This document shows, in pieces, positions 1-52,640 of a DNA stretch of 52,640 nucleotides (within the stretch, counting starts at the first letter, position 1; each line of letters begins with the position of its first letter). Source of the stretch: a virus. Its lineage: Duplodnaviria; Caudoviricetes. The notes beneath the pieces are model-generated. The model was not told where the DNA came from and did not search any database. It saw only the letters and a list, made by a program, of their open reading frames with translations. The DNA is taken from positions 1 to 52,640 of the IMG/VR virus record IMGVR_UViG_3300048026_001019; one strand, 5' to 3'. Both the position numbers and the translations under genes were made by a program.

Positions 1-121
1 AATTAAATAAAAGGGTTGCGTAACGTTCTTTTGTAATTTTCCCTGACATAAGTTCTTTTACAAACTCCTGTCTTTCTGCATTTTTATGGTGTTCCCAAGT
101 TAACTCTTTTAAATTACTCAT
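1..121 (-). CDS. Heme oxygenase-like protein, N-terminal part (runs off the window)
   Basis: Manual translation MSNLKELTWEHHKNAERQEFVKELMSGKITKERYATLLFN matches the heme oxygenase N-terminal helix LKExTxxxHxxAE (proximal His); abuts the clpS stop. Confidence 0.7.
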   Translation of the reverse strand, partial: MSNLKELTWEHHKNAERQEFVKELMSGKITKERYATLLFN

Positions 122-436
122 TCATTCCGCTTCCAGCTTTACTTGTAATGGAAAGCCATTTTCTCTACTAAGAGAAGTAGCTTCGATAGTTTTATGCTCT
201 GCAATTTCGTAACTGTATGTTCCAACAATTGCACTACCATTAGTATGTATCTCCATTGTCAAGTTCTCAGCGGAAGATTGAGTGTGCTTAAAAATTCTAA
301 CTAATAAATCAACTACCCATTCCATAGGAGTTGCATCATCATTTAAAAAAATAACATTATATAAACCTGGCTCAGTAATTAAATCATTAATTTTTGTATC
401 AAGTTGTATATCGAGTTCAATATCAGTATTACTCAT
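122..436 (-). CDS. clpS: ATP-dependent Clp protease adaptor ClpS
   Basis: YNVIFLNDDATPMEWVV, IHTNGSAIVG, YEIAE and FPL motifs; AGGAG RBS. Confidence 0.92.
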   Translation of the reverse strand: MSNTDIELDIQLDTKINDLITEPGLYNVIFLNDDATPMEWVVDLLVRIFKHTQSSAENLTMEIHTNGSAIVGTYSYEIAEHKTIEATSLSRENGFPLQVKLEAE

Positions 437-482
437 TTTTTTCTCCTAAAGTTGGGGGAGATGTTTCACTCCCCCTAGACAA

Positions 483-944
483 TTACTTGCCTTTTTTACC
501 TTCGATTGTTACACCTTCGTTAATTTTAATTTTCTTAGGTTGTAATTCTTCTGGGATATTACGTTTTAGATGAATATTAAGCATTCCTAATTCAAGTTGT
601 GCATTTTCCACCTCAACGTGATCAGCAAGTGTAAACTCTCTGCGGAAGTTACGTCCACCAATACCTTTGTGTAGGTAGTTTACTTCTTCGTCTCCCTTAG
701 GAGCCGTGCCTTCAACTTTCAGTTGGTCTCCATCTTTCTCAATTGAAAGATTATCCATACCAAAGCCAGCAACTGCAAGAGAGATCATAAACTCATCTTC
801 GTTGATTTGTGCAATGTTATATGGGGGATACCCTTGTCCGTTTGGACTGTTAGCAAACTGTCTTTCCATTTGTTCGAAGATTCGATCAAATCCGATAGTT
901 GCTCTGTGAAAGTTGGGTAGGTCTAGGGTTGTAAGTCTTGTCAT
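483..944 (-). CDS. ibpA: Small heat-shock protein Hsp20 (IbpA-like)
   Basis: GYPPYNI, LAVAGF, YLHKGIGGRNFRREFTLA, PKKIKI; start moved to ATG 944 behind AAGGAG. Confidence 0.93.
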   Translation of the reverse strand: MTRLTTLDLPNFHRATIGFDRIFEQMERQFANSPNGQGYPPYNIAQINEDEFMISLAVAGFGMDNLSIEKDGDQLKVEGTAPKGDEEVNYLHKGIGGRNFRREFTLADHVEVENAQLELGMLNIHLKRNIPEELQPKKIKINEGVTIEGKKGK

Positions 945-1000
945 TTGTTTTCTCCTTATAAAAAGCAAGATTTATGTTGTGAGCCCTTACGGCGCTCGGT
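945..1000 (-). promoter_or_regulatory. ROSE-like RNA thermometer in the ibpA 5' UTR
   Basis: Minus strand: GAGCGCC-GTAA-GGGCTC hairpin, then TCTTGCTT-TTTAT-AAGGAGA, where UUGCU pairs with the Shine-Dalgarno leaving a bulged G. Confidence 0.7.
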
Positions 1001-1042
1001 TAATGTAAAGCATACATTGCCTTACACTTTTATTTATCCCAG

Positions 1043-2182
1043 TTAATTCCCCGTTGTAGCACTCTCGAACACGGAATTATGGGTTTGTGTACAACGAACA
1101 AATGTTGTACAACGATTTAGGTGCTTTAATCTAATTGCACCTGCATACGTACAAGTTGAACGTACACCGCCCAATATATCTTGTACAGTATTTCTAATAG
1201 TGCCTTTGTATGGCACTAATACTGTTCTTCCTTCTGAAGAACGATAATCTTTTAGTCCTCCAAAATGTTTTTCATTTGCACTTTTGCTACTCATTCCGTA
1301 GAACTGTACAAAACTTTTTTCTTCTTGCACAAAGTTTACACCGTCATGCATAAGTTCATTTGTTACATATGTTTTCGTAACAACTTCGCCTCCGCCTTCA
1401 TCGTGACCGGCAAGCATACCTCCAAGCATTACAAAATCTGCACCTCCTGCAAATGCTTTAGCTACGTCACCAGGAGTAGTACAACCACCATCAGCGATGA
1501 TATGACCGCCAAGTCCATGAGCCGCATCAGCACACTCGATGACAGCGGAAAGCTGAGGGTATCCCACTCCAGTTTGTATACGAGTAGTGCAAACACTACC
1601 AGGCCCAATGCCAACTTTAACAATATCTGCTCCATTTAAGATCAACTCCTCTGTCATCTCTCCTGTAACTACATTACCTGCAATAATTACTACATTAGGA
1701 TATGCTTTCCTAAACTTTCTTACAAAATTTCCAAAGCGTTCTGAATATCCATTTGCCACATCAATACACACATACTTTAAATTTGTACCTACTTGTGAAT
1801 AAACATCAGCAAATTTATTCAAATCATTGTCAGTGATGCCAATACTCATAGCAACATTTTTTGTTCTAAATGATTCAACTTGCTTGTATTGAAAATATTC
1901 AACTAATTCATCTACATTATAAGTTTTAACCAAGCAGGTAAACATATCTTGTCTTGCAAGAGTGTCTGCTATCTCAAATGTTCCAACACCATCCATATTA
2001 GATGCCATTATAGGAACGCCACGATAGTGCCTATACTCTTTTTGTTCATCTTCTGGTTGAATATAATTTCGAAATGTGAAGCCTCTTGATAAGTCTACTT
2101 CTTTACGGCTTCCTAATGTGCTACGCTTTGGACGAATAAGAACGTCCTTGTAGTCAAGTTTTACGTCTTCTTCAATACGCAT
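1043..2182 (-). CDS. guaC: GMP reductase
   Basis: [49 protein letters not shown]. Confidence 0.95.
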
Positions 2183-2188
2183 AAAAAT

Positions 2189-2485
2189 TTACTTTCTCTT
2201 TTTGCCTTGGTATCCAATGTCTAGCTCTAATGACTTCTGTAGTTTTTTAAGCCATCTAGCCCGTCCTGCTGCCTTTGCTCTCTTGCGTTTTTCGCTTGGC
2301 TTTGTATAGAACTGCCGTTCTCTTACTTCCTGTAGTAAGCCGTCTTCCTGTACTTTTTTCTTAAATTTTCTTAATGCTTTATTAATATCGTTGTTACGTA
2401 CCTCAACAGTTAGGCCGTGCTTCTTATCAGATCCATACTCTTTAGGCTTCTGTGGCCGATACCCACTGTTATTGTTCCTTCTCAA
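2189..2485 (-). CDS. rpsU: 30S ribosomal protein bS21 with N-terminal extension
   Basis: VEVRNNDINKALRKFKKKV...EVRERQFYTKPSEKRKR; TTG start behind AGGAGG. Confidence 0.88.
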   Translation of the reverse strand: MRRNNNSGYRPQKPKEYGSDKKHGLTVEVRNNDINKALRKFKKKVQEDGLLQEVRERQFYTKPSEKRKRAKAAGRARWLKKLQKSLELDIGYQGKKRK

Positions 2486-2870
2486 ATTGTCCTCCTAGAC
2501 TAGTTAAAAACTCAAAGTTTTGTATCTTATTAATACTTAGTTTATTATACACTCTATTCTCACCATTTGTCAACCAGAAAGTTTTTGGCTTAGCAATCAT
2601 ATAACTTAGGATTGGTTGTAATACTGGTGGTACATTATCTACTTCTATAACAGTGATTTGGCTTTTTTGGAAAATAGTTAACATCCAATCTAAGTCTTCA
2701 TCGGTCAGATGTTCGTTTGCTTCATAAACATATATATTAATATCAGCGTCAATGTCTACAAGAGATTCTTGAACTTTATTTTTTACATCATCAGATGTAC
2801 ATAACAATAAGACTTCAACTGCATCGTGATATAACACATCAGGTGGAGTAATTATATTAATGTTTTTCAA
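2469..2870 (-). CDS. Hypothetical protein
   Basis: 133-aa ORF tiled between its neighbours. Confidence 0.65.
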   Translation of the reverse strand: MKNINIITPPDVLYHDAVEVLLLCTSDDVKNKVQESLVDIDADINIYVYEANEHLTDEDLDWMLTIFQKSQITVIEVDNVPPVLQPILSYMIAKPKTFWLTNGENRVYNKLSINKIQNFEFLTSLGGQFEKEQ

Positions 2871-2877
2871 TTAGAAC

Positions 2878-4827
2878 CTATTTTTTAAGTTTGTTAAACA
2901 AAGTGTCACCGTCTTGTTCACTGTTTTGTGTATAGCCTTGTTCAGATACTGCTTGGTACTTATCAATAAACTCTTTTTCTTCCCAAGGTAGTGAATCTAT
3001 TACACCTTTTGTGTACAAGTTCTTGTAGTGTTTAAGAGTTAACGAAGGATTTTCAGCTTTCCAATGTGTCCTTGCGGCAACATGATCGGCATCATTTTCT
3101 TTTTCTTCAAGATCCTTTAAACGTTCCGATGATTCTACTTTTTTTTTAGTTTCTGGTTTCTCTCTTTCTTGCCATTCTTCATCAATCTGCATATTGATAG
3201 CTGGCTGAATTTCTTTTGGAACTAATTCTTCTGCTTTTAATTCTTCAGTAAGATCAAATTTTGGTGGAACTAATTCTTCTGCTTCCATTTGTTCTTTTAC
3301 TTGGTCTTCATCTACTTTTATTGAAGGAGTAGTCTTAGCTATTTCGTAAACTACATCGTCTCCCAAAAGCGTGGTTCCAGGCTGTCCCCCAGCATCGATC
3401 TCAGCTCGTCTACTGTCAGAGCCGGTGTCTTCTTCGACATCTGTTTGTTCTTGTTTTTGATTATCTGTTTCTGCGGCGGCTGGCTGTGTAGATTCATCAT
3501 CGACACTATCAGGTGCTTCATTGTCATTGACATCTTTTTCTCCCTCTGGTCCAGGATTATTAACTATAGCTTGTGCCCTTTTATGTTCATAGTCATCCCA
3601 GTCGAAAACGTCTTTCTTTTTTTCTTTTTGTTTTCTTAGATTTTCAAAAGTATATTGACTTGCAATTAAAAGTAAAACTGCTAACGGATCAAATACGAAT
3701 ATTATTAGTAGAATTACCCAACGTACTGCTTCTTCAAGTAAGTTTTGATCTGCTTCTTCTCCGTATACAAATTCAGCGATATATTTAATAGGACCTACTT
3801 CAGCTTCTAGCTTTCTATACTCTGCTTCAAGTGCATACTTCTCTTCTGTTAATTCATCTAACTCTGTATTTGCATTTCTTATTCTTGCAGTCTGCTCATC
3901 AACGATTGCATCAATATCTTCAGCATTAGATTCCACCCTACCAATTTGTTCACGTAATCTTGATATTAGTTCATTACTGTTTGCTATTTCTGTTTCTGCT
4001 AATCCACGCTGTCTTATAATTTCTGCTCTAGCGGCAGTGACAACAGGTGATTCTAAAGACTGTAGTTCATCCATTTTATTGAGTAAGTCAATACGTTCTT
4101 GATTCTTTTGATCTCTAAACTCTTGTACCTTTGCCGCAGTTCTTCTACCATAGCTACCGTCAGCACTTGCTCCAATAAGACCCTGTGCTTTCTTAATACT
4201 ATCTCTATCTCCTGCGTTTACATAAGATTCTAGTTGTGCTAAAGATGCGGCTATTGCATCTACTTGATTTTGATAAGGTTCTAATCTCTTTTGTATTTTA
4301 GTTTCTTCAAGAGAAATAACTTCTAGTTGCTCATTAATAGCAGGCTGTATTCTTGAGTATGCACTATCTATTCTTGCTTGCTCTCTGTCAATTTGTTCTT
4401 GAATAGTATTGTCTTGGGTGTTTGTACTAGACTCTGCTTTTGTTATCTGTGCTTCTGCTCTAACAATAATTGCTTCTTGTCTAGCAATTTCAGTGGTAAT
4501 GCGTTCAACTTGTGCAATACTTTCTTCACCTGCACTTGTTTGTTCTATGTGTGCTTTGGATAAGAATCCAAAGATACCCATGCTTGTAATAAACATTAAC
4601 AGTATAACAGCAAAAGACAAGTAAGACTTTAGCCACCATACTGTTTCTTTCCAGTACCTATGTAACCATACCGCGGTCACTAGCTTACCTACTTCAAGTA
4701 CTCCGCCCATAATCATAATTGGCAATGCTGCCGCGGCAAAGATTGCAACCAATCCTACTACACTATAATAGATAGCTACAGTAGAGATGGTCAGAGCCGT
4801 AAGTAAAACAAGTAACCCTAATAACAT
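2878..4827 (-). CDS. Membrane-anchored coiled-coil protein with embedded peptidoglycan-binding motif and acidic tail
   Basis: N-terminal TM helices, heptad-rich region, IKKAQGLIGASADGSYGRRTAAKVQEF (PG_binding_1-like), later TM segment IIFVFDPLAVLLLIA. Confidence 0.75.
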   Translation of the reverse strand: MLLGLLVLLTALTISTVAIYYSVVGLVAIFAAAALPIMIMGGVLEVGKLVTAVWLHRYWKETVWWLKSYLSFAVILLMFITSMGIFGFLSKAHIEQTSAGEESIAQVERITTEIARQEAIIVRAEAQITKAESSTNTQDNTIQEQIDREQARIDSAYSRIQPAINEQLEVISLEETKIQKRLEPYQNQVDAIAASLAQLESYVNAGDRDSIKKAQGLIGASADGSYGRRTAAKVQEFRDQKNQERIDLLNKMDELQSLESPVVTAARAEIIRQRGLAETEIANSNELISRLREQIGRVESNAEDIDAIVDEQTARIRNANTELDELTEEKYALEAEYRKLEAEVGPIKYIAEFVYGEEADQNLLEEAVRWVILLIIFVFDPLAVLLLIASQYTFENLRKQKEKKKDVFDWDDYEHKRAQAIVNNPGPEGEKDVNDNEAPDSVDDESTQPAAAETDNQKQEQTDVEEDTGSDSRRAEIDAGGQPGTTLLGDDVVYEIAKTTPSIKVDEDQVKEQMEAEELVPPKFDLTEELKAEELVPKEIQPAINMQIDEEWQEREKPETKKKVESSERLKDLEEKENDADHVAARTHWKAENPSLTLKHYKNLYTKGVIDSLPWEEKEFIDKYQAVSEQGYTQNSEQDGDTLFNKLKK

Positions 4828-4837
4828 GTGATTTCTC

Positions 4838-5407
4838 CTATTCCCAACGGTAGAATATGTGTTTGCCGATTCTACCCGTTAAATGTAAACCACTCGCCCA
4901 GCGAGGATTTACGTATTCGGCATGATAATGTGTTGATCCTTCTGTAATTCCAACATACTTCTTTTCCCAAATCATCAAGTATGCCATATTTTGTACTAAG
5001 TGCCAAAGGTCTTGATTCTGTGGTAAATCGTGTTTGCCATCACAGTACCAACTAAATTGACACTTGTGTCTAATAGGATTATAAACCCTTTCTGATAATG
5101 GCAAGTCGGGATCCTTTTTAGTTTTCCAACTTTCTCTCACAGGTCCTTGACGTATCACTTCACAAATAGTATCTGGATATCTTGAATCCTTAACCCTATT
5201 TAGTACCACGTCACTTACTCCTGCCATATCTGCTACACTACTACCACGTGATTCAAAATACATGTTTAGTGCAAGGCAGTATTCTTGCGGACGATCTTCT
5301 TCCGCATATAGTTCATTAATTCCAATTGTTGAACCTGCTACCGCAAGACCAAAATTAGACAGTACGCCTATAATAGTAATAGTCGCAACTCGAGATATAT
5401 GTTTCAT
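4838..5407 (-). CDS. Cell wall hydrolase, SleB/Hydrolase_2 family
   Basis: CLALNMYFESRG, VVLNRV..YPDTICEV, CQFSWYCDG, THYHA, IGKHIFY; likely start at ATG 5407. Confidence 0.9.
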   Translation of the reverse strand: MKHISRVATITIIGVLSNFGLAVAGSTIGINELYAEEDRPQEYCLALNMYFESRGSSVADMAGVSDVVLNRVKDSRYPDTICEVIRQGPVRESWKTKKDPDLPLSERVYNPIRHKCQFSWYCDGKHDLPQNQDLWHLVQNMAYLMIWEKKYVGITEGSTHYHAEYVNPRWASGLHLTGRIGKHIFYRWE

Positions 5408-5461
5408 TATATTCCTCATGTTGTATTTAAGTGGGATTTTGCTCATTTTTAAGTGCGTATT

Positions 5462-5887
5462 TTAGTTTCTACGCATATTTGCTATGTCGATTGCTTGTTT
5501 TTGATTAGTTACTGGAACTGCATTACTCTTGTGCATTGTAGCAATACCTGTAATTAAAGTGCCTGTATAGGTGTTATTTTCTTTTTTATAACAATTACCT
5601 ATGCCATCACCATTGCTAGGAATGTTTGGAGTTTCCCTATAATAAGAATTTTTTGGAGCAACATAAGATTCGAACTTTTTCTTAGGCTTCGACTTGTAGT
5701 TGCCAAGAAGATACTGTTCATATTCTTGTGAGGACATTTGTTGCTGGTGTAAGCCAAGACGCTTCATACGCTTGTTATAAGCCCTACGATCAACTTCATT
5801 TCTCTCTTGTTGTTTAAGAGTAAATTTCTTAGGCTTACGCTTTTTTGTATTGAGAGTAGTTAGCCCTCTTGCCAAACTCATAGTCAT
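5462..5887 (-). CDS. Basic hypothetical phage protein
   Basis: ORF with GGAG RBS and C-terminal GIATMHKSNAVPV; lies below a consensus sigma70 promoter. Confidence 0.7.
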   Translation of the reverse strand: MTMSLARGLTTLNTKKRKPKKFTLKQQERNEVDRRAYNKRMKRLGLHQQQMSSQEYEQYLLGNYKSKPKKKFESYVAPKNSYYRETPNIPSNGDGIGNCYKKENNTYTGTLITGIATMHKSNAVPVTNQKQAIDIANMRRN

Positions 5888-5916
5888 ATACATTCTCCAT
5901 GTTACAAATATCATTT

Positions 5917-5945
5917 ATTATAACATGTACTAAAGTATATGTCAA
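5917..5945 (-). promoter_or_regulatory. Sigma70-type (early) promoter
   Basis: TTGACA-17 nt-TATAAT exact consensus. Confidence 0.8.
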
Positions 5946-5947
5946 CC

Positions 5948-6127
5948 TTATTCTTTGGATACTTCTGGTATACAATAGGCTTTGAGTGGAGTGCCTAGGT
6001 AGTTGAAATTAAGTTCTGTTGCCATATGTGTACAATCTGCTAACTTAGCAAAGTAAACTCTATCAGCTATTTCTTCACCCATATTTTTTATCAATAGAAC
6101 AAAATATACAACACCAAAATCAATCAA
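5948..6127 (-). CDS. Small protein with hydrophobic N-terminus and two Cys (59 aa, not in ORF track)
   Basis: TTG start overlapping the upstream gene end; MIDFGVVYFVLLIK...DC...AYCIPE fills the gap. Confidence 0.5.
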   Translation of the reverse strand: MIDFGVVYFVLLIKNMGEEIADRVYFAKLADCTHMATELNFNYLGTPLKAYCIPEVSKE

Positions 6128-6572
6128 TAGTAACGATGCCTTCTGATATCAGTCTTTCACGGTTTTTTAAATGCATTTCTTGGATTTCTTCTTTGGAACC
6201 GCCAGTGTAATGAACTGCATGTCCTTCAGCAATCATTATTTCAGTTACTAGAGATCCATTTTTGTATCCACCATAACCATCTTCAACAATAAAGTCGCCG
6301 AGTATTCTTCCAAACTTGCCTTTCATATCTTCGCCGTGTTTGTTAATTTGTGTTTTTAAAGTAGGAGTGCCTTTAAGTAATTCTTTTAGTTTGGCCTTTG
6401 CAGCTAATCCAAATTTCTTTTCAACTTTATCACGTGTTCTACTTTCTGGGGTATCAATTCCCATAATTCTAACACGTTCGTCCATTTGCCAGATACCAAA
6501 ACCTAGATCAATATCAACATCAACCGTGTCACCATCTATTACCTTTACTACTTTACATCTGTATTCATACAT
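6120..6572 (-). CDS. Thermonuclease (staphylococcal nuclease-like)
   Basis: VVKVIDGDT, RVRIMGIDTPE, GKFGRILG. Confidence 0.88.
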   Translation of the reverse strand: MYEYRCKVVKVIDGDTVDVDIDLGFGIWQMDERVRIMGIDTPESRTRDKVEKKFGLAAKAKLKELLKGTPTLKTQINKHGEDMKGKFGRILGDFIVEDGYGGYKNGSLVTEIMIAEGHAVHYTGGSKEEIQEMHLKNRERLISEGIVTID

Positions 6573-6769
6573 TATCTGCTCCCTATATATCCAGCTATGA
6601 TACCAATCATTCCTGTTAAACTCATTTTCATTAATGTAATTACGCTTTCGTCAACTGGTCTATTTTCTTGTAAAGCAACATAGTAATCTCCTATAATAAC
6701 AATACCTAGTAAAACTAGAACTCCTGCAACCAAAACGCATATGATTAAATCTTTTAGATTTTTTACCAT
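6572..6769 (-). CDS. Small two-TM membrane protein
   Basis: Two hydrophobic segments; start moved to 6769 because the longer ORF overlaps a terminator. Confidence 0.6.
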   Translation of the reverse strand: MVKNLKDLIICVLVAGVLVLLGIVIIGDYYVALQENRPVDESVITLMKMSLTGMIGIIAGYIGSR

Positions 6770-6804
6770 CTGCTTCCTTTCTATACTAACATAATATTTA
6801 GTCA

Positions 6805-6831
6805 TAAAAAAAGGCCACACAAGGCGGCCTT
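6805..6831 (-). terminator. Rho-independent terminator
   Basis: AAGGCC/GGCCTT stem followed by a T run on the minus strand. Confidence 0.7.
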
Positions 6832-6851
6832 AATTTATACTCCACTATGTA

Positions 6852-7229
6852 TTAGAAGCTGAATGTGAATTTAGCTGATAGCTCTCCACGCTCTTCTGCT
6901 TCGAAATCATAAGTTGTGCCTGCTTCAAATTCTAAATTACTCATTACAGGATATACAACTCCAAAGTCTAATGTTGGTGCATGATCAAATTCATCATCTA
7001 GTGTAAATGAATTTGTATCGTCCCAAATATTTAATGTTGTGCCAACAGTCCATTCTGCTTGACCAGTCATGTATCCTAGTTCTGGATTAATGATCATTGT
7101 TGTAGCACCTGCATCGAACTTGTGTTCTGCTACTACATCTGTATTCATTGTCAACCCATATCCTAGGTCCATAGCTGACGCTGAAGTTGCAACCATTGCG
7201 GCTACTGCTGCGATTACGATTGTACGCAT
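6852..7229 (-). CDS. Small outer-membrane beta-barrel/porin-like protein
   Basis: Signal peptide MRTIVIAAVAAMVATSASA, alternating beta pattern, C-terminal AKFTFSF (BAM-signal-like). Confidence 0.65.
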   Translation of the reverse strand: MRTIVIAAVAAMVATSASAMDLGYGLTMNTDVVAEHKFDAGATTMIINPELGYMTGQAEWTVGTTLNIWDDTNSFTLDDEFDHAPTLDFGVVYPVMSNLEFEAGTTYDFEAEERGELSAKFTFSF

Positions 7230-7335
7230 TGATTTTCCTTTGTTACTCTTTAATAGGTGAGCGTTGGGGGGAATTTTATTGCTCACATAGTAGTTATCTA
7301 TATTATTGAACCTTTGTATAGATAAGGTTACCATT

Positions 7336-7370
7336 AAAAAAGAGTGTGGCATCTCTGCAACACACTCTTT
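7336..7370 (-). terminator. Terminator downstream of tmRNA
   Basis: AAAGAGTGTG..CACACTCTTT stem plus T run. Confidence 0.65.
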
Positions 7371-7374
7371 AGTG

Positions 7375-7685
7375 CTATTTTTGGTAACAAGGTATAACTA
7401 CCCCGTAACAGCCTAAGCCGCTAATGCCATCTCTGGCGCATAATTGTCATTTGCAATTATAAGTTTCGTTCGCGTTAACCGAGCTTACATCCGGGCAACT
7501 CCACTCTCCTATTAACTAACAGTCGATCCTATTTCGACCCCATCATAAACACACGACTTGCACCCTTTCGAGGTCTTGTCCTATACACAGAAAAGCAGGT
7601 GTATCTACTCTCATGTGCTTATGGTGGAGTCGCCGGGTACCGCCCCCGGGTCCTGTCTAGCGTTTGAATTGCTTCAACGTTACAA
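7375..7685 (-). ncRNA. ssrA: Circularly permuted (two-piece) tmRNA, alphaproteobacterial type; outer ends approximate
   Basis: Acceptor piece GGACCCGGGGGCGGTACCCGGCGACTCCACCA ends at 7622; intervening segment 7621-7542; coding piece starts GGGGTCGAAATAGGATCGAC at 7541; tag frame 7454-7413 reads ANDNYAPEMALAA*. Confidence 0.93.
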
Positions 7686-7688
7686 ATA

Positions 7689-7719
7689 TATTTATAACAC
7701 AGAAATTGTTATATGTCAA
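7689..7719 (-). promoter_or_regulatory. Overlapping sigma70 and T4-like late promoter for tmRNA
   Basis: TTGACA-17 nt-TATAAA, whose -10 box extends to TATAAATA. Confidence 0.65.
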
Positions 7720-7832
7720 CCTCGATTTCAATCACAGAGGATTGCTCGCCTCTCTTATGGAATCTGCAGAGTTCTGGATCTTCTTCAATAAACCAGCCCA
7801 AAGCGATCAACGCACAGTTTATGACAATTCGT

Positions 7833-7901
7833 TTATATTGTAACGAGAAGTCCTAAACAAGATACTCCAATTATAAATTCAATTATTTCGAATTTAGTCA
7901 T
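7833..7901 (-). CDS. 22-aa hydrophobic micropeptide
   Basis: AAGGAG RBS, then MTKFEIIEFIIGVSCLGLLVTI*. Confidence 0.4.
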   Translation of the reverse strand: MTKFEIIEFIIGVSCLGLLVTI

Positions 7902-7927
7902 ATTGATCTCCTTCTGTTGTTGTCAAG

Positions 7928-7954
7928 AAAAAAGGCGTCCGAAGACGCCTTTTT
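7928..7954. terminator. Bidirectional terminator
   Basis: AAAAAAAGGCGTC-CGAA-GACGCCTTTTT. Confidence 0.8.
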
Positions 7955-7971
7955 ATAGTGTCGCTTCTAAA

Positions 7972-8223
7972 TTAAGAAGAAGCGAATACCTTAGCTCTAC
8001 TGCCGTTCACGTCACGTGCAGTGATGCCATACTTCACTTTGCCTGATGTGGCAACTGAAGTTTTTACATTCAAGCCAGCTGCTTTCAATTCACTCATTCG
8101 AGCTGCTAGTTTTTGAATGCCAAACCTTGCATTGGCATCTGCCGCAGTCAAAGTTTTACCAGTACCTCTTAGATAGTTTTCTAAGAAAGTCTTCTGGTTA
8201 GTTTTAATGGTTGTAAAAGCCAT
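7972..8223 (-). CDS. Winged helix-turn-helix DNA-binding protein
   Basis: LTAADANARFGIQKLAARMSELKAAG HTH pattern; GAGG RBS. Confidence 0.7.
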   Translation of the reverse strand: MAFTTIKTNQKTFLENYLRGTGKTLTAADANARFGIQKLAARMSELKAAGLNVKTSVATSGKVKYGITARDVNGSRAKVFASS

Positions 8224-8354
8224 AATTTACCTCTTTCAAAAGTTAATAAAAATGGAGTAACCTTACTCCGCTTTACCAAGAAGCTATTCTCTTAGCCTCA
8301 TTGTTTATACAGTATAACTTCGTTTGCAAACAAAGTCAACCTTTATTTTGGACT

Positions 8355-8792
8355 TTACAAAATTCTTACATACTCTGCTAAATCTTGGATGTCAGTTTCA
8401 GATAAATTTGCAGCCTGTCCCCACATCATTCCACTTTTTGCTCCTACAGTTTCTCCTGCTTTGTAACTACGCAAACGACCTGTGATATACTCTACAGTCT
8501 GTCCTGCAAGTGCCGGACCCATGCCGCCACCGCCAGTGGCACCATGACATGCAGAGCAAACAGCATATTTTGCTTTGCCAGGAAGATCTTCAATTGACGC
8601 AACCTGTACAATTCCTTCACCTTTAACACTTACTATTGAAAAGGGTGTTATACGATTTTGAATTTCGTTCTTTTGTGCTGCGGTTAGTGGTCGAGCATCG
8701 ACACTATCCATACAGCCAACGAGTGCAAATAACATTATACTAATTACAATAAACAATAAAGTTCTTGTTGGAAAACAACTATAAAATTTCAT
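8355..8792 (-). CDS. Class I c-type cytochrome (c553/c4-like), exported
   Basis: Hydrophobic leader, CSACHG heme motif, GPALAGQ, distal Met, LSETDIQDLAEY. Confidence 0.9.
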   Translation of the reverse strand: MKFYSCFPTRTLLFIVISIMLFALVGCMDSVDARPLTAAQKNEIQNRITPFSIVSVKGEGIVQVASIEDLPGKAKYAVCSACHGATGGGGMGPALAGQTVEYITGRLRSYKAGETVGAKSGMMWGQAANLSETDIQDLAEYVRIL

Positions 8793-9166
8793 TAATTTTT
8801 ATCCTTGTAGTCTTGTATTGCTGCTTTAATTGCATCCTCAGCTAGTACTGAGCAATGTATTTTTACTGGAGGAAGTGCAAGTTCGTTAGCTAGATCAACA
8901 TTCTTTATTGATCCTGCATCTTCCAAAGACATGCCTTTAACCCATTCTGTAAGCAAACTACTGCTTGCAATAGCACTTCCGCAACCGTATGTTTTAAACT
9001 TAGCATCTTCTATTATGCCATCTTTTACTTTTATTTGTAAACGCATAACATCTCCGCAAGCCGGAGCACCTACCATTCCAGTTCCGATCCCATCTACTGA
9101 AGGATCCCACTTTCCAACATTACGGGGATTTTCGTAATGGTCCAACACTTTATCTGAATACGCCAT
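8792..9166 (-). CDS. iscU: Fe-S cluster scaffold IscU
   Basis: MAYSDKVLDHYENPRNVG, APACGD, FKTYGCGSAIASSS, LPPVKIHCS. Confidence 0.96.
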   Translation of the reverse strand: MAYSDKVLDHYENPRNVGKWDPSVDGIGTGMVGAPACGDVMRLQIKVKDGIIEDAKFKTYGCGSAIASSSLLTEWVKGMSLEDAGSIKNVDLANELALPPVKIHCSVLAEDAIKAAIQDYKDKN

Positions 9167-9204
9167 ATGATGCGTCCTCTTGTGTATATGTGTATATTTA
9201 GTGT

Positions 9205-9240
9205 AAATTTACGCTTATCACAAGAATAGGCGTAAATTTT
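9205..9240 (-). terminator. Hairpin, probable terminator
   Basis: AAATTTACGC...GCGTAAATTT inverted repeat. Confidence 0.5.
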
Positions 9241-9254
9241 AGCTTAATTTACTT

Positions 9255-9347
9255 CTAATCTGAACTCGGTGGTGCTGGATGCGGTGAAACTGGTGGTTCT
9301 ACTGGTGATGGTGGAACAGGTGGTACTGGGTCTACTGGTTTGTTCAT
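9255..9347 (-). CDS. 30-aa proline-rich micropeptide (not in ORF track)
   Basis: TAAGGAG RBS; MNKPVDPVPPVPPSPVEPPVSPHPAPPSSD*. Confidence 0.65.
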   Translation of the reverse strand: MNKPVDPVPPVPPSPVEPPVSPHPAPPSSD

Positions 9348-9371
9348 AATATTCTCCTTATATTATATTTA

Positions 9372-9447
9372 TGGTGCCGGTGCCAAGATTCGAACTCGGG
9401 ACCTACTGATTACAAATCAGTTGCTCTACCAACTGAGCTACGCCGGC
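9372..9447 (-). tRNA. tRNA-Thr(TGT)
   Basis: 76-nt cloverleaf GCCGGCGTAGCTCAGTTGGTAGAGC...CTGAT-TTGTAA-TCAG...GTTCGAATC...ACCA with encoded CCA. Confidence 0.95.
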
Positions 9448-9455
9448 TCTATAAA

Positions 9456-9836
9456 CTAGTTACAGATCCTTTCGTAGTAAATGACTTGATTGCCATAATG
9501 GTCGTATCTAGAACGTCTTACGTCTCTACAAACATTATTGTGTCTACGATTACTGTTTCTAAAGATTTCGTTAATAATAATTCCACCAATAATAATACCT
9601 GCTATATCATTGTTACGTCTATGGTGTCTACCATAATAAGGTCTATGTCCGTATCTACGATTGTGGTATCCTCTAGGATCGTGCCATCTATTATAATTAT
9701 TGTTATAATATCCACCATAATTATAATTGTTATTATTATAATAATTATTATACCTATGATCTGCTTTTGCAGGTACTGCTAAAAATACAGCAAGTGCAAT
9801 AACTACCAAACATATAATTACTTTAAATTTTTTCAT
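9456..9836 (-). CDS. Secreted Asn/Tyr/Arg/His-rich low-complexity protein
   Basis: AGGAGG RBS, signal peptide ending PAKA, IAGIIIGGIII segment, two C-terminal Cys. Confidence 0.7.
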   Translation of the reverse strand: MKKFKVIICLVVIALAVFLAVPAKADHRYNNYYNNNNYNYGGYYNNNYNRWHDPRGYHNRRYGHRPYYGRHHRRNNDIAGIIIGGIIINEIFRNSNRRHNNVCRDVRRSRYDHYGNQVIYYERICN

Positions 9837-9844
9837 ATAGCCTC

Positions 9845-10054
9845 CTAAGTAAAAAATAATAACTTTGTGTTTCCTGCTATAATCATACAACATGTAACAA
9901 CGTGCAAGACGATCCAGAATGTTCTGGCCGCCAATGCACGTTTAACACTAGTCTGCGATATAGGTAAAAACTCAGGTTTGTCATCGTCAGTTAAGCCTAT
10001 TGGCATTCCAACTGTTCTTGCCCATGTTCTAAGCCATTTTCGCTGACCACTCAT
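9845..10054 (-). CDS. Small membrane protein
   Basis: Coupled ORF with C-terminal hydrophobic helix. Confidence 0.6.
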   Translation of the reverse strand: MSGQRKWLRTWARTVGMPIGLTDDDKPEFLPISQTSVKRALAARTFWIVLHVVTCCMIIAGNTKLLFFT

Positions 10055-10239
10055 TACATGTTGTTCTTCTTTTCTTGAATTTCAGCACGTCTTGACTTAG
10101 ACAATTTGCCGAGATCTCCAAGGGCTTTTCTGGCTCTAGCAGCCGCAGCCTTTACACCTTTTTCATCAAAAGTTTCAGCTTCTGCAAGGTATTGATTAAA
10201 CGCTTGAACAATTTGTTCGTGTTGTGATAATTCACTCAT
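10054..10239 (-). CDS. Histone H1-like (Hc1-type) small basic protein
   Basis: KGVKAAAARARKALGDLGKLSKSRRAEIQEKKN pattern. Confidence 0.7.
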   Translation of the reverse strand: MSELSQHEQIVQAFNQYLAEAETFDEKGVKAAAARARKALGDLGKLSKSRRAEIQEKKNNM

Positions 10240-10843
10240 TCTCTTCTCCTGTAATATAAGAATAAATTTCTTTCCAATTTACTACTTTATGTATGCCATT
10301 AGCAAGTTCTTCATTCATATTGTGGCCGTGTTCGACCAATATTGGACGCAAGCCCTGCTTAAGGCCTGCCTCTGCATTTTCTAACTTATCTTCAATCCAG
10401 AAACAGTTAGAGTCCTTATATTCAGCAAGGGCTTCATCTTTTGGTGCGCCTGTTGCTAAACATATAAGTTTTGTAAAAGCTGATGTTCCAAAAAGCTTTT
10501 CTAAATTCATTCTACGAAGTTTATATGCATAGGTATCTGTGCTCATTGATGTTATACAATGAAACTCATAACCTTTTTCTTCGTGTAGTTTCTTTACATA
10601 ATGCACACTATCTCTTAGTGCTGGTAGAAAGCCCATTGCGGCACTTTCGTTAAACTGCTTTACAAGTTTATGTCCTTTATTATTGGATTCAACATTAAAG
10701 CTTTTGGATATATCATATTGGAAATTTGCACCAGGTTGCTTTTCGTAACCTTGTTGTTCCATCCAACAGCTAAATGCGTACTCCCAATTAAGTAGCACAC
10801 CGTCTGCATCTGTTAATATTAGTTTTTGAGCCTTATTTTTCAT
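10232..10843 (-). CDS. HAD-superfamily phosphatase/nucleotidase (T4 gp30.2-like)
   Basis: LILTDADGVLLNW motif I, CITS, WIEDK motif IV. Confidence 0.8.
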   Translation of the reverse strand: MKNKAQKLILTDADGVLLNWEYAFSCWMEQQGYEKQPGANFQYDISKSFNVESNNKGHKLVKQFNESAAMGFLPALRDSVHYVKKLHEEKGYEFHCITSMSTDTYAYKLRRMNLEKLFGTSAFTKLICLATGAPKDEALAEYKDSNCFWIEDKLENAEAGLKQGLRPILVEHGHNMNEELANGIHKVVNWKEIYSYITGEENE

Positions 10844-10875
10844 ACTTGCCTATCTTTATTTTAGTTTATAATGCT

Positions 10876-10904
10876 ATTATAGCACCAAATGTGATAGTTG
10901 TCAA
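10876..10904 (-). promoter_or_regulatory. Sigma70-type promoter
   Basis: TTGACA-17 nt-TATAAT. Confidence 0.8.
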
Positions 10905-10909
10905 GTCTT

Positions 10910-11701
10910 TTATGGAGTACTAAATCCATTTGATTGTAGTACTGTTTGATATTGGCTAAAAACACTGCTTCTTCCGCCGTCTGGCCCCCAACATCGTTTG
11001 GCTCCTGTATCACAATGTATAAACCCATTATATACACCTATTCCTGTAAATCCAGCATCACAAGCCATTTGGATAAATTCTATGCGTTCACTAAATGTTC
11101 CAACTGGCCATCGAATATCAAAAGCAATCCCCTCTGTATGCTTGCTCTTTTTGGCTCCTCCAATTTCTCGATTATATTGTAACGGTCTAAATGCACTGTT
11201 TATTTGTAATGGTCTGCCAAATGTTTTTGCAAGGCCTTCTAGTTGTTTCCATGCACCTTCAGTAACTGCTGTACTGACTTGAGGTTCTGGTATTATCCAA
11301 TCTGATTGTCTTTGATCATCTTGAAACGGCGTTGTTGCATCTAAATCATTGCCTCTTGGATGTTGTGAAAAGCTAGGACCAGTTCCAGCCGCAGCTGAGC
11401 CAGGCGCTCCTAATATTCCGGTAAAGCCGTTTACAGGATTAAATCCTTTTCCACTACCTGGATCAAATTGCTCTAAAGGCTCATTTATATCCATATCACC
11501 GCCCGCGGCCATTTCGGCAGATAGATCTGATAATATTGCTCTTCCTTGGTCTTCACTAATGCCTTGAAGATCTTCAAATCCTAATGCATCCGAAAGTGTT
11601 CCACCAATAATCGGACCACCATTGATATAGACATCATCTGACCCTGTAACAGACATATTTTCGCCTGTATCAAAATCTCCAACTCTATGTGCTTTTGGCA
11701 T
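10910..11701 (-). CDS. Peptidase M15A-like endopeptidase with PAAR-like N-terminal segment
   Basis: INSAFR..YN..IGGA..SKH..GIAFD...GIGVY..FIHCD; N-terminus MPKAHRVGD..TGSDDVYING. Confidence 0.8.
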   Translation of the reverse strand: MPKAHRVGDFDTGENMSVTGSDDVYINGGPIIGGTLSDALGFEDLQGISEDQGRAILSDLSAEMAAGGDMDINEPLEQFDPGSGKGFNPVNGFTGILGAPGSAAAGTGPSFSQHPRGNDLDATTPFQDDQRQSDWIIPEPQVSTAVTEGAWKQLEGLAKTFGRPLQINSAFRPLQYNREIGGAKKSKHTEGIAFDIRWPVGTFSERIEFIQMACDAGFTGIGVYNGFIHCDTGAKRCWGPDGGRSSVFSQYQTVLQSNGFSTP

Positions 11702-11719
11702 TATAACTCCTAATTAAAA

Positions 11720-12604
11720 CTATTGAGGGCCAGTTGCTCTTGGATCAGCTACAGCCCCTAAAGAGGATCGTGCTTCTGCATCATGCACGTAATTTTTACC
11801 ATCTTCACCTGCGGATCCCGTCTTAGATTGATATCCTAATGGATCACCTAATGCTCTATCTATCGCATATTTTTCTATTACTGGGAATGTTCCAAAGCGT
11901 CCATCGTCTTCACTATCTGCTCCTTCTTTTTCCCAATAATACTTCCCACTTACTCTAATCAATACTTTTTTCATCAATGCTTCGTCATCAGTAGGAATAT
12001 TAAGTTTAACTAATATAGCATGTCTTTCGGTTTGATTTACAATAGTTTTGCTTCCGGCTGCAGCTGGAGGTGTAACACCTTTATTTCCGGATTGTTGCAT
12101 AGCTATTTTTTGAGCATCCTTAGTTAATGGGTTAATTATTCCCGTTGCTGGATTGAATATATCTGAAGATGAATTGGCATTTGGTAATGCTAGTTTTTCT
12201 CTTGATCTAACTGGTGGCCAGCGTTTGTCACTAATGCTAGGATCTACAACCTCATCGTCAGGAACAGGTGGACCAATAACAATTTTGTCAATATTTTCTT
12301 GTGTTGTGCCGTCACCGTCTTTGCCTACCTTAGTATTCATGACTTCGCCAACACCAACTTCTTTAATTTGCTTTCTTATTGCTTCTGCATTGGCAGCGCC
12401 ATTATTACTGATAGCCACTGCAAGTAAGGCTTTCTGTATGTCGTTCATTACATGACTTGTAACTGCACCTTGGTTCGGATCTTCCATTACTTTTCTAAGC
12501 AGTCTTACATCATCACGTATGCCTGTGAGAGCTACAATAATTCTATTAAGCTCGTCTGTATAATCTGTATGTGTAAAATCAACTGATGGCATTATGCTTT
12601 CCAA
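11720..12604 (-). CDS. Hypothetical protein, probably virion/baseplate-associated
   Basis: Long ORF between two peptidase-like genes. Confidence 0.6.
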   Translation of the reverse strand: MESIMPSVDFTHTDYTDELNRIIVALTGIRDDVRLLRKVMEDPNQGAVTSHVMNDIQKALLAVAISNNGAANAEAIRKQIKEVGVGEVMNTKVGKDGDGTTQENIDKIVIGPPVPDDEVVDPSISDKRWPPVRSREKLALPNANSSSDIFNPATGIINPLTKDAQKIAMQQSGNKGVTPPAAAGSKTIVNQTERHAILVKLNIPTDDEALMKKVLIRVSGKYYWEKEGADSEDDGRFGTFPVIEKYAIDRALGDPLGYQSKTGSAGEDGKNYVHDAEARSSLGAVADPRATGPQ

Positions 12605-13722
12605 ACATCTTGAAGAGCTACTGGAGCAAGAGCAAATGTTGGAGCATACTTTCTAGAAGGATCTCTACCTCCCCAACAATTGCCTGGCTTAATTCCTGTA
12701 AGATCGCCTGCCGCTTGTCCTGTAAGTGCAATATCAATATGTATTCCTGTGTCGTTCATATAGGTATTACCAAATCCTGCAGCTGTTGCTCCTGCACCTT
12801 TAGCCAATTCTACAAAATTAATCATTACTCGAAAATCTGCTTTTGATTGGGCATTTAGTGCCTTTTTAAATTTATCATGATAAAGATAGACATCTGCGCC
12901 ATACCCTAAGTCATGCCTGTTTGATCCTGTTCTTGATACGTTTTTGATACCGCCGTCTACGTATCGTAGTTGTCCACCTGAAAAGATTGCAGCATTTACT
13001 CCGGCACCACCTGCAGCTGATTTAATTATATTCATTAATGCATCTTGTATAGGTCTATTTCTAATCTTACCTTGATTAGCATATTTTACAATTCCACTGC
13101 CGCCACCGGTTGGTGACAAGCCTGAAGCTTTTAGATCTTCTAATGAAATATCATTTGGTGATTTAAATATTGGAGAGCCGTCGCCATACGGTGGAGGATC
13201 AATCTCTGGCGTTTTAATTTCATCTGATTTAGCATATCCAACAGGTTTCCCGTCAGGACCTCGTGACGTTAGCCCTCCTGAATAACTTGTATATTTGCCG
13301 CCAGCTCTTATACTAGCAAAATTCTTTTCATGTAAATCATCAAAATTACTTGGTCTTGCAAGTTCAGCATTAATATGTGCTAACACATCAGCTTCTTCGA
13401 AATTAAGTTCTTTTGCCGCTTGTAATATTCTAGCTTCAGGAGTAGGTGCGTTAGTATCTGCTGTTCTTGTATAATTACCTTTTTTATAATCTGTAGCCCT
13501 ATTAGTAATAATTCTCATATCAGCTTGAATGTCTTCAAACAAGCTAGCTATTTCACCAAAATGTAATTTGTAACCATCGTCAAAATGTAAATGACTGTGT
13601 TCACCTTCAACGGAATCACTGATATCACCATCGTCTCGGTCGATGGCCGTGTGCTGCATAGTGTTGCCAGGATGTCCTGATTCTTCTGTATTAGGAGTTG
13701 ATGGAGTAGTGTTAGCGGCCAT
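12592..13722 (-). CDS. Protein with C-terminal LAS/M15-like metallopeptidase motifs
   Basis: SNRHDLGYGADV (Hx6D) and GIHIDI (HxD). Confidence 0.6.
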   Translation of the reverse strand: MAANTTPSTPNTEESGHPGNTMQHTAIDRDDGDISDSVEGEHSHLHFDDGYKLHFGEIASLFEDIQADMRIITNRATDYKKGNYTRTADTNAPTPEARILQAAKELNFEEADVLAHINAELARPSNFDDLHEKNFASIRAGGKYTSYSGGLTSRGPDGKPVGYAKSDEIKTPEIDPPPYGDGSPIFKSPNDISLEDLKASGLSPTGGGSGIVKYANQGKIRNRPIQDALMNIIKSAAGGAGVNAAIFSGGQLRYVDGGIKNVSRTGSNRHDLGYGADVYLYHDKFKKALNAQSKADFRVMINFVELAKGAGATAAGFGNTYMNDTGIHIDIALTGQAAGDLTGIKPGNCWGGRDPSRKYAPTFALAPVALQDVWKA

Positions 13723-13723
13723 A

Positions 13724-14023
13724 CTAGCTCACCTGTGATGCATACTGTGTCGCTACATCTTCGTCTGTTGCATTGGCGCAAAGAATATTTACACTGTTTA
13801 TTTCAACATTGCTTAATGTTGCCATTGTAGATGACAGTGGACCAAACAGGGCTTTTGTAATTCCTGTATCAGCTACTGATGTTGTTCCGTTAATAACAAG
13901 AGGTTTATTAACTTTGATTGAAGACGCAGATTCAGATATAAATTTAGCAACAATTTCAACACCCTGAACTGTTCTAATAGTAATTATATCGTCTGCTTCT
14001 ACTGTTGTTTGTAATAGTGCCAT
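13724..14023 (-). CDS. Small beta-rich hypothetical protein (Sm-like pattern)
   Basis: DIITIRTVQGVEIVAK...VNKPL. Confidence 0.55.
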   Translation of the reverse strand: MALLQTTVEADDIITIRTVQGVEIVAKFISESASSIKVNKPLVINGTTSVADTGITKALFGPLSSTMATLSNVEINSVNILCANATDEDVATQYASQVS

Positions 14024-14286
14024 TATAATGTGTACCCCGTTCCATTAAATCCTGTGTTTTCTATATATGTATTTAACTGATTATAACCGCCAATTACTTC
14101 ACTATTGATAATAATTTGTGGCATTGTTCGGGCAGATGGTGCTATTTCTAGCAATTCTTCTCTAGTCAAATCGTCACCTAATGTTCTTGTAGTGTACTTT
14201 ATATCCATTCTGTCTAATAAAGCTTTTGCTTTATCACAGTACGGACACATTGGTTTTGATAATACAACAACATTTGGGGAACTCAT
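14023..14286 (-). CDS. Glutaredoxin
   Basis: CPYC, RTMPQI, IGGY; follows nrdB. Confidence 0.93.
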   Translation of the reverse strand: MSSPNVVVLSKPMCPYCDKAKALLDRMDIKYTTRTLGDDLTREELLEIAPSARTMPQIIINSEVIGGYNQLNTYIENTGFNGTGYTL

Positions 14287-15386
14287 AGTGAGAAACCTTT
14301 TAACGCATCTTCGTCAACGTCTTGCTTGATCCCGCCGATAACATAAGACTCAACTTCTGTTTCTTGCGGTGCAACTTGTAGCCCAGAGCTACTTAACCAA
14401 TGCTGTGTCCACGGTAATGGATTTTGTGTAGTTGATTGTTCAAATATTAATGGCAAGCCTAGTGCTTTAAGTCTGCGGTTAGCAATATATTCTACATACT
14501 TGTGTAGTAATGTTTCATTCAAACCAATCATAGATCCATCTTTGAATAGATACTCTGCCCAGTCCTTTTCTTCTGCAACACATTCACGCCACATGTCTAG
14601 TACTTCTTCTTGGCACTCTTTAGCAATGTCTACCATTTCAGGATCGTCTTTACCTTGCGACCATAGTTTTAATACGTGTGTGCTAAGTGCTAAATGTTGG
14701 CTTTCATCTCTAGCAATAAGACTAATAATCTTAGCACTACCTTCCATTAGTTTCAGCTCACCAAATGCAAACGTACATGCGAAACTAACATAAAACCGTA
14801 GTCCTTCTAGTATGTTTACATTATGCATTGCAAGATACAGTTTCTTCTTTACATCTCGCATTGATCCTTTTTTATGATGTGTGTAAGCATCTGCTGCTTC
14901 TGTAAATGCGTCATAGTTTTTAGTAACGCTAGTTGCTCTTGCAATGATTTTCTTATCATCAAGTATAGTATCAAATACTTCTGCAGGGTCAGGATACACG
15001 TTCTTCATAATATGTGTGTAGCTACGTGAATGAATTGTTTCAAAGAAATCCCAAGTAACAATACATCCTTCTAGTTCAGGAAGTGAAACATGCGGTAAGA
15101 ATGCCAAGCATGGACCACGACCTTGGACACTGTCTAACAAAGTTTGATATTTTAAATTACTTGTAAAAATATGCTTTTGTTCAGGACGGAAGTTTTGAAA
15201 ATCAGCACGATCCTTCTGTAGACTTACTTCTTCAGGACGCCAAAAGTACCCTAGCATTGTTTGATTTAATTTATCGAACACAGGGTGTCTAAAAACGTCA
15301 TAACGCTGTGTGTTTTGATCTGCACCAAAGAACATATGCTCTTTAGTAAAATCTACTTTTTCTTGATTGAATACTGATTTTGCCAT
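14283..15386 (-). CDS. nrdB: Class Ia ribonucleotide reductase beta subunit
   Basis: FWRPEE, LLDSVQGR, ETIHSRSY, LEGLRFYVSF, RDESQH, VAPQE. Confidence 0.97.
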   Translation of the reverse strand: MAKSVFNQEKVDFTKEHMFFGADQNTQRYDVFRHPVFDKLNQTMLGYFWRPEEVSLQKDRADFQNFRPEQKHIFTSNLKYQTLLDSVQGRGPCLAFLPHVSLPELEGCIVTWDFFETIHSRSYTHIMKNVYPDPAEVFDTILDDKKIIARATSVTKNYDAFTEAADAYTHHKKGSMRDVKKKLYLAMHNVNILEGLRFYVSFACTFAFGELKLMEGSAKIISLIARDESQHLALSTHVLKLWSQGKDDPEMVDIAKECQEEVLDMWRECVAEEKDWAEYLFKDGSMIGLNETLLHKYVEYIANRRLKALGLPLIFEQSTTQNPLPWTQHWLSSSGLQVAPQETEVESYVIGGIKQDVDEDALKGFSL

Positions 15387-15454
15387 AGTGGCCCTACTTC
15401 CTCTTATTGTCTATGCTCTTTTAGTTTATACTATATTTAACAAATTGTCAAGTA

Positions 15455-17773
15455 TTAAATTGCACAAGCTTCACATTCTTCCTCATTTTCTTCTGGAGTT
15501 ACATAAGGATTTTGTGTAGTTAGTGGTGCTTCAATAGTTGGCTCGTCGTCAATTTCACTAGGATCTGTTTTATAATCATATGTGTTTTGATAATAGCTTG
15601 TTTTCCAACCCATTTTATACGTAGTTAATAAGTCTTTCATCATTACACTCATCGGAACTTCGTTGTTAGGAAACTGTGTTGGATTGTATGACCAGTTACC
15701 ACTTATAGCTTGGTCAAAGAATTTTTGCATTACTGCTACAATATTAATGTAGCCTTCATTGCTAGGCATTTCCCATAATAGTGTGTATTGATTCTTTAGC
15801 TTTTGATACTGCGGAACAATCTGCTTAAGAGGCCCTTTCTTGGACTTCTTAACGGACAGGTATCCGCGTGGTGGTTCGATTCCGTTAGTCGCGTTCGACA
15901 CAACGGAACTGCTTTCTGATGGCATCTGAGCGGACAACGTGCTATGTCGAAGCCCGTGTTCTCCAATGCTCTTACGTAAACTATTCCAATCATACTTTAA
16001 TTTTTTACCAACAATATTATCTAATTCTTCTTTGTATGTGTCAATTGGTAATATGCCTTCACTGTATTTAGTGCGGTCATAGTACTCACATGCACCACGT
16101 TCTTGTGCAAGTTTGTTTGAAGCTTTAAGCAGATAGAATTGGAAAGCTTCTGATAGATCATGCACTAACTGCCATGCTTCTTTATCTTCATACTTAACAT
16201 GATTGTGTGCTAGGTAATGTGCTAGACCAATATAACCTACGCCTAGTGATCGCCTGGCCTTAGTAGACTTTTCAGCTGCCGCAATAGGATAACGCTGATA
16301 GTCAATGATTTCTTCTAACGCTCTCACAGCTAGTTCACATAGTTCTTCTAGTTCATTTAATTCTCTTAGAGTACCTACGTTAATAGCACTTAATATGCAA
16401 AGAGCAATTTCGCCTTCAGGATCATCAATATGTTCTAGTGGCTTGGTTGGTAGTGTAATCTCTTGGCATAAGTTGCTCATATAAACTTTGTCTTTAAATG
16501 AACTGTGTGTATTACAGTGATCAACATTCATAATATAGATACGTCCTGTTTCTGCACGTTCTTTTATTAGTGCTGAAAACAAGTCCATTGCTGATATCTT
16601 TTTCTTTTTAACACTAGTAGCACGTTCATACTTTTCGTACATCTCTTTAAACTCGTCTGCATCACCAAAATATGCTTCGTACAGTCCTGGTACGTCATGT
16701 GGTGAGAAAAGAGTTATGTCTCCGCCGGACAACAACCTTTCATACATTGTTTTGTTTAGTTGAATTGAATAATCTAGTTTGCGTACACGGTTGTCTTCTG
16801 TACCTTTGTTGTTCTTAAGTACAAGGATGTCTTCAATTTCTTGATGCCAAAAAGGAAAGTGTGTAGTAGCTGAACCGCCACGTACACCATTTTGTGTACA
16901 ACATCTTACAGTTGATTCGAACTTTTTTAGGAACGGAATGATGCCAGTGTGTGCTACTTCTCCTCCCCTAATTTTAGAGTTGACTCCACGGATCCGTCCA
17001 GCGTTAATTCCAATACCTGCACGTTGGGCTGTGTATCTACCAATGGCCATATCACTAGCAAAGATGCTGTCAAGAGTATCATTGCTGTCAACGAGAACAC
17101 AACTCGCAAACTGTCTAACTGGGGTTCTAACTCCTGCCATGACTGGCGTCGGAATGTTGATCTTGAAAAGCGATGTCGCATTATAGTATCTCCTTACATA
17201 CTGTAAACGTGTTTCTTTTGGGTACTGTGAAAACAATGTTGCCGCAATCATCATATACATAAATTGCGGAGTTTCAAACAATTGATTGTTGCTTCTATCT
17301 TGACAAAGATACTTGTCAACTACTTGACGCATACCTGCATAGGTAAAGTGTTCATCACGAGGGTGACAAATGTAACTGTCAAGTTTGGCAATTTCTTCTT
17401 CTGTATAATAATTTAAAAACTCAGGATCATAAACACCACGCTCAATGTTTAGGTTAATCATTTCTTTTAATGGAATAGGTTTGAACTCACCAAACACTTG
17501 CTTGTTAACTGTATAACTCAACAGTCTTGCTGCCGCTGTTTGGTAATTAGGATTTTCTAATGAAATAAGATCGTTGGCGCTACGTATTAAAATCTCTTGA
17601 ATTTCTTCTGTAGTCATACCATCATAAAACTGTAAGTTGGCATTCATTTCAATTTGACTAGAGCTAACACCAGCAAGGTCTTTACATGCTTCCTCTACTA
17701 CGAAATGTATTTTATCAATGTTTAGATTTTCTTTTGTACCGTCACGTTTGACGATCATTATGCCATTACTCAT
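15455..17773 (-). CDS. nrdA: Class Ia ribonucleotide reductase alpha subunit with ATP cone
   Basis: VKRDG, PTPVMAG, FASC, SNLCQEI, KTSYY, C-terminal CEAC; no intein seen. Confidence 0.97.
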   Translation of the reverse strand: MSNGIMIVKRDGTKENLNIDKIHFVVEEACKDLAGVSSSQIEMNANLQFYDGMTTEEIQEILIRSANDLISLENPNYQTAAARLLSYTVNKQVFGEFKPIPLKEMINLNIERGVYDPEFLNYYTEEEIAKLDSYICHPRDEHFTYAGMRQVVDKYLCQDRSNNQLFETPQFMYMMIAATLFSQYPKETRLQYVRRYYNATSLFKINIPTPVMAGVRTPVRQFASCVLVDSNDTLDSIFASDMAIGRYTAQRAGIGINAGRIRGVNSKIRGGEVAHTGIIPFLKKFESTVRCCTQNGVRGGSATTHFPFWHQEIEDILVLKNNKGTEDNRVRKLDYSIQLNKTMYERLLSGGDITLFSPHDVPGLYEAYFGDADEFKEMYEKYERATSVKKKKISAMDLFSALIKERAETGRIYIMNVDHCNTHSSFKDKVYMSNLCQEITLPTKPLEHIDDPEGEIALCILSAINVGTLRELNELEELCELAVRALEEIIDYQRYPIAAAEKSTKARRSLGVGYIGLAHYLAHNHVKYEDKEAWQLVHDLSEAFQFYLLKASNKLAQERGACEYYDRTKYSEGILPIDTYKEELDNIVGKKLKYDWNSLRKSIGEHGLRHSTLSAQMPSESSSVVSNATNGIEPPRGYLSVKKSKKGPLKQIVPQYQKLKNQYTLLWEMPSNEGYINIVAVMQKFFDQAISGNWSYNPTQFPNNEVPMSVMMKDLLTTYKMGWKTSYYQNTYDYKTDPSEIDDEPTIEAPLTTQNPYVTPEENEEECEACAI

Positions 17774-17797
17774 GTTCTCTCCTGTTGTTTTCAATAT

Positions 17798-18223
17798 TTA
17801 GTTTAGGGCCGGCATGGGATACTCATGATGCGAAATAATACTGTTTGGAAGTTGATTAATTTGAACATGTGTACCTTCTGTGTAGCCTATGACACGATCC
17901 CCGACATATAGTAGATAATACGTTGATGACTTTTCCTGGTCGTGTGTAATATGTATCTCAAAACTTTCCCCTGATAAAATGTCAGTTAACTGCAAGGTGT
18001 AACAAATTGCAAGAATCTTAACGAAGGGACAATAAATATTTTCCTTAATTAATTCCCAAGGATCAGGCCACGAGCTTGGCGTGTAAGGATCTGTCTGTAT
18101 ATTAACTAACGGAGCATGACTAAAAAAATCTATAGTATCTTGGATTGGGTCGTGTGAAGTTTCTAGTGTGGATCTAAATTCTGCCCATGATGCTAATCTG
18201 TCTTCGTATTGCTTGTCGTACAT
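17798..18223 (-). CDS. Hypothetical phage protein
   Basis: 141-aa ORF with WPDPWELI motif. Confidence 0.65.
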   Translation of the reverse strand: MYDKQYEDRLASWAEFRSTLETSHDPIQDTIDFFSHAPLVNIQTDPYTPSSWPDPWELIKENIYCPFVKILAICYTLQLTDILSGESFEIHITHDQEKSSTYYLLYVGDRVIGYTEGTHVQINQLPNSIISHHEYPMPALN

Positions 18224-18232
18224 TTCCTACCG

Positions 18233-19849
18233 TTATGATTTAGTCTTTACTGTGTATGTTAATTCTGCATTATCACTACTAGTAGAGTTTAACACCATAA
18301 TGGCTATTGTGTCAACCGAAGAGTTGGAATTTTCATCAAAAGTTTGAGCCTTAAATTTTAAATTTTCTGCTAAACTTGCATCACCTACGTAATCATAAGA
18401 GTCTACAAGATCAACAATGTTATTTGTTGGATTTACTATTACTTCCATTTTGCCAGTACGTTGAGCATTTACTGCACTACTTTTATAAATGTAATCAATT
18501 TCAAAAGCTCTAGTTGTATCTGCTGGAAGCCTAAATAGTTTTGAATATTCTGAAAATTGTGTTAGTGCTAGTCTATAAGTTGTTCCTAATGATGCAATTG
18601 CACTGCCTTCTATTTCAGGAACATATTTAATCCCTACTTGATAAGCAGGATCATAACCTAGATCTTCTGTTCTTTTGAACCAATCATCAACTGATTCATT
18701 TTTATATGCTAAAAATTTTATAACTGAATGTGTCGCACTGGACGAATCGGCCATGTTGTTACCTACGTCATAAAATTTATTAAGCTGACTTACATTATTA
18801 CTACCTGTTGTGATAGCGATAGCATGCTGAGATATTTGATCAAAGTGGGTATTTGTAATAATATTATTAACAGGACCTGTTAATTGTCCACTAGTACCTA
18901 ATATTGTTCCGCCACCAAAGTCAATACCTAACATGCAAGTATTCAGTCTACAGTTGTTCCATACATTCTTTGAGATATCAAAGTCTGATTTGATTCCGGT
19001 TGTAAATCCTTGCATATGCACATTGTTAAAATAATTGTTTGTACAATTTACTGCTGTGCTTAGACTAACTAGCCATATGCCATTAGTACTTCCTACTGAA
19101 GAATTATTTTCCCAAGGACCTTTAAGTTTAATATTTTCAAAATGACTGTCCTTACAGGAAGTAAGTTTTAATGCTTGTGAACTAACAACTTGAATTGTGC
19201 AATCGCTTATCAAAATATTTCTTGGTTGGTTAAGCGTAGTACTAGTCGCGTCTCCTGCATAACTTCCAGGTGTACTAATATCATTAACTGTATCAAATGC
19301 TGGTTGTGTTGTGCTTGTACAGTTAAAAATAGTTTTATCTATACCTGCTCCTTTTATAGTACAGTAAGGAGGTAGTTTAATTGTTGACGATATTGTGTAA
19401 TCACCAGCTTCGAAATATAATACAACTCTGCTAGGAGCAGTAAGTTTACTAGCTGCATTCAAATAGAGTTGGTCGACTGCTCGTTGAATTGCTGCTGTTT
19501 GGTCTGTACCATCACCGTTAGCACCAAAACTCTTAATGCTTACTCTGTCATCTAATATTGCTTGTAATGTTCTTTGTACAGGAGTGTTAACTGATGCTCC
19601 TGTTTGGTAGTTACTGCTTACACTTTTGTACGAATAAGTTTTAGCATATGCAAATAAATCATCATGCTCACTTAATATTCTTGTGTTACCCACAAATGGA
19701 GAGCCTTCTGCTACAGCGCCATTACCTATCCATAATTCTTGTGCATCAGTCGCCCAACCTAGTTCTCCACTTGCCAATTGAGGTAGTCCAGAACCTTGGT
19801 TTTTGCGTCCTCTACGAATTTGTATTCTTGAAATTGATACTACAGCCAC
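18233..19849 (-). CDS. Virion structural/tail-fibre-like protein with beta-helix
   Basis: N-terminal IQIRRG..LPQLASGELGW; SIKSFGANGDGTDQTAAIQRA (pectate_lyase_3-like); Asn-rich coils; late promoter upstream. Confidence 0.8.
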   Translation of the reverse strand: MAVVSISRIQIRRGRKNQGSGLPQLASGELGWATDAQELWIGNGAVAEGSPFVGNTRILSEHDDLFAYAKTYSYKSVSSNYQTGASVNTPVQRTLQAILDDRVSIKSFGANGDGTDQTAAIQRAVDQLYLNAASKLTAPSRVVLYFEAGDYTISSTIKLPPYCTIKGAGIDKTIFNCTSTTQPAFDTVNDISTPGSYAGDATSTTLNQPRNILISDCTIQVVSSQALKLTSCKDSHFENIKLKGPWENNSSVGSTNGIWLVSLSTAVNCTNNYFNNVHMQGFTTGIKSDFDISKNVWNNCRLNTCMLGIDFGGGTILGTSGQLTGPVNNIITNTHFDQISQHAIAITTGSNNVSQLNKFYDVGNNMADSSSATHSVIKFLAYKNESVDDWFKRTEDLGYDPAYQVGIKYVPEIEGSAIASLGTTYRLALTQFSEYSKLFRLPADTTRAFEIDYIYKSSAVNAQRTGKMEVIVNPTNNIVDLVDSYDYVGDASLAENLKFKAQTFDENSNSSVDTIAIMVLNSTSSDNAELTYTVKTKS

Positions 19850-19887
19850 GTGTGTCTCCTACATTATAATTATATGTATTTATTCAA

Positions 19888-21486
19888 TTAAGGAAGTTGT
19901 CTTTGTTGTCTCAAACGATCAAAACCTTTTAATCGTTCTAATTCGTTCTGTTGCTGTTGTTCACCGTCTTCAAAGTCATAGATATAATCTTCTATAAGTT
20001 CTAGAGGCTCGCCTATGCCTTCTATATAAAAATCCTGCTCTGCTAGCCTAGATCTTGGGGCATCAGCACATATACTATCCTCACAATTAATTAAGCTAAC
20101 GTCATACCTTATACGATTTAAATGATATGCGGCATCTGCATAGTCACGATATCCTGCTGGATCGTCCCAAGGCGCCCACGATTTAGGATTATTTCCCCGT
20201 ATAAGATCACCGTACATCTCACCACAAGTAAGTCTAGAATTATGATGGCCTCTTTCACCTGAATCATATGACATAATGTCTGGAAAAGTTCTACCGCACA
20301 GTGATTCCCATCCATGACCAAACGCACTCCAAATGTATCCGCTTTGAGCATAAGCTCTATTCTCAGGACCATGTGCTAATCCTACTGAGTGTCCTATTTC
20401 ATGTAGATCAGTATAAGCACCGCAAACAGATCTACTTACAGGAGTTCTGTTAGAGTTTTCTTGAAAATATGTGTTAACATATGCACACCCGCATGTGTTA
20501 GGACACGTAGATCCTGTTCCTAATCCAACGTCTGCGTTAGTATTATTTTGGATAACAGATTTTAAACCTGCGTTACCGTGATAATGCATACGACCTATGT
20601 TACCTTCCTTGAGTACATAACGAATGTGTATACCTGATCTCTCATAAGCGTTGTTATAGATATCTACAGTTTTTTGAACTTTGTTCCATTCCTTAGATCC
20701 TTTTTCGAACAGTTCCGTGATATGAGAATTATGATAATTCTCATCTAAAGATTCTTCGCGATCGTAAATAAAGTATGCAAGTTCCCATTCCACAATTTGA
20801 TCGTCATCATCTCCGTAGTAGATATATCCTTGTGTGGGTCCACTGTAGGCATAGCCTTGACAATCTGGTGCATAGCCAGTGCTGGCTTTACCACATCTAG
20901 GTTCTTCAACAATTGTAAATTGTATCTCTTGACGTCCGAGTGTAACAATACCTTCTCCTGTTTCACCTGTACCATAAACAAGTATATCGTTACCTCGACG
21001 TTCTATGTGTCCTAGTGTCGTTGAAGCATGAACTATCCCCCAAGTCTCTTCTCGTCCTAAGAAGTCTGTGTAGATAACATTTATAACAGCTGGTTTAAAT
21101 CTATCACCTTCTGCTTTTTCGAGCTCTAGTACAAGAGTGGGTGGTTCCCAACCACACTCAACTGACTGATTATCCTTTTCAGAATAGGTTCCGCCTTCAC
21201 CATCAGCATACAGAAACCATTTTACACCAGGATAGCCTTGTGAACAACCTTCGCGTATTAATGTACCCACTGCTGTAACAGGAGGTGTATAACCACACTG
21301 TTCTGAGTTACCAGTTAAACTTTCTATGGCGCCGCCGTTACCGTCAGCAATTTTTTCTATTAGAATAGTGCCAGAACACGATGTACTAAGGACAGTGCCT
21401 TGTTCTGGATGTGTTGGTATTTCAGTACCGCACCAAGTTGATAAAATTCCGTAGAGGAAAAGGGTGTTACAGATATCAAAAAACAT
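19888..21486 (-). CDS. Secreted metzincin zinc metalloprotease with two Cys-containing repeats
   Basis: HEIGHSVGLAH, Met-turn DIMSY; duplicated GT..C..ADGxGG..CG.PP units. Confidence 0.8.
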   Translation of the reverse strand: MFFDICNTLFLYGILSTWCGTEIPTHPEQGTVLSTSCSGTILIEKIADGNGGAIESLTGNSEQCGYTPPVTAVGTLIREGCSQGYPGVKWFLYADGEGGTYSEKDNQSVECGWEPPTLVLELEKAEGDRFKPAVINVIYTDFLGREETWGIVHASTTLGHIERRGNDILVYGTGETGEGIVTLGRQEIQFTIVEEPRCGKASTGYAPDCQGYAYSGPTQGYIYYGDDDDQIVEWELAYFIYDREESLDENYHNSHITELFEKGSKEWNKVQKTVDIYNNAYERSGIHIRYVLKEGNIGRMHYHGNAGLKSVIQNNTNADVGLGTGSTCPNTCGCAYVNTYFQENSNRTPVSRSVCGAYTDLHEIGHSVGLAHGPENRAYAQSGYIWSAFGHGWESLCGRTFPDIMSYDSGERGHHNSRLTCGEMYGDLIRGNNPKSWAPWDDPAGYRDYADAAYHLNRIRYDVSLINCEDSICADAPRSRLAEQDFYIEGIGEPLELIEDYIYDFEDGEQQQQNELERLKGFDRLRQQRQLP

Positions 21487-21548
21487 AGCAGACTCCTTAC
21501 TTGCTTATGTCAGCACATGATACCACCGTAAATCTGCTGTATTTTCTA

Positions 21549-22103
21549 TTATTTACTTGAATTTAATCGTTGTATAAGTTGATTTATATCGCCGTTGTTT
21601 TTACTTAAAAAACTTGTAAATGTTGATCTTTGTTCTTGTGCCATCCAAATACCAGATACTCTTATATCGAAAACTTTATTCACATTAGATTTATTTTTTA
21701 TTACCCACCAATCTACTGATATAGGTTTAGGCCTATCTTCAAATTGTACTAAGGAATAAACTATAGTTCCTCTCTTTCCTTTATCCTCATTTTTTATAAT
21801 TTGTATTTCACCGGAAGGATATGACAAAAGTCTTTTTGCATAAACTACTGAAATAAATTTTTCTATAGACTGTAAGTATTGTTCAGAATTATTGCTATCT
21901 AAGCTTCTCCTGTATGGTCCTAAAACAAACAATGATATTCTTTTAATATCTAAATTGTTAACAAAAATTTCTTGCAATGGAGCTTCTTTATCAATTGATA
22001 CTGCATTTTGTCCAATATTTTTTACCCATAAAGAAGTTTCATTAGTAGTTGCATAAACTTGGGTGGAAAGTAAGCAAAGAATTATACTTAATAATCTAAT
22101 CAT
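21549..22103 (-). CDS. MlaC/Ttg2D-like periplasmic phospholipid-binding protein
   Basis: Signal peptide, FVLGPYRR, VDW, KVFDIRVSGIWMAQEQRSTF. Confidence 0.75.
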   Translation of the reverse strand: MIRLLSIILCLLSTQVYATTNETSLWVKNIGQNAVSIDKEAPLQEIFVNNLDIKRISLFVLGPYRRSLDSNNSEQYLQSIEKFISVVYAKRLLSYPSGEIQIIKNEDKGKRGTIVYSLVQFEDRPKPISVDWWVIKNKSNVNKVFDIRVSGIWMAQEQRSTFTSFLSKNNGDINQLIQRLNSSK

Positions 22104-22780
22104 CCATGCTTCTCGTAATACTGCTCACACCGTTTCCACCATTCTTGAGACCAGTCATCAAACTCATCCGGCCATAAGTCAAACTGCTGATACTCACCAG
22201 CACGACTACACATAAAAATATGTCCTTGACGTATATCAGTACCATGCACTTCATTATGACCTATTGCATATGCTGTAAGTTGTAAGAAATAATCTTCAAC
22301 CCATTCTAGTTTTTTAGGCTTGTTGGTTTGTTTAAAGTCCATTATGCAAGGATTACCTTTGTACTGACCTACTAAGTCAGTTGTACCAGCATAAATGCCA
22401 GGAACATATAGAGGGACTTCACTGCCCCATATTTCATCTACATCAACCATTGCATTATCACGCACTTTTGTTGCCATCATATGTGCTTGCTGTGCATATG
22501 GATTGCTACCTGCTGTCGGCCATTCGCCAAACTCTATGTAGTCCTCTAGATACTTGTGCATTCTAGTACCTACGCCAGACGCTTCAGTTACAATCTCTTG
22601 TGCTTTCTTTTCACCTACTCGCTTTTTCCATGCAATAAGGTGCGACATATCTTTGGTGCCGCTAAGGATAGTTGTTACACTTGCTACTGGAGGGTGACCT
22701 GGAGCTGCATACCTACGCTTTCCGTCTACTTCAACTCTTTGTAATCGTTCGTACTTGTACTTCTCAGTGATAAGGCTCAT
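22100..22780 (-). CDS. PD-(D/E)XK phage exonuclease
   Basis: SVTTIL, GTRMH, YAGTTD, IMDFK, YFLQLTAYA. Confidence 0.88.
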   Translation of the reverse strand: MSLITEKYKYERLQRVEVDGKRRYAAPGHPPVASVTTILSGTKDMSHLIAWKKRVGEKKAQEIVTEASGVGTRMHKYLEDYIEFGEWPTAGSNPYAQQAHMMATKVRDNAMVDVDEIWGSEVPLYVPGIYAGTTDLVGQYKGNPCIMDFKQTNKPKKLEWVEDYFLQLTAYAIGHNEVHGTDIRQGHIFMCSRAGEYQQFDLWPDEFDDWSQEWWKRCEQYYEKHG

Positions 22781-22791
22781 AAGTTCTCTTT

Positions 22792-23145
22792 TTAATCTTT
22801 GGCTATTACGTCATCGTCCCAGTAATCATCTGGGTTATAGTCATAGTTATGACGCATAAATGGATCAACACTTGAATTCGGATCGTCAACTCCTACAATA
22901 GTTTTAACTTCTGGAACCATAGATATCATAATACCTTCTATGCCTTGTTGGAGGGTCATTGCGGACATTGCACATCCAGAACATGCTCCGCTCATTTCAA
23001 GTGTTAATGTTCCTTCTTGAAAGTCTACAAAGTTTACTACACCGCCATGTCCAGCTACTGCTGGTGCAACGTAATTTTCTAGGGTTTGTTTTATATTAGT
23101 AACAATTCTGTCATATTGCTCTTTATTATCCATTACTTTTCCCAT
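22792..23145 (-). CDS. NifU-C/NfuA-like Fe-S carrier
   Basis: VAPAVAGHGG, GACSGCAMSAMTL. Confidence 0.9.
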   Translation of the reverse strand: MGKVMDNKEQYDRIVTNIKQTLENYVAPAVAGHGGVVNFVDFQEGTLTLEMSGACSGCAMSAMTLQQGIEGIMISMVPEVKTIVGVDDPNSSVDPFMRHNYDYNPDDYWDDDVIAKD

Positions 23146-23156
23146 GTATAACTTAT

Positions 23157-23185
23157 ATTATAGCATCAAAGTATCAATTTGTCAA
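23157..23185 (-). promoter_or_regulatory. Sigma70-type promoter
   Basis: TTGACA-17 nt-TATAAT. Confidence 0.8.
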
Positions 23186-23192
23186 GTATTAT

Positions 23193-23522
23193 TTAGAGAT
23201 CTTTACCAACGTCAGTTGCATTTTTCGCCATTTTGGAAACTTCATCTCCGGGACGTCCTGGATTTCCTGGCAAGTCTTCAACATCGTCAACTTCAGAAGT
23301 TTTAAGTTCTATTTTGTCTTTGTCAAAGTTTTTAACAATTTTTTGGATTTTGGGATCGCTGTCATATGCAGCTTTGAATACATCATATGAAAACTGATTA
23401 CGTCCTGTATTCTGCATAAACTTGTCAAGTTTCTTTATGCTAATTACAGTTCTATCAGATTGTTTTAAATGATCTAGGATTTGGAATATAGACGTACTGT
23501 CTACATTTTCTTCTATTTTAGC
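23193..23522 (-). CDS. Hypothetical ORF, probably the -1 frameshift extension of the upstream gene
   Basis: Frame is stop-free for 35 codons upstream of ATG 23417, back to the A AAA AAG site. Confidence 0.6.
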   Translation of the reverse strand, partial: AKIEENVDSTSIFQILDHLKQSDRTVISIKKLDKFMQNTGRNQFSYDVFKAAYDSDPKIQKIVKNFDKDKIELKTSEVDDVEDLPGNPGRPGDEVSKMAKNATDVGKDL

Positions 23523-24277
23523 TTTTTTTTTGGACGCTCTACAGACTCACGCTTTTCTCTGCCGCCTAGGTCTTCGCCACCTGCTTCTGCATCAGATGCA
23601 CCAAAGTCGTCATCATCGGTACCAACAGTATCTAATGCATCGTCCATTTCGTCGTCAACTGGTTCCATGTCTGGATCTGCATCCGGGTCCATATCATCTG
23701 CACCCATAGTATCCATAGGCTCAGCTTCACCAGTAAGCTGTCCTACACCCTGTGTTAGTGTACCACGTGTTGTTTCCATTACACCATACATTGATTCAAG
23801 TGCTGGCTTTACAAGACTAGTAAATGCTTCACTTGCTTCACTACCCATTTCATCACGGATTGCATCTGCTAGCTCTAACATAGATTCGGTTTGCATTTCT
23901 GCTGTATCTTCCATCCATCCAGTTAGTCTGTCAACCATATCTTTAGCTGCCATTACTAGTTCTGCTTTATCTTCTTCGCCTTCATTAACTTGCTGTACTG
24001 CTTCGTCAATAGCATCTACAATCGTGTCGTTGCGTTCTTCGATTGCTGTGTTAAGTACGTCAAGGAATAACTTACTCTTCTGATATGTTTTGTCTTGTAC
24101 AGAATCAAATGCTTCATTTGTTTCCACTTGACTTAATGAGGTTCTAAGCTTGTTTCTAGCATCTTGTAACTGCTCAGTAGTAAACTGATCAATATCAATT
24201 TTAGAACCAAACTTTTTAGCTAAACTTTCATTTAACTTTTTAGCACTGGCTGGTCTTGTAAATTCTCTAATATTCAT
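23513..24277 (-). CDS. Acidic helical protein, prohead core/scaffold-like
   Basis: Helical N-terminal part, very acidic C-terminal tract, LNE/VNE motifs, late promoter upstream. Confidence 0.65.
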   Translation of the reverse strand: MNIREFTRPASAKKLNESLAKKFGSKIDIDQFTTEQLQDARNKLRTSLSQVETNEAFDSVQDKTYQKSKLFLDVLNTAIEERNDTIVDAIDEAVQQVNEGEEDKAELVMAAKDMVDRLTGWMEDTAEMQTESMLELADAIRDEMGSEASEAFTSLVKPALESMYGVMETTRGTLTQGVGQLTGEAEPMDTMGADDMDPDADPDMEPVDDEMDDALDTVGTDDDDFGASDAEAGGEDLGGREKRESVERPKKKLK

Positions 24278-24310
24278 TGCAACGTTCCTTGAACTTTTTT
24301 ATATATGTAT

Positions 24311-24739
24311 TTATACTTTAGACAAAATTAATCTGTCTAAACTGTCTCGTACTTTTTGTGCTTCTACTAGAGAAATTTCTAATCTTGTTTCTCTAGTCTG
24401 TCTTGCTTGGTCACATTTACTTTTTCTTATCATATGCTTATAAAATACTGCATCATTATAGTGTTTTGCTAAATTATTTTCTATATCTATTATCTTATCG
24501 AACATATGACTCTTATTTTCAGCAAGATTCTTAGCTATTGCAATAGCTATTGACTTAAATTGTGTTTTATGTAGCTGTTTATTACAAGAACTGTCATAAA
24601 CAAGATAGCCTACTTTACTCTTCCTTACTACATATTGTTTAATACGAACACTATTACCTTTGGCAATTGGTATTGTAGTATCTTCTAGTCCTTTATCAAC
24701 AATATCTTCAAGGTCATATATCAGATTGTCAGAAATCAT
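24311..24739 (-). CDS. Hypothetical protein
   Basis: Coupled ORF. Confidence 0.65.
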   Translation of the reverse strand: MISDNLIYDLEDIVDKGLEDTTIPIAKGNSVRIKQYVVRKSKVGYLVYDSSCNKQLHKTQFKSIAIAIAKNLAENKSHMFDKIIDIENNLAKHYNDAVFYKHMIRKSKCDQARQTRETRLEISLVEAQKVRDSLDRLILSKV

Positions 24740-24938
24740 TTTTTGTCACCATTACAGAGCGTTTGTCGAGCATTATTTTACTTACCACACTTTTACGTAT
24801 TAAGTTGTTAATTATGACTTGATCATGTTCTGTGAATGATGACAGCGGCTTTGTTTGATTGCCCAAAGTTTCTAATAATTCTTCTTCTTCATTGGTCAAG
24901 AATACTTCGAAGCTTTTAATGAGTTCGTTTAACTTCAT
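24729..24938 (-). CDS. Hypothetical protein
   Basis: Coupled ORF starting MKLNELI. Confidence 0.65.
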   Translation of the reverse strand: MKLNELIKSFEVFLTNEEEELLETLGNQTKPLSSFTEHDQVIINNLIRKSVVSKIMLDKRSVMVTKNDF

Positions 24939-25162
24939 TTTATTGCCGCTAGTTGTGTCTGTAGTTGTTTAAGCTGTTCGCGGGTAGCACGAATTTGATC
25001 TTGTATTACTTTCTTTTGTTCTTGCTTTTGCTTCGCTGCAACTGCTGGATTTTCTTCTGTACCCATTTGCTGTTTTGCTTGATCCATATTACTAACACCG
25101 GGTAGAGCGTCAGCTCTACCTTGCTGATCTGCAGGAGTGCCTACAAGTTCCATTATCTTCAT
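24935..25162 (-). CDS. Gln-rich coiled-coil protein
   Basis: Coupled ORF starting MKIMELV. Confidence 0.65.
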   Translation of the reverse strand: MKIMELVGTPADQQGRADALPGVSNMDQAKQQMGTEENPAVAAKQKQEQKKVIQDQIRATREQLKQLQTQLAAIK

Positions 25163-25473
25163 CGTTTGCTTCCCCTTCTCTTTCTAGGTCGAAGTGTTCT
25201 ACGTGAACCAACATTTAACCTTTTAAGCTTTTGACTAGCTGGGCTAGTACGTTTTGTTCTATTAGATTTTATACTAACTGTTGCACCTTTGCTACGCCTA
25301 GTCTTTTTCATTGTAGTCATTGCTTTTACATTTTTAGGTGCTGTACATGTTCCTGGTTTAGCAACAATACGTCCCTTACGTGAGCCACTAGTACATCTAT
25401 ACTTGCGTACGACTTTGTTACCTGTCTTACCAAATATAGGTGTTGCACCTTCTATTATCTCACGTACAAACAT
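25159..25473 (-). CDS. Highly basic protein, paralog of 25475-25891
   Basis: KVVRKYRCTSGSRKGRIV..C.AP..K...RTKR..PAS..RLN. Confidence 0.75.
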   Translation of the reverse strand: MFVREIIEGATPIFGKTGNKVVRKYRCTSGSRKGRIVAKPGTCTAPKNVKAMTTMKKTRRSKGATVSIKSNRTKRTSPASQKLKRLNVGSRRTLRPRKRRGSKR

Positions 25474-25474
25474 A

Positions 25475-25891
25475 TTATCGCCTTCTACTTGTTGCTTTAT
25501 TCAGACGCTGTACTCTAATTGATGCAGGATTAATACGTTTTGTCCTTTTTGCTTTCCTAGCAATTCTAGAACCTAATCTAGCTTTAACCCTTTTTAATGC
25601 AATACGCTTTTTTACATTTGGTGCAGCAAAGCATTGTTGTAACTTAGACACAATTCTATTTTTGCGTGGACCAGCTGAACATCTATACTTACGTACAACT
25701 TTCTTACCAGATCTAGCCCAAGTAGGACCTTCGTCTAAGTCATCTTCCTCATGATGAACTTGAACTATCTTCCAACCTTTTTTAACTAAAGCCACAGCTT
25801 TTTTCTTGTCAACTTTGTAAGAGAACCCTGTTTTAGGATTTTCTATTTCAACTGCGTCTTTAGGTGGTATGTATAGCTCGCGTAATAACAT
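25475..25891 (-). CDS. Highly basic protein, paralog of 25159-25473
   Basis: KVVRKYRCSAGPRKNRIV..C.A.P...RTKRINPAS..RLN. Confidence 0.75.
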   Translation of the reverse strand: MLLRELYIPPKDAVEIENPKTGFSYKVDKKKAVALVKKGWKIVQVHHEEDDLDEGPTWARSGKKVVRKYRCSAGPRKNRIVSKLQQCFAAPNVKKRIALKRVKARLGSRIARKAKRTKRINPASIRVQRLNKATSRRR

Positions 25892-25909
25892 ATAGTTATT
25901 TAGCGTAAT

Positions 25910-26143
25910 TTATAGGTTCATTACTAGAACTATGATGGTAGATAGCAGGCCGGCTGTAATTGTGCCTGCAGCGCCAATAATGACTTTAGTCATACTTTTT
26001 TGGCCTTCAACAACATCTTTATGTATGCTGTCTACTTTTGATTCGATTTTGGTTAGTCTGCCCTCTAAAGCTTCGTAGCGTTGTTGACATAGATCAACGT
26101 GTGCTTCAAGGTTTTCTTTTTCTAATTCTGTGGCACCAGCCAT
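25910..26143 (-). CDS. Coiled-coil protein with C-terminal TM helix
   Basis: LEAHVDLCQQRY..LTKIESKVD; hydrophobic C-terminus. Confidence 0.65.
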   Translation of the reverse strand: MAGATELEKENLEAHVDLCQQRYEALEGRLTKIESKVDSIHKDVVEGQKSMTKVIIGAAGTITAGLLSTIIVLVMNL

Positions 26144-26246
26144 CTTTAAACTCCGTAGTGCTTACGCTCAGTAAGCTTGATTAAGTAAACTCTTAGTTGG
26201 GCCTTAATTGTGTCTTTAGATGCCTGGTAGTTTTTGTGCTACAATA

Positions 26247-26645
26247 TTATTTATCTAATAATTCAAAATTGGTATTGCTTATTTTAGGTTTTTGTGTGAT
26301 AAAAACTGAATTTTTAAATTTTACTGTTTCAGCTAACTCAGTAATTATAGGAATTAAATTAAAATCATTGTTTAACATGTCTAGCGTTAATGAATCTGGT
26401 GCTGGAGATGTAAACTCAAACTGCCATATAGTTTGTTGTCCTTTGTAGTCACTTCCTAAACTTTTTTCCTTAGGAACTGCTGTAATACATGTTGGACCAC
26501 TAGTATATTCAATATTTGTTCTCAAACCTATCGTCTGTAGCACTGTGAGAAAGTTTTGCTGTTGTCTGTATGCAAGAGGATCTTCTCCACGCCTTGCTCC
26601 TGTTTCAGTAATGTCTACTAGTGTAGTAAGTCTAAACTTGTCCAT
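26247..26645 (-). CDS. Hypothetical phage protein
   Basis: TLVDITETG..QQQNFLTVLQTIGLR; late promoter upstream. Confidence 0.65.
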   Translation of the reverse strand: MDKFRLTTLVDITETGARRGEDPLAYRQQQNFLTVLQTIGLRTNIEYTSGPTCITAVPKEKSLGSDYKGQQTIWQFEFTSPAPDSLTLDMLNNDFNLIPIITELAETVKFKNSVFITQKPKISNTNFELLDK

Positions 26646-26662
26646 ACAGTATTTACAGACAT

Positions 26663-26693
26663 AAAAAAAGAGCCCACATAAATGTGAGCTCTC
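26663..26693 (-). terminator. Rho-independent terminator
   Basis: GAGCTCACA-TTTA-TGTGGGCTC plus T7 on the minus strand. Confidence 0.75.
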
Positions 26694-26730
26694 AAAATCC
26701 TAAGGTAGATTTTATTTTTAGTTACGTAAA

Positions 26731-27060
26731 TTATGCACTTACGATAAACTGTCCGCCTTCAGTTACTGTTGCGGATGATAGGTCGATTGAATCAACTGTA
26801 CCTAGTGCTTGTAAGCCAACTTGTAGACCAGCTGCGTTAGTTTGTGAAGCATCATATACGATGTTAATCAAACCAGCTGTGCCTTCACTGTTGATTGCAA
26901 TTGGCTGTAGTTGCTGTGCAATAGCTTCAATAGTGGAACCAATTCCACCTTTAGCTGCTACTGAAGCACCACATGCTACAACTGCGAAACCTAAGTTTGC
27001 TGTTGAATAGATCGTTGCGTGTGCATGACCTAATCCGTTTACTCTTGTTACTGCTGCCAT
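26731..27060 (-). CDS. Small Ala/Gly-rich probable virion protein
   Basis: Own late promoter, AGGAG RBS and terminator. Confidence 0.65.
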   Translation of the reverse strand: MAAVTRVNGLGHAHATIYSTANLGFAVVACGASVAAKGGIGSTIEAIAQQLQPIAINSEGTAGLINIVYDASQTNAAGLQVGLQALGTVDSIDLSSATVTEGGQFIVSA

Positions 27061-27153
27061 TTTATATTCTCCTATATTCTCTAATGACTAAAGAAGACCT
27101 CTTCTTCTTTGTATACTTTTATTTATCATCTATTAGGGAAAATATGGGGTGTT

Positions 27154-28092
27154 TTAGCTCTTTTTGGCTCGTTTATGTAATGCACGTAGGTTATTTACGT
27201 ATGCAGGTCCTGCTTGCACTATATCATCAAGCATTTCTATTGCAGGCATATATGCTTGCACCATACCACTACTAGCCGCTTGTCCATTGCTCGCTTGCTG
27301 TAGGAAACGTTTAGTTAGTGCTAGATTCTTAGATCCAACTAGATATCTATACAATGCTAGATTTTGTTGTGAGCCAGCTAGGTCTGGTTTTGATACTGTA
27401 GGCTCTGGATCAGTGACACTAGCTTTCTCCATGTTTTTAATTGCAGCCCACTTTTCAAAGTCATCAATTAAGTCTGAGCTTCTAAGCTTTGCCCTTGTCG
27501 CAAATATTAACCGTGTAGCAACTAAACGCTTATCTGATCTAGTTTGTTTATCCCAGTTCAGTATACTTCTACGAACTGCTTTGTAATCGGAGTTAGTAAT
27601 TCTCAAAGCAGATTCGAGTTTAATAAACAAAGAACTAGGATTAACTTCACTACCGTTAGCTAATGCTCGAATATATCTATTAATATCAAGTACAGGAATA
27701 CGTGAGTTTCTTTTCATTTCTTTAGCTGACTTAGGATCTTTTAACTTATTTTGTGCAGAATCACCTCCTACTATAAAATATATAAAGTTATAAAGATCTG
27801 TACCCATGATTCTATAATATCTATAAGTTTCAAAGCCCACAGTCTTTTTAGCGTATTTTTGCACTATGTTTTTAAAATCGGGATACTTACGCATAGTTTC
27901 TAATATTAATAGTGTTAGGTACAATCTCTCACAACAATCTGAGAATGTTAGCTTTTTTGAACTTCCATTATCTTTTGTCATACGTGCTTCGTGCAAGTCC
28001 TTAATGAATGAGAATGCTTCTTCTTTAGAAGTATCCATAGTATGGCCTCCTTCTATTGCTGCCCATTCAGTTGCTGTGTACCGATCAGTCAT
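27154..28092 (-). CDS. Hypothetical phage protein
   Basis: 312-aa ORF in the late operon. Confidence 0.7.
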   Translation of the reverse strand: MTDRYTATEWAAIEGGHTMDTSKEEAFSFIKDLHEARMTKDNGSSKKLTFSDCCERLYLTLLILETMRKYPDFKNIVQKYAKKTVGFETYRYYRIMGTDLYNFIYFIVGGDSAQNKLKDPKSAKEMKRNSRIPVLDINRYIRALANGSEVNPSSLFIKLESALRITNSDYKAVRRSILNWDKQTRSDKRLVATRLIFATRAKLRSSDLIDDFEKWAAIKNMEKASVTDPEPTVSKPDLAGSQQNLALYRYLVGSKNLALTKRFLQQASNGQAASSGMVQAYMPAIEMLDDIVQAGPAYVNNLRALHKRAKKS

Positions 28093-28098
28093 TAAATA

Positions 28099-28563
28099 TT
28101 AGCCTCTTGCAAAGTCTTTTGCGTCGCGATCAATTTCGTCATCACTTGGTGCTTTATCTTCTGGTTCGTCATCTGGCTCATCTTGTGGCTCAGGGTCTTT
28201 AACACCAACATCAGTTTTCATACTAGCATTTTCTTCTGCTTTTTTAAGCAGTTTCATAATAGTTGGCTTGTCACAACCACAAGCAGATTCTAAATCTTTA
28301 AAAAATTTAGCAAGCTTTTGCTTTGGATCGCCGCTGCCTTCTGATGGATCTTTGATTCCAAAGGTGTTACCAACAGTAGTTAGTGCTGACCCAAGTGATC
28401 CCATTTTATTCATCATGCCTAGTTCTTCGTCTGACATTTTAGCTAGGCTTCCCGGCTCTCCTGTGCCTTGTCCTAGTTGTTGAAGTGTACGACCAAACCT
28501 TGCCATCTTTTGGGCAAAAGGTGATGCATCGTAGTAACCTTCTGTAATTTCATGTACTTTCAT
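28099..28563 (-). CDS. Hypothetical protein (MKVHEITE leader)
   Basis: AAGGAG RBS before ATG 28563. Confidence 0.65.
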   Translation of the reverse strand: MKVHEITEGYYDASPFAQKMARFGRTLQQLGQGTGEPGSLAKMSDEELGMMNKMGSLGSALTTVGNTFGIKDPSEGSGDPKQKLAKFFKDLESACGCDKPTIMKLLKKAEENASMKTDVGVKDPEPQDEPDDEPEDKAPSDDEIDRDAKDFARG

Positions 28564-28573
28564 TTCTAACTCC

Positions 28574-29659
28574 TTAGTTTGGTTGCCATCTTGTACGAGG
28601 TACAAGTTTTACTTTTGATTTTTGTGCGACATAACCTTCGCCGCCTTTTTCGCCTGCTGTAGTTGCCTTAACGTCTGCATCTGCGGAATCTAATTGATCT
28701 ATGATATTGTCCTTTACAGTCATTATTGTTTTGATAAGTCCAAATATACTTGCTAATGCTTTTGGTGAAGCATCATGCATACCTTTAATTTTTGCTTGCT
28801 TGTTTGCACTTACCTTACTAGTACTTAGCCATTCAAAGAATCCTGATTCTATATTTTTTAGCTGTTGTGTACGTGTCATATGATTGACATATGTATAAAT
28901 GATATTCTTCATATCACTTAGACCTTTTTGTGGTGCAAGAAACTGATCAATTACTTTTGCACTTGCATTTGCTTTTTTACGTATAGCATCTGTTTGTTTT
29001 GTATCAACCTTGGGTTGATGTGTTACATATGTTTGTCCTAGCACAACAACATCTCTATTATTAAAAATACTTACATCTTTAATAGGTGTGCTATCTTTAC
29101 TCCCAAAAGTTTCATATGTAGTATGTGCTACGACACCAACTTGTGAGGCCGCTATGCGTTGCCCAAGCTCGCTTTTCTTAGTCACGGTGTATGTAACTTT
29201 GTTAGGAGTAAAGACAACTGAGTCGTTGTCACTAGTAAATGGTTTGCGTGGTGTATAAAGTAAGTCTCCGTATGCATAGCCTCTAAAATTCGGAGGTGTT
29301 GCAGATTTCATCAAGTCAAACACACTAGCCATATCTCCAGCAAAGTCTTTACGCCAGTCTTCGCCTTTACCTGTGTTTAAAATAAACTTAGACAAGTCAG
29401 CTGATGTTGTTGACTTTTGTCTCCCCCAGCCATTTTTACCTACACATACAAATGTGCCGTCTGGTTCACGTCCCCAATAAAATGTAGGGTTGCCGTCCCA
29501 TTTAATAGCTACATCACCTGAGTCACTGCCCATGCCGTCTAGTATATCTGCTGCTTTCATTGCGCCAGCTGATCCGTTAACAGTCACAAGATCTTCTACG
29601 TGATTATATTCGCGACCCTTAAATTCTTCGGTCAGTATTTTAAACTCTTGATATCTCAT
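28574..29659 (-). CDS. Nucleic-acid ligase-like protein (covalent nucleotidyltransferase motifs; DUF6267-like)
   Basis: AIKWDG (motif I), YGDLLY (III), GEGYV (IV), VKLV.R (V). Confidence 0.6.
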   Translation of the reverse strand: MRYQEFKILTEEFKGREYNHVEDLVTVNGSAGAMKAADILDGMGSDSGDVAIKWDGNPTFYWGREPDGTFVCVGKNGWGRQKSTTSADLSKFILNTGKGEDWRKDFAGDMASVFDLMKSATPPNFRGYAYGDLLYTPRKPFTSDNDSVVFTPNKVTYTVTKKSELGQRIAASQVGVVAHTTYETFGSKDSTPIKDVSIFNNRDVVVLGQTYVTHQPKVDTKQTDAIRKKANASAKVIDQFLAPQKGLSDMKNIIYTYVNHMTRTQQLKNIESGFFEWLSTSKVSANKQAKIKGMHDASPKALASIFGLIKTIMTVKDNIIDQLDSADADVKATTAGEKGGEGYVAQKSKVKLVPRTRWQPN

Positions 29660-30426
29660 TTTGGTAGCAGTTCTTTGATCCGTCTAAGCTGTTTGTCTTC
29701 TAATGTTTCAGTTGGTGCAGGTATCTTCTTTTTCATCCAAGCACTTTCTGGATCAGCTTCGTACTTGTCTACAATTGCTTGTGCTTCTGGATTTGCTTTT
29801 ACAATACTTTCAACACTTCCTAAGTCCGCAGCTTTTGCTTTTGGATTTAAAAGAATCTTAGCTACTTGATTAAGATCGCTTGATATAAGTTCGTTAGTTT
29901 CCCTGTCAACTAGTCCTTTATACGCACTCCATTTCATGCCATTAGGATGATCGTCTGTTGTTTTTACTTTAGCAAGGTCAGCTATCATAATTTGCTTGTG
30001 TACACCTTTGTACAACGATCCTTTAGGTAAGTCGTGTACGTGAAACTTTTGGGCTGTAGCACCGTTGTCTACTACCATAATATCAACTTGTTGAGGTGTG
30101 TCACCTATTGTGGTTTTAACATGTACAATTTGTCCTGACTTGCGTGTTTCAAAGCCAGCTTGCTGAAATAACTTTTCTAATTCTATTTTTGCATTTTTTG
30201 TATCTGCAACTTTGAAGTGCTTTATTATAGTACCAGCATCAACAATCATATCTAAATCGCCACTTAGTTTACCTGGTGTTGGTGTTGCACCAGAACCAAT
30301 TGGTAGTGCTTTGGCACCTGTAACTTTCATGACTTTATTAATTTGTTTCATCATGTCCGGTATCAGCTTTTGATCGAACTCAGCTGTACCTTGGAAGATG
30401 TTGCCACCTTCGTTAAGAATTGTCAT
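29656..30426 (-). CDS. Pol-beta superfamily nucleotidyltransferase-like protein
   Basis: PIGSG-x8-SGDLDMIVD...QVDIM. Confidence 0.65.
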   Translation of the reverse strand: MTILNEGGNIFQGTAEFDQKLIPDMMKQINKVMKVTGAKALPIGSGATPTPGKLSGDLDMIVDAGTIIKHFKVADTKNAKIELEKLFQQAGFETRKSGQIVHVKTTIGDTPQQVDIMVVDNGATAQKFHVHDLPKGSLYKGVHKQIMIADLAKVKTTDDHPNGMKWSAYKGLVDRETNELISSDLNQVAKILLNPKAKAADLGSVESIVKANPEAQAIVDKYEADPESAWMKKKIPAPTETLEDKQLRRIKELLPK

Positions 30427-30688
30427 TCTGCTTTCCTTCTCGTATTCTATGGATTGCCCTACGAAACTTACGAGGATCGCCTGATTTAATACTATTAATA
30501 AAACGGCGCTCTAGTTCAGAAGCTGTGTCTATATCATAATGACTATGTACCCGACTGAGCAGATTAATAGCACTCTCAATGATATTATTCGCAGTGGTAT
30601 CAATAAACAAATCATTATCACGATTGCCATGTACCTGGTTTAATTCGTCTAAAATTGATCTGGTACGTTTCTTCATAGTTTCTCTCAC
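30413..30688 (-). CDS. Hypothetical phage protein
   Basis: First gene behind a TATAAATA promoter. Confidence 0.65.
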   Translation of the reverse strand: MRETMKKRTRSILDELNQVHGNRDNDLFIDTTANNIIESAINLLSRVHSHYDIDTASELERRFINSIKSGDPRKFRRAIHRIREGKQNDNS

Positions 30689-30701
30689 ACTTCCTTATGT
30701 G

Positions 30702-30727
30702 TATTTATAAGGTTTGGAGTATAAATA
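30702..30727. promoter_or_regulatory. Divergent pair of T4-like late promoters
   Basis: TATTTATA (minus-strand TATAAATA) and TATAAATA between divergent genes. Confidence 0.6.
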
Positions 30728-30776
30728 TTGCTGTAACGACTACTTCTAGTCGCTACTATAGCAATAAGGAGGAAAG

Positions 30777-31562
30777 ATGCCGGGTATTTTAGATCTCGAT
30801 ACATATAATCGATCATTACTTTTCGCGAAGTTATCAAAGTATGCTTATTATAACATCAATAGTGCAAAAAAGCAAGCGAAAAAATTAGGTTTTACAACAA
30901 CAGAATTTTATGACCGGGACGGTGCTCAAGCATATAGATTCCAAAATAAAACAGATATGGTTATAGCTTGTAGGGGAACACAGCCTACACAGTATAGTGA
31001 TATACAAGCAGACTTAAAGGCAATGCCTGTCGTTGCTGAAACTGTGTCCAGAGTGCATAGAGGTTTTAAGGACGAAGTAGACGACTTATGGCCTATGATA
31101 CTAGAAGATATACAACGTAAAGCAAATGCAAAGAAAACTGTTTGGTTCTGTGGACATTCGTTAGGTGCAGCTATGGCAACTATTATGGCTAGCAGATGTT
31201 ATCATCATGAAGGTATTCCAAATCCGTATGAGCTTTACACTTACGGTAGTCCAAGAGTAGGATGGACCAAGTATTGTACATCTTTAGGCGTCAGACATAT
31301 TAGATGGGTAAACAATAACGATATAGTCACAAGAGTTCCATTAAACATAATGGGATATAGACACCATGGCATGGAACACTATCTAAACACTTGGGGCAAT
31401 GTTCGTACACTCACAGGATGGCAAAGAACTAAAGACAGGTTTAGAGGTATTTGGAGAGGTATCAAAGTAATGAAAGTTGATAGTTTCTCAGATCACTCTA
31501 TTGATGCTTATGTAATGCACATTAAAAAAGCCGCTGAAGGTATGGAAACACCGCAAGTTTAG
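30777..31562 (+). CDS. Class 3 lipase
   Basis: [38 protein letters not shown]. Confidence 0.9.
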
Positions 31563-32497
31563 TCAAACAGTGAACTTACGCTTTCTTCGTTAGTAACTCT
31601 ACGAATAGCTTCACCGAATAGTGTTCCAACACTTACTTCACGCAATTTCTTAAGTTTACTAAAGTCCCTAGTGTTGATACTGTCAGTAACTACTAGTTCA
31701 TCAAGTACACTCTTTTCTACACGTTTAACTGCTTCTCCACTTAGCACTCCGTGTGTAATATAAGCTCTAACACTTAATGCTCCTGCATCCATAATAGCTT
31801 GTGCCGCACCACATAGTGTTCCTCCGCTGTCTACAATGTCATCTACTAGAATAGCATGCTTGTCTTTCACATCACCAATTAGTGCCATTACTTCACTAAC
31901 ACCTGCTTGTGGTCTACGCTTATCAACGACAGCAATATCTCCATGAAACATATCAGCAAACTTTCTAGCACGAACTGCACCGCCTGCATCAGGCGAAACA
32001 AAGACAGTGCCTTGATTAACATTAACATGTGATCTAATATCATCTGCAAATACGATACGGCTTGTTAAATCGTCCACTGGAATATCAAAGAACCCCTGTA
32101 TTTGTCCTGCATGTAAATCCATTGTAAGTATTCTATCTGCGCCAGCTGTTGTAATTAAATTAGCAACCAACTTAGCAGTAATAGGTGTACGACTTGCACT
32201 CTTACGATCTTGACGAGCATAACCAAAGTAAGGAATAACTGCTGTAATACGACTAGCACTACTACGCTTGGCAGCATCAATCATTATAAGCAATTCCATT
32301 AAACTATCGTTTACAGGAGTTGATGTTGAGTTACAAATAAAAACATCTTCTCCCCTTATATTTTCTAAAAACTCTACACTGGTTTCTCCGTCCGCAAAGT
32401 TACTTACTTTAGCAGGAACTAATGTGGCAAAACAGTGTTGTGCGATTCTATCAGCTAACTCCGGATTCGCATTGCCAGTTATTATCTTCATCTTCAA
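31559..32497 (-). CDS. prs: Ribose-phosphate pyrophosphokinase
   Basis: [44 protein letters not shown]. Confidence 0.96.
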
Positions 32498-33294
32498 GTG
32501 TCACCCTTCCTTACGTTATTATTATATTGAATAGCTTCTCGTATCAACGACAAGTCTATATCAAAGTCCTGTGCTGTTTTTAGAATTGCTTGGGTGTCTT
32601 TGGGAAAACAGTGACCTCCGAAACCCCGTTCTGATGTTACTCTGCTGTGGCTATCTCCTATTCGGTTGTCGTCTGTTATTAAGGGTATGACTGCTTCGTG
32701 ATCAACTTCAGCGGCTTTGCATAAATCATAAACTTGATTAAAGAAAGCAACTTTTGTAGCTAAAAAGCTGTTACGAAAATATTTAGCTAATATCAAATCT
32801 CTTGGATGTGCGTGTTTAATCTTTACTACTTTGTTGGGTCTGATCATTACTCTTTCTAATATTCTTTCCCAAAAGTAATAGTGTCCACCTCCCATATAAA
32901 AAGTTTCAGTAGCAAGCATATCTTCTACTGCATGTTCTGCTCTTATAAACTCAGGGGAGAATGTAATTGTATGTGTTGGGAACAAACTTTCTATTTGTTC
33001 CCAACCTTCAAGACTGATTGTGCTTTTGATTAGTACCGGAGTTTTTGGATCTGTATCTGTGAGTACATCAAAGACATTTGACATATCACATTCACCAGTT
33101 TCTGCTTGCGGAGTACTTACGCAGATTATTACTCCTTCAGCGTTTGTGTCACTGATTTTTAATCCGCATGTAAGATCTTTTCCTAGTATTCTATAATACT
33201 CAGGATCAACTATTTTGGTAGTTACACCACACTCTTTTAGATAGGCTTCGACAGCTCTACCAACATGGCCATACCCTGCAATAGTTATTCTCAT
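32494..33294 (-). CDS. Short UDP-glucose/GDP-mannose dehydrogenase family protein
   Basis: [29 protein letters not shown]; lacks the C-terminal domain. Confidence 0.85.
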
Positions 33295-33319
33295 TGATAC
33301 TTCCGCAAATGTTTCTTAT

Positions 33320-33348
33320 AGTATACTATCTAATACTAACATTGTCAA
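33320..33348 (-). promoter_or_regulatory. Sigma70-type promoter
   Basis: TTGACA-17 nt-TATACT. Confidence 0.7.
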
Positions 33349-33355
33349 GTTAAAT

Positions 33356-34315
33356 TTAAAATCCATTTGGTATTAATATATAATGGATTGTTAATACAAT
33401 AGCAACCGATGCTCCTAGTCCAATCATCATCTTTTGGAAGTCTCTTGCCACCAAAGGAAATACACTTTTGAACTTTGTCTTGCCAGTGAATTGTGCAATA
33501 GCAAGTTCTCTACCTGCAAGCATACCAACGAATACCCAAGTAGTTGACATAGGTATATCATTTAGCTCTTTGAAAAAGTACAAGCATAACCAATAGAACA
33601 AATCAATTAGTGTAGCACTTCGCACATATCTTGTGTTATGTTTTTCTAATACAATTGATTGTATCTTGCCGCCACGTTCTTTAAACATCCAGAATAAACC
33701 TGCAACAAATACAAAACTAACAAGCACCATTAAATCTACAGGAACTTGTCGTGGTAGAAATACTGCAATGTTAGCCATATCATGTGATAACCAAGTCCAC
33801 CATAGTCCGCCTGTTGCTACCCATTGTGCAACACGCCACCAAGACTTGTGTTCTTCTCTAACAGGAACTGTTTCATCAAGCTTCCTGCTTACTAGGTACC
33901 AAACACCGTATGCGAATAGTGCCGCAATACCATATCCCATTATACTTTTCATAAGCATTTTCTCTAGTACAAATGTACTTGCGAATGCACTTAGTACTAA
34001 GAAGCTAGTTGATACAGGTACACCAAGTCTAGTAAGTAATACAAGTATACCTGGTGCCGCTGCATGATACCATTGTATTTCTTGCCACGGTATTTTATTA
34101 AGACGGCCATAACTTATATCGCCGCCATTAGTTGCCCAACCATACCAAAGCGTGGCAAGTAATACTGTACTTGCTGATGCCCATAATATTTTGTAGTTGA
34201 ATCTCTCATTGTTTGATGCCATCCATGTACCGAGAGTCTGTACTGAATCGTTTGCAATAACTGCATAAGCAGCAAATAGGAACCCGACCAGGCTCCATAA
34301 GGTGAGTGCGTCCAT
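33356..34315 (-). CDS. Multi-pass membrane transporter, distantly PiT/PHO4-like
   Basis: Many TM helices; ANDSVQT and HDMAN signatures with PVSTS and PMSTT repeats as in the PiT duplicated fold. Confidence 0.65.
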   Translation of the reverse strand: MDALTLWSLVGFLFAAYAVIANDSVQTLGTWMASNNERFNYKILWASASTVLLATLWYGWATNGGDISYGRLNKIPWQEIQWYHAAAPGILVLLTRLGVPVSTSFLVLSAFASTFVLEKMLMKSIMGYGIAALFAYGVWYLVSRKLDETVPVREEHKSWWRVAQWVATGGLWWTWLSHDMANIAVFLPRQVPVDLMVLVSFVFVAGLFWMFKERGGKIQSIVLEKHNTRYVRSATLIDLFYWLCLYFFKELNDIPMSTTWVFVGMLAGRELAIAQFTGKTKFKSVFPLVARDFQKMMIGLGASVAIVLTIHYILIPNGF

Positions 34316-34585
34316 TTGTTATCTCCTCTGCTTGATGGCTTTACCCCATCGCTCACATATTAAGACCAGGCTCGACGTTGCCCGACTGATTATTTATAAT
34401 AACTCCTATTATTAACAATATCAATAGAGTATTGACACGGTATGCATATCGTGCATAGTAGGTATTTGCAAAAAAAATGGTAAAATCGTGGTTTATCCGC
34501 TCTAAACTGTACGTTTTATAGCTTCTCGATGATAAATAAAAGCGTTACAGTAAATGTAACCACACACAGACACATAGGATAGACT

Positions 34586-34693
34586 ATGGGAGTTGAAAGC
34601 ACTCCTAAAACAGCAATTGACGATGTCCAAAGCGACATTGACGCCGAGAAAAGACTCGGGGTATTGCTTTCCTTAAGCATCCAACATTTTTAA
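34586..34693 (+). CDS. Possible 35-aa leader ORF overlapping a structured RNA
   Basis: AGGA then MGVESTPKTAIDDVQSDIDAEKRLGVLLSLSIQHF*. Confidence 0.3.
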   Translation: MGVESTPKTAIDDVQSDIDAEKRLGVLLSLSIQHF

Positions 34694-34708
34694 ACTAGGA
34701 GATTCACA

Positions 34709-34894
34709 ATGAGAAATGTGACTAAAGTCCTACGGCAACTGTTTGGATCTAAGACATCCAGTGACCACAACAGTTACCTAACATGGGCAAAAACAGAGTA
34801 CGGAAGCGATTGGCGTTTCGCGTATGATCATATGGTCAGGACTAGTGGTGAAAGACCACCACAATCAAATAATAATTTGAGAGGATGGGTATAA
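34709..34894 (+). CDS. Small hypothetical protein
   Basis: AGGAG RBS; YLTWAKTEY. Confidence 0.7.
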   Translation: MRNVTKVLRQLFGSKTSSDHNSYLTWAKTEYGSDWRFAYDHMVRTSGERPPQSNNNLRGWV

Positions 34895-35058
34895 TGGTAT
34901 TATTAACTCCATTCAAAGCTATGGGTAATGCGTTGATGAGAGCAGCAGAAAGTGCTAGCTATGCTAGAGCGGCAGCTGAACTTGCTCGTCAAGGACAATA
35001 CCAAGCAGCTAAAAGGTTGTACGAAGAACAAGCTAGAATAATTTCGGAGCGTTCTTAG
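34894..35058 (+). CDS. 54-aa Ala-rich protein
   Basis: TAATG coupling; MVLLTPFKAMG...ARAAAELARQGQYQAAKRL. Confidence 0.65.
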   Translation: MVLLTPFKAMGNALMRAAESASYARAAAELARQGQYQAAKRLYEEQARIISERS

Positions 35059-35094
35059 GACAACTATAACTTTTATCGAGCAGGGGTCTGCTTG

Positions 35095-35190
35095 ATGTTA
35101 TTAACAACATTAATGATTACTGATTCATACGGAAGGGGTATGCTTTTTACTATGAGAGGTAATCAACACACACAGGAACGAAGACTATGA
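35095..35190 (+). CDS. Possible 31-aa peptide
   Basis: ATGA overlap with the next ORF; weak RBS. Confidence 0.35.
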   Translation: MLLTTLMITDSYGRGMLFTMRGNQHTQERRL

Positions 35191-35315
35191 TTAATAAAAT
35201 TAAAGATCTACACAGCAGATGCACTGGAGAATTTTGTGAAGCAGTCCTAATGGGCGGACTTGGCATTATTATTTTTAGTTGCATGTGGTTGTCTCTAGCA
35301 CAACTTACAACTTAG
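35187..35315 (+). CDS. 42-aa single-TM peptide
   Basis: AGGA RBS; MINKIKDLHSRCTGEFCEAVLMGGLGIIIFSCMWLSLAQLTT*. Confidence 0.6.
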   Translation: MINKIKDLHSRCTGEFCEAVLMGGLGIIIFSCMWLSLAQLTT

Positions 35316-35317
35316 CC

Positions 35318-35404
35318 ATGTGGAAAGTATTAAAAAGCTTTTGGAAGGAGCTAACGAATCCTTACGAACCATCTAAGCATTATTTCAAAGGAAGGAAAGA
35401 CTAA
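35318..35404 (+). CDS. 28-aa peptide with PYxPxxHY motif
   Basis: MWKVLKSFWKELTNPYEPSKHYFKGRKD*; TAATG coupling to the next ORF. Confidence 0.55.
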   Translation: MWKVLKSFWKELTNPYEPSKHYFKGRKD

Positions 35405-35574
35405 TGTTTGCTATTTTAAATAACTTTGTATCAAAGTTTAAACCAAAGTTTGATCGTAAAGTTTACAATGAACTTATTAAATTAAGTGATTATGAACTTA
35501 ACGACATGGGCATCAGCCGTTGCGATATTAAACACATTGCATCAGGTGGCCAAATTTATAGAGGCACACACTAA
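35404..35574 (+). CDS. DUF1127 (YjiS-like) small protein, 56 aa
   Basis: RKVYNELIKLSDYELNDMGISRCDI matches ELxxLSDxxLxDIGxxRxDI. Confidence 0.85.
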   Translation: MFAILNNFVSKFKPKFDRKVYNELIKLSDYELNDMGISRCDIKHIASGGQIYRGTH

Positions 35575-35627
35575 TGTGGCCGTACACTGACGAAGAATCA
35601 GATTGGCTAGATGATAAAAAGAGTTGA
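35574..35627 (+). CDS. 17-aa peptide overlapping the AOX start
   Basis: GAGG RBS, TAATG coupling; MWPYTDEESDWLDDKKS*. Confidence 0.4.
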   Translation: MWPYTDEESDWLDDKKS

Positions 35628-36204
35628 CATCGCCGATAGTATAGCGTTTAGGCTTACAATGATGTTTAGATGGTTTGCAGATACTTTTTTTGCAAAGCGT
35701 TATGGACACAGAGCAGTAGTACTTGAAACTGTTGCCGGAGTACCAGGTATGGTAGCAGGCATGTGGAATCACTTACGTAGCCTAAGAAAGATGCAACCTG
35801 ATGAGCGAGGCTGGATTAAGACTTTACTAGACGAAGCTGAAAACGAACGAATGCATTTAATGATCTTCATTGAAATTGCAAAACCAAATATCTTTGAAAG
35901 ATTATTAATTGCATTTGCTCAGCTTGTTTTTTGGCACTTCTATCTAGTTTTATACATTTTCTTTCCAGGCACTGCACACAGGATGATAGGATACTTTGAA
36001 GATCAAGCTGTTATTTCATACACACAATATCTAGATGAAATAAAAAGTAGCAAGGTTGAAAATATTCCTGCTCCGCAAATTGCAATAGATTATTACGGAT
36101 TGAAAAAAACTGCAAAGTTAAGTGATGTAATTAAAAAAGTAAGAGCTGACGAGCAAGGGCATGCAGATGTTAATCACGGAATGGCTGACCAAATAAACAA
36201 ATAA
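35611..36204 (+). CDS. aox: Alternative oxidase (ubiquinol oxidase)
   Basis: LETVAGVPGMV, EAENERMHL, FEDQA..SY, RADEQGH di-iron motifs. Confidence 0.95.
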   Translation: MIKRVDIADSIAFRLTMMFRWFADTFFAKRYGHRAVVLETVAGVPGMVAGMWNHLRSLRKMQPDERGWIKTLLDEAENERMHLMIFIEIAKPNIFERLLIAFAQLVFWHFYLVLYIFFPGTAHRMIGYFEDQAVISYTQYLDEIKSSKVENIPAPQIAIDYYGLKKTAKLSDVIKKVRADEQGHADVNHGMADQINK

Positions 36205-36250
36205 AAAAGAGTGACAGAACTCTCCGCCAAGAAGGCTCTGCCACTCAAAA
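36203..36250 (-). terminator. Terminator hairpin between convergent genes
   Basis: A run, GAGTGACAGA...TCTGCCACTC. Confidence 0.55.
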
Positions 36251-36264
36251 AGTGTTATAAAATT

Positions 36265-36501
36265 TTACGCTTTGCGATTGTAGATATGATATAACACCCA
36301 GACAGCAACTAAGCCAACAAGACCTTGTGCAGACAATCCTGAGATCATTGCAGTGATATTGCTAACAACGTTGATGTTTGGCCAGAACGGAATGTTTTGG
36401 CCGTTGAAGAGAACTTCCAGTACAACTGCTAAAGAAATAAGTGAAATACCTACTTCTGTGATAGCACCTGCCCATCCTCTTATTTTATTTAAGATTTCCA
36501 T
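36265..36501 (-). CDS. Small membrane protein
   Basis: AGGAGG RBS; two hydrophobic helices. Confidence 0.7.
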   Translation of the reverse strand: MEILNKIRGWAGAITEVGISLISLAVVLEVLFNGQNIPFWPNINVVSNITAMISGLSAQGLVGLVAVWVLYHIYNRKA

Positions 36502-36641
36502 AATGGATACCTCCTTTGTTAACTGACATAAGCTTTCGTCAGTAGTGTATTTAATCTGGTTGATTATCATCATTCAGTACTACTTTAATGTTACACACCT
36601 AGACTTAAATACCCAGTCGACAATATATAGAAAGGAATTTC

Positions 36642-37259
36642 ATGTTTAGTAATATATTCAAAGACGTTAATATGACGTTGGTACGTAACCTAGTCATATT
36701 ACACACCGCGGTAATTGCACTCAGCAACTACCTTGTTACAATTAGATTTAATGTATTTCCAGGAGCAGACCTACCATTGTTTGGAGAGTTTCCGTTAGCA
36801 GCAGCGGCGTTTACTTTTCCTATTGTTGTAGTAGCTACTGACCTTACAGTTAGACTAGTTGGCAAAGAAGCAGGACGAGCTGTTGTTGCAATGGCAATTA
36901 TTCCTGCGATTGTTGCTTCTGTGCTTGTATTATTAGCACTAGGTGATGAACATGCATATCGTGTAGGTTTAGCTAGTGGTACTGCTTATGCAATTGGTAC
37001 TATGCTTGACGTATACGTATTCCAACACATTCGTGAAAGAATGTCAGCTTGGTGGATAGCCCCTGCAGTTTCGACTGTTGCCGCTAACATCATTGATACT
37101 TACGCATTCTTTTACACAGCGTTTTATCCTGCACCATGGGTTGCAGACGTAGCGTTTAATAATACACTAACAAAAATTGTAGTAGGATTAATTGTATTCC
37201 TACCTGCATATGGTTTATTACTTAATGCACTACAAAAACGAACAACTAAAGAAGAGTAG
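36642..37259 (+). CDS. VUT family (YhhQ-like) queuosine-precursor transporter
   Basis: SNYLV, FTFPIVVVATDLTVR, LDVYVF, ST..ANIIDT..F. Confidence 0.85.
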   Translation: MFSNIFKDVNMTLVRNLVILHTAVIALSNYLVTIRFNVFPGADLPLFGEFPLAAAAFTFPIVVVATDLTVRLVGKEAGRAVVAMAIIPAIVASVLVLLALGDEHAYRVGLASGTAYAIGTMLDVYVFQHIRERMSAWWIAPAVSTVAANIIDTYAFFYTAFYPAPWVADVAFNNTLTKIVVGLIVFLPAYGLLLNALQKRTTKEE

Positions 37260-37271
37260 CGTAAAACGATT

Positions 37272-37303
37272 AACCCCCGACATAGTTTCCTGTGCCGGGG
37301 GTT
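37272..37303. terminator. Hairpin between convergent genes
   Basis: AACCCCC...GGGGGTT stem. Confidence 0.55.
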
Positions 37304-37363
37304 GCTAACTATCTATATGTTGTAAGGACTATGTCCCTTTATATTATATTCTCTTTATATTAG

Positions 37364-37678
37364 TTACTTTTTATCGTTAACGAAATCATAGAACTTATTA
37401 GCAGTTTCTAAAATAGAGTCAACACCTGGAATAGGTGGCATCTCTACAGTTGTTACTATTTCGTTAGTCTCCGAATCTACGTGTGAAGTCTGTTGCCAGC
37501 CTGCAAACTTTGCATTATACTCAAAGTGTTCTTGATCTTTTGCAATTTGTAAGATCTTAGATCGGATTTCATATCCATTTTTGTTTGTGTTGATTTTTGG
37601 CATCATGTCTTTTACCATTTCTGCCATTGCTTGGGTCTGCTTTAAAATGTCAGCACCGTACTTAGTGTCTACAGTCAT
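37364..37678 (-). CDS. Hypothetical phage protein
   Basis: AGGAG RBS; NKNGYEIR..IL..AKD...A.KFYDFV. Confidence 0.7.
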   Translation of the reverse strand: MTVDTKYGADILKQTQAMAEMVKDMMPKINTNKNGYEIRSKILQIAKDQEHFEYNAKFAGWQQTSHVDSETNEIVTTVEMPPIPGVDSILETANKFYDFVNDKK

Positions 37679-37736
37679 TATATTCTCCTATGTGTCTGTG
37701 TGTACGCTATTAATATAGCATAGTATTTAGCACATG

Positions 37737-37925
37737 TCAAGTGTATTTTCCTGAAAGACGGTCCTCTATATATCCTGCAACTGTTACTAATTTCTGTATT
37801 TCTGCAACATCTGGATGTTCTTCTTTAGCCAAATCTTCAATTAGTTCTGCTATTCCTTTTCTTTCTGATTCTAATAATTCTTCAACTGTCCATATTTGTG
37901 GATCATCAAATTCTACCTTAGCCAC
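37737..37925 (-). CDS. Hypothetical protein
   Basis: GTG start behind GAGG. Confidence 0.6.
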   Translation of the reverse strand: MAKVEFDDPQIWTVEELLESERKGIAELIEDLAKEEHPDVAEIQKLVTVAGYIEDRLSGKYT

Positions 37926-38353
37926 GCAATCCTCTCCTTTGATTCTACTCTGCGATTGTACTCGTTAACCGACCCCGGATACCTCCAAGACCATATTGCT
38001 ACGCCTAACATAAAAATGCCTGAGTAAAGAACTGCCTTGATATTGCCTGTAGTAAACCATGTAAATGCTAATGTACTTGACATTACAATTATCATAGCAT
38101 ATTTTGCCCATGTTGGAAAAACTTTCTTTGTGGTCCAATTTGTTAGGAACTCTCCAAACCATGGATGGTTGTATAACCATGCATGCATCCGTGGAGAACT
38201 CTTAGCAAATGCCCAAGCAGCCATTACTAGAAAAATACTAAATGGTATTCCTGGAGTAACGAAACCGATGTAGGCCATTCCTACACAAAAGAATCCAAAC
38301 CCTTGATAAAGATATTTTTTAATTAAGTCCATGTTGTTCCTTTCTGCGATCAC
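37913..38353 (-). CDS. YbaN/DUF454 inner-membrane protein
   Basis: G..TPGIP...F...AAWAFAKSSPRMHAWL.NHPWFG. Confidence 0.85.
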   Translation of the reverse strand: MIAERNNMDLIKKYLYQGFGFFCVGMAYIGFVTPGIPFSIFLVMAAWAFAKSSPRMHAWLYNHPWFGEFLTNWTTKKVFPTWAKYAMIIVMSSTLAFTWFTTGNIKAVLYSGIFMLGVAIWSWRYPGSVNEYNRRVESKERIAWLR

Positions 38354-39543
38354 TTTATAACCTTAACCAATGCGTCTACTAAATCGCTCATCATAGCGTC
38401 AGTGTGCAAAGGAGTTGGTGCGATCCTTAACCTTTCTGTTCCTTCTGGAACAGTTGGGTAGTTAATGGGTTGTATATAAATCCCATATTCATTAAGCAAC
38501 TCGTCACTAATTTCTTTGCAACGCTTTGCATCTCTTATCATTACAGGAACTATGTGTGTGCTTGCAACATCTAGCACTTCTATGTCAACTTCTGCTAACA
38601 TAGACTTTAACTTAGATGCACGTTCTTGATGTTGAACACGCAACTCATTATGATCCTTTAAATATTTAATTGAAGCTAAGGCACCAGCACAAATCACAGG
38701 ACTCATGCTGGTAGTGAATATAAATCCACTAGCTACTGATCTGATTGCGTCTATGACAATCCCTTCACCAGCTATGTAACCGCCTTGTACTCCAAACGCT
38801 TTGCCTAAAGTTCCGTTGACTATATCAACTACACCTTCTTGTCCGACTTCTTCTAGCTTACCGGCCCCTGATTCCCCGTACAAGCCTACAGCATGTACTT
38901 CGTCTAGATATGTTATGGCCCTATACTTTTCGGCTAGCTCGCAAACACCTTTAATTGGACTTACGTCACCATCCATGCTATACACAGATTCAAATACAAT
39001 ACATGGTATCATATCGTTAGCTACGCAATCTTGCAATTTTTCTTCTAAGTCGCTCAGATCATTGTGCTTCCATCTTGCCTTAGGAGCACCACTATGTCTT
39101 ATACCTTCTATCAGGCTGGCATGGTTCATGTCGTCACTTAAAAACATAATGTTGGGAATGATTTTGCTTAGAGCAACCAGTGTCCACTCATTGGCAACAT
39201 ATGCACTTGTATACAATAAAGCACTTGAAGTACCATGCAATTTTGCAAGCTCATGCTCTAGTGCTACATGGTAGTGCGAAGTACCGCCAATGTTTCGCGT
39301 ACCACCTGATCCACTTCCTGTTTGATCTAAGGCAGTATGCATTGCATCAATGACGACTTTATTCTGACCCATACCGAGGTAATCATTACTACACCAGTTT
39401 ACAATATTTTTTATTGCATAAGGCCCGTACCAAATTGATTTAGGAAAGTCACCGCGTTCACGAAGTATATCGTTAAACACTCTGTACCTACCTTGCTGTT
39501 TTAGGTCCCGTAGAACCTGTTCAAATGGATCCTTGTCTATCAT
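38350..39543 (-). CDS. hemA: 5-aminolevulinate synthase
   Basis: WCSNDYLGM, GSGGTRNIGGT, NHAS, FESVYSMDG, DEVHAVGLYG, GTLGKAFG, FIFTTS, INYPTV..ERLR. Confidence 0.95.
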   Translation of the reverse strand: MIDKDPFEQVLRDLKQQGRYRVFNDILRERGDFPKSIWYGPYAIKNIVNWCSNDYLGMGQNKVVIDAMHTALDQTGSGSGGTRNIGGTSHYHVALEHELAKLHGTSSALLYTSAYVANEWTLVALSKIIPNIMFLSDDMNHASLIEGIRHSGAPKARWKHNDLSDLEEKLQDCVANDMIPCIVFESVYSMDGDVSPIKGVCELAEKYRAITYLDEVHAVGLYGESGAGKLEEVGQEGVVDIVNGTLGKAFGVQGGYIAGEGIVIDAIRSVASGFIFTTSMSPVICAGALASIKYLKDHNELRVQHQERASKLKSMLAEVDIEVLDVASTHIVPVMIRDAKRCKEISDELLNEYGIYIQPINYPTVPEGTERLRIAPTPLHTDAMMSDLVDALVKVIK

Positions 39544-39582
39544 CAGTGTATTTAAGGTAAATATTAATGTAGGAGTATTATT

Positions 39583-40050
39583 GTGGCAACAGAATGTTTA
39601 GTAGTATGTGATGCATGGAAGGAACCTTTACCTCATGATGCTCAAGACTTCCCTCATCTTGCAGATGAAACAAAAGCGTTTGGCGTTTATCTAAATCAAA
39701 CACTTAAATTAATAAGATCCCGTTTTGATATTATTCATGTTGCAGATGGACGTGAAATAATGGAGGAGATGGATACAACACAAGATAAAATATTCCCTTT
39801 CATACAAGATATACCAACCCACTATGACAAATATTACTTGTGTGGATTTCATTTAGGAAGATGTACCCACGGAAAAGCAATGACTCTTGCAAAATTAGTA
39901 ACACATAATCAGATTGGTATTGTGTTTAATTTAAGTTTATTATTTCCTTGTGATGACTACAACAAAATGCGTGAACGTGACTGGTTTACTTTATACAATT
40001 ACGTACATGGTCTACAAGATTTTACAACAGATTGTGCTCCTAAAAAATGA
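39583..40050 (+). CDS. Hypothetical protein, weakly isochorismatase-like
   Basis: LVVCDAW and CGFHLGRC. Confidence 0.55.
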   Translation: MATECLVVCDAWKEPLPHDAQDFPHLADETKAFGVYLNQTLKLIRSRFDIIHVADGREIMEEMDTTQDKIFPFIQDIPTHYDKYYLCGFHLGRCTHGKAMTLAKLVTHNQIGIVFNLSLLFPCDDYNKMRERDWFTLYNYVHGLQDFTTDCAPKK

Positions 40051-40229
40051 TAGAACAATGGACACCTATTTCACTTTTAATTTTTGTATCAGTTCTTGTA
40101 ATCCTTGTCTATGGAGTAGGATTGTGGGCAGGCACTGTACTTAAAGATCAAATTGAAAAAGATAAAATAAAAGACGCACAGCGAGCCGCTGAGGAAAAGA
40201 AAAACGCTAAGCCTGTACGAAGAAGATAA
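40047..40229 (+). CDS. Small single-TM protein
   Basis: Hydrophobic N-terminal half, basic tail. Confidence 0.6.
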   Translation: MIEQWTPISLLIFVSVLVILVYGVGLWAGTVLKDQIEKDKIKDAQRAAEEKKNAKPVRRR

Positions 40230-40306
40230 ATAAACAGATGAAGAAATAGGCTCAATTTTTTTTGAGCAAATTTTTTTTAGGTTGAATTTACTAAAAGGAA
40301 AAGAAA

Positions 40307-41137
40307 ATGACGCAACTAATATCGCCGAAGAAGTTTACAAACACCGTTGACCTTTTAAGGTCATTTTTTTTGGACAAAGGATTTTTAGAAGTCCATACGC
40401 AGAATAGGCTTAGTATACTAGCCGCATGCGAAGATCCATTTAATGTAGCAACATATAATTACGCAGGCCAAGTTTGGCCATTGCCGCAAACAGGCCAGAT
40501 GTGGCTAGAACATGAATTATTAAGTAGCCCCGATAGTAAGGGGTTTTTTTGTGTCTCCACTTCCTATAGACAAGAACCAAACGCTATTCCGGGTAGACAC
40601 GATATAATATTTCCAATGTTTGAATTTGAAATGCCAGGTAGTGTTGATGATCTTAAAGCAATGGAGTATGAACTATGTGAGTACTTGGGCTTTGATGCAC
40701 TAACAGAAAAAACATATAGAGAATGGCAACAGCATTGGGGTATAAGTGCAGACACTGAAATGGATGCAAGTCACGAACTAGCAATGGAGATGAACTTTGG
40801 TAGTTGTTTGATTACAAACTTTCCAGAGCTAACATCACCTTTCTGGAACATGGCTAGAAACGATGATGGCAATACAGCAAAGAAAATGGATGTTATACTA
40901 GGCGGTATGGAAACTATTGGATCAGCAGAACGCTCATGCGATGTTGATATGATGCGTGATACATTCCATAGTATTGTAGATGGAGAGTATAGCGAATTAC
41001 TATACAAACTATTTGGCAAAGAACGTGTAGAAGCAGAGCTTGAAAAGTTTTTAGAGTTTGACTTTTTTCAAAGAGTAGGCGGAGGTATTGGTATTACACG
41101 TATGATACCTGCACTAGAAAAGATCAACAAGATATAA
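40307..41137 (+). CDS. Class IIb aaRS-like catalytic core (AsnRS/AspRS-related) lacking the anticodon-binding domain
   Basis: Motif 1 FFLDKGFLEVHT, LPQTGQ, motif 2 SYRQE..RH..FPMFEFE, ETIGSAER, motif 3 GGGIGITR; 276 aa, beginning just before motif 1. Confidence 0.88.
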   Translation: MTQLISPKKFTNTVDLLRSFFLDKGFLEVHTQNRLSILAACEDPFNVATYNYAGQVWPLPQTGQMWLEHELLSSPDSKGFFCVSTSYRQEPNAIPGRHDIIFPMFEFEMPGSVDDLKAMEYELCEYLGFDALTEKTYREWQQHWGISADTEMDASHELAMEMNFGSCLITNFPELTSPFWNMARNDDGNTAKKMDVILGGMETIGSAERSCDVDMMRDTFHSIVDGEYSELLYKLFGKERVEAELEKFLEFDFFQRVGGGIGITRMIPALEKINKI

Positions 41138-41143
41138 GAATGA

Positions 41144-41243
41144 TCTGGGGTGGTGAAATGGTAGACACGCACGGCTGTTAACCGTGTGGTAAGTAACTCG
41201 CAAAGTATTTACCGTGGAGGTTCGAGTCCTTCCCCCAGAGCCA
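41144..41243 (+). tRNA. Atypical 100-nt tRNA-Asn(GTT) with long variable arm
   Basis: Acceptor TCTGGGG/CCCCAGA, G73, CCA; D arm GTG-AAATGGTAGA-CAC; anticodon arm CACGG-CTGTTAA-CCGTG; V arm GGTAAGTA..TATTTACC; T arm GGAGG-TTCGAGT-CCTTC. Confidence 0.9.
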
Positions 41244-41256
41244 ACTAAATACTATA

Positions 41257-41300
41257 CGTTCATCCCATAAAGGGACGGAAGTAGCACTAGCGAAGGAACG
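41257..41300 (+). promoter_or_regulatory. Glutamine riboswitch aptamer (glnA / glutamine-I type)
   Basis: CGTTC-ATCCC-ATAAA-GGGAC-GGAAGTA-GC-ACTA-GC-GAAG-GAACG: P1, P2, E-loop AGUA/GAA and a short P3. Confidence 0.8.
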
Positions 41301-41326
41301 CACTTTAACCGCAAGGGAGAGGTGTT

Positions 41327-41413
41327 ATGAATACTTACATGCTCTGGTGCTTTAAACGTGCCATCCGCAAAATGCATGAGAACAGAATAAACTTTATATT
41401 ATCTAAACGTTAA
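41327..41413 (+). CDS. 28-aa basic peptide downstream of the glutamine riboswitch
   Basis: GGAGAGG RBS; MNTYMLWCFKRAIRKMHENRINFILSKR*. Confidence 0.6.
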   Translation: MNTYMLWCFKRAIRKMHENRINFILSKR

Positions 41414-41751
41414 CTAAAATCCATGCGCCATGGTAACATGGTATAGCCTAGTGGTGCTAGGAAGTATTGTTCGAAGCAGTACAAAAGAACTACTGCAAAT
41501 ATAGTCCTAGCCCACCAAGGCAATTTTTTTAATTGATTTATTAAGGGTGTTAGTACCCATTCCCAAAAGCCTGCTACTTTACCCCAGAACCAATCACCTA
41601 TATTAAATGGCGGCGTCTTCCATAGTACTACAGGAATTAGCAACCACCATACCCATACTGGATAGCTATCATCTGCTGCATCAAAATAGATTGCTAAAGC
41701 AATCATTCCTAATAGGTATAATCCTATGTATTTCTTTAGGTGTTCTATCAT
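41410..41751 (-). CDS. Trp-rich membrane protein
   Basis: Several hydrophobic segments. Confidence 0.65.
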   Translation of the reverse strand: MIEHLKKYIGLYLLGMIALAIYFDAADDSYPVWVWWLLIPVVLWKTPPFNIGDWFWGKVAGFWEWVLTPLINQLKKLPWWARTIFAVVLLYCFEQYFLAPLGYTMLPWRMDFS

Positions 41752-42020
41752 ATAGTAATTCCTCTATCTCCTTCACCTTTTATTTCTTTAAGTTCTTCAA
41801 ACAACTTTTGAGGAATACAGTTAACACCTCTAATAGGTCCTGGTAGTGTTCCTTTGTACGCTTCTACAAGTTTCATTGTATAACTCTCTACACTTTTTTT
41901 ATCTGTTAGTGTAAACCTACACTGTGCTTCTGTTTCAAATGTTGGTTTAGTAAACACATACATTGGCTGAGATCCGTCTGCGTTCAAAGCAGCAAAAAAT
42001 ATTATCACATACCACATCAC
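41748..42020 (-). CDS. Small protein with hydrophobic N-terminus and two Cys
   Basis: FETEAQC...NCIP. Confidence 0.65.
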   Translation of the reverse strand: MMWYVIIFFAALNADGSQPMYVFTKPTFETEAQCRFTLTDKKSVESYTMKLVEAYKGTLPGPIRGVNCIPQKLFEELKEIKGEGDRGITI

Positions 42021-42355
42021 TCATAACTTTCGCCAGTTTCACGAAAGAAGTTTTCACTCCAAAACGCTTTGTCATCTATCCAAATATCGTAGTTCTCTTT
42101 TTCACCTACGCTTAGTTCATGGAACTTTGCACCCCATTTTACTAATTGGTTATTTGTTAGATTGTAATAGTCTACTCCACTAACACAACCTCTAGCTGTC
42201 ATATATTTAATTGTGTGTCCTGCGTCAAATAGTGCATTTACTTTTGCAATACGATCTGGCATTGGTATATGATTAGCATAGTCTTTTTTGCCACCGCTGT
42301 CAGGTATAATTACTTCTTTACAGATGGTGCCATCAATATCAATTACGTACTTCAA
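42017..42355 (-). CDS. Small HAD-superfamily phosphatase
   Basis: IDIDGTIC, YMTARG, WIDDKA. Confidence 0.85.
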   Translation of the reverse strand: MKYVIDIDGTICKEVIIPDSGGKKDYANHIPMPDRIAKVNALFDAGHTIKYMTARGCVSGVDYYNLTNNQLVKWGAKFHELSVGEKENYDIWIDDKAFWSENFFRETGESYE

Positions 42356-43536
42356 TTCAATAATCCTTCCAAAGTTTGTAGTACTTGCTCACTGTTATCA
42401 GCTCTTCCTGTAACAATAGCATCTTTAACACATTGTCTAGTAAACTCTAACGGAAACCTTGCTCCGTCTTTGTCCATACCTGTGTTAACTAGATAGACAT
42501 TAGCTTTATGTGTGTCTATTTTATCCATTAATAAATCGCTATATTCAGAAACTGCCCTAGGCATAAAGGGCGAACCATAGCAAGGACTAAACAAAGGTTT
42601 GATTTCGTTTGTTCCTGCTTCTGTTCCTGGCATTTGACTAGTGTATCCTGTTTCAAAAAACCTACGCACTGTGTTGCCGCTTATTTTACTAATAGGTGGA
42701 AACATGCCTTTGGCATCCATTGTTAAAAAGAAAATGTTAGTAGGGTGATCAAAATCTGTTGTGTCATATGCATTTTCAACAAGGTTTAAAGGATAACTTA
42801 GCCTAGCATTAGCGGCGCCTGGGTTTTCTTCAACCAAACAATTGTTTGACCTTGCTAGCTCTACTGCATTAAAAATAGTTGGATGTGTTTCAGGTGTTAG
42901 CCCTTCGCTCTTAGCATAACACCCTGTTTCTATCATATTAACGCCTTCGTAGTTCCATGCTATTTCGTCATCACCAATTAGTTTGTAATCAGGATCGCTA
43001 GACAATGTAGTTTTACCAGTGCCACTAAGACCAAACATAAGATTAGTACTGTCCTTGTAAGTAAATGCACTACAATGCATAGGAAGTACTTTATGTTCTG
43101 GTAATTCAAAACTTACAATACCAAACACGCCTTTCTTAATTTCTCCTAAGAACGTAGTGCCTGCAATTAGCATTACATGTTCGTCTAGATGTACGTGTAT
43201 TTTAGGCTTTGACATTTCAATGTCTGTGTTATGTAGTATTGTCCAGTCAGCTGTATATTGTAATGGGTTATCAACCACAGGAAACATATTGCGTACAAAT
43301 TGTGCATGCCTGTCGTCATTTGTTTCTACTCTAAAACAAAGGCCGCAAGTATAAAACACAAGATTATGATTGTATTCTAATTCATACATATCGTTATGGA
43401 AGTCTTTAAAGTCTTGCTCATTACCAATCTTATTATACTTAGGCCTAGTAAGATCTAATGCTTCAGTACGATGTCCAAAAAAGTATTTGTTCTCCGGACT
43501 TCTACCTGTCGGGTGTGTCGTTATATTAATATTCAT
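42352..43536 (-). CDS. pckA: ATP-dependent phosphoenolpyruvate carboxykinase, compact form
   Basis: TGRSP, GEIKKG, LPMHCSA, FGLSGTGKTTLS, IGDDE, GCYAK, FSPCYGSPF, YLVNTG. Confidence 0.92.
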   Translation of the reverse strand: MNINITTHPTGRSPENKYFFGHRTEALDLTRPKYNKIGNEQDFKDFHNDMYELEYNHNLVFYTCGLCFRVETNDDRHAQFVRNMFPVVDNPLQYTADWTILHNTDIEMSKPKIHVHLDEHVMLIAGTTFLGEIKKGVFGIVSFELPEHKVLPMHCSAFTYKDSTNLMFGLSGTGKTTLSSDPDYKLIGDDEIAWNYEGVNMIETGCYAKSEGLTPETHPTIFNAVELARSNNCLVEENPGAANARLSYPLNLVENAYDTTDFDHPTNIFFLTMDAKGMFPPISKISGNTVRRFFETGYTSQMPGTEAGTNEIKPLFSPCYGSPFMPRAVSEYSDLLMDKIDTHKANVYLVNTGMDKDGARFPLEFTRQCVKDAIVTGRADNSEQVLQTLEGLLN

Positions 43537-44497
43537 TTATTAATCCTATATGAGAAGCTGTATCGGCCATTCTATTACTGAATGCCCATTCGTTGTCGTA
43601 CCAGCATAATACTCTAACTAACTTCCCACAAACAAGTGTACTGTCGGCTGCAAAGATACAACTTTCGTTTGTAGTATTAAAGTCCATGCTTACTAATGGT
43701 CTAGTTTCAAAACCAATAATTCCTTTCATTTCATTTTCGCTTGCTGTTTTTACAATATCATTTACTGTATCAACATCAACATCTGCTTCGCTATAAAAGT
43801 GTAAGTCAATACAACTTACATTCGGTGTAGGTACTCTTATAGCACTTCCAATAATTTTCCCTTCCATTTCAGGTAGTACCGACTTAAGAGCCTTAGCGGC
43901 TCCTGTTGTAGTTGGTATCATACTCATTGCGGCCGCCCTAGCACGATATAAATCATCATGCCTCCTATCGATTGTAGCTTGGTCGCCTGTGTAGCTATGA
44001 ATTGTAGTCATTGAACCACGTATGATTCCTAAACTATCATTTAAAACTTTTACAATTGGGGCAAGGCAGTTTGTTGTGCAACTTGCACTACTAATGATAC
44101 TATCTTTTACTGATATATCATTATGATTAACACCATAAACAACTGTACGGTCTACATTCTTTCCCGGCGAACTTATGAGAACAGTCTTTGCACCGTTTTG
44201 AAGATGTACACTAGATTGATTCCCATCTCTAAACTGCCCTGTGCATTCTAACAAAACATCAACACCTTTCCAATTTAATAGATTAATATCCCTTGTGTGT
44301 GAGTATGTTGTAGTGTCTTTTAGTTTGCCCTTCCATCTGCCATGCACACTATCAAAATTTAACAAATGATTGTTTACATGTTCATCGCCTGTGGCGTTTA
44401 TTCTAACTAGTTCAAGGTCGTCTCTTTCGTCTGTGATGATTCGGGCTAGGCAACGACCTATCCTTCCAAAACCATTTATTCCAACTTTTGTTGTCAC
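43526..44497 (-). CDS. gap: Glyceraldehyde-3-phosphate dehydrogenase, type I
   Basis: GINGFGRIGR, ASCTTNCLAP, TTIHSYT, TTGAAKA, RVPT, WYDNE. Confidence 0.93.
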   Translation of the reverse strand: MTTKVGINGFGRIGRCLARIITDERDDLELVRINATGDEHVNNHLLNFDSVHGRWKGKLKDTTTYSHTRDINLLNWKGVDVLLECTGQFRDGNQSSVHLQNGAKTVLISSPGKNVDRTVVYGVNHNDISVKDSIISSASCTTNCLAPIVKVLNDSLGIIRGSMTTIHSYTGDQATIDRRHDDLYRARAAAMSMIPTTTGAAKALKSVLPEMEGKIIGSAIRVPTPNVSCIDLHFYSEADVDVDTVNDIVKTASENEMKGIIGFETRPLVSMDFNTTNESCIFAADSTLVCGKLVRVLCWYDNEWAFSNRMADTASHIGLINEY

Positions 44498-45292
44498 TTA
44501 TGTACTCGCTTCTGTTATATCCTTTATGTTCATGCTCAGAGTCATATCAAATTCTACATCTGTTTGATGATGAAACAAACCTTCACTTAGGGCTCTACTA
44601 AAACTTGCAGTCATATTATCATTTTGTGCAAGTCGACGACATGCTTCCTCAGTAGAGTATCCTCCACTTAGACCAACAACTGCATGTACACTTTTATGTC
44701 CTATAAGGTCTTTATACATATTTGGTTGTTCAGGTAGCGTTAATTTAAGAATACATTTACCATCAAATTCATCTAAACGTTTCTTAAGTCCGTGTAGCAA
44801 GGCTATCTCTAGTCCTTGCTTGTGTTCATGTTCTATTGGAACTTCAGGCTCTACTATTGGCATAAGTTCCCATGCATGTATTTTTTTAGCTAGCTCAAAC
44901 TGCTGATCCAATACACTGTCTACTATTTCTTGAGTCTTAACAATACTACGCATCTTAGTACCTACACAGCCTTTGGCAACTGCATATGTAAGTATTTCAT
45001 TAGTATCAAAGTCTTTAAGTGTACCGTCATCTGCACAGCCACTGTCTATTTTTAGATAAGGGTGAATACCTTTTTGTCTAAGAATAGGAACCATACCTCT
45101 ATCAACTGTGTCACGATACAAAATAGCCGCCCATATACTATCATTATTAAAGTCTGGAGAGCTTACCATACGCAAACGCATATCATGTACTTTATCCATT
45201 TTATCTTCTTCAGTATACGCTTGTCCGTATCGTTCTAGTACTCCTCCTGTTGAACCACCACTGTGATCCATTGCGGCTATAAATCTACTCAT
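44498..45292 (-). CDS. Class I fructose-bisphosphate aldolase
   Basis: FIAAMDHSGGST, LKIDSG, GTKMRS, PIVEPEV, LKLTLP, LSGGYS, SFSRAL; ATGA-coupled start at 45292. Confidence 0.9.
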   Translation of the reverse strand: MSRFIAAMDHSGGSTGGVLERYGQAYTEEDKMDKVHDMRLRMVSSPDFNNDSIWAAILYRDTVDRGMVPILRQKGIHPYLKIDSGCADDGTLKDFDTNEILTYAVAKGCVGTKMRSIVKTQEIVDSVLDQQFELAKKIHAWELMPIVEPEVPIEHEHKQGLEIALLHGLKKRLDEFDGKCILKLTLPEQPNMYKDLIGHKSVHAVVGLSGGYSTEEACRRLAQNDNMTASFSRALSEGLFHHQTDVEFDMTLSMNIKDITEAST

Positions 45293-45798
45293 ATATAAGT
45301 TCTCCATGCTTCATGTTTAATTGGCATATCTAATTGTTTTCTTTTTGCAACTAGATCATAATAAGTTGGGGTGTATGGTTTATTTTTAGGCTTCATACGT
45401 GTTTTATTACCTTTGAGGGTATTACATGGACTACAAGCGGCAACCATATTATCCCATTTAGTTTTACCGCCTAGGCTCAACGGAATGACATGGTCCATGG
45501 TTAGTTCTTTTCTTGTGTGGGTAGTGTTGCAGTATTGGCAAGTGTATAAGTCGCGGATGTAAAGATTAGTTTTTGAGAATCTTGGACGGCCACGCCGTCG
45601 TTGCATTTCTTTCAGCATAACTACCGCAGGAACTTTTGTTTCCCAACTAGGACTGCTTACCATCCAATCATCGTACCAATCAAGTACAACTACCTTGTCC
45701 ATCCATACATAAGTAATTGCTTCTTTCCAATTGATAACTGAAAGGGGAATGTAACTAGTAGGCTGTGCGTCTGCGTTTAATAATAGTACATCACTCAT
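45289..45798 (-). CDS. HNH endonuclease
   Basis: VLLLNAD, RD.YTCQYC, TMDHVIP..GG...W.N...C..CN..K. Confidence 0.9.
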   Translation of the reverse strand: MSDVLLLNADAQPTSYIPLSVINWKEAITYVWMDKVVVLDWYDDWMVSSPSWETKVPAVVMLKEMQRRRGRPRFSKTNLYIRDLYTCQYCNTTHTRKELTMDHVIPLSLGGKTKWDNMVAACSPCNTLKGNKTRMKPKNKPYTPTYYDLVAKRKQLDMPIKHEAWRTYI

Positions 45799-45799
45799 T

Positions 45800-45976
45800 T
45801 CAAACCATAATATCTAATTTATTACCAAGATGCCAAGCACCGTTGTGAACACGCTGATGCTCTCTAAAATCTTTTATTGCTTGTTCTGTTGTTTTTGGAA
45901 GTGTATGCTCGTGAAGCTTTGTTAGACTAAGTGTCTCTGCCACATAATTGTGAATAGAAATTGGGCTTATAGACAT
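45800..45976 (-). CDS. 58-aa hypothetical protein (not in ORF track)
   Basis: GGAG RBS; MSISPISIHNY...HLGNKLDIMV*. Confidence 0.6.
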   Translation of the reverse strand: MSISPISIHNYVAETLSLTKLHEHTLPKTTEQAIKDFREHQRVHNGAWHLGNKLDIMV

Positions 45977-46028
45977 GTACTACTCCCTGTGTCTTCTATT
46001 TATATTAGTGTATGTTGTTTGCGTTAAC

Positions 46029-46670
46029 TTACGGTTTAACGAGCATTTCGAACCCGTCTCCGCTGGCAAGTAGACATGCGTAACCGTTTGGAAAAACACC
46101 TAACATTGCATAATTCTTATTCAAAGGGTTTACCATCATTAACATTTCTGGCTTTGCAAATTCAAATGTTTGTCCGTGACGCACTACTGCATTTCCTTGT
46201 GCAAAAGGATAAAGCTGAAAATCATTCTGCATATTTTCAAGCCACGTTCCTAGTTCATGACAAGGTATCACTACAGGATAAATTACAGGGTTACTCATTC
46301 CTGGAACACTAGGATCGGCTTCTTCCTCTTCTGAAACTTTAAACGCACAACTAGATGTCGCAAAGTCATTGACGTTGTCCTGCCAATGCAACTCTCTACC
46401 GTTTGCTTTTATATTTGGACATTGTTTCTTTTTAGATTTACCTTCTTCTTTTACTACTTTAAAGCATTCTTCTGCACCAATACCTTTTAAGCATAGCTCA
46501 TATGGCATTGCGAGAATATCACAACGACAAGGAACCTTTTCTCCTTTGGGCCAAGGCATTTCCAATGGATCTTCATGGGCTTGTGCAACAAAAGAAAATG
46601 ATAGTGAGGAATAAAAGATAGTAAGTAAAGTAATTAGTACTCTATTTGACAGTCGCATTTTATTTTCCAA
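46029..46670 (-). CDS. Secreted Cys-rich hypothetical protein
   Basis: Signal peptide ending AQA; several Cys. Confidence 0.65.
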   Translation of the reverse strand: MENKMRLSNRVLITLLTIFYSSLSFSFVAQAHEDPLEMPWPKGEKVPCRCDILAMPYELCLKGIGAEECFKVVKEEGKSKKKQCPNIKANGRELHWQDNVNDFATSSCAFKVSEEEEADPSVPGMSNPVIYPVVIPCHELGTWLENMQNDFQLYPFAQGNAVVRHGQTFEFAKPEMLMMVNPLNKNYAMLGVFPNGYACLLASGDGFEMLVKP

Positions 46671-46671
46671 T

Positions 46672-47199
46672 CTAGAAATATTGTGCAGTGGTCTCTGATG
46701 CTACTAGGTTTAGAGCTCTTCTCCACTGCTTTAATCCCGTACTATTAAATAGCATAGCATCATTCGGTGTAGCTGTCAACCATTGTTTTTGTTTTTTTAT
46801 TTCGTGATTTAATTGTCCTGGTGCCCAACTGCATATACCTGTTAGGAATCTAAATGCATTTGGTTTGTTGTCCATTGCTATTTTTTCGATCATAAGCTCG
46901 TCACTACTTACTGCAAACCCTCCAGGTAGATACATAGTGTTAGTAGAGCTAAAGTCATCTGTATGAATCATTACAAGAGCAGAAGTATTAAGAGGTCCTC
47001 CTTGATATAGAACATCAGCACTAGGCCATTCAATTCCTCTATCTCTCATTATTTTGTTTAGATCAATTTGACAAGGTTTGTTTACTATAAATCCAACAGT
47101 ACCACTATCATGGTGTTCGGTTAGAATTATAACACTCTTTCCAAATAATCCGCTTTCAAGTTTAGGGTGTGCTACGAGTATTTTGCCGGGAGCTAACAT
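46672..47199 (-). CDS. YqgE/AlgH (UPF0301) family protein
   Basis: LVAHP, F.KSVI...EH...G..G..VNKP, GGP, G...WAPGQL..E. Confidence 0.88.
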   Translation of the reverse strand: MLAPGKILVAHPKLESGLFGKSVIILTEHHDSGTVGFIVNKPCQIDLNKIMRDRGIEWPSADVLYQGGPLNTSALVMIHTDDFSSTNTMYLPGGFAVSSDELMIEKIAMDNKPNAFRFLTGICSWAPGQLNHEIKKQKQWLTATPNDAMLFNSTGLKQWRRALNLVASETTAQYF

Positions 47200-47201
47200 A
47201 A

Positions 47202-47453
47202 TCAGCCCGTTGCAGTCGGACTAATTGGTCCACCATAATCTTTGGACTTTAGTTTTTTGCCCCCGAGTTTTACACGTTTTTTACCTACTTTTTGAGTCTT
47301 GCCTGTCTGTCTTGCACGATAGCCTTGTGCTTTGCAAGATGCAAGGGCACTTGCTCCAATAGCATGATCTGGCTTGGAACTTTTACATAGACTACGTGTT
47401 GCAGCCCACTCTTCAATATCCGCTTCTAGCTGTAATAAGTCTTGTACTCGCAT
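47202..47453 (-). CDS. Small basic hypothetical protein
   Basis: Late promoter motif directly upstream. Confidence 0.65.
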   Translation of the reverse strand: MRVQDLLQLEADIEEWAATRSLCKSSKPDHAIGASALASCKAQGYRARQTGKTQKVGKKRVKLGGKKLKSKDYGGPISPTATG

Positions 47454-47461
47454 ACAGTTAT

Positions 47462-47677
47462 TTAGCGGTATTTGTCAGCAGGAGTCTCGTAATGATTATT
47501 CTGTTGCTCACACAATTTAAACGTAAGAGCACTCCTTGGACCTTTGGTGGTATTTAATGATACCTGGCCTGACTTTTCGTGAAATTCTATCTTGGTAATC
47601 TTTGCTGGTGAATCGTTTTGTCCCACAAGAATTGTTTGCCCAACTTCGAGGTTAAGCGATATGTTTCGTAATGTCAT
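47462..47677 (-). CDS. Hypothetical protein
   Basis: AAGGAG RBS. Confidence 0.65.
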   Translation of the reverse strand: MTLRNISLNLEVGQTILVGQNDSPAKITKIEFHEKSGQVSLNTTKGPRSALTFKLCEQQNNHYETPADKYR

Positions 47678-47761
47678 TGGAGTTCTCCTTTTGTGTACGA
47701 AGTGTACTCAGATATTTATCCTTGTTTTTTTCCAAAGATAAGTATGTATATAGGAGGAACA

Positions 47762-48058
47762 ATGAAGATTGAAGATATACCTGCAGGTGAAAGTTGGGCC
47801 TGTCGCTTTAAAGTAACAACATTTGTAGACAAAGATTCTGGTCTTGCTGTACAAGATAAAAATGTACAACCAGGACAAGCACATAAAGGTGTTCCAGGAG
47901 ATTACGAAAGTATTGGTTTGATTGAAGTGCGAGATATCGAGAATCGTCTTGTTCAACTTCTAGATACCGTAACAGATATTACATTCAAAGTAAATTTTGA
48001 TGATTGCTGGGACGTAGATAAAGTTGAATGGATTAATGAACCGACCGAATTGGCATAG
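47762..48058 (+). CDS. Hypothetical protein
   Basis: AGGAGG RBS before ATG 47762. Confidence 0.65.
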   Translation: MKIEDIPAGESWACRFKVTTFVDKDSGLAVQDKNVQPGQAHKGVPGDYESIGLIEVRDIENRLVQLLDTVTDITFKVNFDDCWDVDKVEWINEPTELA

Positions 48059-48620
48059 AATAAACTTAGATGTAACAGATGCTCTAAAGATTAATCTAAA
48101 AGATTATATCCTCAGCGACCCATACCGCGAAGGCGAACATGCACTTTATATAGAAGGAAAAGCAGGCGTATGGACATTAAATCCTGATACTATATTTAAA
48201 CAGGACTTTCTTAATGATCTAGGTATAAAAGTAGATCTAGCACAAATATTTTACAGAGCTCCACATTATCAACATCCAGGGGCCCATGTTGATCTTGGAC
48301 AAACAGGAGAACTGTATGGTGCAGGGTTAAATTGGACAGTTGATCCGGATGATGCTGAGATGACTTGGTATGAAATGCCTAATGTAGAAGGTACAAATAC
48401 CAAAAGAAGTGAAACAGATCAAAACATGGAATGGCCACTAGAACAATTGACAGAAATAGATAGGTTGTGCATAGGGCAAACTCCTACACTTGTACGCACA
48501 GATGTTCCTCATACTGTAGATATGGGTAGTAATGAACGTTGGTTGATTAGTGCAAGATTTTTATGGCACTGGTCATGGGACGACTATACTAAAACATTAA
48601 AAGATAGGATTGTACAATGA
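48036..48620 (+). CDS. Cupin-fold / 2OG-Fe(II) dioxygenase-like protein, paralog 1
   Basis: YQHPGAHVD, LNW, LVRTDVPHTV, RWLISAR. Confidence 0.7.
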   Translation: MNRPNWHRINLDVTDALKINLKDYILSDPYREGEHALYIEGKAGVWTLNPDTIFKQDFLNDLGIKVDLAQIFYRAPHYQHPGAHVDLGQTGELYGAGLNWTVDPDDAEMTWYEMPNVEGTNTKRSETDQNMEWPLEQLTEIDRLCIGQTPTLVRTDVPHTVDMGSNERWLISARFLWHWSWDDYTKTLKDRIVQ

Positions 48621-49378
48621 AAAACTGGGTAAGACTTGATATCGATACCAAAGATGCAATTAATATTGATGTTAAGAAGCACTGCTTTGACAACACAGAT
48701 AGAGCTGACGTATTCATAGAAGGACACGGGGGTATTTGGACTTTTGGTAAAGATGAAATATTCAGCCAAACATGGGTAGACTATGTAAAAGAAACATGCC
48801 CATTTTTAGACGTGACTGGCGCACTTATATTTTGGAGAGCTCCAGGTTATCAACACGCTGGCGCACATATAGACGTAGCCCCTAACAATAGCCCTAGTAG
48901 GGTAGAGGGTGTAGAATATGAAAACGGATTTCATGCAACTAATTCTAGCGATAGCATGGATGTCAACGACTTTTACCCTGTAGTTAGTAGCTACAACTGG
49001 ATACTAGATGAAGGCGATGATAGTGCTATGACATGGCACGAGCCTCTAGACACTGCAAAAATAGAACTAAAGAAATTTACTGACGCTGTACACTATGATG
49101 AAATACCTGTGAGCGAATGTAAAGAAATAGATAGATGCACAATAGGACACGACAAACTTGTAATGGTTAGAACAAATGTACTACACAACGTAGACATGGG
49201 CCAACAAGAGCGTTGGGCTATTAGTGCTAGATGTATTATGAATTGGGCTACATGGGATGAAGCTGTTGACAAACTACAACCATGGATCGTACAGCCTAAA
49301 GAATTTGGTGGACCAACTGGTGCTGAGCCTACACGCTTTGGCACATGGGAACACAAAGGTAGAGAGGTTGACTTTTAA
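48617..49378 (+). CDS. Dioxygenase-like paralog 2 with C-terminal DUF1674 (SDHAF4-like) motif
   Basis: YQHAGAHID, VRTNVLHNV, RWAISAR; tail PKEFGGPTGAEPTRFGTWEHKGREVDF. Confidence 0.75.
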   Translation: MKNWVRLDIDTKDAINIDVKKHCFDNTDRADVFIEGHGGIWTFGKDEIFSQTWVDYVKETCPFLDVTGALIFWRAPGYQHAGAHIDVAPNNSPSRVEGVEYENGFHATNSSDSMDVNDFYPVVSSYNWILDEGDDSAMTWHEPLDTAKIELKKFTDAVHYDEIPVSECKEIDRCTIGHDKLVMVRTNVLHNVDMGQQERWAISARCIMNWATWDEAVDKLQPWIVQPKEFGGPTGAEPTRFGTWEHKGREVDF

Positions 49379-49575
49379 TGTTTAGTAAACAGTGTAAGGC
49401 ACATTTAGAAGATGTAGGTGAAACCCGTTGGCAACACTTCAAGCATGCAATGTGGGTGTCATGGCAACTAGAAAAGGCAGCATATGCTGTAGCATTACAT
49501 GCGATTGCTCCTAGATGGTTTAAAACTTATGCAACTGACAAATGCAAAGAAGTATTAGAAAGTAGGAAAAAATGA
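49378..49575 (+). CDS. Small protein, DUF6356-like
   Basis: HLEDVGET.WQH..HA...HAIAP..F...A. Confidence 0.65.
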   Translation: MFSKQCKAHLEDVGETRWQHFKHAMWVSWQLEKAAYAVALHAIAPRWFKTYATDKCKEVLESRKK

Positions 49576-49790
49576 ATGTAACAGACTTAGTAGTATTAGT
49601 AGTTTCTCTATGGGGACAAACAGCAGAAGGAGAGTGGAAGTACATTGGTAATCAATATGTACAGCAACAACCAATGCCATTAACAGAATGTAGCGAACTA
49701 ATTGCCGCAAAGAATTGGAAAAAGTTTGAAAACAATCCTTATTACAAAATTCAACTAGCATGTTATTATGCCGGAGAGAAAAATGATTGA
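49572..49790 (+). CDS. Small protein with hydrophobic N-terminus and two Cys
   Basis: Coupled ORF. Confidence 0.6.
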   Translation: MNVTDLVVLVVSLWGQTAEGEWKYIGNQYVQQQPMPLTECSELIAAKNWKKFENNPYYKIQLACYYAGEKND

Positions 49791-49884
49791 TGTTATAATT
49801 GGCAATTTAATATTTTGGCCAATTTACTTTTGGGTATGCACAATACCCTACAAAATGTTTCAAGCAGCAATAGACAATGCGTAA
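49783..49884 (+). CDS. 33-aa hydrophobic peptide
   Basis: GGAG RBS; MIDVIIGNLIFWPIYFWVCTIPYKMFQAAIDNA*; overlaps both neighbours. Confidence 0.55.
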   Translation: MIDVIIGNLIFWPIYFWVCTIPYKMFQAAIDNA

Positions 49885-50521
49885 TTGGGTAGAAACAGAT
49901 CTAAGTGTTGAAAATGCATTTAGTGTAGACCCTCGAGAATATCTACGCAATCACCCTGAGTTTATACAAATAGCCACAGGCGGAGCAACTGTTTGGCAAT
50001 GCGATCATAAATTATTACTTACAAATGAGTTTACTGCATTACTTAACAACTATTTTGAATGTAACATTACCGGTGTACTTGTATTTCATAGGAAAGCAGG
50101 ATATCAACACCCTGGTGCTCATATAGATGTAGATCCACAAGAGGGATTAAATCTTCCTGTAACTTTAAGCTACAACTGGGTACTAGAGGAAGATAATAAT
50201 CCTATGGTGTGGTACAAGCCCTGGTGGGATCCTGAAAACATGGATCAAGCTAGCCAAGCGGCTAAAGGACAACTACCTTTCCCTGGGCTAGAATCTAGTA
50301 GCCCAGATGCAGGCTCAATGACTTATCAGGAAACACCTTGTGAACTACTAGAACGTGATAGCGAACACTGTCTTAGTCATAAAGTAGTTACTGTATGTAG
50401 AACTAACGTTCCGCACAATGTTGATATGATATCTGATAAAGATAGATGGTGTGTTACTGCCCGCAGTTGGGGCGATCAAGACCCTATGTGGTCACAAGTA
50501 TATAACAGTCTAGTTAATTGA
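49877..50521 (+). CDS. Dioxygenase-like paralog 3
   Basis: YQHPGAHID, YNW, RTNVPHNV, RWCVTAR. Confidence 0.7.
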   Translation: MRNWVETDLSVENAFSVDPREYLRNHPEFIQIATGGATVWQCDHKLLLTNEFTALLNNYFECNITGVLVFHRKAGYQHPGAHIDVDPQEGLNLPVTLSYNWVLEEDNNPMVWYKPWWDPENMDQASQAAKGQLPFPGLESSSPDAGSMTYQETPCELLERDSEHCLSHKVVTVCRTNVPHNVDMISDKDRWCVTARSWGDQDPMWSQVYNSLVN

Positions 50522-52129
50522 TGCCCACAGATCGCTAAGGCGTCTGTTATGAGTACACATTTCAAAATGCTTGTTCCTAGCTAGATCTAAAAAGCCTGGT
50601 CCTGCTCCGTTTTGTTTAAGTGCTTCAAGTGATTGAATTCCTTCAAGTTTACGTCTTATATAAGGTACAACTATTTCATTATGCTGTTGTCCATTATGAA
50701 TATTCCACATCATAGGACGTAGCTTTAATTCTAATAGTTCTTTGGTGCTTTTAACAAAAGGAAGATAGTTTAACAACTGAAAACTACTAACTAACTGTTC
50801 ATTCCTACAAAAGTCACCATCTTGCCATTCTTTTACAAATTTGCTTGCTTGTCCTATGTCAGCCCAATCAGCTTCCCAATATAAACTTTTGTTATCAAAC
50901 TTATGTTGGGTTCCTCCTGCTTCTCTATCATAGTAACTATGTATTTCTGCTAGACGTACAGGATCGGTTATTTCTCTATAACCATGCTGACGCCATTCTT
51001 TTGAAAAAACGCTAGTGGTTGCTGTATTGGTATCTAAGCTAATCTCTAGAGGCCACCAATCCCAATTTTGGTCTCCCCAATTTTCTCTAAGCCAATCTTC
51101 TGAACGTTGCCAACTGTCTGGAGTTTCATGTGGTAACCCTGCAATCATTCCACAACTGCCTCTGTATAACCCAAGCTCACCCATCATATGCTCACGCATA
51201 TCCATTAGACCTTGTTTGATACGCTTAGACGGCATACCTTTGGCTACTGCTTTACCTGCGTCATCGTTAAATGTTTCTACACCATAAAAATGATTCCATA
51301 CCCTAGCTCTACTGAGTAGTTTAAGCTGTTGTGGTTTCGCAATTGTTAGATCCATACGTATAAAGCAAGCAAAGTTTGGTTCAAAAGGTAGGCTCTGAAC
51401 AACATCTCCTAACATTTCTAGCTTGCTTTCCCTATCGTTTAGTGTATCATCAGCTAGTATATAATTAGTAGTGCCAAAGCGTTCATAGTTATCCATTAGC
51501 TCTGCACGTAATAGTTCTGCTTCAGTTGAAGTATCTTCTTTGACACCTAAAAATGCATAGTTACAGTATTTGCAACGAAACTTACACCCACGACTGAGTT
51601 CAACAGTTAGCATTTCATAGGGTTGAATATAGTCATCATCTCTATAGTCTATGCTGTAGTCACCTAGGTTCATAGCTTGATAGTCTGTGTTGCAGTCAAT
51701 AAACAGCCCACCTAGAATATCTTTGCCTTTGGGTTTAGGACCATTGTTGAACAGCCAGTTTACTGTGTCAGGAACTGCTTTTTCAGCATATCCAAACAAC
51801 ATAGCATCCATGCCTAAGTCAAGCTGAAAGAACTGCTGTCCGCCTGCGATATATTTACGTCCTGGGTAAGCCTCTTTGAGTTGTTCTACAAACTGTTTTG
51901 CCCACCATGGTTTCATCCATGTGTAGGATATAGCAAACAATACAGTGTCCTCACCTACAATAGCATCAAGATACCTTCGTAGATCAGCTTCTGGCCAGTC
52001 AGCTGCCCAATCAACCACAGTTGCCCTCCAGCCCATACTTTCTAGTTGATTAGCAAACCTATACGCACCTGAAGTTCTTCTTTTGATTTCTTGATTGCTG
52101 TTAAAAATTACACAGTGTTTTATATTCAT
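50510..52129 (-). CDS. Radical SAM protein with B12-binding-like N-terminal domain
   Basis: ELSRGCKFRCKYC, ADDTLND, GVET, IAGLPHET; start moved to 52129 below a TAAATA motif. Confidence 0.85.
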   Translation of the reverse strand: MNIKHCVIFNSNQEIKRRTSGAYRFANQLESMGWRATVVDWAADWPEADLRRYLDAIVGEDTVLFAISYTWMKPWWAKQFVEQLKEAYPGRKYIAGGQQFFQLDLGMDAMLFGYAEKAVPDTVNWLFNNGPKPKGKDILGGLFIDCNTDYQAMNLGDYSIDYRDDDYIQPYEMLTVELSRGCKFRCKYCNYAFLGVKEDTSTEAELLRAELMDNYERFGTTNYILADDTLNDRESKLEMLGDVVQSLPFEPNFACFIRMDLTIAKPQQLKLLSRARVWNHFYGVETFNDDAGKAVAKGMPSKRIKQGLMDMREHMMGELGLYRGSCGMIAGLPHETPDSWQRSEDWLRENWGDQNWDWWPLEISLDTNTATTSVFSKEWRQHGYREITDPVRLAEIHSYYDREAGGTQHKFDNKSLYWEADWADIGQASKFVKEWQDGDFCRNEQLVSSFQLLNYLPFVKSTKELLELKLRPMMWNIHNGQQHNEIVVPYIRRKLEGIQSLEALKQNGAGPGFLDLARNKHFEMCTHNRRLSDLWASIN

Positions 52130-52182
52130 TATGCAATATTTATCGTCGATAAATACTATACAACCAGCAAAGAGGTATTTTA

Positions 52183-52497
52183 ATGAGCGATGATACAACC
52201 ACAGTAGACGAAGTAGATATTCAACAAGTAGTAGAAGCATTACTAAACATCTGTGGGCAGGCCGCAGAAATGCAACTAGACGAAGAAGCTAGAACTGCTA
52301 TATACGACATGTGTGATGCTGTAGCGGCATTCCATGATATTCCACGTTTTGATGCTGTTATTGAACAAGACGAAGAAGGCAACAGTCGAGTCAGCTATTA
52401 TGGCTCAGAGGTAGTAGCAAACATGGAAGACAAACCCAAAACCTCACTCAAACTAGTGGTCAACAACGGTGATGATGATCCAGAAACCATACACTAA
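52183..52497 (+). CDS. Acidic hypothetical protein
   Basis: GAGG RBS; C-terminal LKLV motif. Confidence 0.65.
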   Translation: MSDDTTTVDEVDIQQVVEALLNICGQAAEMQLDEEARTAIYDMCDAVAAFHDIPRFDAVIEQDEEGNSRVSYYGSEVVANMEDKPKTSLKLVVNNGDDDPETIH

Positions 52498-52542
52498 ATA
52501 CCTCTTGGGGCTATAAATATTCACAGCTAGAGAGGTATCACA

Positions 52543-52640
52543 ATGACAGACCAAACAGACGACATAGAAGCTGTATATGCAGCTGTACAAGGATTCAGCA
52601 ATGGACTTATGGGCAAAATGAGCATTGATCCGTTGGTTGT
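52543..52640 (+). CDS. Hypothetical protein, partial
   Basis: TATAAATA, GAGG RBS, MTDQTDDIEAVY; runs off the window. Confidence 0.55.
   Translation, partial: MTDQTDDIEAVYAAVQGFSNGLMGKMSIDPLV

Follow-up and report, generated by a model that had tools for sequence, protein, structure and literature searches.

The locus considered here lies in a viral contig of 52.6 kb from a large marine phage (termed the window, i.e. the whole stretch of DNA that was analyzed), which has a G+C content of 37.8% and a completeness of 16% as estimated by CheckV. The genes of the window are densely packed and many of them are host-like metabolic genes; in addition, a permuted tmRNA of the alpha type and a tRNA-Thr are encoded. 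The two adjacent genes dealt with below specify a protein of 276 amino acids, designated X, and a tRNA with the anticodon GUU (Table 1). A previous sequence-only reading of this DNA had described X as a class IIb synthetase core devoid of the N-terminal OB fold, had placed a tRNA-Asn with a long variable arm immediately behind its stop codon, and had considered co-transcription of the two genes probable. The first two statements were confirmed and the third is in line with the results presented here.

Table 1 Features of the X-tRNA locus, with positions referring to the window
Feature	Position	Strand	Remarks
Terminator-like hairpin with T run	40250..40267	+	Consensus scan only; closes the upstream unit
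AAGGA, putative ribosome-binding site	40295..40299	+	7 nt upstream of the X ATG; assigned by reading the sequence
X gene, free-standing class IIb (AsnRS-like) catalytic core, 276 aa	40307..41137	+	ATG start; PHROG 29758
tRNA(GUU), class II body, 100 nt	41144..41243	+	U1-A72, G73, CCA encoded; A37 in this copy
Anticodon GUU	41177-41179	+	Loop CUGUUAA
Variable arm, 29 nt	41187..41215	+	8-bp hairpin with GCAAWNTATTT, a motif kept in all long-arm copies

According to the terminator scan, the X gene probably opens a new unit behind the hairpin at 40250-40267. A scan for sigma-70-like promoters gave five candidates compared to 6.1 expected ones and is thus uninformative. Six bases separate the last base of the X stop codon (41137) from the first base of the tRNA (41144), and the consensus scan detected no terminator-like site in this gap. 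Two contigs from RNA libraries that are identical to the window span the junction between the reading frame and the tRNA (40804-41236 and 41067-41217); since such libraries can also hold DNA and the contigs do not define transcript ends, they lend weak support to a shared transcript. The RNA-library contigs cover parts of the window only. The sequence TATTTA within the long variable arm was considered as a promoter element and dropped, as by eye it resembles neither a -10 box nor the late box of T4.

Protein X

In the Pfam database, X has a sole match to the tRNA-synt_2 family (PF00152; E value 4e-16), which extends from residue 12 to residue 275 and corresponds to positions 27-297 of the 308 profile positions. 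Because this match covers the catalytic domain only, the N-terminal OB domain is missing from X. Motif 2 (YRQE...GRH), an ETIGSAERS stretch, and motif 3 (GGGIGITR) were all found, and the proline of motif 1 is substituted (EVHTQ). The conserved residues of the protein comprise R88, E90, R97-H98, E202, R209, and R265, and the ATP-binding arginines (motifs 2 and 3) as well as the acidic residues show a conservation of at least 90%, in X proteins with a neighboring tRNA (paired) and without one (unpaired) alike. An alignment of X with one AsnRS, one AspRS, and one LysRS taken from genomes revealed an AsnRS-like pocket, in which Glu68 and Glu106 are present as in AsnRS and Leu67 replaces the lysine residue of AspRS.

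The scores obtained with curated models are far from the respective cut-offs, namely 32.9 bits (cut-off 342.6) for the NCBIfam model of AsnRS (asnS, TIGR00457), 21.1 bits (cut-off 389) for that of asparagine synthetase A (NF005055), and 13.6 bits (cut-off 286.9) for the EpmA model (TIGR00462), and the PHROGs family to which X is assigned (phrog_29758) is annotated as of unknown function. The fold of X was predicted by AlphaFold with a pLDDT of 96.2. When this model was used as query for Foldseek, AsnRS, AspRS, LysRS, and GenX were indistinguishable, all having E values of about 1e-17, and the TM scores for AsnRS structures, normalized to the query, were 0.72-0.79. A profile of the X family, when compared with solved structures, matched AsnRS best (1.2e-13), followed by AS-AR (3p8t; 1.4e-5) and GenX (3a5z; 1.8e-4). 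Judged from these sequence comparisons, X appears to be a member of a widespread, uncharacterized family of free-standing class IIb adenylate-forming enzymes with an Asn-type pocket.

Several known proteins resemble X in one respect or another. The catalytic domain of AsnRS (PDB 2XTI/2XGT, 1X54, 9SH8, and 8TC8) has the fold, motifs 2 and 3, and the residues Glu68/Glu106 in common with X, but X lacks the anticodon-binding OB domain, so that its 276 residues compare to 468 in the AsnRS of one of the genomes analyzed (G064). AS-AR, an archaeal asparagine synthetase and paralog of AsnRS (PDB 3P8T), and AsnA are free-standing class II cores that descend from an Asx synthetase and have a metabolic use instead of charging tRNA, like the one proposed below for X, and they set a precedent for adenylation of the side-chain carboxyl group of aspartate. 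However, their sequence match to X is distant, as indicated by the values given above, and neither AS-AR nor AsnA is known to be associated with pyr genes or with the gene of a tRNA. HisZ (a HisRS paralog within ATP phosphoribosyltransferase) and EpmA/GenX (a LysRS paralog), the latter being also a structural neighbor of X, are further aminoacyl-tRNA synthetase cores that were recruited elsewhere, as is proposed for X; unlike phage X, HisZ and EpmA are not linked to a tRNA gene.

The adjacent tRNA and the distribution of the pair

The Rfam tRNA model (RF00005) matches positions 41144-41240 with a score of 52.8 bits, and positions 41241-41243 encode the CCA end. At minimum energy, the RNA folds into a cloverleaf to which a fifth hairpin is added. 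ARAGORN calls the same gene, but mislabels it as Gly(acc); the labels Gly, Asp, Glu, and Stop which this program assigns to the 100-nt forms were rejected, since the long arm is misread. A covariance model was built from 44 distinct tRNA sequences, including the copy of the window. In this set, the cloverleaf is paired to 99.1% and two-sided changes occur in 17 of 28 pairs, values that were reached by none of 500 shuffles, and compensatory changes are found also at the base of the extra hairpin. The pair U1-A72, the discriminator base G73, and U33-G34-U35-U36 are invariant in all 44 sequences, 42 of which also encode CCA. Around the fixed UGUU, the flanking positions 32, 37, and 38 of the anticodon loop are variable; at position 37, U occurs in 35 sequences, A in eight, that of the window being one of them, and C in one. 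An extra arm is present throughout; 12 sequences have a variable region of 13-17 nt and the 32 others one of 28-32 nt, and the long arms have the motif GCAAWNTATTT in common.

When the covariance model was applied to five alphaproteobacterial genomes, the six best-ranked loci were all tRNA-Leu genes, with scores of at most 63 bits, compared to 73-115 bits for the phage tRNAs; the body of the phage tRNA can thus be regarded as class II and Leu-like. Loading as tRNA-Asn depends on GUU and G73 for AspRS or AsnRS and on U1-A72 for GatCAB, and a purine at position 37 is needed for good decoding. The phage tRNAs share GUU, G73, and U1-A72 with bacterial tRNA-Asn, a class I elongator tRNA, but differ from it by a variable region of 13-32 nt instead of a variable loop of 4-5 nt. 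With the class II tRNAs for leucine, serine, and tyrosine they have in common the long variable arm and the matching D arm, but not the anticodon, which is GUU in 44 of 44 cases. Owing to its normal A37 and the canonical loop CUGUUAA, the tRNA of the window could function in decoding.

When viral contigs were scanned, 588 stretches were confirmed to code for related proteins, of which the best 80 (80-93% identity) were analyzed. Using the covariance model, the tRNA was detected just 3' of X in 76 of these 80 loci. Three of the four remaining contigs end too early: L052 and L060 stop at the reading frame, and L031 ends 48 nt past it, inside the tRNA, which leaves L038 as the only genuine case of absence. 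The distance from the stop codon of X to the tRNA is 4-10 nt in 77 parsed sources (74 viral loci, the window, P-SSM7, and P-SSM2); a gap of about 130 nt was found in L069. The same gene order occurs in the cultured cyanophages P-SSM2, P-SSM5, and P-SSM7, where the two genes are annotated as 'tRNA ligase' and 'tRNA-Asn'. In P-SSM2 and P-SSM5 (approximately 252 kb each), the paired tRNA is the sole tRNA match of the genome, which argues against a codon supplement, and P-SSM7 has four such matches. In a more distant set, 20 of 45 loci not derived from giant viruses contained the tRNA beside X, as did six contigs of marine metagenome-assembled genomes whose X proteins are 60-81% identical, and the arrangement is maintained down to an identity of X of about 55%. 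Since the flanking genes vary between loci, the pair seems to move as a cassette, and free-standing copies of the tRNA away from X were absent from the records searched. The adjacency of X and the tRNA is more than chance, and the two genes are inherited as a unit and almost certainly co-transcribed.

The X family itself extends far beyond the pair. At least 8000 matching clusters at 90% identity were obtained in a protein search, and a representative search gave 172 clusters with an E value of 1e-30 or better. Family members without such a tRNA occur in huge phages, giant-virus contigs, Patescibacteria, Rickettsiales, and Bacteroidota. Two huge phages carry tRNA-Asn genes of normal length that are located far from X, none being of the paired type, and in the unpaired L086 clade, the 47-kb contig of L086 (rated 85% complete) lacks any match to the tRNA model. 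Of 35 loci labeled as giant-virus loci, where the neighbors of X include Rpb1, PCNA, and MutS, none has the tRNA beside X, and 74 of 80 loci in prokaryotic genomes likewise have no such tRNA next to X, among them complete chromosomes of Patescibacteria and loci of Rickettsiales, Aureispira, and Moheibacter. Unpaired orthologs with an identity of 54-60% over the segment that aligns best are present in cells having their own AsnRS or GatCAB. A FastTree phylogeny of 146 X sequences and three outgroups (AsnRS, AspRS, and LysRS taken from genomes) placed the paired X proteins together in a single clade with an SH-like support of 95, of whose 38 rows 32 are paired and six unpaired; L092 stands apart on a long branch, and five changes of state are required. 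When the distant sequence P0156 was used alone as query, no match was obtained in viral contigs. Linkage of homologs to such a tRNA, which the sequence-only reading had proposed as a check, was thus found inside the marine myophage clade, and it breaks down outside, i.e. in the huge phages, the L086 clade, the giant viruses, and most genome loci.

A search for residues specific to the paired X proteins yielded just M1, T2, L4, T11, W140, and I169, which do not form a basic patch, and the mean net charge of the paired proteins is -19.5. An acidity of this degree would not be expected for a protein gripping the arm of an RNA.

Pyrimidine genes and Asn-tRNA supply around X

The genetic context of the unpaired relatives points to pyrimidine biosynthesis. 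Of 13 relatives with a length of at least 484 aa, eight contain a dihydroorotate dehydrogenase domain (DHO_dh) and an X domain and one contains an X domain and OMP decarboxylase; two of these PyrD/PyrF fusion candidates were checked individually. A Midichloriaceae locus (L248) contains a tight operon X-pyrD-pyrE-pyrF, and in Patescibacteria X was found together with PyrE, an amidohydrolase, and an ArgH-like lyase (L227). One giant-virus locus (L127) combines the small subunit of ribonucleotide reductase (RNR), PyrD, UMPS, and X, the genes for the large and the small subunit of RNR flank X in L126, a pyr gene adjoins X in L106, L113, L146, and L156, and PyrD is located 1.3 kb from X in L200. 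Of about 184 viral loci examined, only five have a pyr gene in the vicinity of X, which speaks against this link. The window itself gave no match to PyrD or PyrE; in both P-SSM2 and P-SSM7, PyrE is encoded, with scores over the cut-off.

Gene content was examined in 12 genomes that carry X. Scores over the cut-off were obtained for pyrB and pyrC in none of the 12 and for carB in one; PyrD was detected in eight and PyrF in seven, so that four carriers are without PyrD and five without PyrF. In the control genomes, pyrB and carB were present together in 14 of 14 cases. The asparagine synthetase AsnB was found in five of the 12 carriers, and in five of the six genomes with X, PyrD, and PyrF. Within the family of genome G012, X occurs in one of 61 genomes and pyrB in 48 of 61, the X carrier not being among them, a contrast that depends on a single carrier. 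In two complete chromosomes of the Saccharibacteria type (G004 and G005), X is present and PyrD, PyrF, pyrB, pyrC, and carB are all absent; a role in pyrimidine synthesis can therefore not be universal, unless the Dus-like flavoenzyme whose gene adjoins X in both chromosomes replaces PyrD there.

With respect to Asn-tRNA, AsnRS is encoded in three of the 12 carriers and GatB in the nine others. Since all 12 possess one of the two, X is neither needed for the supply of Asn-tRNA nor the AsnRS of its carriers, and it differs from AsnRS also in that it co-occurs with a resident AsnRS or GatCAB. Among 61 sampled alphaproteobacterial genomes, AsnRS exceeded the cut-off in one (one of 60 without G047). 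This scarcity of AsnRS, together with the alpha-type tmRNA of the window, suggests that the host synthesizes Asn-tRNA via AspRS and GatCAB. A glutamine riboswitch was considered as a further part of the system and rejected, as it was present in two of 20 related loci, in one of them at a distance of 1.5 kb.

Possible functions of X and the tRNA

As bacterial and giant-virus relatives are located next to pyrimidine genes, X probably acts in metabolism, with a tRNA of its own to serve it, and a metabolic core function is most likely for the X family in general. The interpretation we favor, to which we assign a tentative probability of roughly 0.4, is that X, as an adenylate-forming enzyme, supplies the early part of pyrimidine synthesis and that a non-decoding tRNA-Asn was captured as its partner in marine myophages. 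Beyond the observed anatomy, linkage, covariation, distribution, fusions, and gene content, we infer here which reaction X catalyzes, on which substrate, and that it may contact the tRNA: X would use ATP and an Asn- or Asp-type substrate to form dihydroorotate or a direct precursor thereof, which would replace the steps catalyzed by carbamoyl-phosphate synthetase, aspartate carbamoyltransferase, and dihydroorotase and would feed PyrD, PyrE, and PyrF. A dedicated, co-transcribed tRNA would then have been gained by the X gene in a single clade of marine myophages; this tRNA would be loaded by the host and would serve X, for example by delivering asparagine where hosts make asparagine only on tRNA, and the reading of AAY codons would not be its main task. 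The tRNA is regarded as captive because the loading marks (GUU, G73, and U1-A72) are kept, whereas the purine at position 37 is mostly lost. Among the options offered by the sequence-only reading, the present results agree best with an RNA that assists a metabolic enzyme as its partner or cofactor; amidation bypassing GatCAB is not favored, and amidation of Asp-tRNA by X on the tRNA itself was put aside, since it appears unlikely on steric grounds. A more specific proposal is a one-enzyme shortcut, in which X would cyclize asparagine to dihydroorotate at the expense of ATP, probably with CO2, and would so bypass the three enzymes named above; in ocean phages whose hosts form asparagine on tRNA only, a captive, non-decoding tRNA-Asn brought by the phage and loaded by the AspRS and GatCAB of the host would hand asparagine to X. 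We consider this version highly doubtful.

The sequence-only reading had put foremost a minimal orthogonal pair, in which X charges the long-arm tRNA via the acceptor stem or the variable arm. In such a pair, asparagine or aspartate would be attached through acceptor stem and variable arm with no reading of the anticodon, which would provide the phage with Asn-tRNA of its own for AAY codons. The tight and persistent adjacency, the intact class II catalytic residues and the AsnRS-like pocket of X, and the invariant GUU and mostly encoded CCA (42 of 44) of the tRNA all speak for such a private pair. Moreover, class II enzymes face the side of the tRNA that carries the variable region, so that the extra arm could replace the lost contact to the anticodon. 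Nevertheless, we regard it as unlikely and no longer as the leading explanation, because orthologs occur without the tRNA (74 of 80 genome loci, and no paired case in 35 giant-virus loci) and in part are fused to PyrD or PyrF, all 12 carrier genomes already own AsnRS or GatB, the strongly acidic X displays no basic patch among its paired-specific residues, and a pyrimidine occupies position 37 in 36 of the 44 tRNAs. The known system closest to such a pair is PylRS/tRNA-Pyl (pylS-pylT), in which the anticodon plays no part in recognition by the class II enzyme and the gene of the latter lies next to that of its own, unusually shaped tRNA. The likeness consists in an aminoacyl-tRNA synthetase-like gene beside an odd tRNA, but X is far more widespread than the tRNA, whose anticodon is an invariant sense anticodon. 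The interpretation we favor has a parallel in the non-proteinogenic tRNA-Gly of staphylococci involved in cell wall synthesis, which has kept its charging identity, has lost ribosomal features, and serves a non-ribosomal enzyme. That tRNA is cellular, belongs to class I, is charged by GlyRS, and is used by Fem transferases, whereas the one described here is a class II-shaped phage tRNA located beside a synthetase-like enzyme.

Two other explanations separate the functions of X and the tRNA in different ways. If X were an ammonia-dependent asparagine synthetase of the AS-AR/AsnA kind and the tRNA an ordinary phage tRNA-Asn charged by the host, the pair would form a module for asparagine supply. 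X indeed shares with AS-AR the architecture of a class IIb core without anticodon domain as well as an Asn-type pocket, and the family profile finds AS-AR; yet the family is nearer to AsnRS, the score with the asparagine synthetase A model is low, AsnB is kept in addition in five of the 12 carriers, and free asparagine would presumably be useless to a host without AsnRS. As this explanation also leaves the PyrD/PyrF fusions, the pyrD-E-F operon, the long arm, U37, and the status of the tRNA as the only one in P-SSM2 unaccounted for, we judge it quite unlikely. Alternatively, the tRNA might have a job of its own and merely share a mobile cassette or transcript with X, be it as a tRNA-Asn that evades anticodon nucleases or as an element for 3'-end processing or stability of the X message. 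Precedent for the former is provided by phage tRNAs evading tRNA-targeting defence, as reported in excerpts of two studies (PMC11555353, PMC12409363). The variable flanks around a fixed UGUU and the lack of paired-specific adaptation in X would agree with a separate job, and the end of one RNA-library contig at 41236, close to the 3' end of the tRNA, is a weak hint in the same direction. We rate this explanation as rather improbable, however, since a spacing of 4-10 nt has been held across changing neighborhoods down to about 55% identity of X, the records searched contain no copies away from X, and a pure processing signal would need neither GUU nor G73 nor U1-A72.

In the literature searched, neither the pair nor the function of the family was found to be described, in accordance with the sequence-only reading, which knew of none. 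A 'tRNA ligase' (T4-GC 194) is tabulated without comment in the part of PMC3037559 that was available, and the available parts of PMC7824862 and PMC3877843 contain nothing relevant on the pair or the family. Should the interpretation of X as a pyrimidine enzyme with a captive tRNA hold, a gene that is very abundant in ocean viruses would represent an unrecognized enzyme family, the three initial steps in the formation of pyrimidines would be replaced in some Patescibacteria, Rickettsiales, Bacteroidota, giant viruses, and phages, and a further case of a tRNA withdrawn from translation for the use of an enzyme would be added. The one-enzyme shortcut, if true, would be the first case in which a step of nucleotide synthesis depends on a tRNA. 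If, on the other hand, X and the tRNA were a private pair, an anticodon-blind synthetase of 276 aa with a class II-shaped tRNA would be of interest for genetic code engineering. P-SSM2, P-SSM7, and Prochlorococcus hosts are in culture, and X is small and its fold confidently predicted, which makes these ideas testable.

Glutamine riboswitch and small peptide

The tRNA of the window is followed, after a gap of 11 nt, by a glutamine riboswitch aptamer and a short open reading frame (listed in the table). Of 20 related loci, just two have such a riboswitch, namely L072, where it adjoins the tRNA, and L003, where it lies about 1.5 kb away; we therefore rejected it as a component of the enzyme-tRNA pair. 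The basic 28-aa product of the open reading frame, for which no PHROG match was obtained, may be of interest as a candidate phage small peptide under glutamine control.

Features near the enzyme gene, elsewhere in the window and in related loci
Feature	Locus	Position	Strand	Remark
Glutamine riboswitch aptamer	window	41255-41304	+	RF01739, 52.7 bits
28-aa basic ORF	window	41327-41413	+	downstream of riboswitch
PEP carboxykinase	window	42355-43536	-	1.2 kb from enzyme gene
PEP carboxykinase	L256	1217-2785
PEP carboxykinase	L242	1068-2669
PyrE/amidohydrolase/ArgH-like lyase/enzyme gene	L227	8-3834
Dus-like flavoenzyme	L220	1176-2183		score below DusB cut-off
Dus-like flavoenzyme	L264	1797-2819		score below DusB cut-off
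Permuted tmRNA, alphaproteobacterial type	window	7322-7718	-	encoded on phage contig
100-nt tRNA	window	41144-41243	+
tRNA-Asn as annotated	P-SSM2 (AY939844.2)	164094-164179		within CDS PSSM2_205
tRNA, actual position	P-SSM2	162083-162168

Metabolic and other neighbours of the enzyme gene

PEP carboxykinase is encoded close to the enzyme gene in the window and directly upstream of it in two Flavobacteria-type genomes (L256 and L242), a proximity which may tie the enzyme to the supply of oxaloacetate and aspartate. In a Patescibacteria genome (L227), the enzyme gene is the last in a row comprising PyrE, a cytosine-deaminase-like amidohydrolase (PRK06886) and an ArgH-like lyase, which could point to another or a longer pathway. 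Two Saccharibacteria-type chromosomes lacking PyrD and PyrF (L220 and L264) carry a gene for a Dus-like flavoenzyme directly upstream of the enzyme gene; this flavoenzyme might either replace PyrD or have a tRNA as its substrate.

A permuted tmRNA of the alphaproteobacterial type is encoded in the window and also in the related loci L019, L020, L025, L027, L028, L033, L046 and L066; in several related loci it is located directly upstream of the enzyme gene. Host-like genes are unusually numerous in the window and spread over positions 125-52240. They encode ClpS, Hsp20, IMPDH/GMP reductase, ribosomal protein S21, RNR and glutaredoxin; two NifU-type proteins, cytochrome c, MlaC and an Hc1 histone-like protein; an alternative oxidase, PRPP synthetase and a 5-aminolevulinate-synthase-like aminotransferase; and a short PEPCK, GAPDH and an aldolase-like protein.

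Annotation of the tRNA paired with the enzyme

In the record of cyanophage P-SSM2, the annotated tRNA-Asn feature lies about 2 kb from the actual tRNA; its coordinates seem to have been left unchanged when the sequence version changed. With the anticodon misplaced into the long arm, ARAGORN either missed the 100-nt forms of the window and of the best 80 related viral loci (L001-L080) or mislabelled them as Gly(acc), Asp(atc), Glu(ctc), Asn(att) or Stop(tta). Under-reporting of the tRNA is to be expected from automatic annotation.

What the first reader, a model, noticed from the sequence alone, without database searches (positions are those of the whole stretch)
41245..41413. Glutamine riboswitch controlling a 28-aa peptide right after the Asn module
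Seen: CTAAATA box, a compact glnA-type aptamer (41257-41300), then CACTTT..CC-GCAA-GG..GAGGTG, which can sequester the RBS of MNTYMLWCFKRAIRKMHENRINFILSKR. Established: glnA-class RNAs bind L-glutamine, and related cyanobacterial riboswitches control small glutamine-synthetase inactivating factors. Inference: the phage senses host nitrogen status and expresses a peptide acting on glutamine synthetase, GatCAB or the adjacent enzyme, making 40307-41413 an amide-nitrogen control unit in a probably non-cyanobacterial host.
Basis: partly seen in the sequence, partly recalled or inferred. Interest (0 to 1): 0.78.

Follow-up and report, generated by a model that had tools for sequence, protein, structure and literature searches.

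The report
Phage glutamine riboswitch driving a micropeptide
A marine phage carries a genuine glutamine-sensing RNA switch that most likely turns on a tiny 28-residue helical peptide, and the same switch-plus-peptide unit turns up in many other marine phages and in some small-genome ocean bacteria, where nobody has described the peptide.

Summary
Rfam's glutamine-I (glnA) model hits window 41255-41304 (+) at 52.7 bits against a cut-off of 35. A hairpin of -11.1 kcal/mol buries the Shine-Dalgarno sequence. The 28-codon ORF runs 41327-41413.

Comparison with 119 IMG/VR stretches, phage Melnitz and 78 bacterial genome stretches gives these results:
- The helix between the aptamer's 3' tail and the SD end covaries: at one pair, U-A 34, C-G 30, U-G 4, none unpaired.
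- The peptide belongs to a conserved family with an aromatic-x-x-aromatic-Cys N-terminus and a basic helix. It follows 53 of 122 aptamers, has pN/pS 0.32 and no Pfam match.
- A CTAAATA-type late-promoter-like box sits 4-9 nt before P1 in 52 of 98 unique upstream sequences.
- Streamlined marine Burkholderiales encode the same peptide family chromosomally behind tandem aptamers.

The proposed link to the neighbouring Asn module is not supported. Only 3 of 53 family cassettes have that neighbour, and P-SSM2 has the Asn module without a riboswitch.

The likeliest mechanism, by homology to Synechocystis gifB, is a glutamine-ON translational switch. The peptide's target is unknown.

The parts
41244..41251 (+). 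ACTAAATA box: T4-type late-promoter-like element, 5 nt upstream of P1 (7 of 8 matches to TATAAATA; that consensus is recalled)
   Evidence: Sequence. [ACT]TAAATA lies 4-9 nt before P1 in 52 of 98 unique upstream sequences of homologous cassettes, against at most 7 in any other 6-nt offset bin. In the window, 19 of 31 [AC]TAAATA copies fall in the 17.5% of sequence outside ORFs of 100 aa or more. Promoter function is inferred.
41255..41304 (+). Glutamine-I (glnA-type) riboswitch aptamer. P1 is 41257-41261/41296-41300, the P1a hairpin 41263-41275, and P3 G41284-C41285 paired with G41290-C41291
   Evidence: RF01739 at 52.7 bits against GA 35. All five P1 pairs are invariant in 68 of 68 leaders. 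The P3 pair at columns 31/40 shows 28 double changes and 0 mismatches.
41300..41325 (+). Expression platform: an SD-sequestering hairpin. The aptamer 3' tail C41301-U41305(6) pairs with (G41319)A41320-G41324, and the loop is closed by CC/GG around GCAA. G41300 is shared with P1
   Evidence: Fold of -11.1 kcal/mol, z -3.27. Covariation across 68 leaders: pair 54-78 gives UA 34, CG 30, UG 4, unpaired 0; pair 55-77 gives UG 46, UA 14, CG 7, unpaired 1.
41315..41322 (+). Shine-Dalgarno sequence GGGAGAGG, 4 nt before the ATG
   Evidence: Sequence. GGAG is conserved in the alignment of 68 leaders.
41327..41413 (+). 28-codon ORF plus stop: a family-A micropeptide with an N-terminal Y-x-x-W-C-F motif followed by a basic helix
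   Evidence: ORF. There are 53 family members behind 122 aptamers and 37 distinct peptides. pN/pS is 0.32 over 77 pairs, and the other frames are closed by stops. A profile search of 1.84 billion representatives finds 17 hits, all 29-72 aa. AlphaFold2 on a 32-aa relative (L005) with a 31-row alignment gives a single helix at pLDDT 91.9.
41144..41243 (+). Upstream tRNA-like gene with a 26-nt insert in the variable region. It belongs to the neighbouring Asn module, not to the cassette, and its 3' end lies 12-15 nt before the aptamer
   Evidence: Rfam tRNA at 52.8 bits, with anticodon loop CUGUUAA. ARAGORN reads Gly(acc). It is conserved in L029 and L051 and after the P-SSM2 homologue.

Best explanation
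Window 41244-41413 is a self-contained cassette made of four parts: a T4-type late-promoter-like box, a glutamine-I (glnA-class) riboswitch, an SD-sequestering helix, and a 28-aa ORF.

Proposed mechanism:
- Without glutamine, the invariant C41301 and the four to five bases after P1 pair with the 3' end of the SD/spacer (A41320-G41324). This closes a hairpin that hides the ribosome-binding site.
- When glutamine binds, the aptamer folds and takes that C into its long-range G-C pair. The helix melts and the peptide is translated. This makes it an ON switch, as shown by reporters for the homologous Synechocystis gifB leader.

The product is a conserved, basic, single-helix micropeptide with an aromatic-x-x-aromatic-Cys N-terminus. 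The same aptamer-platform-peptide unit occurs in many marine T4-like phage contigs, in the OM43 phage Melnitz (unannotated there), and, behind tandem aptamers and a sigma70-like promoter, in the chromosomes of streamlined marine Burkholderiales. The phage copy therefore looks like a borrowed or shared host regulator of glutamine status.

What is shown:
- aptamer identity;
- helix covariation;
- peptide conservation;
- independence from the tmRNA and from the Asn module.

What is inferred:
- the ON direction;
- late-promoter use;
- that the peptide acts on a host nitrogen-assimilation protein (glutamine synthetase, PII or AmtB are the candidates).
For: Aptamer: RF01739 at 52.7 bits against 35.

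Platform: the hairpin folds at -11.1 kcal/mol, z -3.27. Across 68 distinct leaders the tail/SD helix has 30 C-G against 34 U-A at one pair with no mismatch, and the structure exceeds all 500 shuffles and all slid registers.

Direction: Klaehn 2018 (PMC6212724, passages read) reports that both glutamine riboswitch types act as ON switches in GFP fusions. It postulates that the conserved C after P1 and the bases after it pair with the RBS until glutamine binding melts that helix.

Peptide:
- 53 of 122 aptamers are followed by family A.
- pN/pS is 0.32.
- Seventeen short hits turn up among 1.84e9 representatives.
- A helix model at pLDDT 91.9 was obtained for a 32-aa relative.

Cellular copies:
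- Seven Burkholderiales/Betaproteobacteria loci have tandem aptamers plus the same platform plus a 35-48-aa family-A peptide (one copy cut by the locus end).
- In the two loci scanned (L178, L197), cellular genes flank the unit.
- Both aptamers of the tandems pass the gathering score in the two betaproteobacterial loci scanned (L178, L150).
- 8 of 29 genomes of that family carry it.

Autonomy:
- The box is 4-9 nt before P1 in 52 of 98 unique upstream sequences.
- The tmRNA is 34 kb away on the other strand.
- The next gene is convergent.

RNA-library contigs cover the cassette: one 203-nt contig in X18 is identical over 41274-41476.
Against: - No ligand binding or reporter test exists for this sequence. 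The ON direction rests on homology only.
- ViennaRNA does not recover canonical P1 in the full leader, and the whole-leader z-score is only -1.45.
- With 5 nt between the box and P1, a T4-like start would fall on or 1-2 nt inside P1.
- The box heptamer is not enriched in the window overall (31 found, 40 expected).
- Only 17 of 39 family-A upstream sequences have the box. Melnitz-type copies lack it and sit 8 nt after the tmRNA.
- The helix's two strands are pyrimidine-only and purine-only at the variable positions, so only C opposite A would count as a mismatch. This weakens the covariation test.
- The sequences are related, so the pairs are not independent.
- RNA-library contigs may be carried-over DNA.
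- Nothing identifies the peptide's target.
Confidence: 0.72

Rival explanations
1. The riboswitch, peptide and neighbouring AsnA-like enzyme plus tRNA form one amide-nitrogen control unit. The peptide acts on the adjacent enzyme, on GatCAB or on glutamine synthetase.
For: The order AsnA-like gene, long-armed tRNA, box, riboswitch, peptide is conserved in the two closest relatives, L029 and L051 (82% aa identity). Glutamine and asparagine are both amide amino acids.
Against: Only 3 of 53 family-A cassettes have this neighbour. P-SSM2 has the enzyme and tRNA without a riboswitch. Melnitz has the cassette after a tmRNA. Bacterial copies lie among thioesterase, PNPOx and TonB-receptor genes. The cassette has its own promoter-like box. 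No GatCAB signal was seen.
Confidence: 0.07
2. The riboswitch controls the phage tmRNA (ssrA) or downstream late-transcription genes, as proposed for Melnitz, and the small ORF is incidental.
For: In Melnitz the aptamer lies at the 3' border of the annotated ssrA, and the authors read it this way (PMC9004378, abstract and passages read).
Against: By Rfam, the Melnitz tmRNA ends at L001 2995 and the aptamer starts at 3003, so the aptamer is downstream of the tmRNA. In the window the tmRNA is at 7338-7723 on the other strand. The platform is an SD-sequestering helix directly before a conserved ORF in 68 of 68 aligned leaders. In the window the next gene is convergent.
Confidence: 0.03
3. The architecture is the same but the logic is reversed. 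Glutamine binding stabilises P1 stacked on the SD hairpin and represses translation (an OFF switch), or the hairpin is constitutive and only tunes the translation level.
For: P1 and the hairpin are directly adjacent and share only G41300, so they could coexist and stack. The hairpin is stable on its own. No experiment exists for any of these phage leaders.
Against: Both glutamine riboswitch types tested so far act as ON switches (PMC6212724; PMC6698751). The first base of the helix is the invariant C that the bound aptamer uses for its long-range pair, according to Klaehn's account of the Ren et al. structure, which I could not read.
Confidence: 0.15
4. The ORF is not a functional protein. It is a leader whose translation merely couples to read-through transcription antisense to the convergent gene 41410-41751.
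For: The peptide is very short, overlaps the end of a convergent ORF, and no strong terminator follows it on the + strand.
Against: The peptide sequence is conserved in different genomic contexts, with pN/pS 0.32 and synonymous variation. Bacterial copies end in a clean terminator with no convergent gene.
Confidence: 0.05

Closest known systems
Glutamine-I (glnA RNA, RF01739) riboswitch of the Synechocystis gifB leader (Klaehn et al. 2018)
   Same: Same aptamer class above the curated threshold. The same invariant C after P1 begins a short helix with the ribosome-binding site. It also controls a small protein, translationally.
   Different: The product is not DUF4278/IF17. The carrier is a phage, probably of a non-cyanobacterial host. 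A late-promoter-like box replaces the NtcA-regulated promoter. The phage copy has a single aptamer, whereas the bacterial family-A copies have tandem aptamers.
Glutamine riboswitch reported in Methylophilales phage Melnitz, Pelagibacter phage Mosig and pelagimyophage MAVGs (Buchholz et al. 2022, PMC9004378)
   Same: The aptamer and platform are homologous (84% identity over 78 nt). The downstream micro-ORF belongs to the same family. The setting is a T4-like marine phage.
   Different: That paper assigns the switch to ssrA/tmRNA and does not annotate the + strand micro-ORF; a minus-strand CDS is annotated there instead. It also states that the OM43 genomes it examined lack glutamine riboswitches. 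In the window the tmRNA is 34 kb away.
Downstream-peptide / glutamine-II riboswitch with short IF17-like ORFs in marine picocyanobacteria (Weinberg 2010; Klaehn 2018)
   Same: The concept is the same: a glutamine aptamer directly before a very short conserved ORF.
   Different: The aptamer fold is different (RF01704 scores 16.7 against 33 here). The peptide family is different (YRG/DUF4278).
Cyanobacterial GS inactivating factors IF7/IF17
   Same: They are small, basic proteins made when glutamine is high, and IF17 is under a glutamine riboswitch.
   Different: No sequence relationship was detected (no Pfam hit at E up to 10). Binding to GS is untested.

Membership tests
Glutamine-I riboswitch (Rfam RF01739, glnA RNA motif) | Covariance-model score at or above the curated gathering score over the full model | tested here: met
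   52.7 bits against 35, model 1-53 of 53.
Glutamine-I riboswitch (Rfam RF01739, glnA RNA motif) | Three-stem junction (P1, hairpin, P3) with the conserved junction sequences ACGGAAGUAG and GAAGGAACG | tested here: met
   All conserved junction bases are present. P1 is invariant in 68 of 68 leaders, and P3 shows 28 double changes without a mismatch.
Glutamine-I riboswitch (Rfam RF01739, glnA RNA motif) | Selective binding of L-glutamine | not testable with these tools
   Needs in-line probing or ITC.
Glutamine-I riboswitch (Rfam RF01739, glnA RNA motif) | Cis-regulatory position with an expression platform that involves the conserved C after P1 | tested here: met
   The aptamer ends 22 nt before the ATG. 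The helix C41301-U41305 / A41320-G41324 covaries.
Glutamine-II riboswitch (RF01704, Downstream-peptide motif) | Covariance-model score at or above the gathering score | tested here: not met
   16.7 bits against 33, and only the first hairpin matches.
IF17 / DUF4278 (PF14105) GS inactivating factor | Pfam DUF4278 match or YRG motifs | tested here: not met
   The window peptide has 0 families at E up to 10. A different set of viral cassettes (family D) does hit DUF4278 at E 1e-3, below the curated cut-off.
IF17 / DUF4278 (PF14105) GS inactivating factor | Binds and inactivates glutamine synthetase | not testable with these tools
   Needs a GS activity assay with synthetic peptide.
T4-type late promoter | TATAAATA-like octamer at a fixed short distance from the transcript start | tested here: inconclusive
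   ACTAAATA matches 7 of 8 (the consensus is recalled). The position is fixed across homologues: 52 of 98. Copies in the window are enriched between genes. No 5' end was mapped, and gp55/gp33 were not sought in this 16%-complete fragment.
Family-A glutamine-riboswitch micropeptide (defined here) | 27-51 aa; aromatic-x-x-aromatic-Cys near the N-terminus; basic helix; directly behind a glutamine-I aptamer | tested here: met
   The window peptide aligns without gaps to 32 others. The closest database relative is P0010.

The most novel reading that the evidence does not exclude
Family-A peptides are the proteobacterial counterpart of cyanobacterial GS inactivating factors. In streamlined marine bacteria, a glutamine riboswitch makes a roughly 30-aa basic helix that shuts down ammonium assimilation (GS, or PII/AmtB) when glutamine is plentiful. 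GlnE was not found in any of the 4 Burkholderiales genomes that carry the cassette. T4-like marine phages have captured this regulator, put it under a late promoter, and so tie late-infection nitrogen and ATP use to the host's glutamine pool. Glutamine-riboswitch micropeptide control of nitrogen assimilation would then reach well beyond cyanobacteria, and phages would exploit it.
Probability: 0.2. Interest if true: 0.8.

Novelty: new variant of a known kind. Interest (0 to 1): 0.55.

Why it matters
Glutamine riboswitches have been described as confined to cyanobacteria and marine metagenomes, and as tied to IF17-like GS inhibitors (Klaehn 2018). The one published account of them in phages of heterotrophs assigns them to tmRNA control.

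The window, read against its relatives, shows a different and simpler unit: aptamer, SD helix and a conserved unannotated micropeptide. That unit is shared by abundant marine T4-like phages and by streamlined marine Burkholderiales.

This gives a concrete, synthesisable 28-35-aa candidate effector of nitrogen status. It also gives a direct way to test how phages read the host glutamine pool late in infection. The stretch 40300-41800 that holds the cassette is widespread in public data: 14 DNA runs (X1-X14), one of them possibly the window's own source, hold at least 0.89 of its sampled words.

Tried and rejected
1. Co-folding of GS with the peptide. I sent two copies of the glutamine synthetase of one Burkholderiales genome plus that genome's own 35-aa peptide. 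The verdict was 'no answer', score 0.00. It counts neither for nor against binding.

2. ESM Atlas look-alikes of the 35-aa bacterial peptide. The best score was 0.89, to unrelated eukaryotic fragments, so it gave no lead.

3. tblastn of the 28-aa peptide against isolated phages. There was one chance-level hit at E 7. The query is too short for this tool to be informative.

4. A strict pattern (aptamer plus platform) scanned against 185,579 species genomes gave 0 hits. This was a false negative of my pattern. In the bacterial copies, the aptamer next to the platform differs by one base from the pattern because the aptamers are tandem. The general pattern then found 78 stretches.

5. ARAGORN scan for a tRNA or tmRNA just upstream as a general feature. 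Only the window and L082 showed one, so processing from an upstream tRNA is not the general route.

6. megablast of 24 kb of the window against isolated phages found no match.

7. AOX tblastn found one phage hit only, so the gene is not the cyanophage PTOX type.

8. Multiple cassettes per genome. Five large contigs (79-102 kb) each hold one glutamine aptamer.

9. Places on the stretch without RNA-contig cover are not interpreted.

10. I could not read Ren et al. 2015 or Ames and Breaker 2011 (not held). Their content is cited only through Klaehn 2018. Supplementary tables of Klaehn 2018, Weinberg 2010 and Buchholz 2022 were not opened. They may list phage or heterotroph aptamers and their downstream ORFs, so my statement that the peptide family is undescribed rests only on the paper searches and on the passages read.
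Full report
OBSERVATION.
- CTAAATA lies at 41245-41251.
- The aptamer follows, then the hairpin CACUUUAACC-GCAA-GGGAGAGGUG.
- The ATG is at 41327 and the stop at 41411-41413.

Rfam's glutamine-I model (RF01739) matches 41255-41304 over its full length at 52.7 bits, against a gathering score of 35. The related glutamine-II model reaches only 16.7 bits against 33. The 28-codon ORF is listed. Folded alone, 41296-41332 forms the hairpin at -11.1 kcal/mol (z -3.27; 2 of 200 shuffles as good), with the Shine-Dalgarno sequence GGGAGAGG in its 3' strand. For the whole leader, the thermodynamic model keeps this hairpin but does not draw canonical P1, and the z-score is only -1.45. I do not count that as evidence either way, since in the published account the aptamer's bound fold rests on long-range contacts.

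WHAT THE WINDOW IS. The window is a complete IMG/VR record of 52,640 bp, rated 16% complete.
- It carries nrdA and nrdB. The nrdA product is 71% identical to those of T4-like cyanomyoviruses.
- It holds a metabolic gene cluster: PEPCK, GAPDH, an aldolase-like gene, an ALAS-like aminotransferase, an alternative oxidase and a Vut_1 transporter.
- It has a two-piece alpha-type tmRNA at 7338-7723 (-). That tmRNA's blastn hits are to phages of Alphaproteobacteria and to Melnitz, with none to cyanophages.
- No isolated phage is close at the DNA level.
- The stretch 40300-41800 is common in public marine and viral metagenomes: 14 DNA runs (X1-X14), one of them possibly the window's own source, hold at least 0.89 of its sampled words.

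RELATIVES OF THE CASSETTE. blastn links 41253-41330 to the four Melnitz OM43 phage genomes at 84% identity. Adding Melnitz and the window gives 122 aptamer occurrences. Nearly all are followed within 17-35 nt by an SD sequence and a short ORF. My motif-based sorting gave these groups.

| Family | Description | Count |
|---|---|---|
| A | aromatic-x-x-aromatic-Cys, then a basic stretch; 27-51 aa; includes the window and Melnitz | 53 |
| B | 64-65 aa | 23 |
| D | YRG motifs; weak DUF4278 hits at E about 1e-3, below the cut-off | 16 |
| C | 50 aa | 14 |
| other | includes a 78-aa GTG-start family and a family ending NPWY/NPFY | 13 |
| none | the first aptamers of tandem pairs | 3 |

THE PEPTIDE IS REAL AND CONSERVED.
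- Family A has 39 distinct ORF sequences and 37 distinct peptides. The Cys is invariant in these, although one database relative has Arg at that position.
- Over 77 pairs with under 30% nucleotide divergence, pS is 0.338 and pN 0.108, a ratio of 0.32. Differences by codon position are 289, 151 and 386. In the two other frames almost all pairs contain stops. The pairs are not independent.
- The window peptide has no Pfam match at E up to 10.
- A profile of 31 members searched against 1.84 billion representative proteins finds 17 hits at E up to 1e-3, all 29-72 aa, with no fused or longer forms.
- The ten clusters I looked up are metagenomic only and are named 'hypothetical protein' or nothing.
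- AlphaFold2 on that alignment, with a 32-aa relative as the first row, gives one helix over residues 3-31 at mean pLDDT 91.9.
- In Melnitz the + strand micro-ORF is not annotated. A minus-strand CDS is annotated over it.

THE EXPRESSION PLATFORM. In an alignment of 68 distinct leaders from families A, B, C and others, I scored P1, the hairpin, P3 and a helix between the five to six bases after P1 and the bases just before the start codon.
- P1 never varies.
- P3 has 28 double changes and no mismatch at one pair.
- In the platform helix, the first three pairs form in 64 of 68 rows. The four misses are the GTG-start rows, which MAFFT placed one column off.
- The fourth pair is U-A 34, C-G 30, U-G 4, unpaired 0.
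- The fifth pair is U-G 46, U-A 14, C-G 7, unpaired 1.
- A sixth pair is mostly unpaired (41 of 68).
- For the whole structure, 90.9% of cells pair, against 85.2% in shuffles (0 of 500 reach it) and 32-53% in slid registers.

One caveat applies. At the variable positions one strand is all pyrimidine and the other all purine, so only C opposite A would score as unpaired. The absence of any such case among 30 C-bearing rows is the informative part.

In window coordinates the helix is C41301-G41324, A41302-U41323, C41303-G41322, U41304-G41321 and U41305-A41320, with U41306-G41319 possible. G41300 can belong either to P1 or to the hairpin.

DIRECTION OF THE SWITCH. This step is inferred. Klaehn et al. 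2018 (passages read) showed by GFP fusions that the glutamine-I leader of Synechocystis gifB and a glutamine-II leader of Prochlorococcus are ON switches. Citing the crystal structure of Ren et al., they proposed that the conserved C after P1 and the bases that follow it pair with the RBS, until glutamine binding recruits that C into a long-range G-C pair and melts the helix. Huang et al. 2019 (passages read) argue likewise for glutamine-II. The window has the invariant C and A after P1 at the start of the SD-sequestering helix, so the same logic fits. No experiment exists for any of these phage leaders, and I give the OFF or constitutive alternative 0.15.

THE BOX.
- Upstream of P1, many cassettes show a terminator-like hairpin with a T-run, then (G)ACTAAATA or TATAAATA, then 4-9 nt, then CGUUC.
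- [ACT]TAAATA at that distance occurs in 52 of 98 unique upstream sequences: family A 17 of 39, B 14 of 18, C 13 of 14, D 0 of 14. Any other 6-nt offset bin holds at most 7.
- In the window the heptamer is not over-represented (31 found, 40 expected). However, 19 of the 31 copies lie in the 17.5% of sequence outside ORFs of 100 aa or more, and 10 lie within 120 nt upstream of a same-strand ORF.
- This fits a T4-type late promoter (consensus TATAAATA, recalled; Buchholz et al. used TATAAAT). Such a promoter would start the transcript at about the first base of P1.
- Promoter activity is inferred. With only 5 nt of spacing in the window, the start might fall 1-2 nt inside P1.
- Melnitz-type copies lack the box and begin 8 nt after the Rfam tmRNA end, so entry by read-through or processing also occurs.

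NOT AN ASN UNIT, NOT A tmRNA SWITCH.
- tblastn of all window ORFs against all loci finds the AsnA-like protein (PF00152 catalytic core) in four places only. L029 and L051 have it at 82% identity with the same order: enzyme, long-armed tRNA, box, riboswitch, peptide. L040 has it non-adjacent, beside a family-B cassette. P-SSM2 also has it.
- P-SSM2 has the enzyme followed by an 86-nt tRNA but no glutamine aptamer in the 5.8 kb read.
- The Asn module and the cassette are therefore separable neighbours in one small lineage: 3 of 53 family-A cassettes.
- The tmRNA reading of Buchholz et al. does not fit the window. There the tmRNA is 34 kb away on the other strand, and the riboswitch lies downstream of the tmRNA even in Melnitz.

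CELLULAR COPIES. The same aptamer pattern occurs in 78 stretches of species-representative bacterial genomes. By record titles they are mostly SAR86 and other Gammaproteobacteria, SAR116, Burkholderiales/Betaproteobacteria, a 'Rickettsiales' MAG, and about a dozen cyanobacteria.
- Seven Burkholderiales/Betaproteobacteria loci carry a TTGACA-type promoter and two tandem aptamers. Both aptamers pass the Rfam threshold in the two such loci scanned, L178 and L150.
- These are followed by the platform CACCUAAC...GGAGGGUGUUAUG found in phages, a 35-48-aa family-A peptide, and a terminator.
- In L178 and L197 the flanking genes are ordinary cellular ones: thioesterase, PNPOx, RraA-like, MFS and TonB receptors.
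- The family-A profile finds the peptide in 8 of 29 genomes of that bacterial family, all of 1.2-2.1 Mb, and in 3 of 301 sampled from the order.
- It finds the peptide in 1 of 401 sampled Alphaproteobacteria, which is the query genome itself, and in 3 of 66 of that genome's family, two of them weak.
- The four Burkholderiales genomes examined have GS and PII, but no GlnE match (0 of 4; the genomes are incomplete). The alphaproteobacterial genome has GlnE.
- Other aptamers in these genomes precede amtB (SAR116), gltB-like genes, and further small-ORF families that viral contigs also carry.

FUNCTION. What the peptide does is not shown. It is a basic, single-helix peptide made when glutamine is high. 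It stands alone as a monocistronic unit in bacteria, and in phages it is placed behind a late-type box. The closest functional analogy is the cyanobacterial IF7/IF17 system, but there is no sequence relationship. I therefore commit only to 'a glutamine-status effector acting on a host nitrogen-assimilation protein', with GS the first candidate at about 0.2.

EXPRESSION. RNA-library contigs cover the cassette. One 203-nt contig in run X18 is identical over 41274-41476, and pieces in X15 also cover it. Other RNA contigs match only the aptamer core and continue into Melnitz-like leaders. These are assembled contigs from RNA libraries. DNA carry-over cannot be excluded, and no ends can be read.

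VERDICT. The riboswitch is genuine and is a new member of a known class. The cassette it belongs to is a new variant of a known kind: a glutamine-I aptamer, a covarying SD helix, and an undescribed micropeptide family shared between marine T4-like phages and streamlined marine bacteria. It also corrects the published tmRNA interpretation. The 'amide-nitrogen unit' reading is not supported.

Noticed in passing
window 41144-41243 (+); L002 3296-3381; L029 and L051 (alignment A1): A tRNA-like gene directly follows the AsnA-like (class II aaRS core, 276 aa) gene. It has a 26-nt insert or long arm in the variable region. The Rfam alignment gives anticodon loop CUGUUAA (GUU, Asn), whereas ARAGORN calls Gly(acc). 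The pair is conserved in L029 and L051, and in P-SSM2, where the tRNA is annotated tRNA-Asn. In L029 and L051 the loop reads CUGUUUA, and Rfam did not report the element at its gathering score.
   Followed up: partly
window 7338-7723 (-): A two-piece (permuted) alpha-type tmRNA with tag ANDNYAPEMALAA. Its blastn fragments match phages of Rhodobacter, Roseobacter and Mesorhizobium and Melnitz, with no cyanophage hits.
   Followed up: partly
window 35611-45307: A dense metabolic gene cluster in a phage fragment: alternative oxidase (only one phage hit, 59% identity), Vut_1 transporter, ALAS-like aminotransferase, PEPCK, GAPDH and an aldolase-like gene.
   Followed up: partly
L001 3074-3172 (+) versus annotated CDS 3097-3198 (-): In Melnitz-1, the micro-ORF behind the riboswitch is unannotated, and a minus-strand hypothetical CDS is annotated over it. 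By Rfam the tmRNA ends at 2995 and the aptamer starts at 3003, so the aptamer is outside ssrA.
   Followed up: yes
L124, L127, L132, L133, L138, L145, L148, L170, L185 and others (SAR86 / Gammaproteobacteria): Tandem glutamine-I aptamers stand in front of other small-ORF families (46 aa ending NPFYP; 54-67 aa ending FFPYYL; a 71-aa family). The NPFYP/NPWY family also occurs on viral contigs (L006, L043, L085, L113, L118).
   Followed up: no
L134, L139, L171, L186, L193 (Gammaproteobacteria, some titled Thiothrix); L123, L156, L162, L194, L199 (SAR116 / Alphaproteobacteria): Glutamine-I aptamers lie upstream of glutamate-synthase-like genes, with a conserved CCAAACU...AGAGUUUGG hairpin that suggests a transcriptional platform. 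Others lie upstream of amtB-like ammonium transporters. Glutamine riboswitches are thus common in marine heterotroph genomes, not only in cyanobacteria.
   Followed up: no
L135, L172, L180 (one 'Rickettsiales' MAG, three contigs); viral L021, L042, L061, L068, L078, L079: A 77-78-aa GTG-start protein family (ending ...WLPP.W.H.LV...) sits behind a glutamine aptamer with a very short platform. It is shared between viral contigs and a MAG, where three identical copies may mean a repeat or binned phage DNA.
   Followed up: no
P0006 (72 aa); G125:C27:7703-7906: Two family-A peptide copies occur in tandem. In one database entry they are fused into a single ORF, and the linker translates an SD-like sequence.
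   Followed up: no
L128, L153, L160, L161, L165, L179, L183, L184, L198 (cyanobacteria and unnamed MAGs): The glutamine-I aptamer is followed by a hydrophobic, probably membrane protein family (complete copies 68-76 aa; one 35-aa ORF and one ORF cut by the locus end) rather than a DUF4278 protein.
   Followed up: no
G001-G005 and G000: Contigs of 53-102 kb carrying these cassettes are rated only 16-28% complete by CheckV. This implies relatives with genomes of roughly 330-360 kb, far larger than Melnitz (141 kb).
   Followed up: no
L029 2350-2685 (-); L051 4228-4475 (-): In the two closest relatives, a tRNA array (four and three tRNAs) follows the riboswitch-peptide cassette. The window has a convergent 113-aa ORF there instead.
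   Followed up: no

What the first reader, a model, noticed from the sequence alone, without database searches (positions are those of the whole stretch)
49295..49378. SDH assembly factor (DUF1674/SDHAF4) motif fused to a phage dioxygenase
Seen: only paralog 2 ends in PKEFGGPTGAEPTRFGTWEHKGREVDF. Established: this matches the DUF1674/Sdh8 signature (E.GGP.G.EPTRYGDWE.KGR..DF) of alphaproteobacterial and mitochondrial proteins that bind the complex II flavoprotein; 2OG dioxygenases release succinate. Inference: the tail docks the enzyme on SdhA, either to channel succinate or to modulate complex II, which fits the AOX and PckA rewiring.
Basis: partly seen in the sequence, partly recalled or inferred. 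Interest (0 to 1): 0.7.

Follow-up and report, generated by a model that had tools for sequence, protein, structure and literature searches.

The report
Phage enzyme carrying SDHAF4-like tail
A marine jumbo phage gene really does end in the short peptide that cells use to grip the succinate dehydrogenase flavoprotein, and related phages carry the same peptide alone or on quite different proteins, so it looks like a portable tool aimed at the host's respiratory complex II.

Summary
ORF 48617-49378 (+), 253 aa, ends in a 27-residue DUF1674/SDHAF4 motif (Pfam 35 bits, cut-off 23.5). The motif aligns to the C-terminus of human SDHAF4 in PDB 8DYD. It keeps all four residues shown by mutagenesis to matter for SDHA binding, including the terminal Asp-Phe.

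The fusion is not a one-off. It recurs in 8 of 62 metagenome loci plus two partial ones, with carrier domains down to about 70% identity. Downstream genes differ between loci, and tail pN/pS is about 0.04-0.3.

The carrier (residues 1-225) belongs to an unnamed viral family. It has a double-stranded beta-helix model and invariant H84, D86, N127, H190 and R199, so it is 2OG-oxygenase-like, but it matches no Pfam family.

The tail is a portable C-terminal module. Close relatives encode it as a free-standing 69-aa gene 3 kb away. Other marine viral contigs carry it on a class-3 lipase, an Asp/Asn-hydroxylase-like protein, an NDUFS6-type zinc finger and small proteins.

Succinate channelling is therefore unlikely. 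The best reading is a carrier-independent mimic of the host assembly factor that binds free SdhA. Binding itself is untested.

The parts
48617..49378 (+). Fusion gene, 253 aa: DSBH oxygenase-like domain plus SDHAF4/DUF1674 tail, with the stop codon at 49376-49378
   Evidence: ORF list and sequence. Full-length fused orthologues P0001 (96%), P0002 (83%) and P0009 (71%) carry PF07896. 8 of 62 metagenome loci were flagged as fused.
48617..49291 (+). Carrier domain (residues 1-225): member of an unnamed, mostly viral family with a predicted double-stranded beta-helix. Invariant H84 (48866-48868), D86 (48872-48874), N127, H190 (49184-49186) and R199 (49211-49213).
   Evidence: 138-member alignment. 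AlphaFold model with pLDDT 90.6. Foldseek hits to MINA53, NO66, PHD2, AlkB, P4H and cupins, with TM at most 0.45. 280 representative clusters at E<=0.001. No Pfam hit in any of 138 members.
49295..49375 (+). SDHAF4/DUF1674 C-terminal peptide (residues 227-253). E229 (49301-49303), E237 (49325-49327), D252 (49370-49372) and F253 (49373-49375) correspond to human SDHAF4 E84, E92, D107 and F108.
   Evidence: Pfam match. Alignment to 8dyd_C. Roles of the four residues in PMC10784507. Disordered in the model, pLDDT below 50 for 228-253. 19 invariant positions across 18 tails on different carriers. pN/pS about 0.04-0.3.
48024..48620 (+). Paralogue 1 of the carrier family, 198 aa, no tail
   Evidence: 40% identity to the fusion protein; ends at the domain boundary.
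49877..50521 (+). Paralogue 3 of the carrier family, 214 aa, no tail
   Evidence: 30% identity; no tail.
49378..49575 (+). Downstream gene (DUF6356, 65 aa). Its ATG overlaps the fusion gene's TAA. This neighbour differs in other fused loci.
   Evidence: Pfam PF19883, 45 bits. Downstream genes compared.
45289..45976 (-). HNH endonuclease gene (45289-45798) abutting a 58-aa ORF (45800-45976). In sister phages a free-standing 69-aa DUF1674 gene lies between the orthologues of these two genes. The slot is empty here.
   Evidence: Synteny BLAST. ORFs of L008, L022, L029 and L054 and of L073. HNH Pfam match.

Best explanation
The gene encodes a folded, Fe(II)/2-oxoglutarate-oxygenase-like beta-helix domain. 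Its last 27 residues are a disordered SDHAF4-type peptide.

That peptide is an autonomous, portable C-terminal module of marine phages, present as one copy per record. It occurs either as a small stand-alone protein or grafted onto the C-terminus of whatever gene it landed on. Here that gene is the middle one of three oxygenase-like paralogues.

By homology, after infection the tail binds the host's free, flavinylated succinate dehydrogenase flavoprotein (SdhA). It would bind as cellular SDHAF4 does: two conserved glutamates make the first contact, and the terminal Asp-Phe with its free carboxylate plugs the dicarboxylate site and shields the FAD. The phage would thereby take over the assembly step of complex II. 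The outcome could be more assembly and less flavin-derived damage, or sequestration of SdhA.

Shown: the motif, its conservation, its recurrence, its mobility between carriers, and purifying selection on it.
Inferred: SdhA as the target, the mode of binding, and that the function does not depend on the carrier.
Unknown: the direction of the effect on complex II, and the host.
For: 1. Motif identity. PF07896 matches above its cut-off. The tail aligns end to end with human SDHAF4 residues equivalent to 82-108 and with Rhodobacter RhR2.
2. Functional residues. E229, E237, D252 and F253 correspond to SDHAF4 E84, E92, D107 and F108. Mutating those abolishes or weakens SDHA binding or SDHAF2 displacement. 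Only the C-terminal 34-43 residues of SDHAF4 become ordered on SDHA (PMC10784507, passages read).
3. Disorder. The tail is disordered in the model (pLDDT below 50 for 228-253), as isolated SDHAF4 is.
4. Recurrence. 3 of 33 protein clusters are fused. 8 of 62 metagenome loci are fused, plus L060 (a 5'-cut fused ORF) and L062 (tail only at the contig start). These come from 8 assemblies. Downstream neighbours differ between fused loci.
5. Selection. pN/pS is 0.04-0.29 for tail pairs with pS of 0.3 or more.
6. Mobility within the lineage. Sister phages of the same lineage (81-86% identical proteins) have a tail-less orthologue and a free-standing 69-aa DUF1674 gene 3 kb away on the other strand. 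That slot is empty in the fused genomes. The two states are complementary in 4 of 4 records that show both positions: the window and L012 against L022 and L029.
7. Mobility between carriers. The same tail is found on Lipase_3 (P0186, seen on 129 contigs, with tail-bearing and tail-less members in one 90% cluster), on Asp_Arg_Hydrox (L098, a complete 342,607-bp phage), on the zf-CHCC zinc finger (6 loci), on a 175-aa unknown protein, and on 69-, 76- and 84-aa proteins. It always sits at the extreme C-terminus. 19 tail positions are invariant over 18 sequences.
8. Copy number and target. There is one DUF1674 match per record in 5 of 5 viral records. No SdhA C-terminal domain was found in 0 of 4 viral records, including the complete one. 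No FAD_binding_2 match exists in the window. Any SdhA target must therefore be the host's.
9. Expression hint. A 481-nt contig from an RNA library (48907-49387, no differences) spans the domain-tail junction and the stop codon. This is weak, because DNA carry-over is not excluded.
Against: No binding evidence of any kind was obtained here.

The host is unknown. The RNR is 71% identical to that of T4-like cyanophages. A 335-kb relative sits in a Marinimicrobia MAG. DUF1674 was found in only 1 of 81 sampled genomes of that phylum, and that one match is the phage contig itself. The host may therefore lack its own SDHAF4, and its SdhA may be of a different type: the MAG's flavoprotein ORF is 662 aa.

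The phage tails read F-G/N-T-W-E where the human sequence aligned reads Y-G-D-W-E. This could reflect a different target.

Two or three of the carriers are oxygenase-like or have an unassigned N-domain: this family and Asp_Arg_Hydrox, plus the unassigned 175-aa protein. A carrier-specific link is therefore not excluded.

One tail (L108) lacks the first conserved Glu-x-Gly-Gly-Pro segment.
Confidence: 0.6

Rival explanations
1. Address-tag model. The tail's job is to deliver its carrier to SdhA, so that the oxygenase-like domain hydroxylates or otherwise modifies SdhA or something bound to it. In other phages the lipase or hydroxylase would be delivered the same way.
For: The best structural look-alikes of the carrier are protein hydroxylases: MINA53, NO66, PHD2 and P4H. 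Two carriers are oxygenase-like: this family and Asp_Arg_Hydrox, which matches Pfam above its cut-off. The fused form has persisted while the carrier diverged to about 70% identity.
Against: Stand-alone forms with short, unrelated N-termini exist in the closest relatives. Tail-bearing and tail-less versions of the same carrier coexist at about 85-94% identity for both the DSBH protein and the lipase, so the carriers work without the tail. Oxygenases are very common phage genes (recalled), so their presence among carriers may be chance. Foldseek TM-scores are low, at most 0.45.
Confidence: 0.2
2. Succinate channelling. The tail tethers a 2OG dioxygenase to SdhA so that the succinate it releases is handed directly to complex II.
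For: 2OG oxygenases release succinate (established chemistry). The carrier has the HxD...H...R signature. PckA and AOX in the window suggest rewiring of the TCA cycle and respiration.
Against: In the solved complexes the terminal Asp-Phe occupies the dicarboxylate site, and the ordered region clashes with SDHB. A bound SdhA would therefore be unassembled and closed to succinate. The same tail sits on a lipase, a zinc finger and small proteins, and is free-standing in sister phages.
Confidence: 0.03
3. The tail binds a target other than SdhA. Candidates are another flavoprotein of the same fold (fumarate reductase FrdA, L-aspartate oxidase NadB) or an unrelated host protein. The phage version has drifted to a new specificity.
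For: The phage tails share a Thr where the human sequence aligned has Asp (F-G-T-W-E against Y-G-D-W-E). The host is unknown and may lack DUF1674. [quoted passage not shown]
Against: All four experimentally validated SDHA-contact residues, and 19 positions overall, are invariant. The simplest reading is that the target is retained.
Confidence: 0.14
4. Artefact: a one-off loss of a stop codon, a chimeric assembly join, or a non-functional read-through.
For: None found. The region downstream of the gene is hypervariable, so recombination does occur there.
Against: The fusion is seen in 8 independent assemblies and 3 protein clusters. Synonymous changes dominate in the tail. The free-standing gene of relatives lies 3 kb away on the other strand, not adjacent. 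A DNA contig covers the whole stretch with no differences, though it may come from the source sample.
Confidence: 0.02

Closest known systems
SDHAF4 / Sdh8 / DUF1674 (PF07896): complex II assembly factor of mitochondria, with putative homologues in alpha- and gamma-proteobacteria (human complexes 8DYD and 8DYE; Rhodobacter RhR2, 2K5K)
   Same: The C-terminal 27 residues match above Pfam's cut-off. The tail ends in Asp-Phe at the very C-terminus. The E84, E92, D107 and F108 equivalents are conserved. The tail is predicted to be disordered on its own.
   Different: It is encoded by phages. Here it is the tail of a 253-aa protein with a folded enzyme-like domain, rather than a 60-110-aa disordered protein. 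It reads F-G-T-W-E where the human sequence reads Y-G-D-W-E. It moves between unrelated carriers. Binding to SdhA is not shown.
Fe(II)/2-oxoglutarate-dependent oxygenases with a double-stranded beta-helix (PHD2, MINA53/NO66, AlkB, prolyl 4-hydroxylase; Pfam 2OG-FeII_Oxy families, Asp_Arg_Hydrox)
   Same: The predicted fold matches. H84-x-D86 ... H190 is invariant, and R199 lies nine residues after the distal His, the spacing recalled for PHD2.
   Different: None of 138 members hits Pfam at E<=0.1 in a meaningful way. The profile finds no PDB sequence. hhalign against the Asp_Arg_Hydrox-like phage protein finds nothing. Foldseek TM is at most 0.45. Substrate and activity are unknown.
Virus-encoded respiratory and TCA-cycle auxiliary genes, such as PTOX/AOX in cyanophages and SDH subunits in the giant algal virus PkV RF01 (recalled, not checked here)
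   Same: A virus carries a component aimed at the host's respiratory chain. The window also has an AOX-family gene.
   Different: What is carried here is a 27-residue assembly-factor peptide that mimics a chaperone, grafted onto other proteins. It is not an enzyme or a structural subunit.

Membership tests
DUF1674 / SDHAF4 (PF07896) | Sequence match to the family profile above the curated cut-off | tested here: met
   35 bits for the protein and 38.6 bits for the tail, against a cut-off of 23.5; profile positions 23-50 of 50. 38.9 bits in the genome scan.
DUF1674 / SDHAF4 (PF07896) | Motif at the extreme C-terminus, ending in the strictly conserved Asp-Phe with a free carboxylate | tested here: met
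   ...REVDF is followed by TAA. D and F are invariant in 18 of 18 aligned phage tails. The requirement is described in PMC10784507.
DUF1674 / SDHAF4 (PF07896) | Conserved glutamates equivalent to human E84 and E92, which contact SDHA R171 | tested here: met
   E229 and E237 align to them and are invariant in 18 of 18 tails. One further tail, L108, lacks the first.
DUF1674 / SDHAF4 (PF07896) | Small, stand-alone, intrinsically disordered protein | tested here: not met
   The window protein is 253 aa with a confidently folded 225-residue domain. Only the tail is disordered. Sister phages do have 69-84-aa stand-alone forms.
DUF1674 / SDHAF4 (PF07896) | Binds the flavinylated SdhA/SDHA subunit and aids complex II assembly | not testable with these tools
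   Needs biochemistry. The one complex-prediction job gave no verdict (see Tried and rejected).
Fe(II)/2OG-dependent oxygenase superfamily | Double-stranded beta-helix core | tested here: inconclusive
Fe(II)/2OG-dependent oxygenase superfamily | His-x-Asp/Glu ... His iron triad plus a basic residue for the 2OG C5 carboxylate | tested here: met
   H84, D86, H190 and R199 are invariant in 138 of 138 family members. Their geometry in the model could not be inspected, because no coordinates were available.
Fe(II)/2OG-dependent oxygenase superfamily | Significant match to a curated family model (Pfam 2OG-FeII_Oxy*, Asp_Arg_Hydrox, JmjC, Cupin) | tested here: not met
   No Pfam hit for the protein. 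Among 138 members, only one weak 2OG-FeII_Oxy_6 hit at E 0.049. No PHROG hit. The PDB profile search was empty.

The most novel reading that the evidence does not exclude
Marine phages have turned the 27-residue active-site plug of the complex II assembly factor SDHAF4 into a portable warhead or address tag. They graft it onto unrelated enzymes (oxygenases, a lipase, a complex-I-type zinc finger). Its purpose would be to capture the host's free SdhA: either to shut down or re-route succinate oxidation during infection, or to bring the carrier enzyme to SdhA to modify it. In the window's protein, the oxygenase domain would then act on SdhA itself.
Probability: 0.18. Interest if true: 0.85.

Novelty: new variant of a known kind. 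Interest (0 to 1): 0.66.

Why it matters
SDHAF4 is the least understood of the complex II assembly factors, and its bacterial homologues are uncharacterised. Finding its minimal SDHA-binding peptide in phages gives three things:
- A natural definition of the minimal functional unit of SDHAF4. The peptide is conserved at 19 positions while being moved between at least seven carriers.
- A new class of phage auxiliary function, aimed at the assembly of a respiratory complex rather than at an enzymatic step.
- A compact, testable reagent, a roughly 30-residue peptide predicted to plug SdhA.

It also fits a gene set in the same window that would turn TCA intermediates into nucleotide precursors: AOX, PckA, GAPDH, an aldolase-like gene, PRPP synthetase, IMPDH/GMPR and RNR. 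That makes the direction of the effect on complex II a concrete question.

Tried and rejected
- Complex prediction. SDHA_PARDE plus FAD plus residues 210-253 (with alignment A4) gave no verdict: score 0.00 against a mark of 0.32, and the controls were not run. It is evidence neither for nor against binding.
- Structure libraries. pdb_via_wide and pdb_via were not on the machine, so only Foldseek was used.
- Cultured phages. tblastn of the fusion protein against 50,697 phage records found nothing. The lipase fusion found only tail-less lipases at less than 60% identity.
- PHROGs. No family matched any of the five local proteins.
- Link to Asp/Asn hydroxylases. hhalign of family profile A2 against the Asp_Arg_Hydrox-like tail carrier gave probability 0.2, so the link is rejected. 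The 40% tblastn match is driven by the shared tail.
- Host inference. The pattern scan of species genomes gave two hits. One was a chance match in a high-GC Chloroflexota contig. The other was a 335-kb phage-like contig binned in a Marinimicrobia MAG. DUF1674 is otherwise not found in the 80 other sampled genomes of that phylum, so the bin is not taken as host evidence.
- Single origin of the fusion. In the carrier tree the fused label needs at least 3 changes, but well-supported branches force only 1, so this is left undecided. Rows left out of the tree: loci with truncated orthologues and distant paralogues (L034, L052-L070), and L015 and L053, which are 5'-cut.
- RNA runs. X16 and X17 contigs stop before the tail, and parts without cover are not interpreted.
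- Literature. 'DUF1674' gave 2 irrelevant papers. 'SDHAF4' with 'bacteriophage' gave 4, none about phage genes. 'succinate dehydrogenase assembly factor' with 'auxiliary metabolic' gave 0. 'jumbo phage' with 'marine' and 'alternative oxidase' gave 0. Only listings were seen for these. For PMC10784507 I read the passages returned. Its Supplementary Fig. 6c, on the bacterial homologues, could not be seen.
Full report
WHAT IS THERE

The window is an IMG/VR virus record of 52,640 bases with about 37-38% G+C. CheckV rates it as about 16% of a genome. The + strand ORF 48617-49378 encodes 253 residues and ends in ...WIVQPKEFGGPTGAEPTRFGTWEHKGREVDF followed by TAA.

Pfam DUF1674 (PF07896) matches residues 226-253 at 35 bits, against a cut-off of 23.5. 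The match covers the conserved C-terminal half of the profile, positions 23-50 of 50. Against PDB sequences, the same 27 residues align without gaps to the C-terminus of human SDHAF4 (8dyd_C, E 1.4e-5) and to the Rhodobacter protein RhR2 (2k5k_A, E 4.4e-5). The two flanking paralogues (48024-48620 at 40% identity, 49877-50521 at 30%) stop at the domain boundary.

THE TAIL KEEPS THE RESIDUES THAT MATTER

I read passages of Sharma et al. 2024 (PMC10784507). They report the following:
- Isolated SDHAF4 is disordered.
- Only its C-terminal 34 residues (43 in the binary complex) become ordered on SDHA.
- The last two residues, D107 and F108, sit in the SDHA active site against H407 and R451. D107 acts as a dicarboxylate mimic and F108 occludes the substrate position.
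- Mutating D107 or F108 prevents displacement of SDHAF2.
- The E84N mutant no longer binds detectably, and E92N is weakened.
- The ordered region would clash with SDHAF2 and with SDHB.
- D107 and F108 are strictly conserved, including in putative alpha- and gamma-proteobacterial homologues.

From the alignment, counted back from F108, the phage residues E229, E237, D252 and F253 are the equivalents of E84, E92, D107 and F108. In the AlphaFold model of the whole protein, residues 228-253 have pLDDT below 50, while the rest of the protein is confidently folded. The tail contains no in-frame ATG, GTG or TTG (read), so it is made only as part of the fusion.

THE FUSION IS REAL, RECURRENT AND SELECTED

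Among 33 homologous protein clusters, three carry PF07896: P0001 (96% identity, 253 aa), P0002 (83%, 260 aa) and P0009 (71%, 254 aa). The other 30 are 164-233 aa and carry no Pfam domain; most cover 88-89% of the query and end at the domain boundary.

The metagenome scan returned 62 loci. My script and ORF reading sort them as follows:

| Class | Loci | Count |
|---|---|---|
| Fused | L009, L010, L011, L012, L014, L015, L031, L032 | 8 |
| 5'-cut fused ORF | L060 | 1 |
| Only the last 24 tail residues, at a contig start | L062 | 1 |
| Tail-less orthologue with its C-terminus inside the contig | | 34 |
| Ends exactly at the contig end | L013 | 1 |
| Cut before the C-terminus | | 6 |
| Distant paralogues only | | 11 |

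The fused contigs come from eight assemblies.

The gene after the fusion differs between loci. It is DUF6356 in the window and L009, a 182-204-aa protein in L012 and L032, and something else in L014. The tail therefore travels with the gene and not with a neighbour.

Tail codons differ mostly at synonymous sites. For pairs with pS of 0.3 or more, pN/pS is 0.04-0.29.

Sequencing runs add two points. A virome DNA contig covers the whole stretch without differences, although it may be the source sample. A 481-nt contig from an oligo-dT RNA library spans 48907-49387, across the junction and the stop codon, without differences. This is a weak hint of expression, because DNA carry-over is possible.

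In the carrier tree, the fused state needs at least three changes, although well-supported branches force only one. L031 and L032 have near-identical carriers but different tail variants. Recombination therefore shuffles tails.

THE CARRIER

Residues 1-225 belong to a family with 280 representative clusters at E<=0.001, most of them 190-230 aa. The nearest Atlas clusters are 83-100% viral.

In a 138-member alignment, H84, D86, N127, H190 and R199 are invariant. This is the His-x-Asp ... His triad with an Arg nine residues after the distal His; the match to PHD2 spacing is recalled, not tested.

With this alignment the model reaches pLDDT 90.6. Foldseek returns almost only double-stranded beta-helix proteins: MINA53, NO66, PHD2, AlkB, a bacterial prolyl 4-hydroxylase and seed cupins. 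Probabilities among the rows listed are 0.94-1.0, but TM-scores are only 0.28-0.45.

No curated family claims the carrier:
- No Pfam or PHROG hit for the protein.
- Nothing meaningful for any of 138 members.
- No PDB sequence hit with the family profile.
- No profile match to the Asp_Arg_Hydrox-like phage protein.

'Dioxygenase' is therefore a reasonable functional guess, not a family assignment.

THE TAIL IS A PORTABLE MODULE

This finding changes the interpretation.

First, in the closest relatives the paralogue-2 orthologue is tail-less. These are L022, L029, the 93-kb IMG/VR contig behind L006/L008, L054, and the 335,231-bp contig behind L073. The L073 contig's proteins are 81-86% identical to the window's. 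In these relatives a 69-aa DUF1674 gene lies about 3.1 kb away on the opposite strand, between the orthologues of the HNH gene (45289-45798) and the small ORF 45800-45976. In the window and in L012, which are fused, that slot is empty. The two states are complementary in 4 of 4 records that show both positions. Thirteen further loci that cover the HNH side show neither form within the fetched stretch.

Second, a search for longer proteins with the 69-aa query found a class-3 lipase of 282 aa ending in the same tail. It is seen on 129 contigs. Its 90%-identity cluster holds both tail-bearing members (282-292 aa, and a 245-aa member whose N-terminal part is missing in the alignment) and tail-less members (252-265 aa).

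Third, a degenerate pattern for the tail's core found 15 stretches in IMG/VR. Twelve are true tails:

| Carrier | Loci or source |
|---|---|
| Asp_Arg_Hydrox-like protein (PF05118), 229 aa | L098, in a complete 342,607-bp phage with terminal repeats; L112 |
| NDUFS6-type zinc finger (PF10276), 81-86 aa | six loci |
| Protein of unknown family, 175 aa | L108 |
| Small protein, 84 aa | L099 |
| Lipase | one of the twelve hits |
| Small protein, 69 aa | one of the twelve hits |

A 76-aa form (P0185/P0201) adds another carrier.

Across 18 tails on these carriers, 19 positions are invariant, and the motif is always the last thing before the stop codon. Nucleotide identity between tails on different carriers is 65-85%, so these are old, selected copies and not recent pastes.

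Each of five viral records has exactly one DUF1674 match. None of four viral records, including the complete genome, encodes an SdhA C-terminal domain. The window has no FAD_binding_2 match. A flavoprotein target would therefore be the host's.

HOW IT MOST LIKELY WORKS

The simplest account is that the roughly 29-codon module is the functional unit. It needs only a free C-terminus. It does what the C-terminus of SDHAF4 does: it binds the host's free, flavinylated SdhA, covers the FAD and occupies the dicarboxylate site.

Whether that helps complex II assembly and limits flavin-derived damage, or sequesters SdhA, cannot be decided from sequence. The window's other genes are:
- AOX (35611-36204)
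- PckA (42352-43536)
- GAPDH (43526-44497)
- an aldolase-like gene
- PRPP synthetase
- IMPDH/GMP reductase
- both RNR subunits
- an aminotransferase

. These genes would fit a flow from TCA intermediates through oxaloacetate and PEP to pentoses and nucleotides, with quinol re-oxidised by AOX. In that picture, more SDH activity is useful. This is inference only.

Succinate channelling is disfavoured for two reasons. A tail bound in the SDHAF4 manner closes the active site and is incompatible with SdhB. And the tail does not need an oxygenase partner. Two carriers are oxygenase-like, and the nearest folds are protein hydroxylases.

HOST AND CAVEATS

No cultured phage is close. The RNR is 71% identical to that of T4-like cyanophages, but a conserved structural-region protein is only about 25% identical.

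The 335-kb relative is binned in a 'Candidatus Neomarinimicrobiota' MAG. That MAG's only DUF1674 is on the phage contig, and DUF1674 was found in 1 of 81 sampled genomes of the phylum, namely that same contig. Among 14 control genomes only Caulobacter has DUF1674. The host, and hence the exact target, is unknown. Nothing here measures binding.

COMPARISON AND NOVELTY

The tail is a member of DUF1674/SDHAF4 by sequence and position. The protein as a whole is not a typical member, because it is a folded enzyme-like protein with the motif appended.

I found no paper on phage-encoded DUF1674/SDHAF4 in four searches. I rate it a new variant of a known kind: a known assembly-factor peptide, newly seen as a mobile, phage-borne C-terminal module on several carriers.

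Noticed in passing
L073 (G001:C57, 335,231 bp); also G001:C79, C78, C67: A species-representative MAG labelled 'Candidatus Neomarinimicrobiota' holds a 335-kb contig, plus smaller ones, that are syntenic with this window. Their proteins are 81-86% identical to the window's. This is probably a jumbo phage genome binned with a bacterium, present as two strains (C57 and C79 both match).
   Followed up: partly
window 1043-2182, 14283-17794, 31559-33294, 35611-36204, 38350-39543, 40307-41137, 42352-45307: Unusually dense set of metabolic genes for a phage fragment: IMPDH/GMP reductase, RNR alpha and beta, PRPP synthetase, UDP-glucose dehydrogenase-like, AOX-family oxidase, aminotransferase, a class II aaRS-like protein, ATP-PEPCK, GAPDH and a class-I aldolase-like protein. 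Together they suggest gluconeogenesis towards nucleotide precursors.
   Followed up: partly
L100:3788-4030 (+); also L102, L105, L109, L110, L111: Viral 81-86-aa proteins join an NDUFS6-type zinc finger (zf-CHCC, PF10276; a complex I accessory/assembly motif) directly to the SDHAF4 tail (a complex II assembly motif).
   Followed up: partly
L098:1500-2186 (-) in G085 (complete, 342,607 bp, terminal repeats); L112: An Asp/Asn beta-hydroxylase-like protein (PF05118) of 229 aa carries the same tail. It is the only DUF1674 match in that complete jumbo phage genome. That phage is only distantly related to the window's phage.
   Followed up: partly
L094:5971-6849 (+) and neighbours 5141-6056: The lipase-tail fusion lies directly after two overlapping small genes. 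One encodes a membrane-anchored protein and the other a lipoprotein-like protein, which look like a spanin pair (by eye, not tested). The phage type is different, with ThyX-like and class II RNR-like genes (also by eye, not tested).
   Followed up: no
window 49379-49876 and the equivalent stretch in L012, L014, L022, L024, L029, L032: The stretch between paralogue 2 and paralogue 3 is a hypervariable cassette site. It holds different small genes in each relative, and a 384-aa gene in L024.
   Followed up: partly
window 30777-31562 (+): The window has its own class-3 lipase (261 aa, no tail). It is 39% identical to the tail-bearing lipase of other phages.
   Followed up: yes
window 46672-47199 (-) and 50510-52240 (-): An AlgH-like (DUF179) gene and a 576-aa radical SAM gene flank the paralogue cluster. 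Both are conserved in synteny in all relatives examined. Their role is unknown.
   Followed up: no
L031 and L032: Two contigs with near-identical carrier domains have different tail variants (...FGTWESKGREVDF against ...FNTWEVKGREIDF). The second variant also occurs on carriers 96-98% identical to the window's. Tails therefore appear to recombine independently of the carrier.
   Followed up: partly
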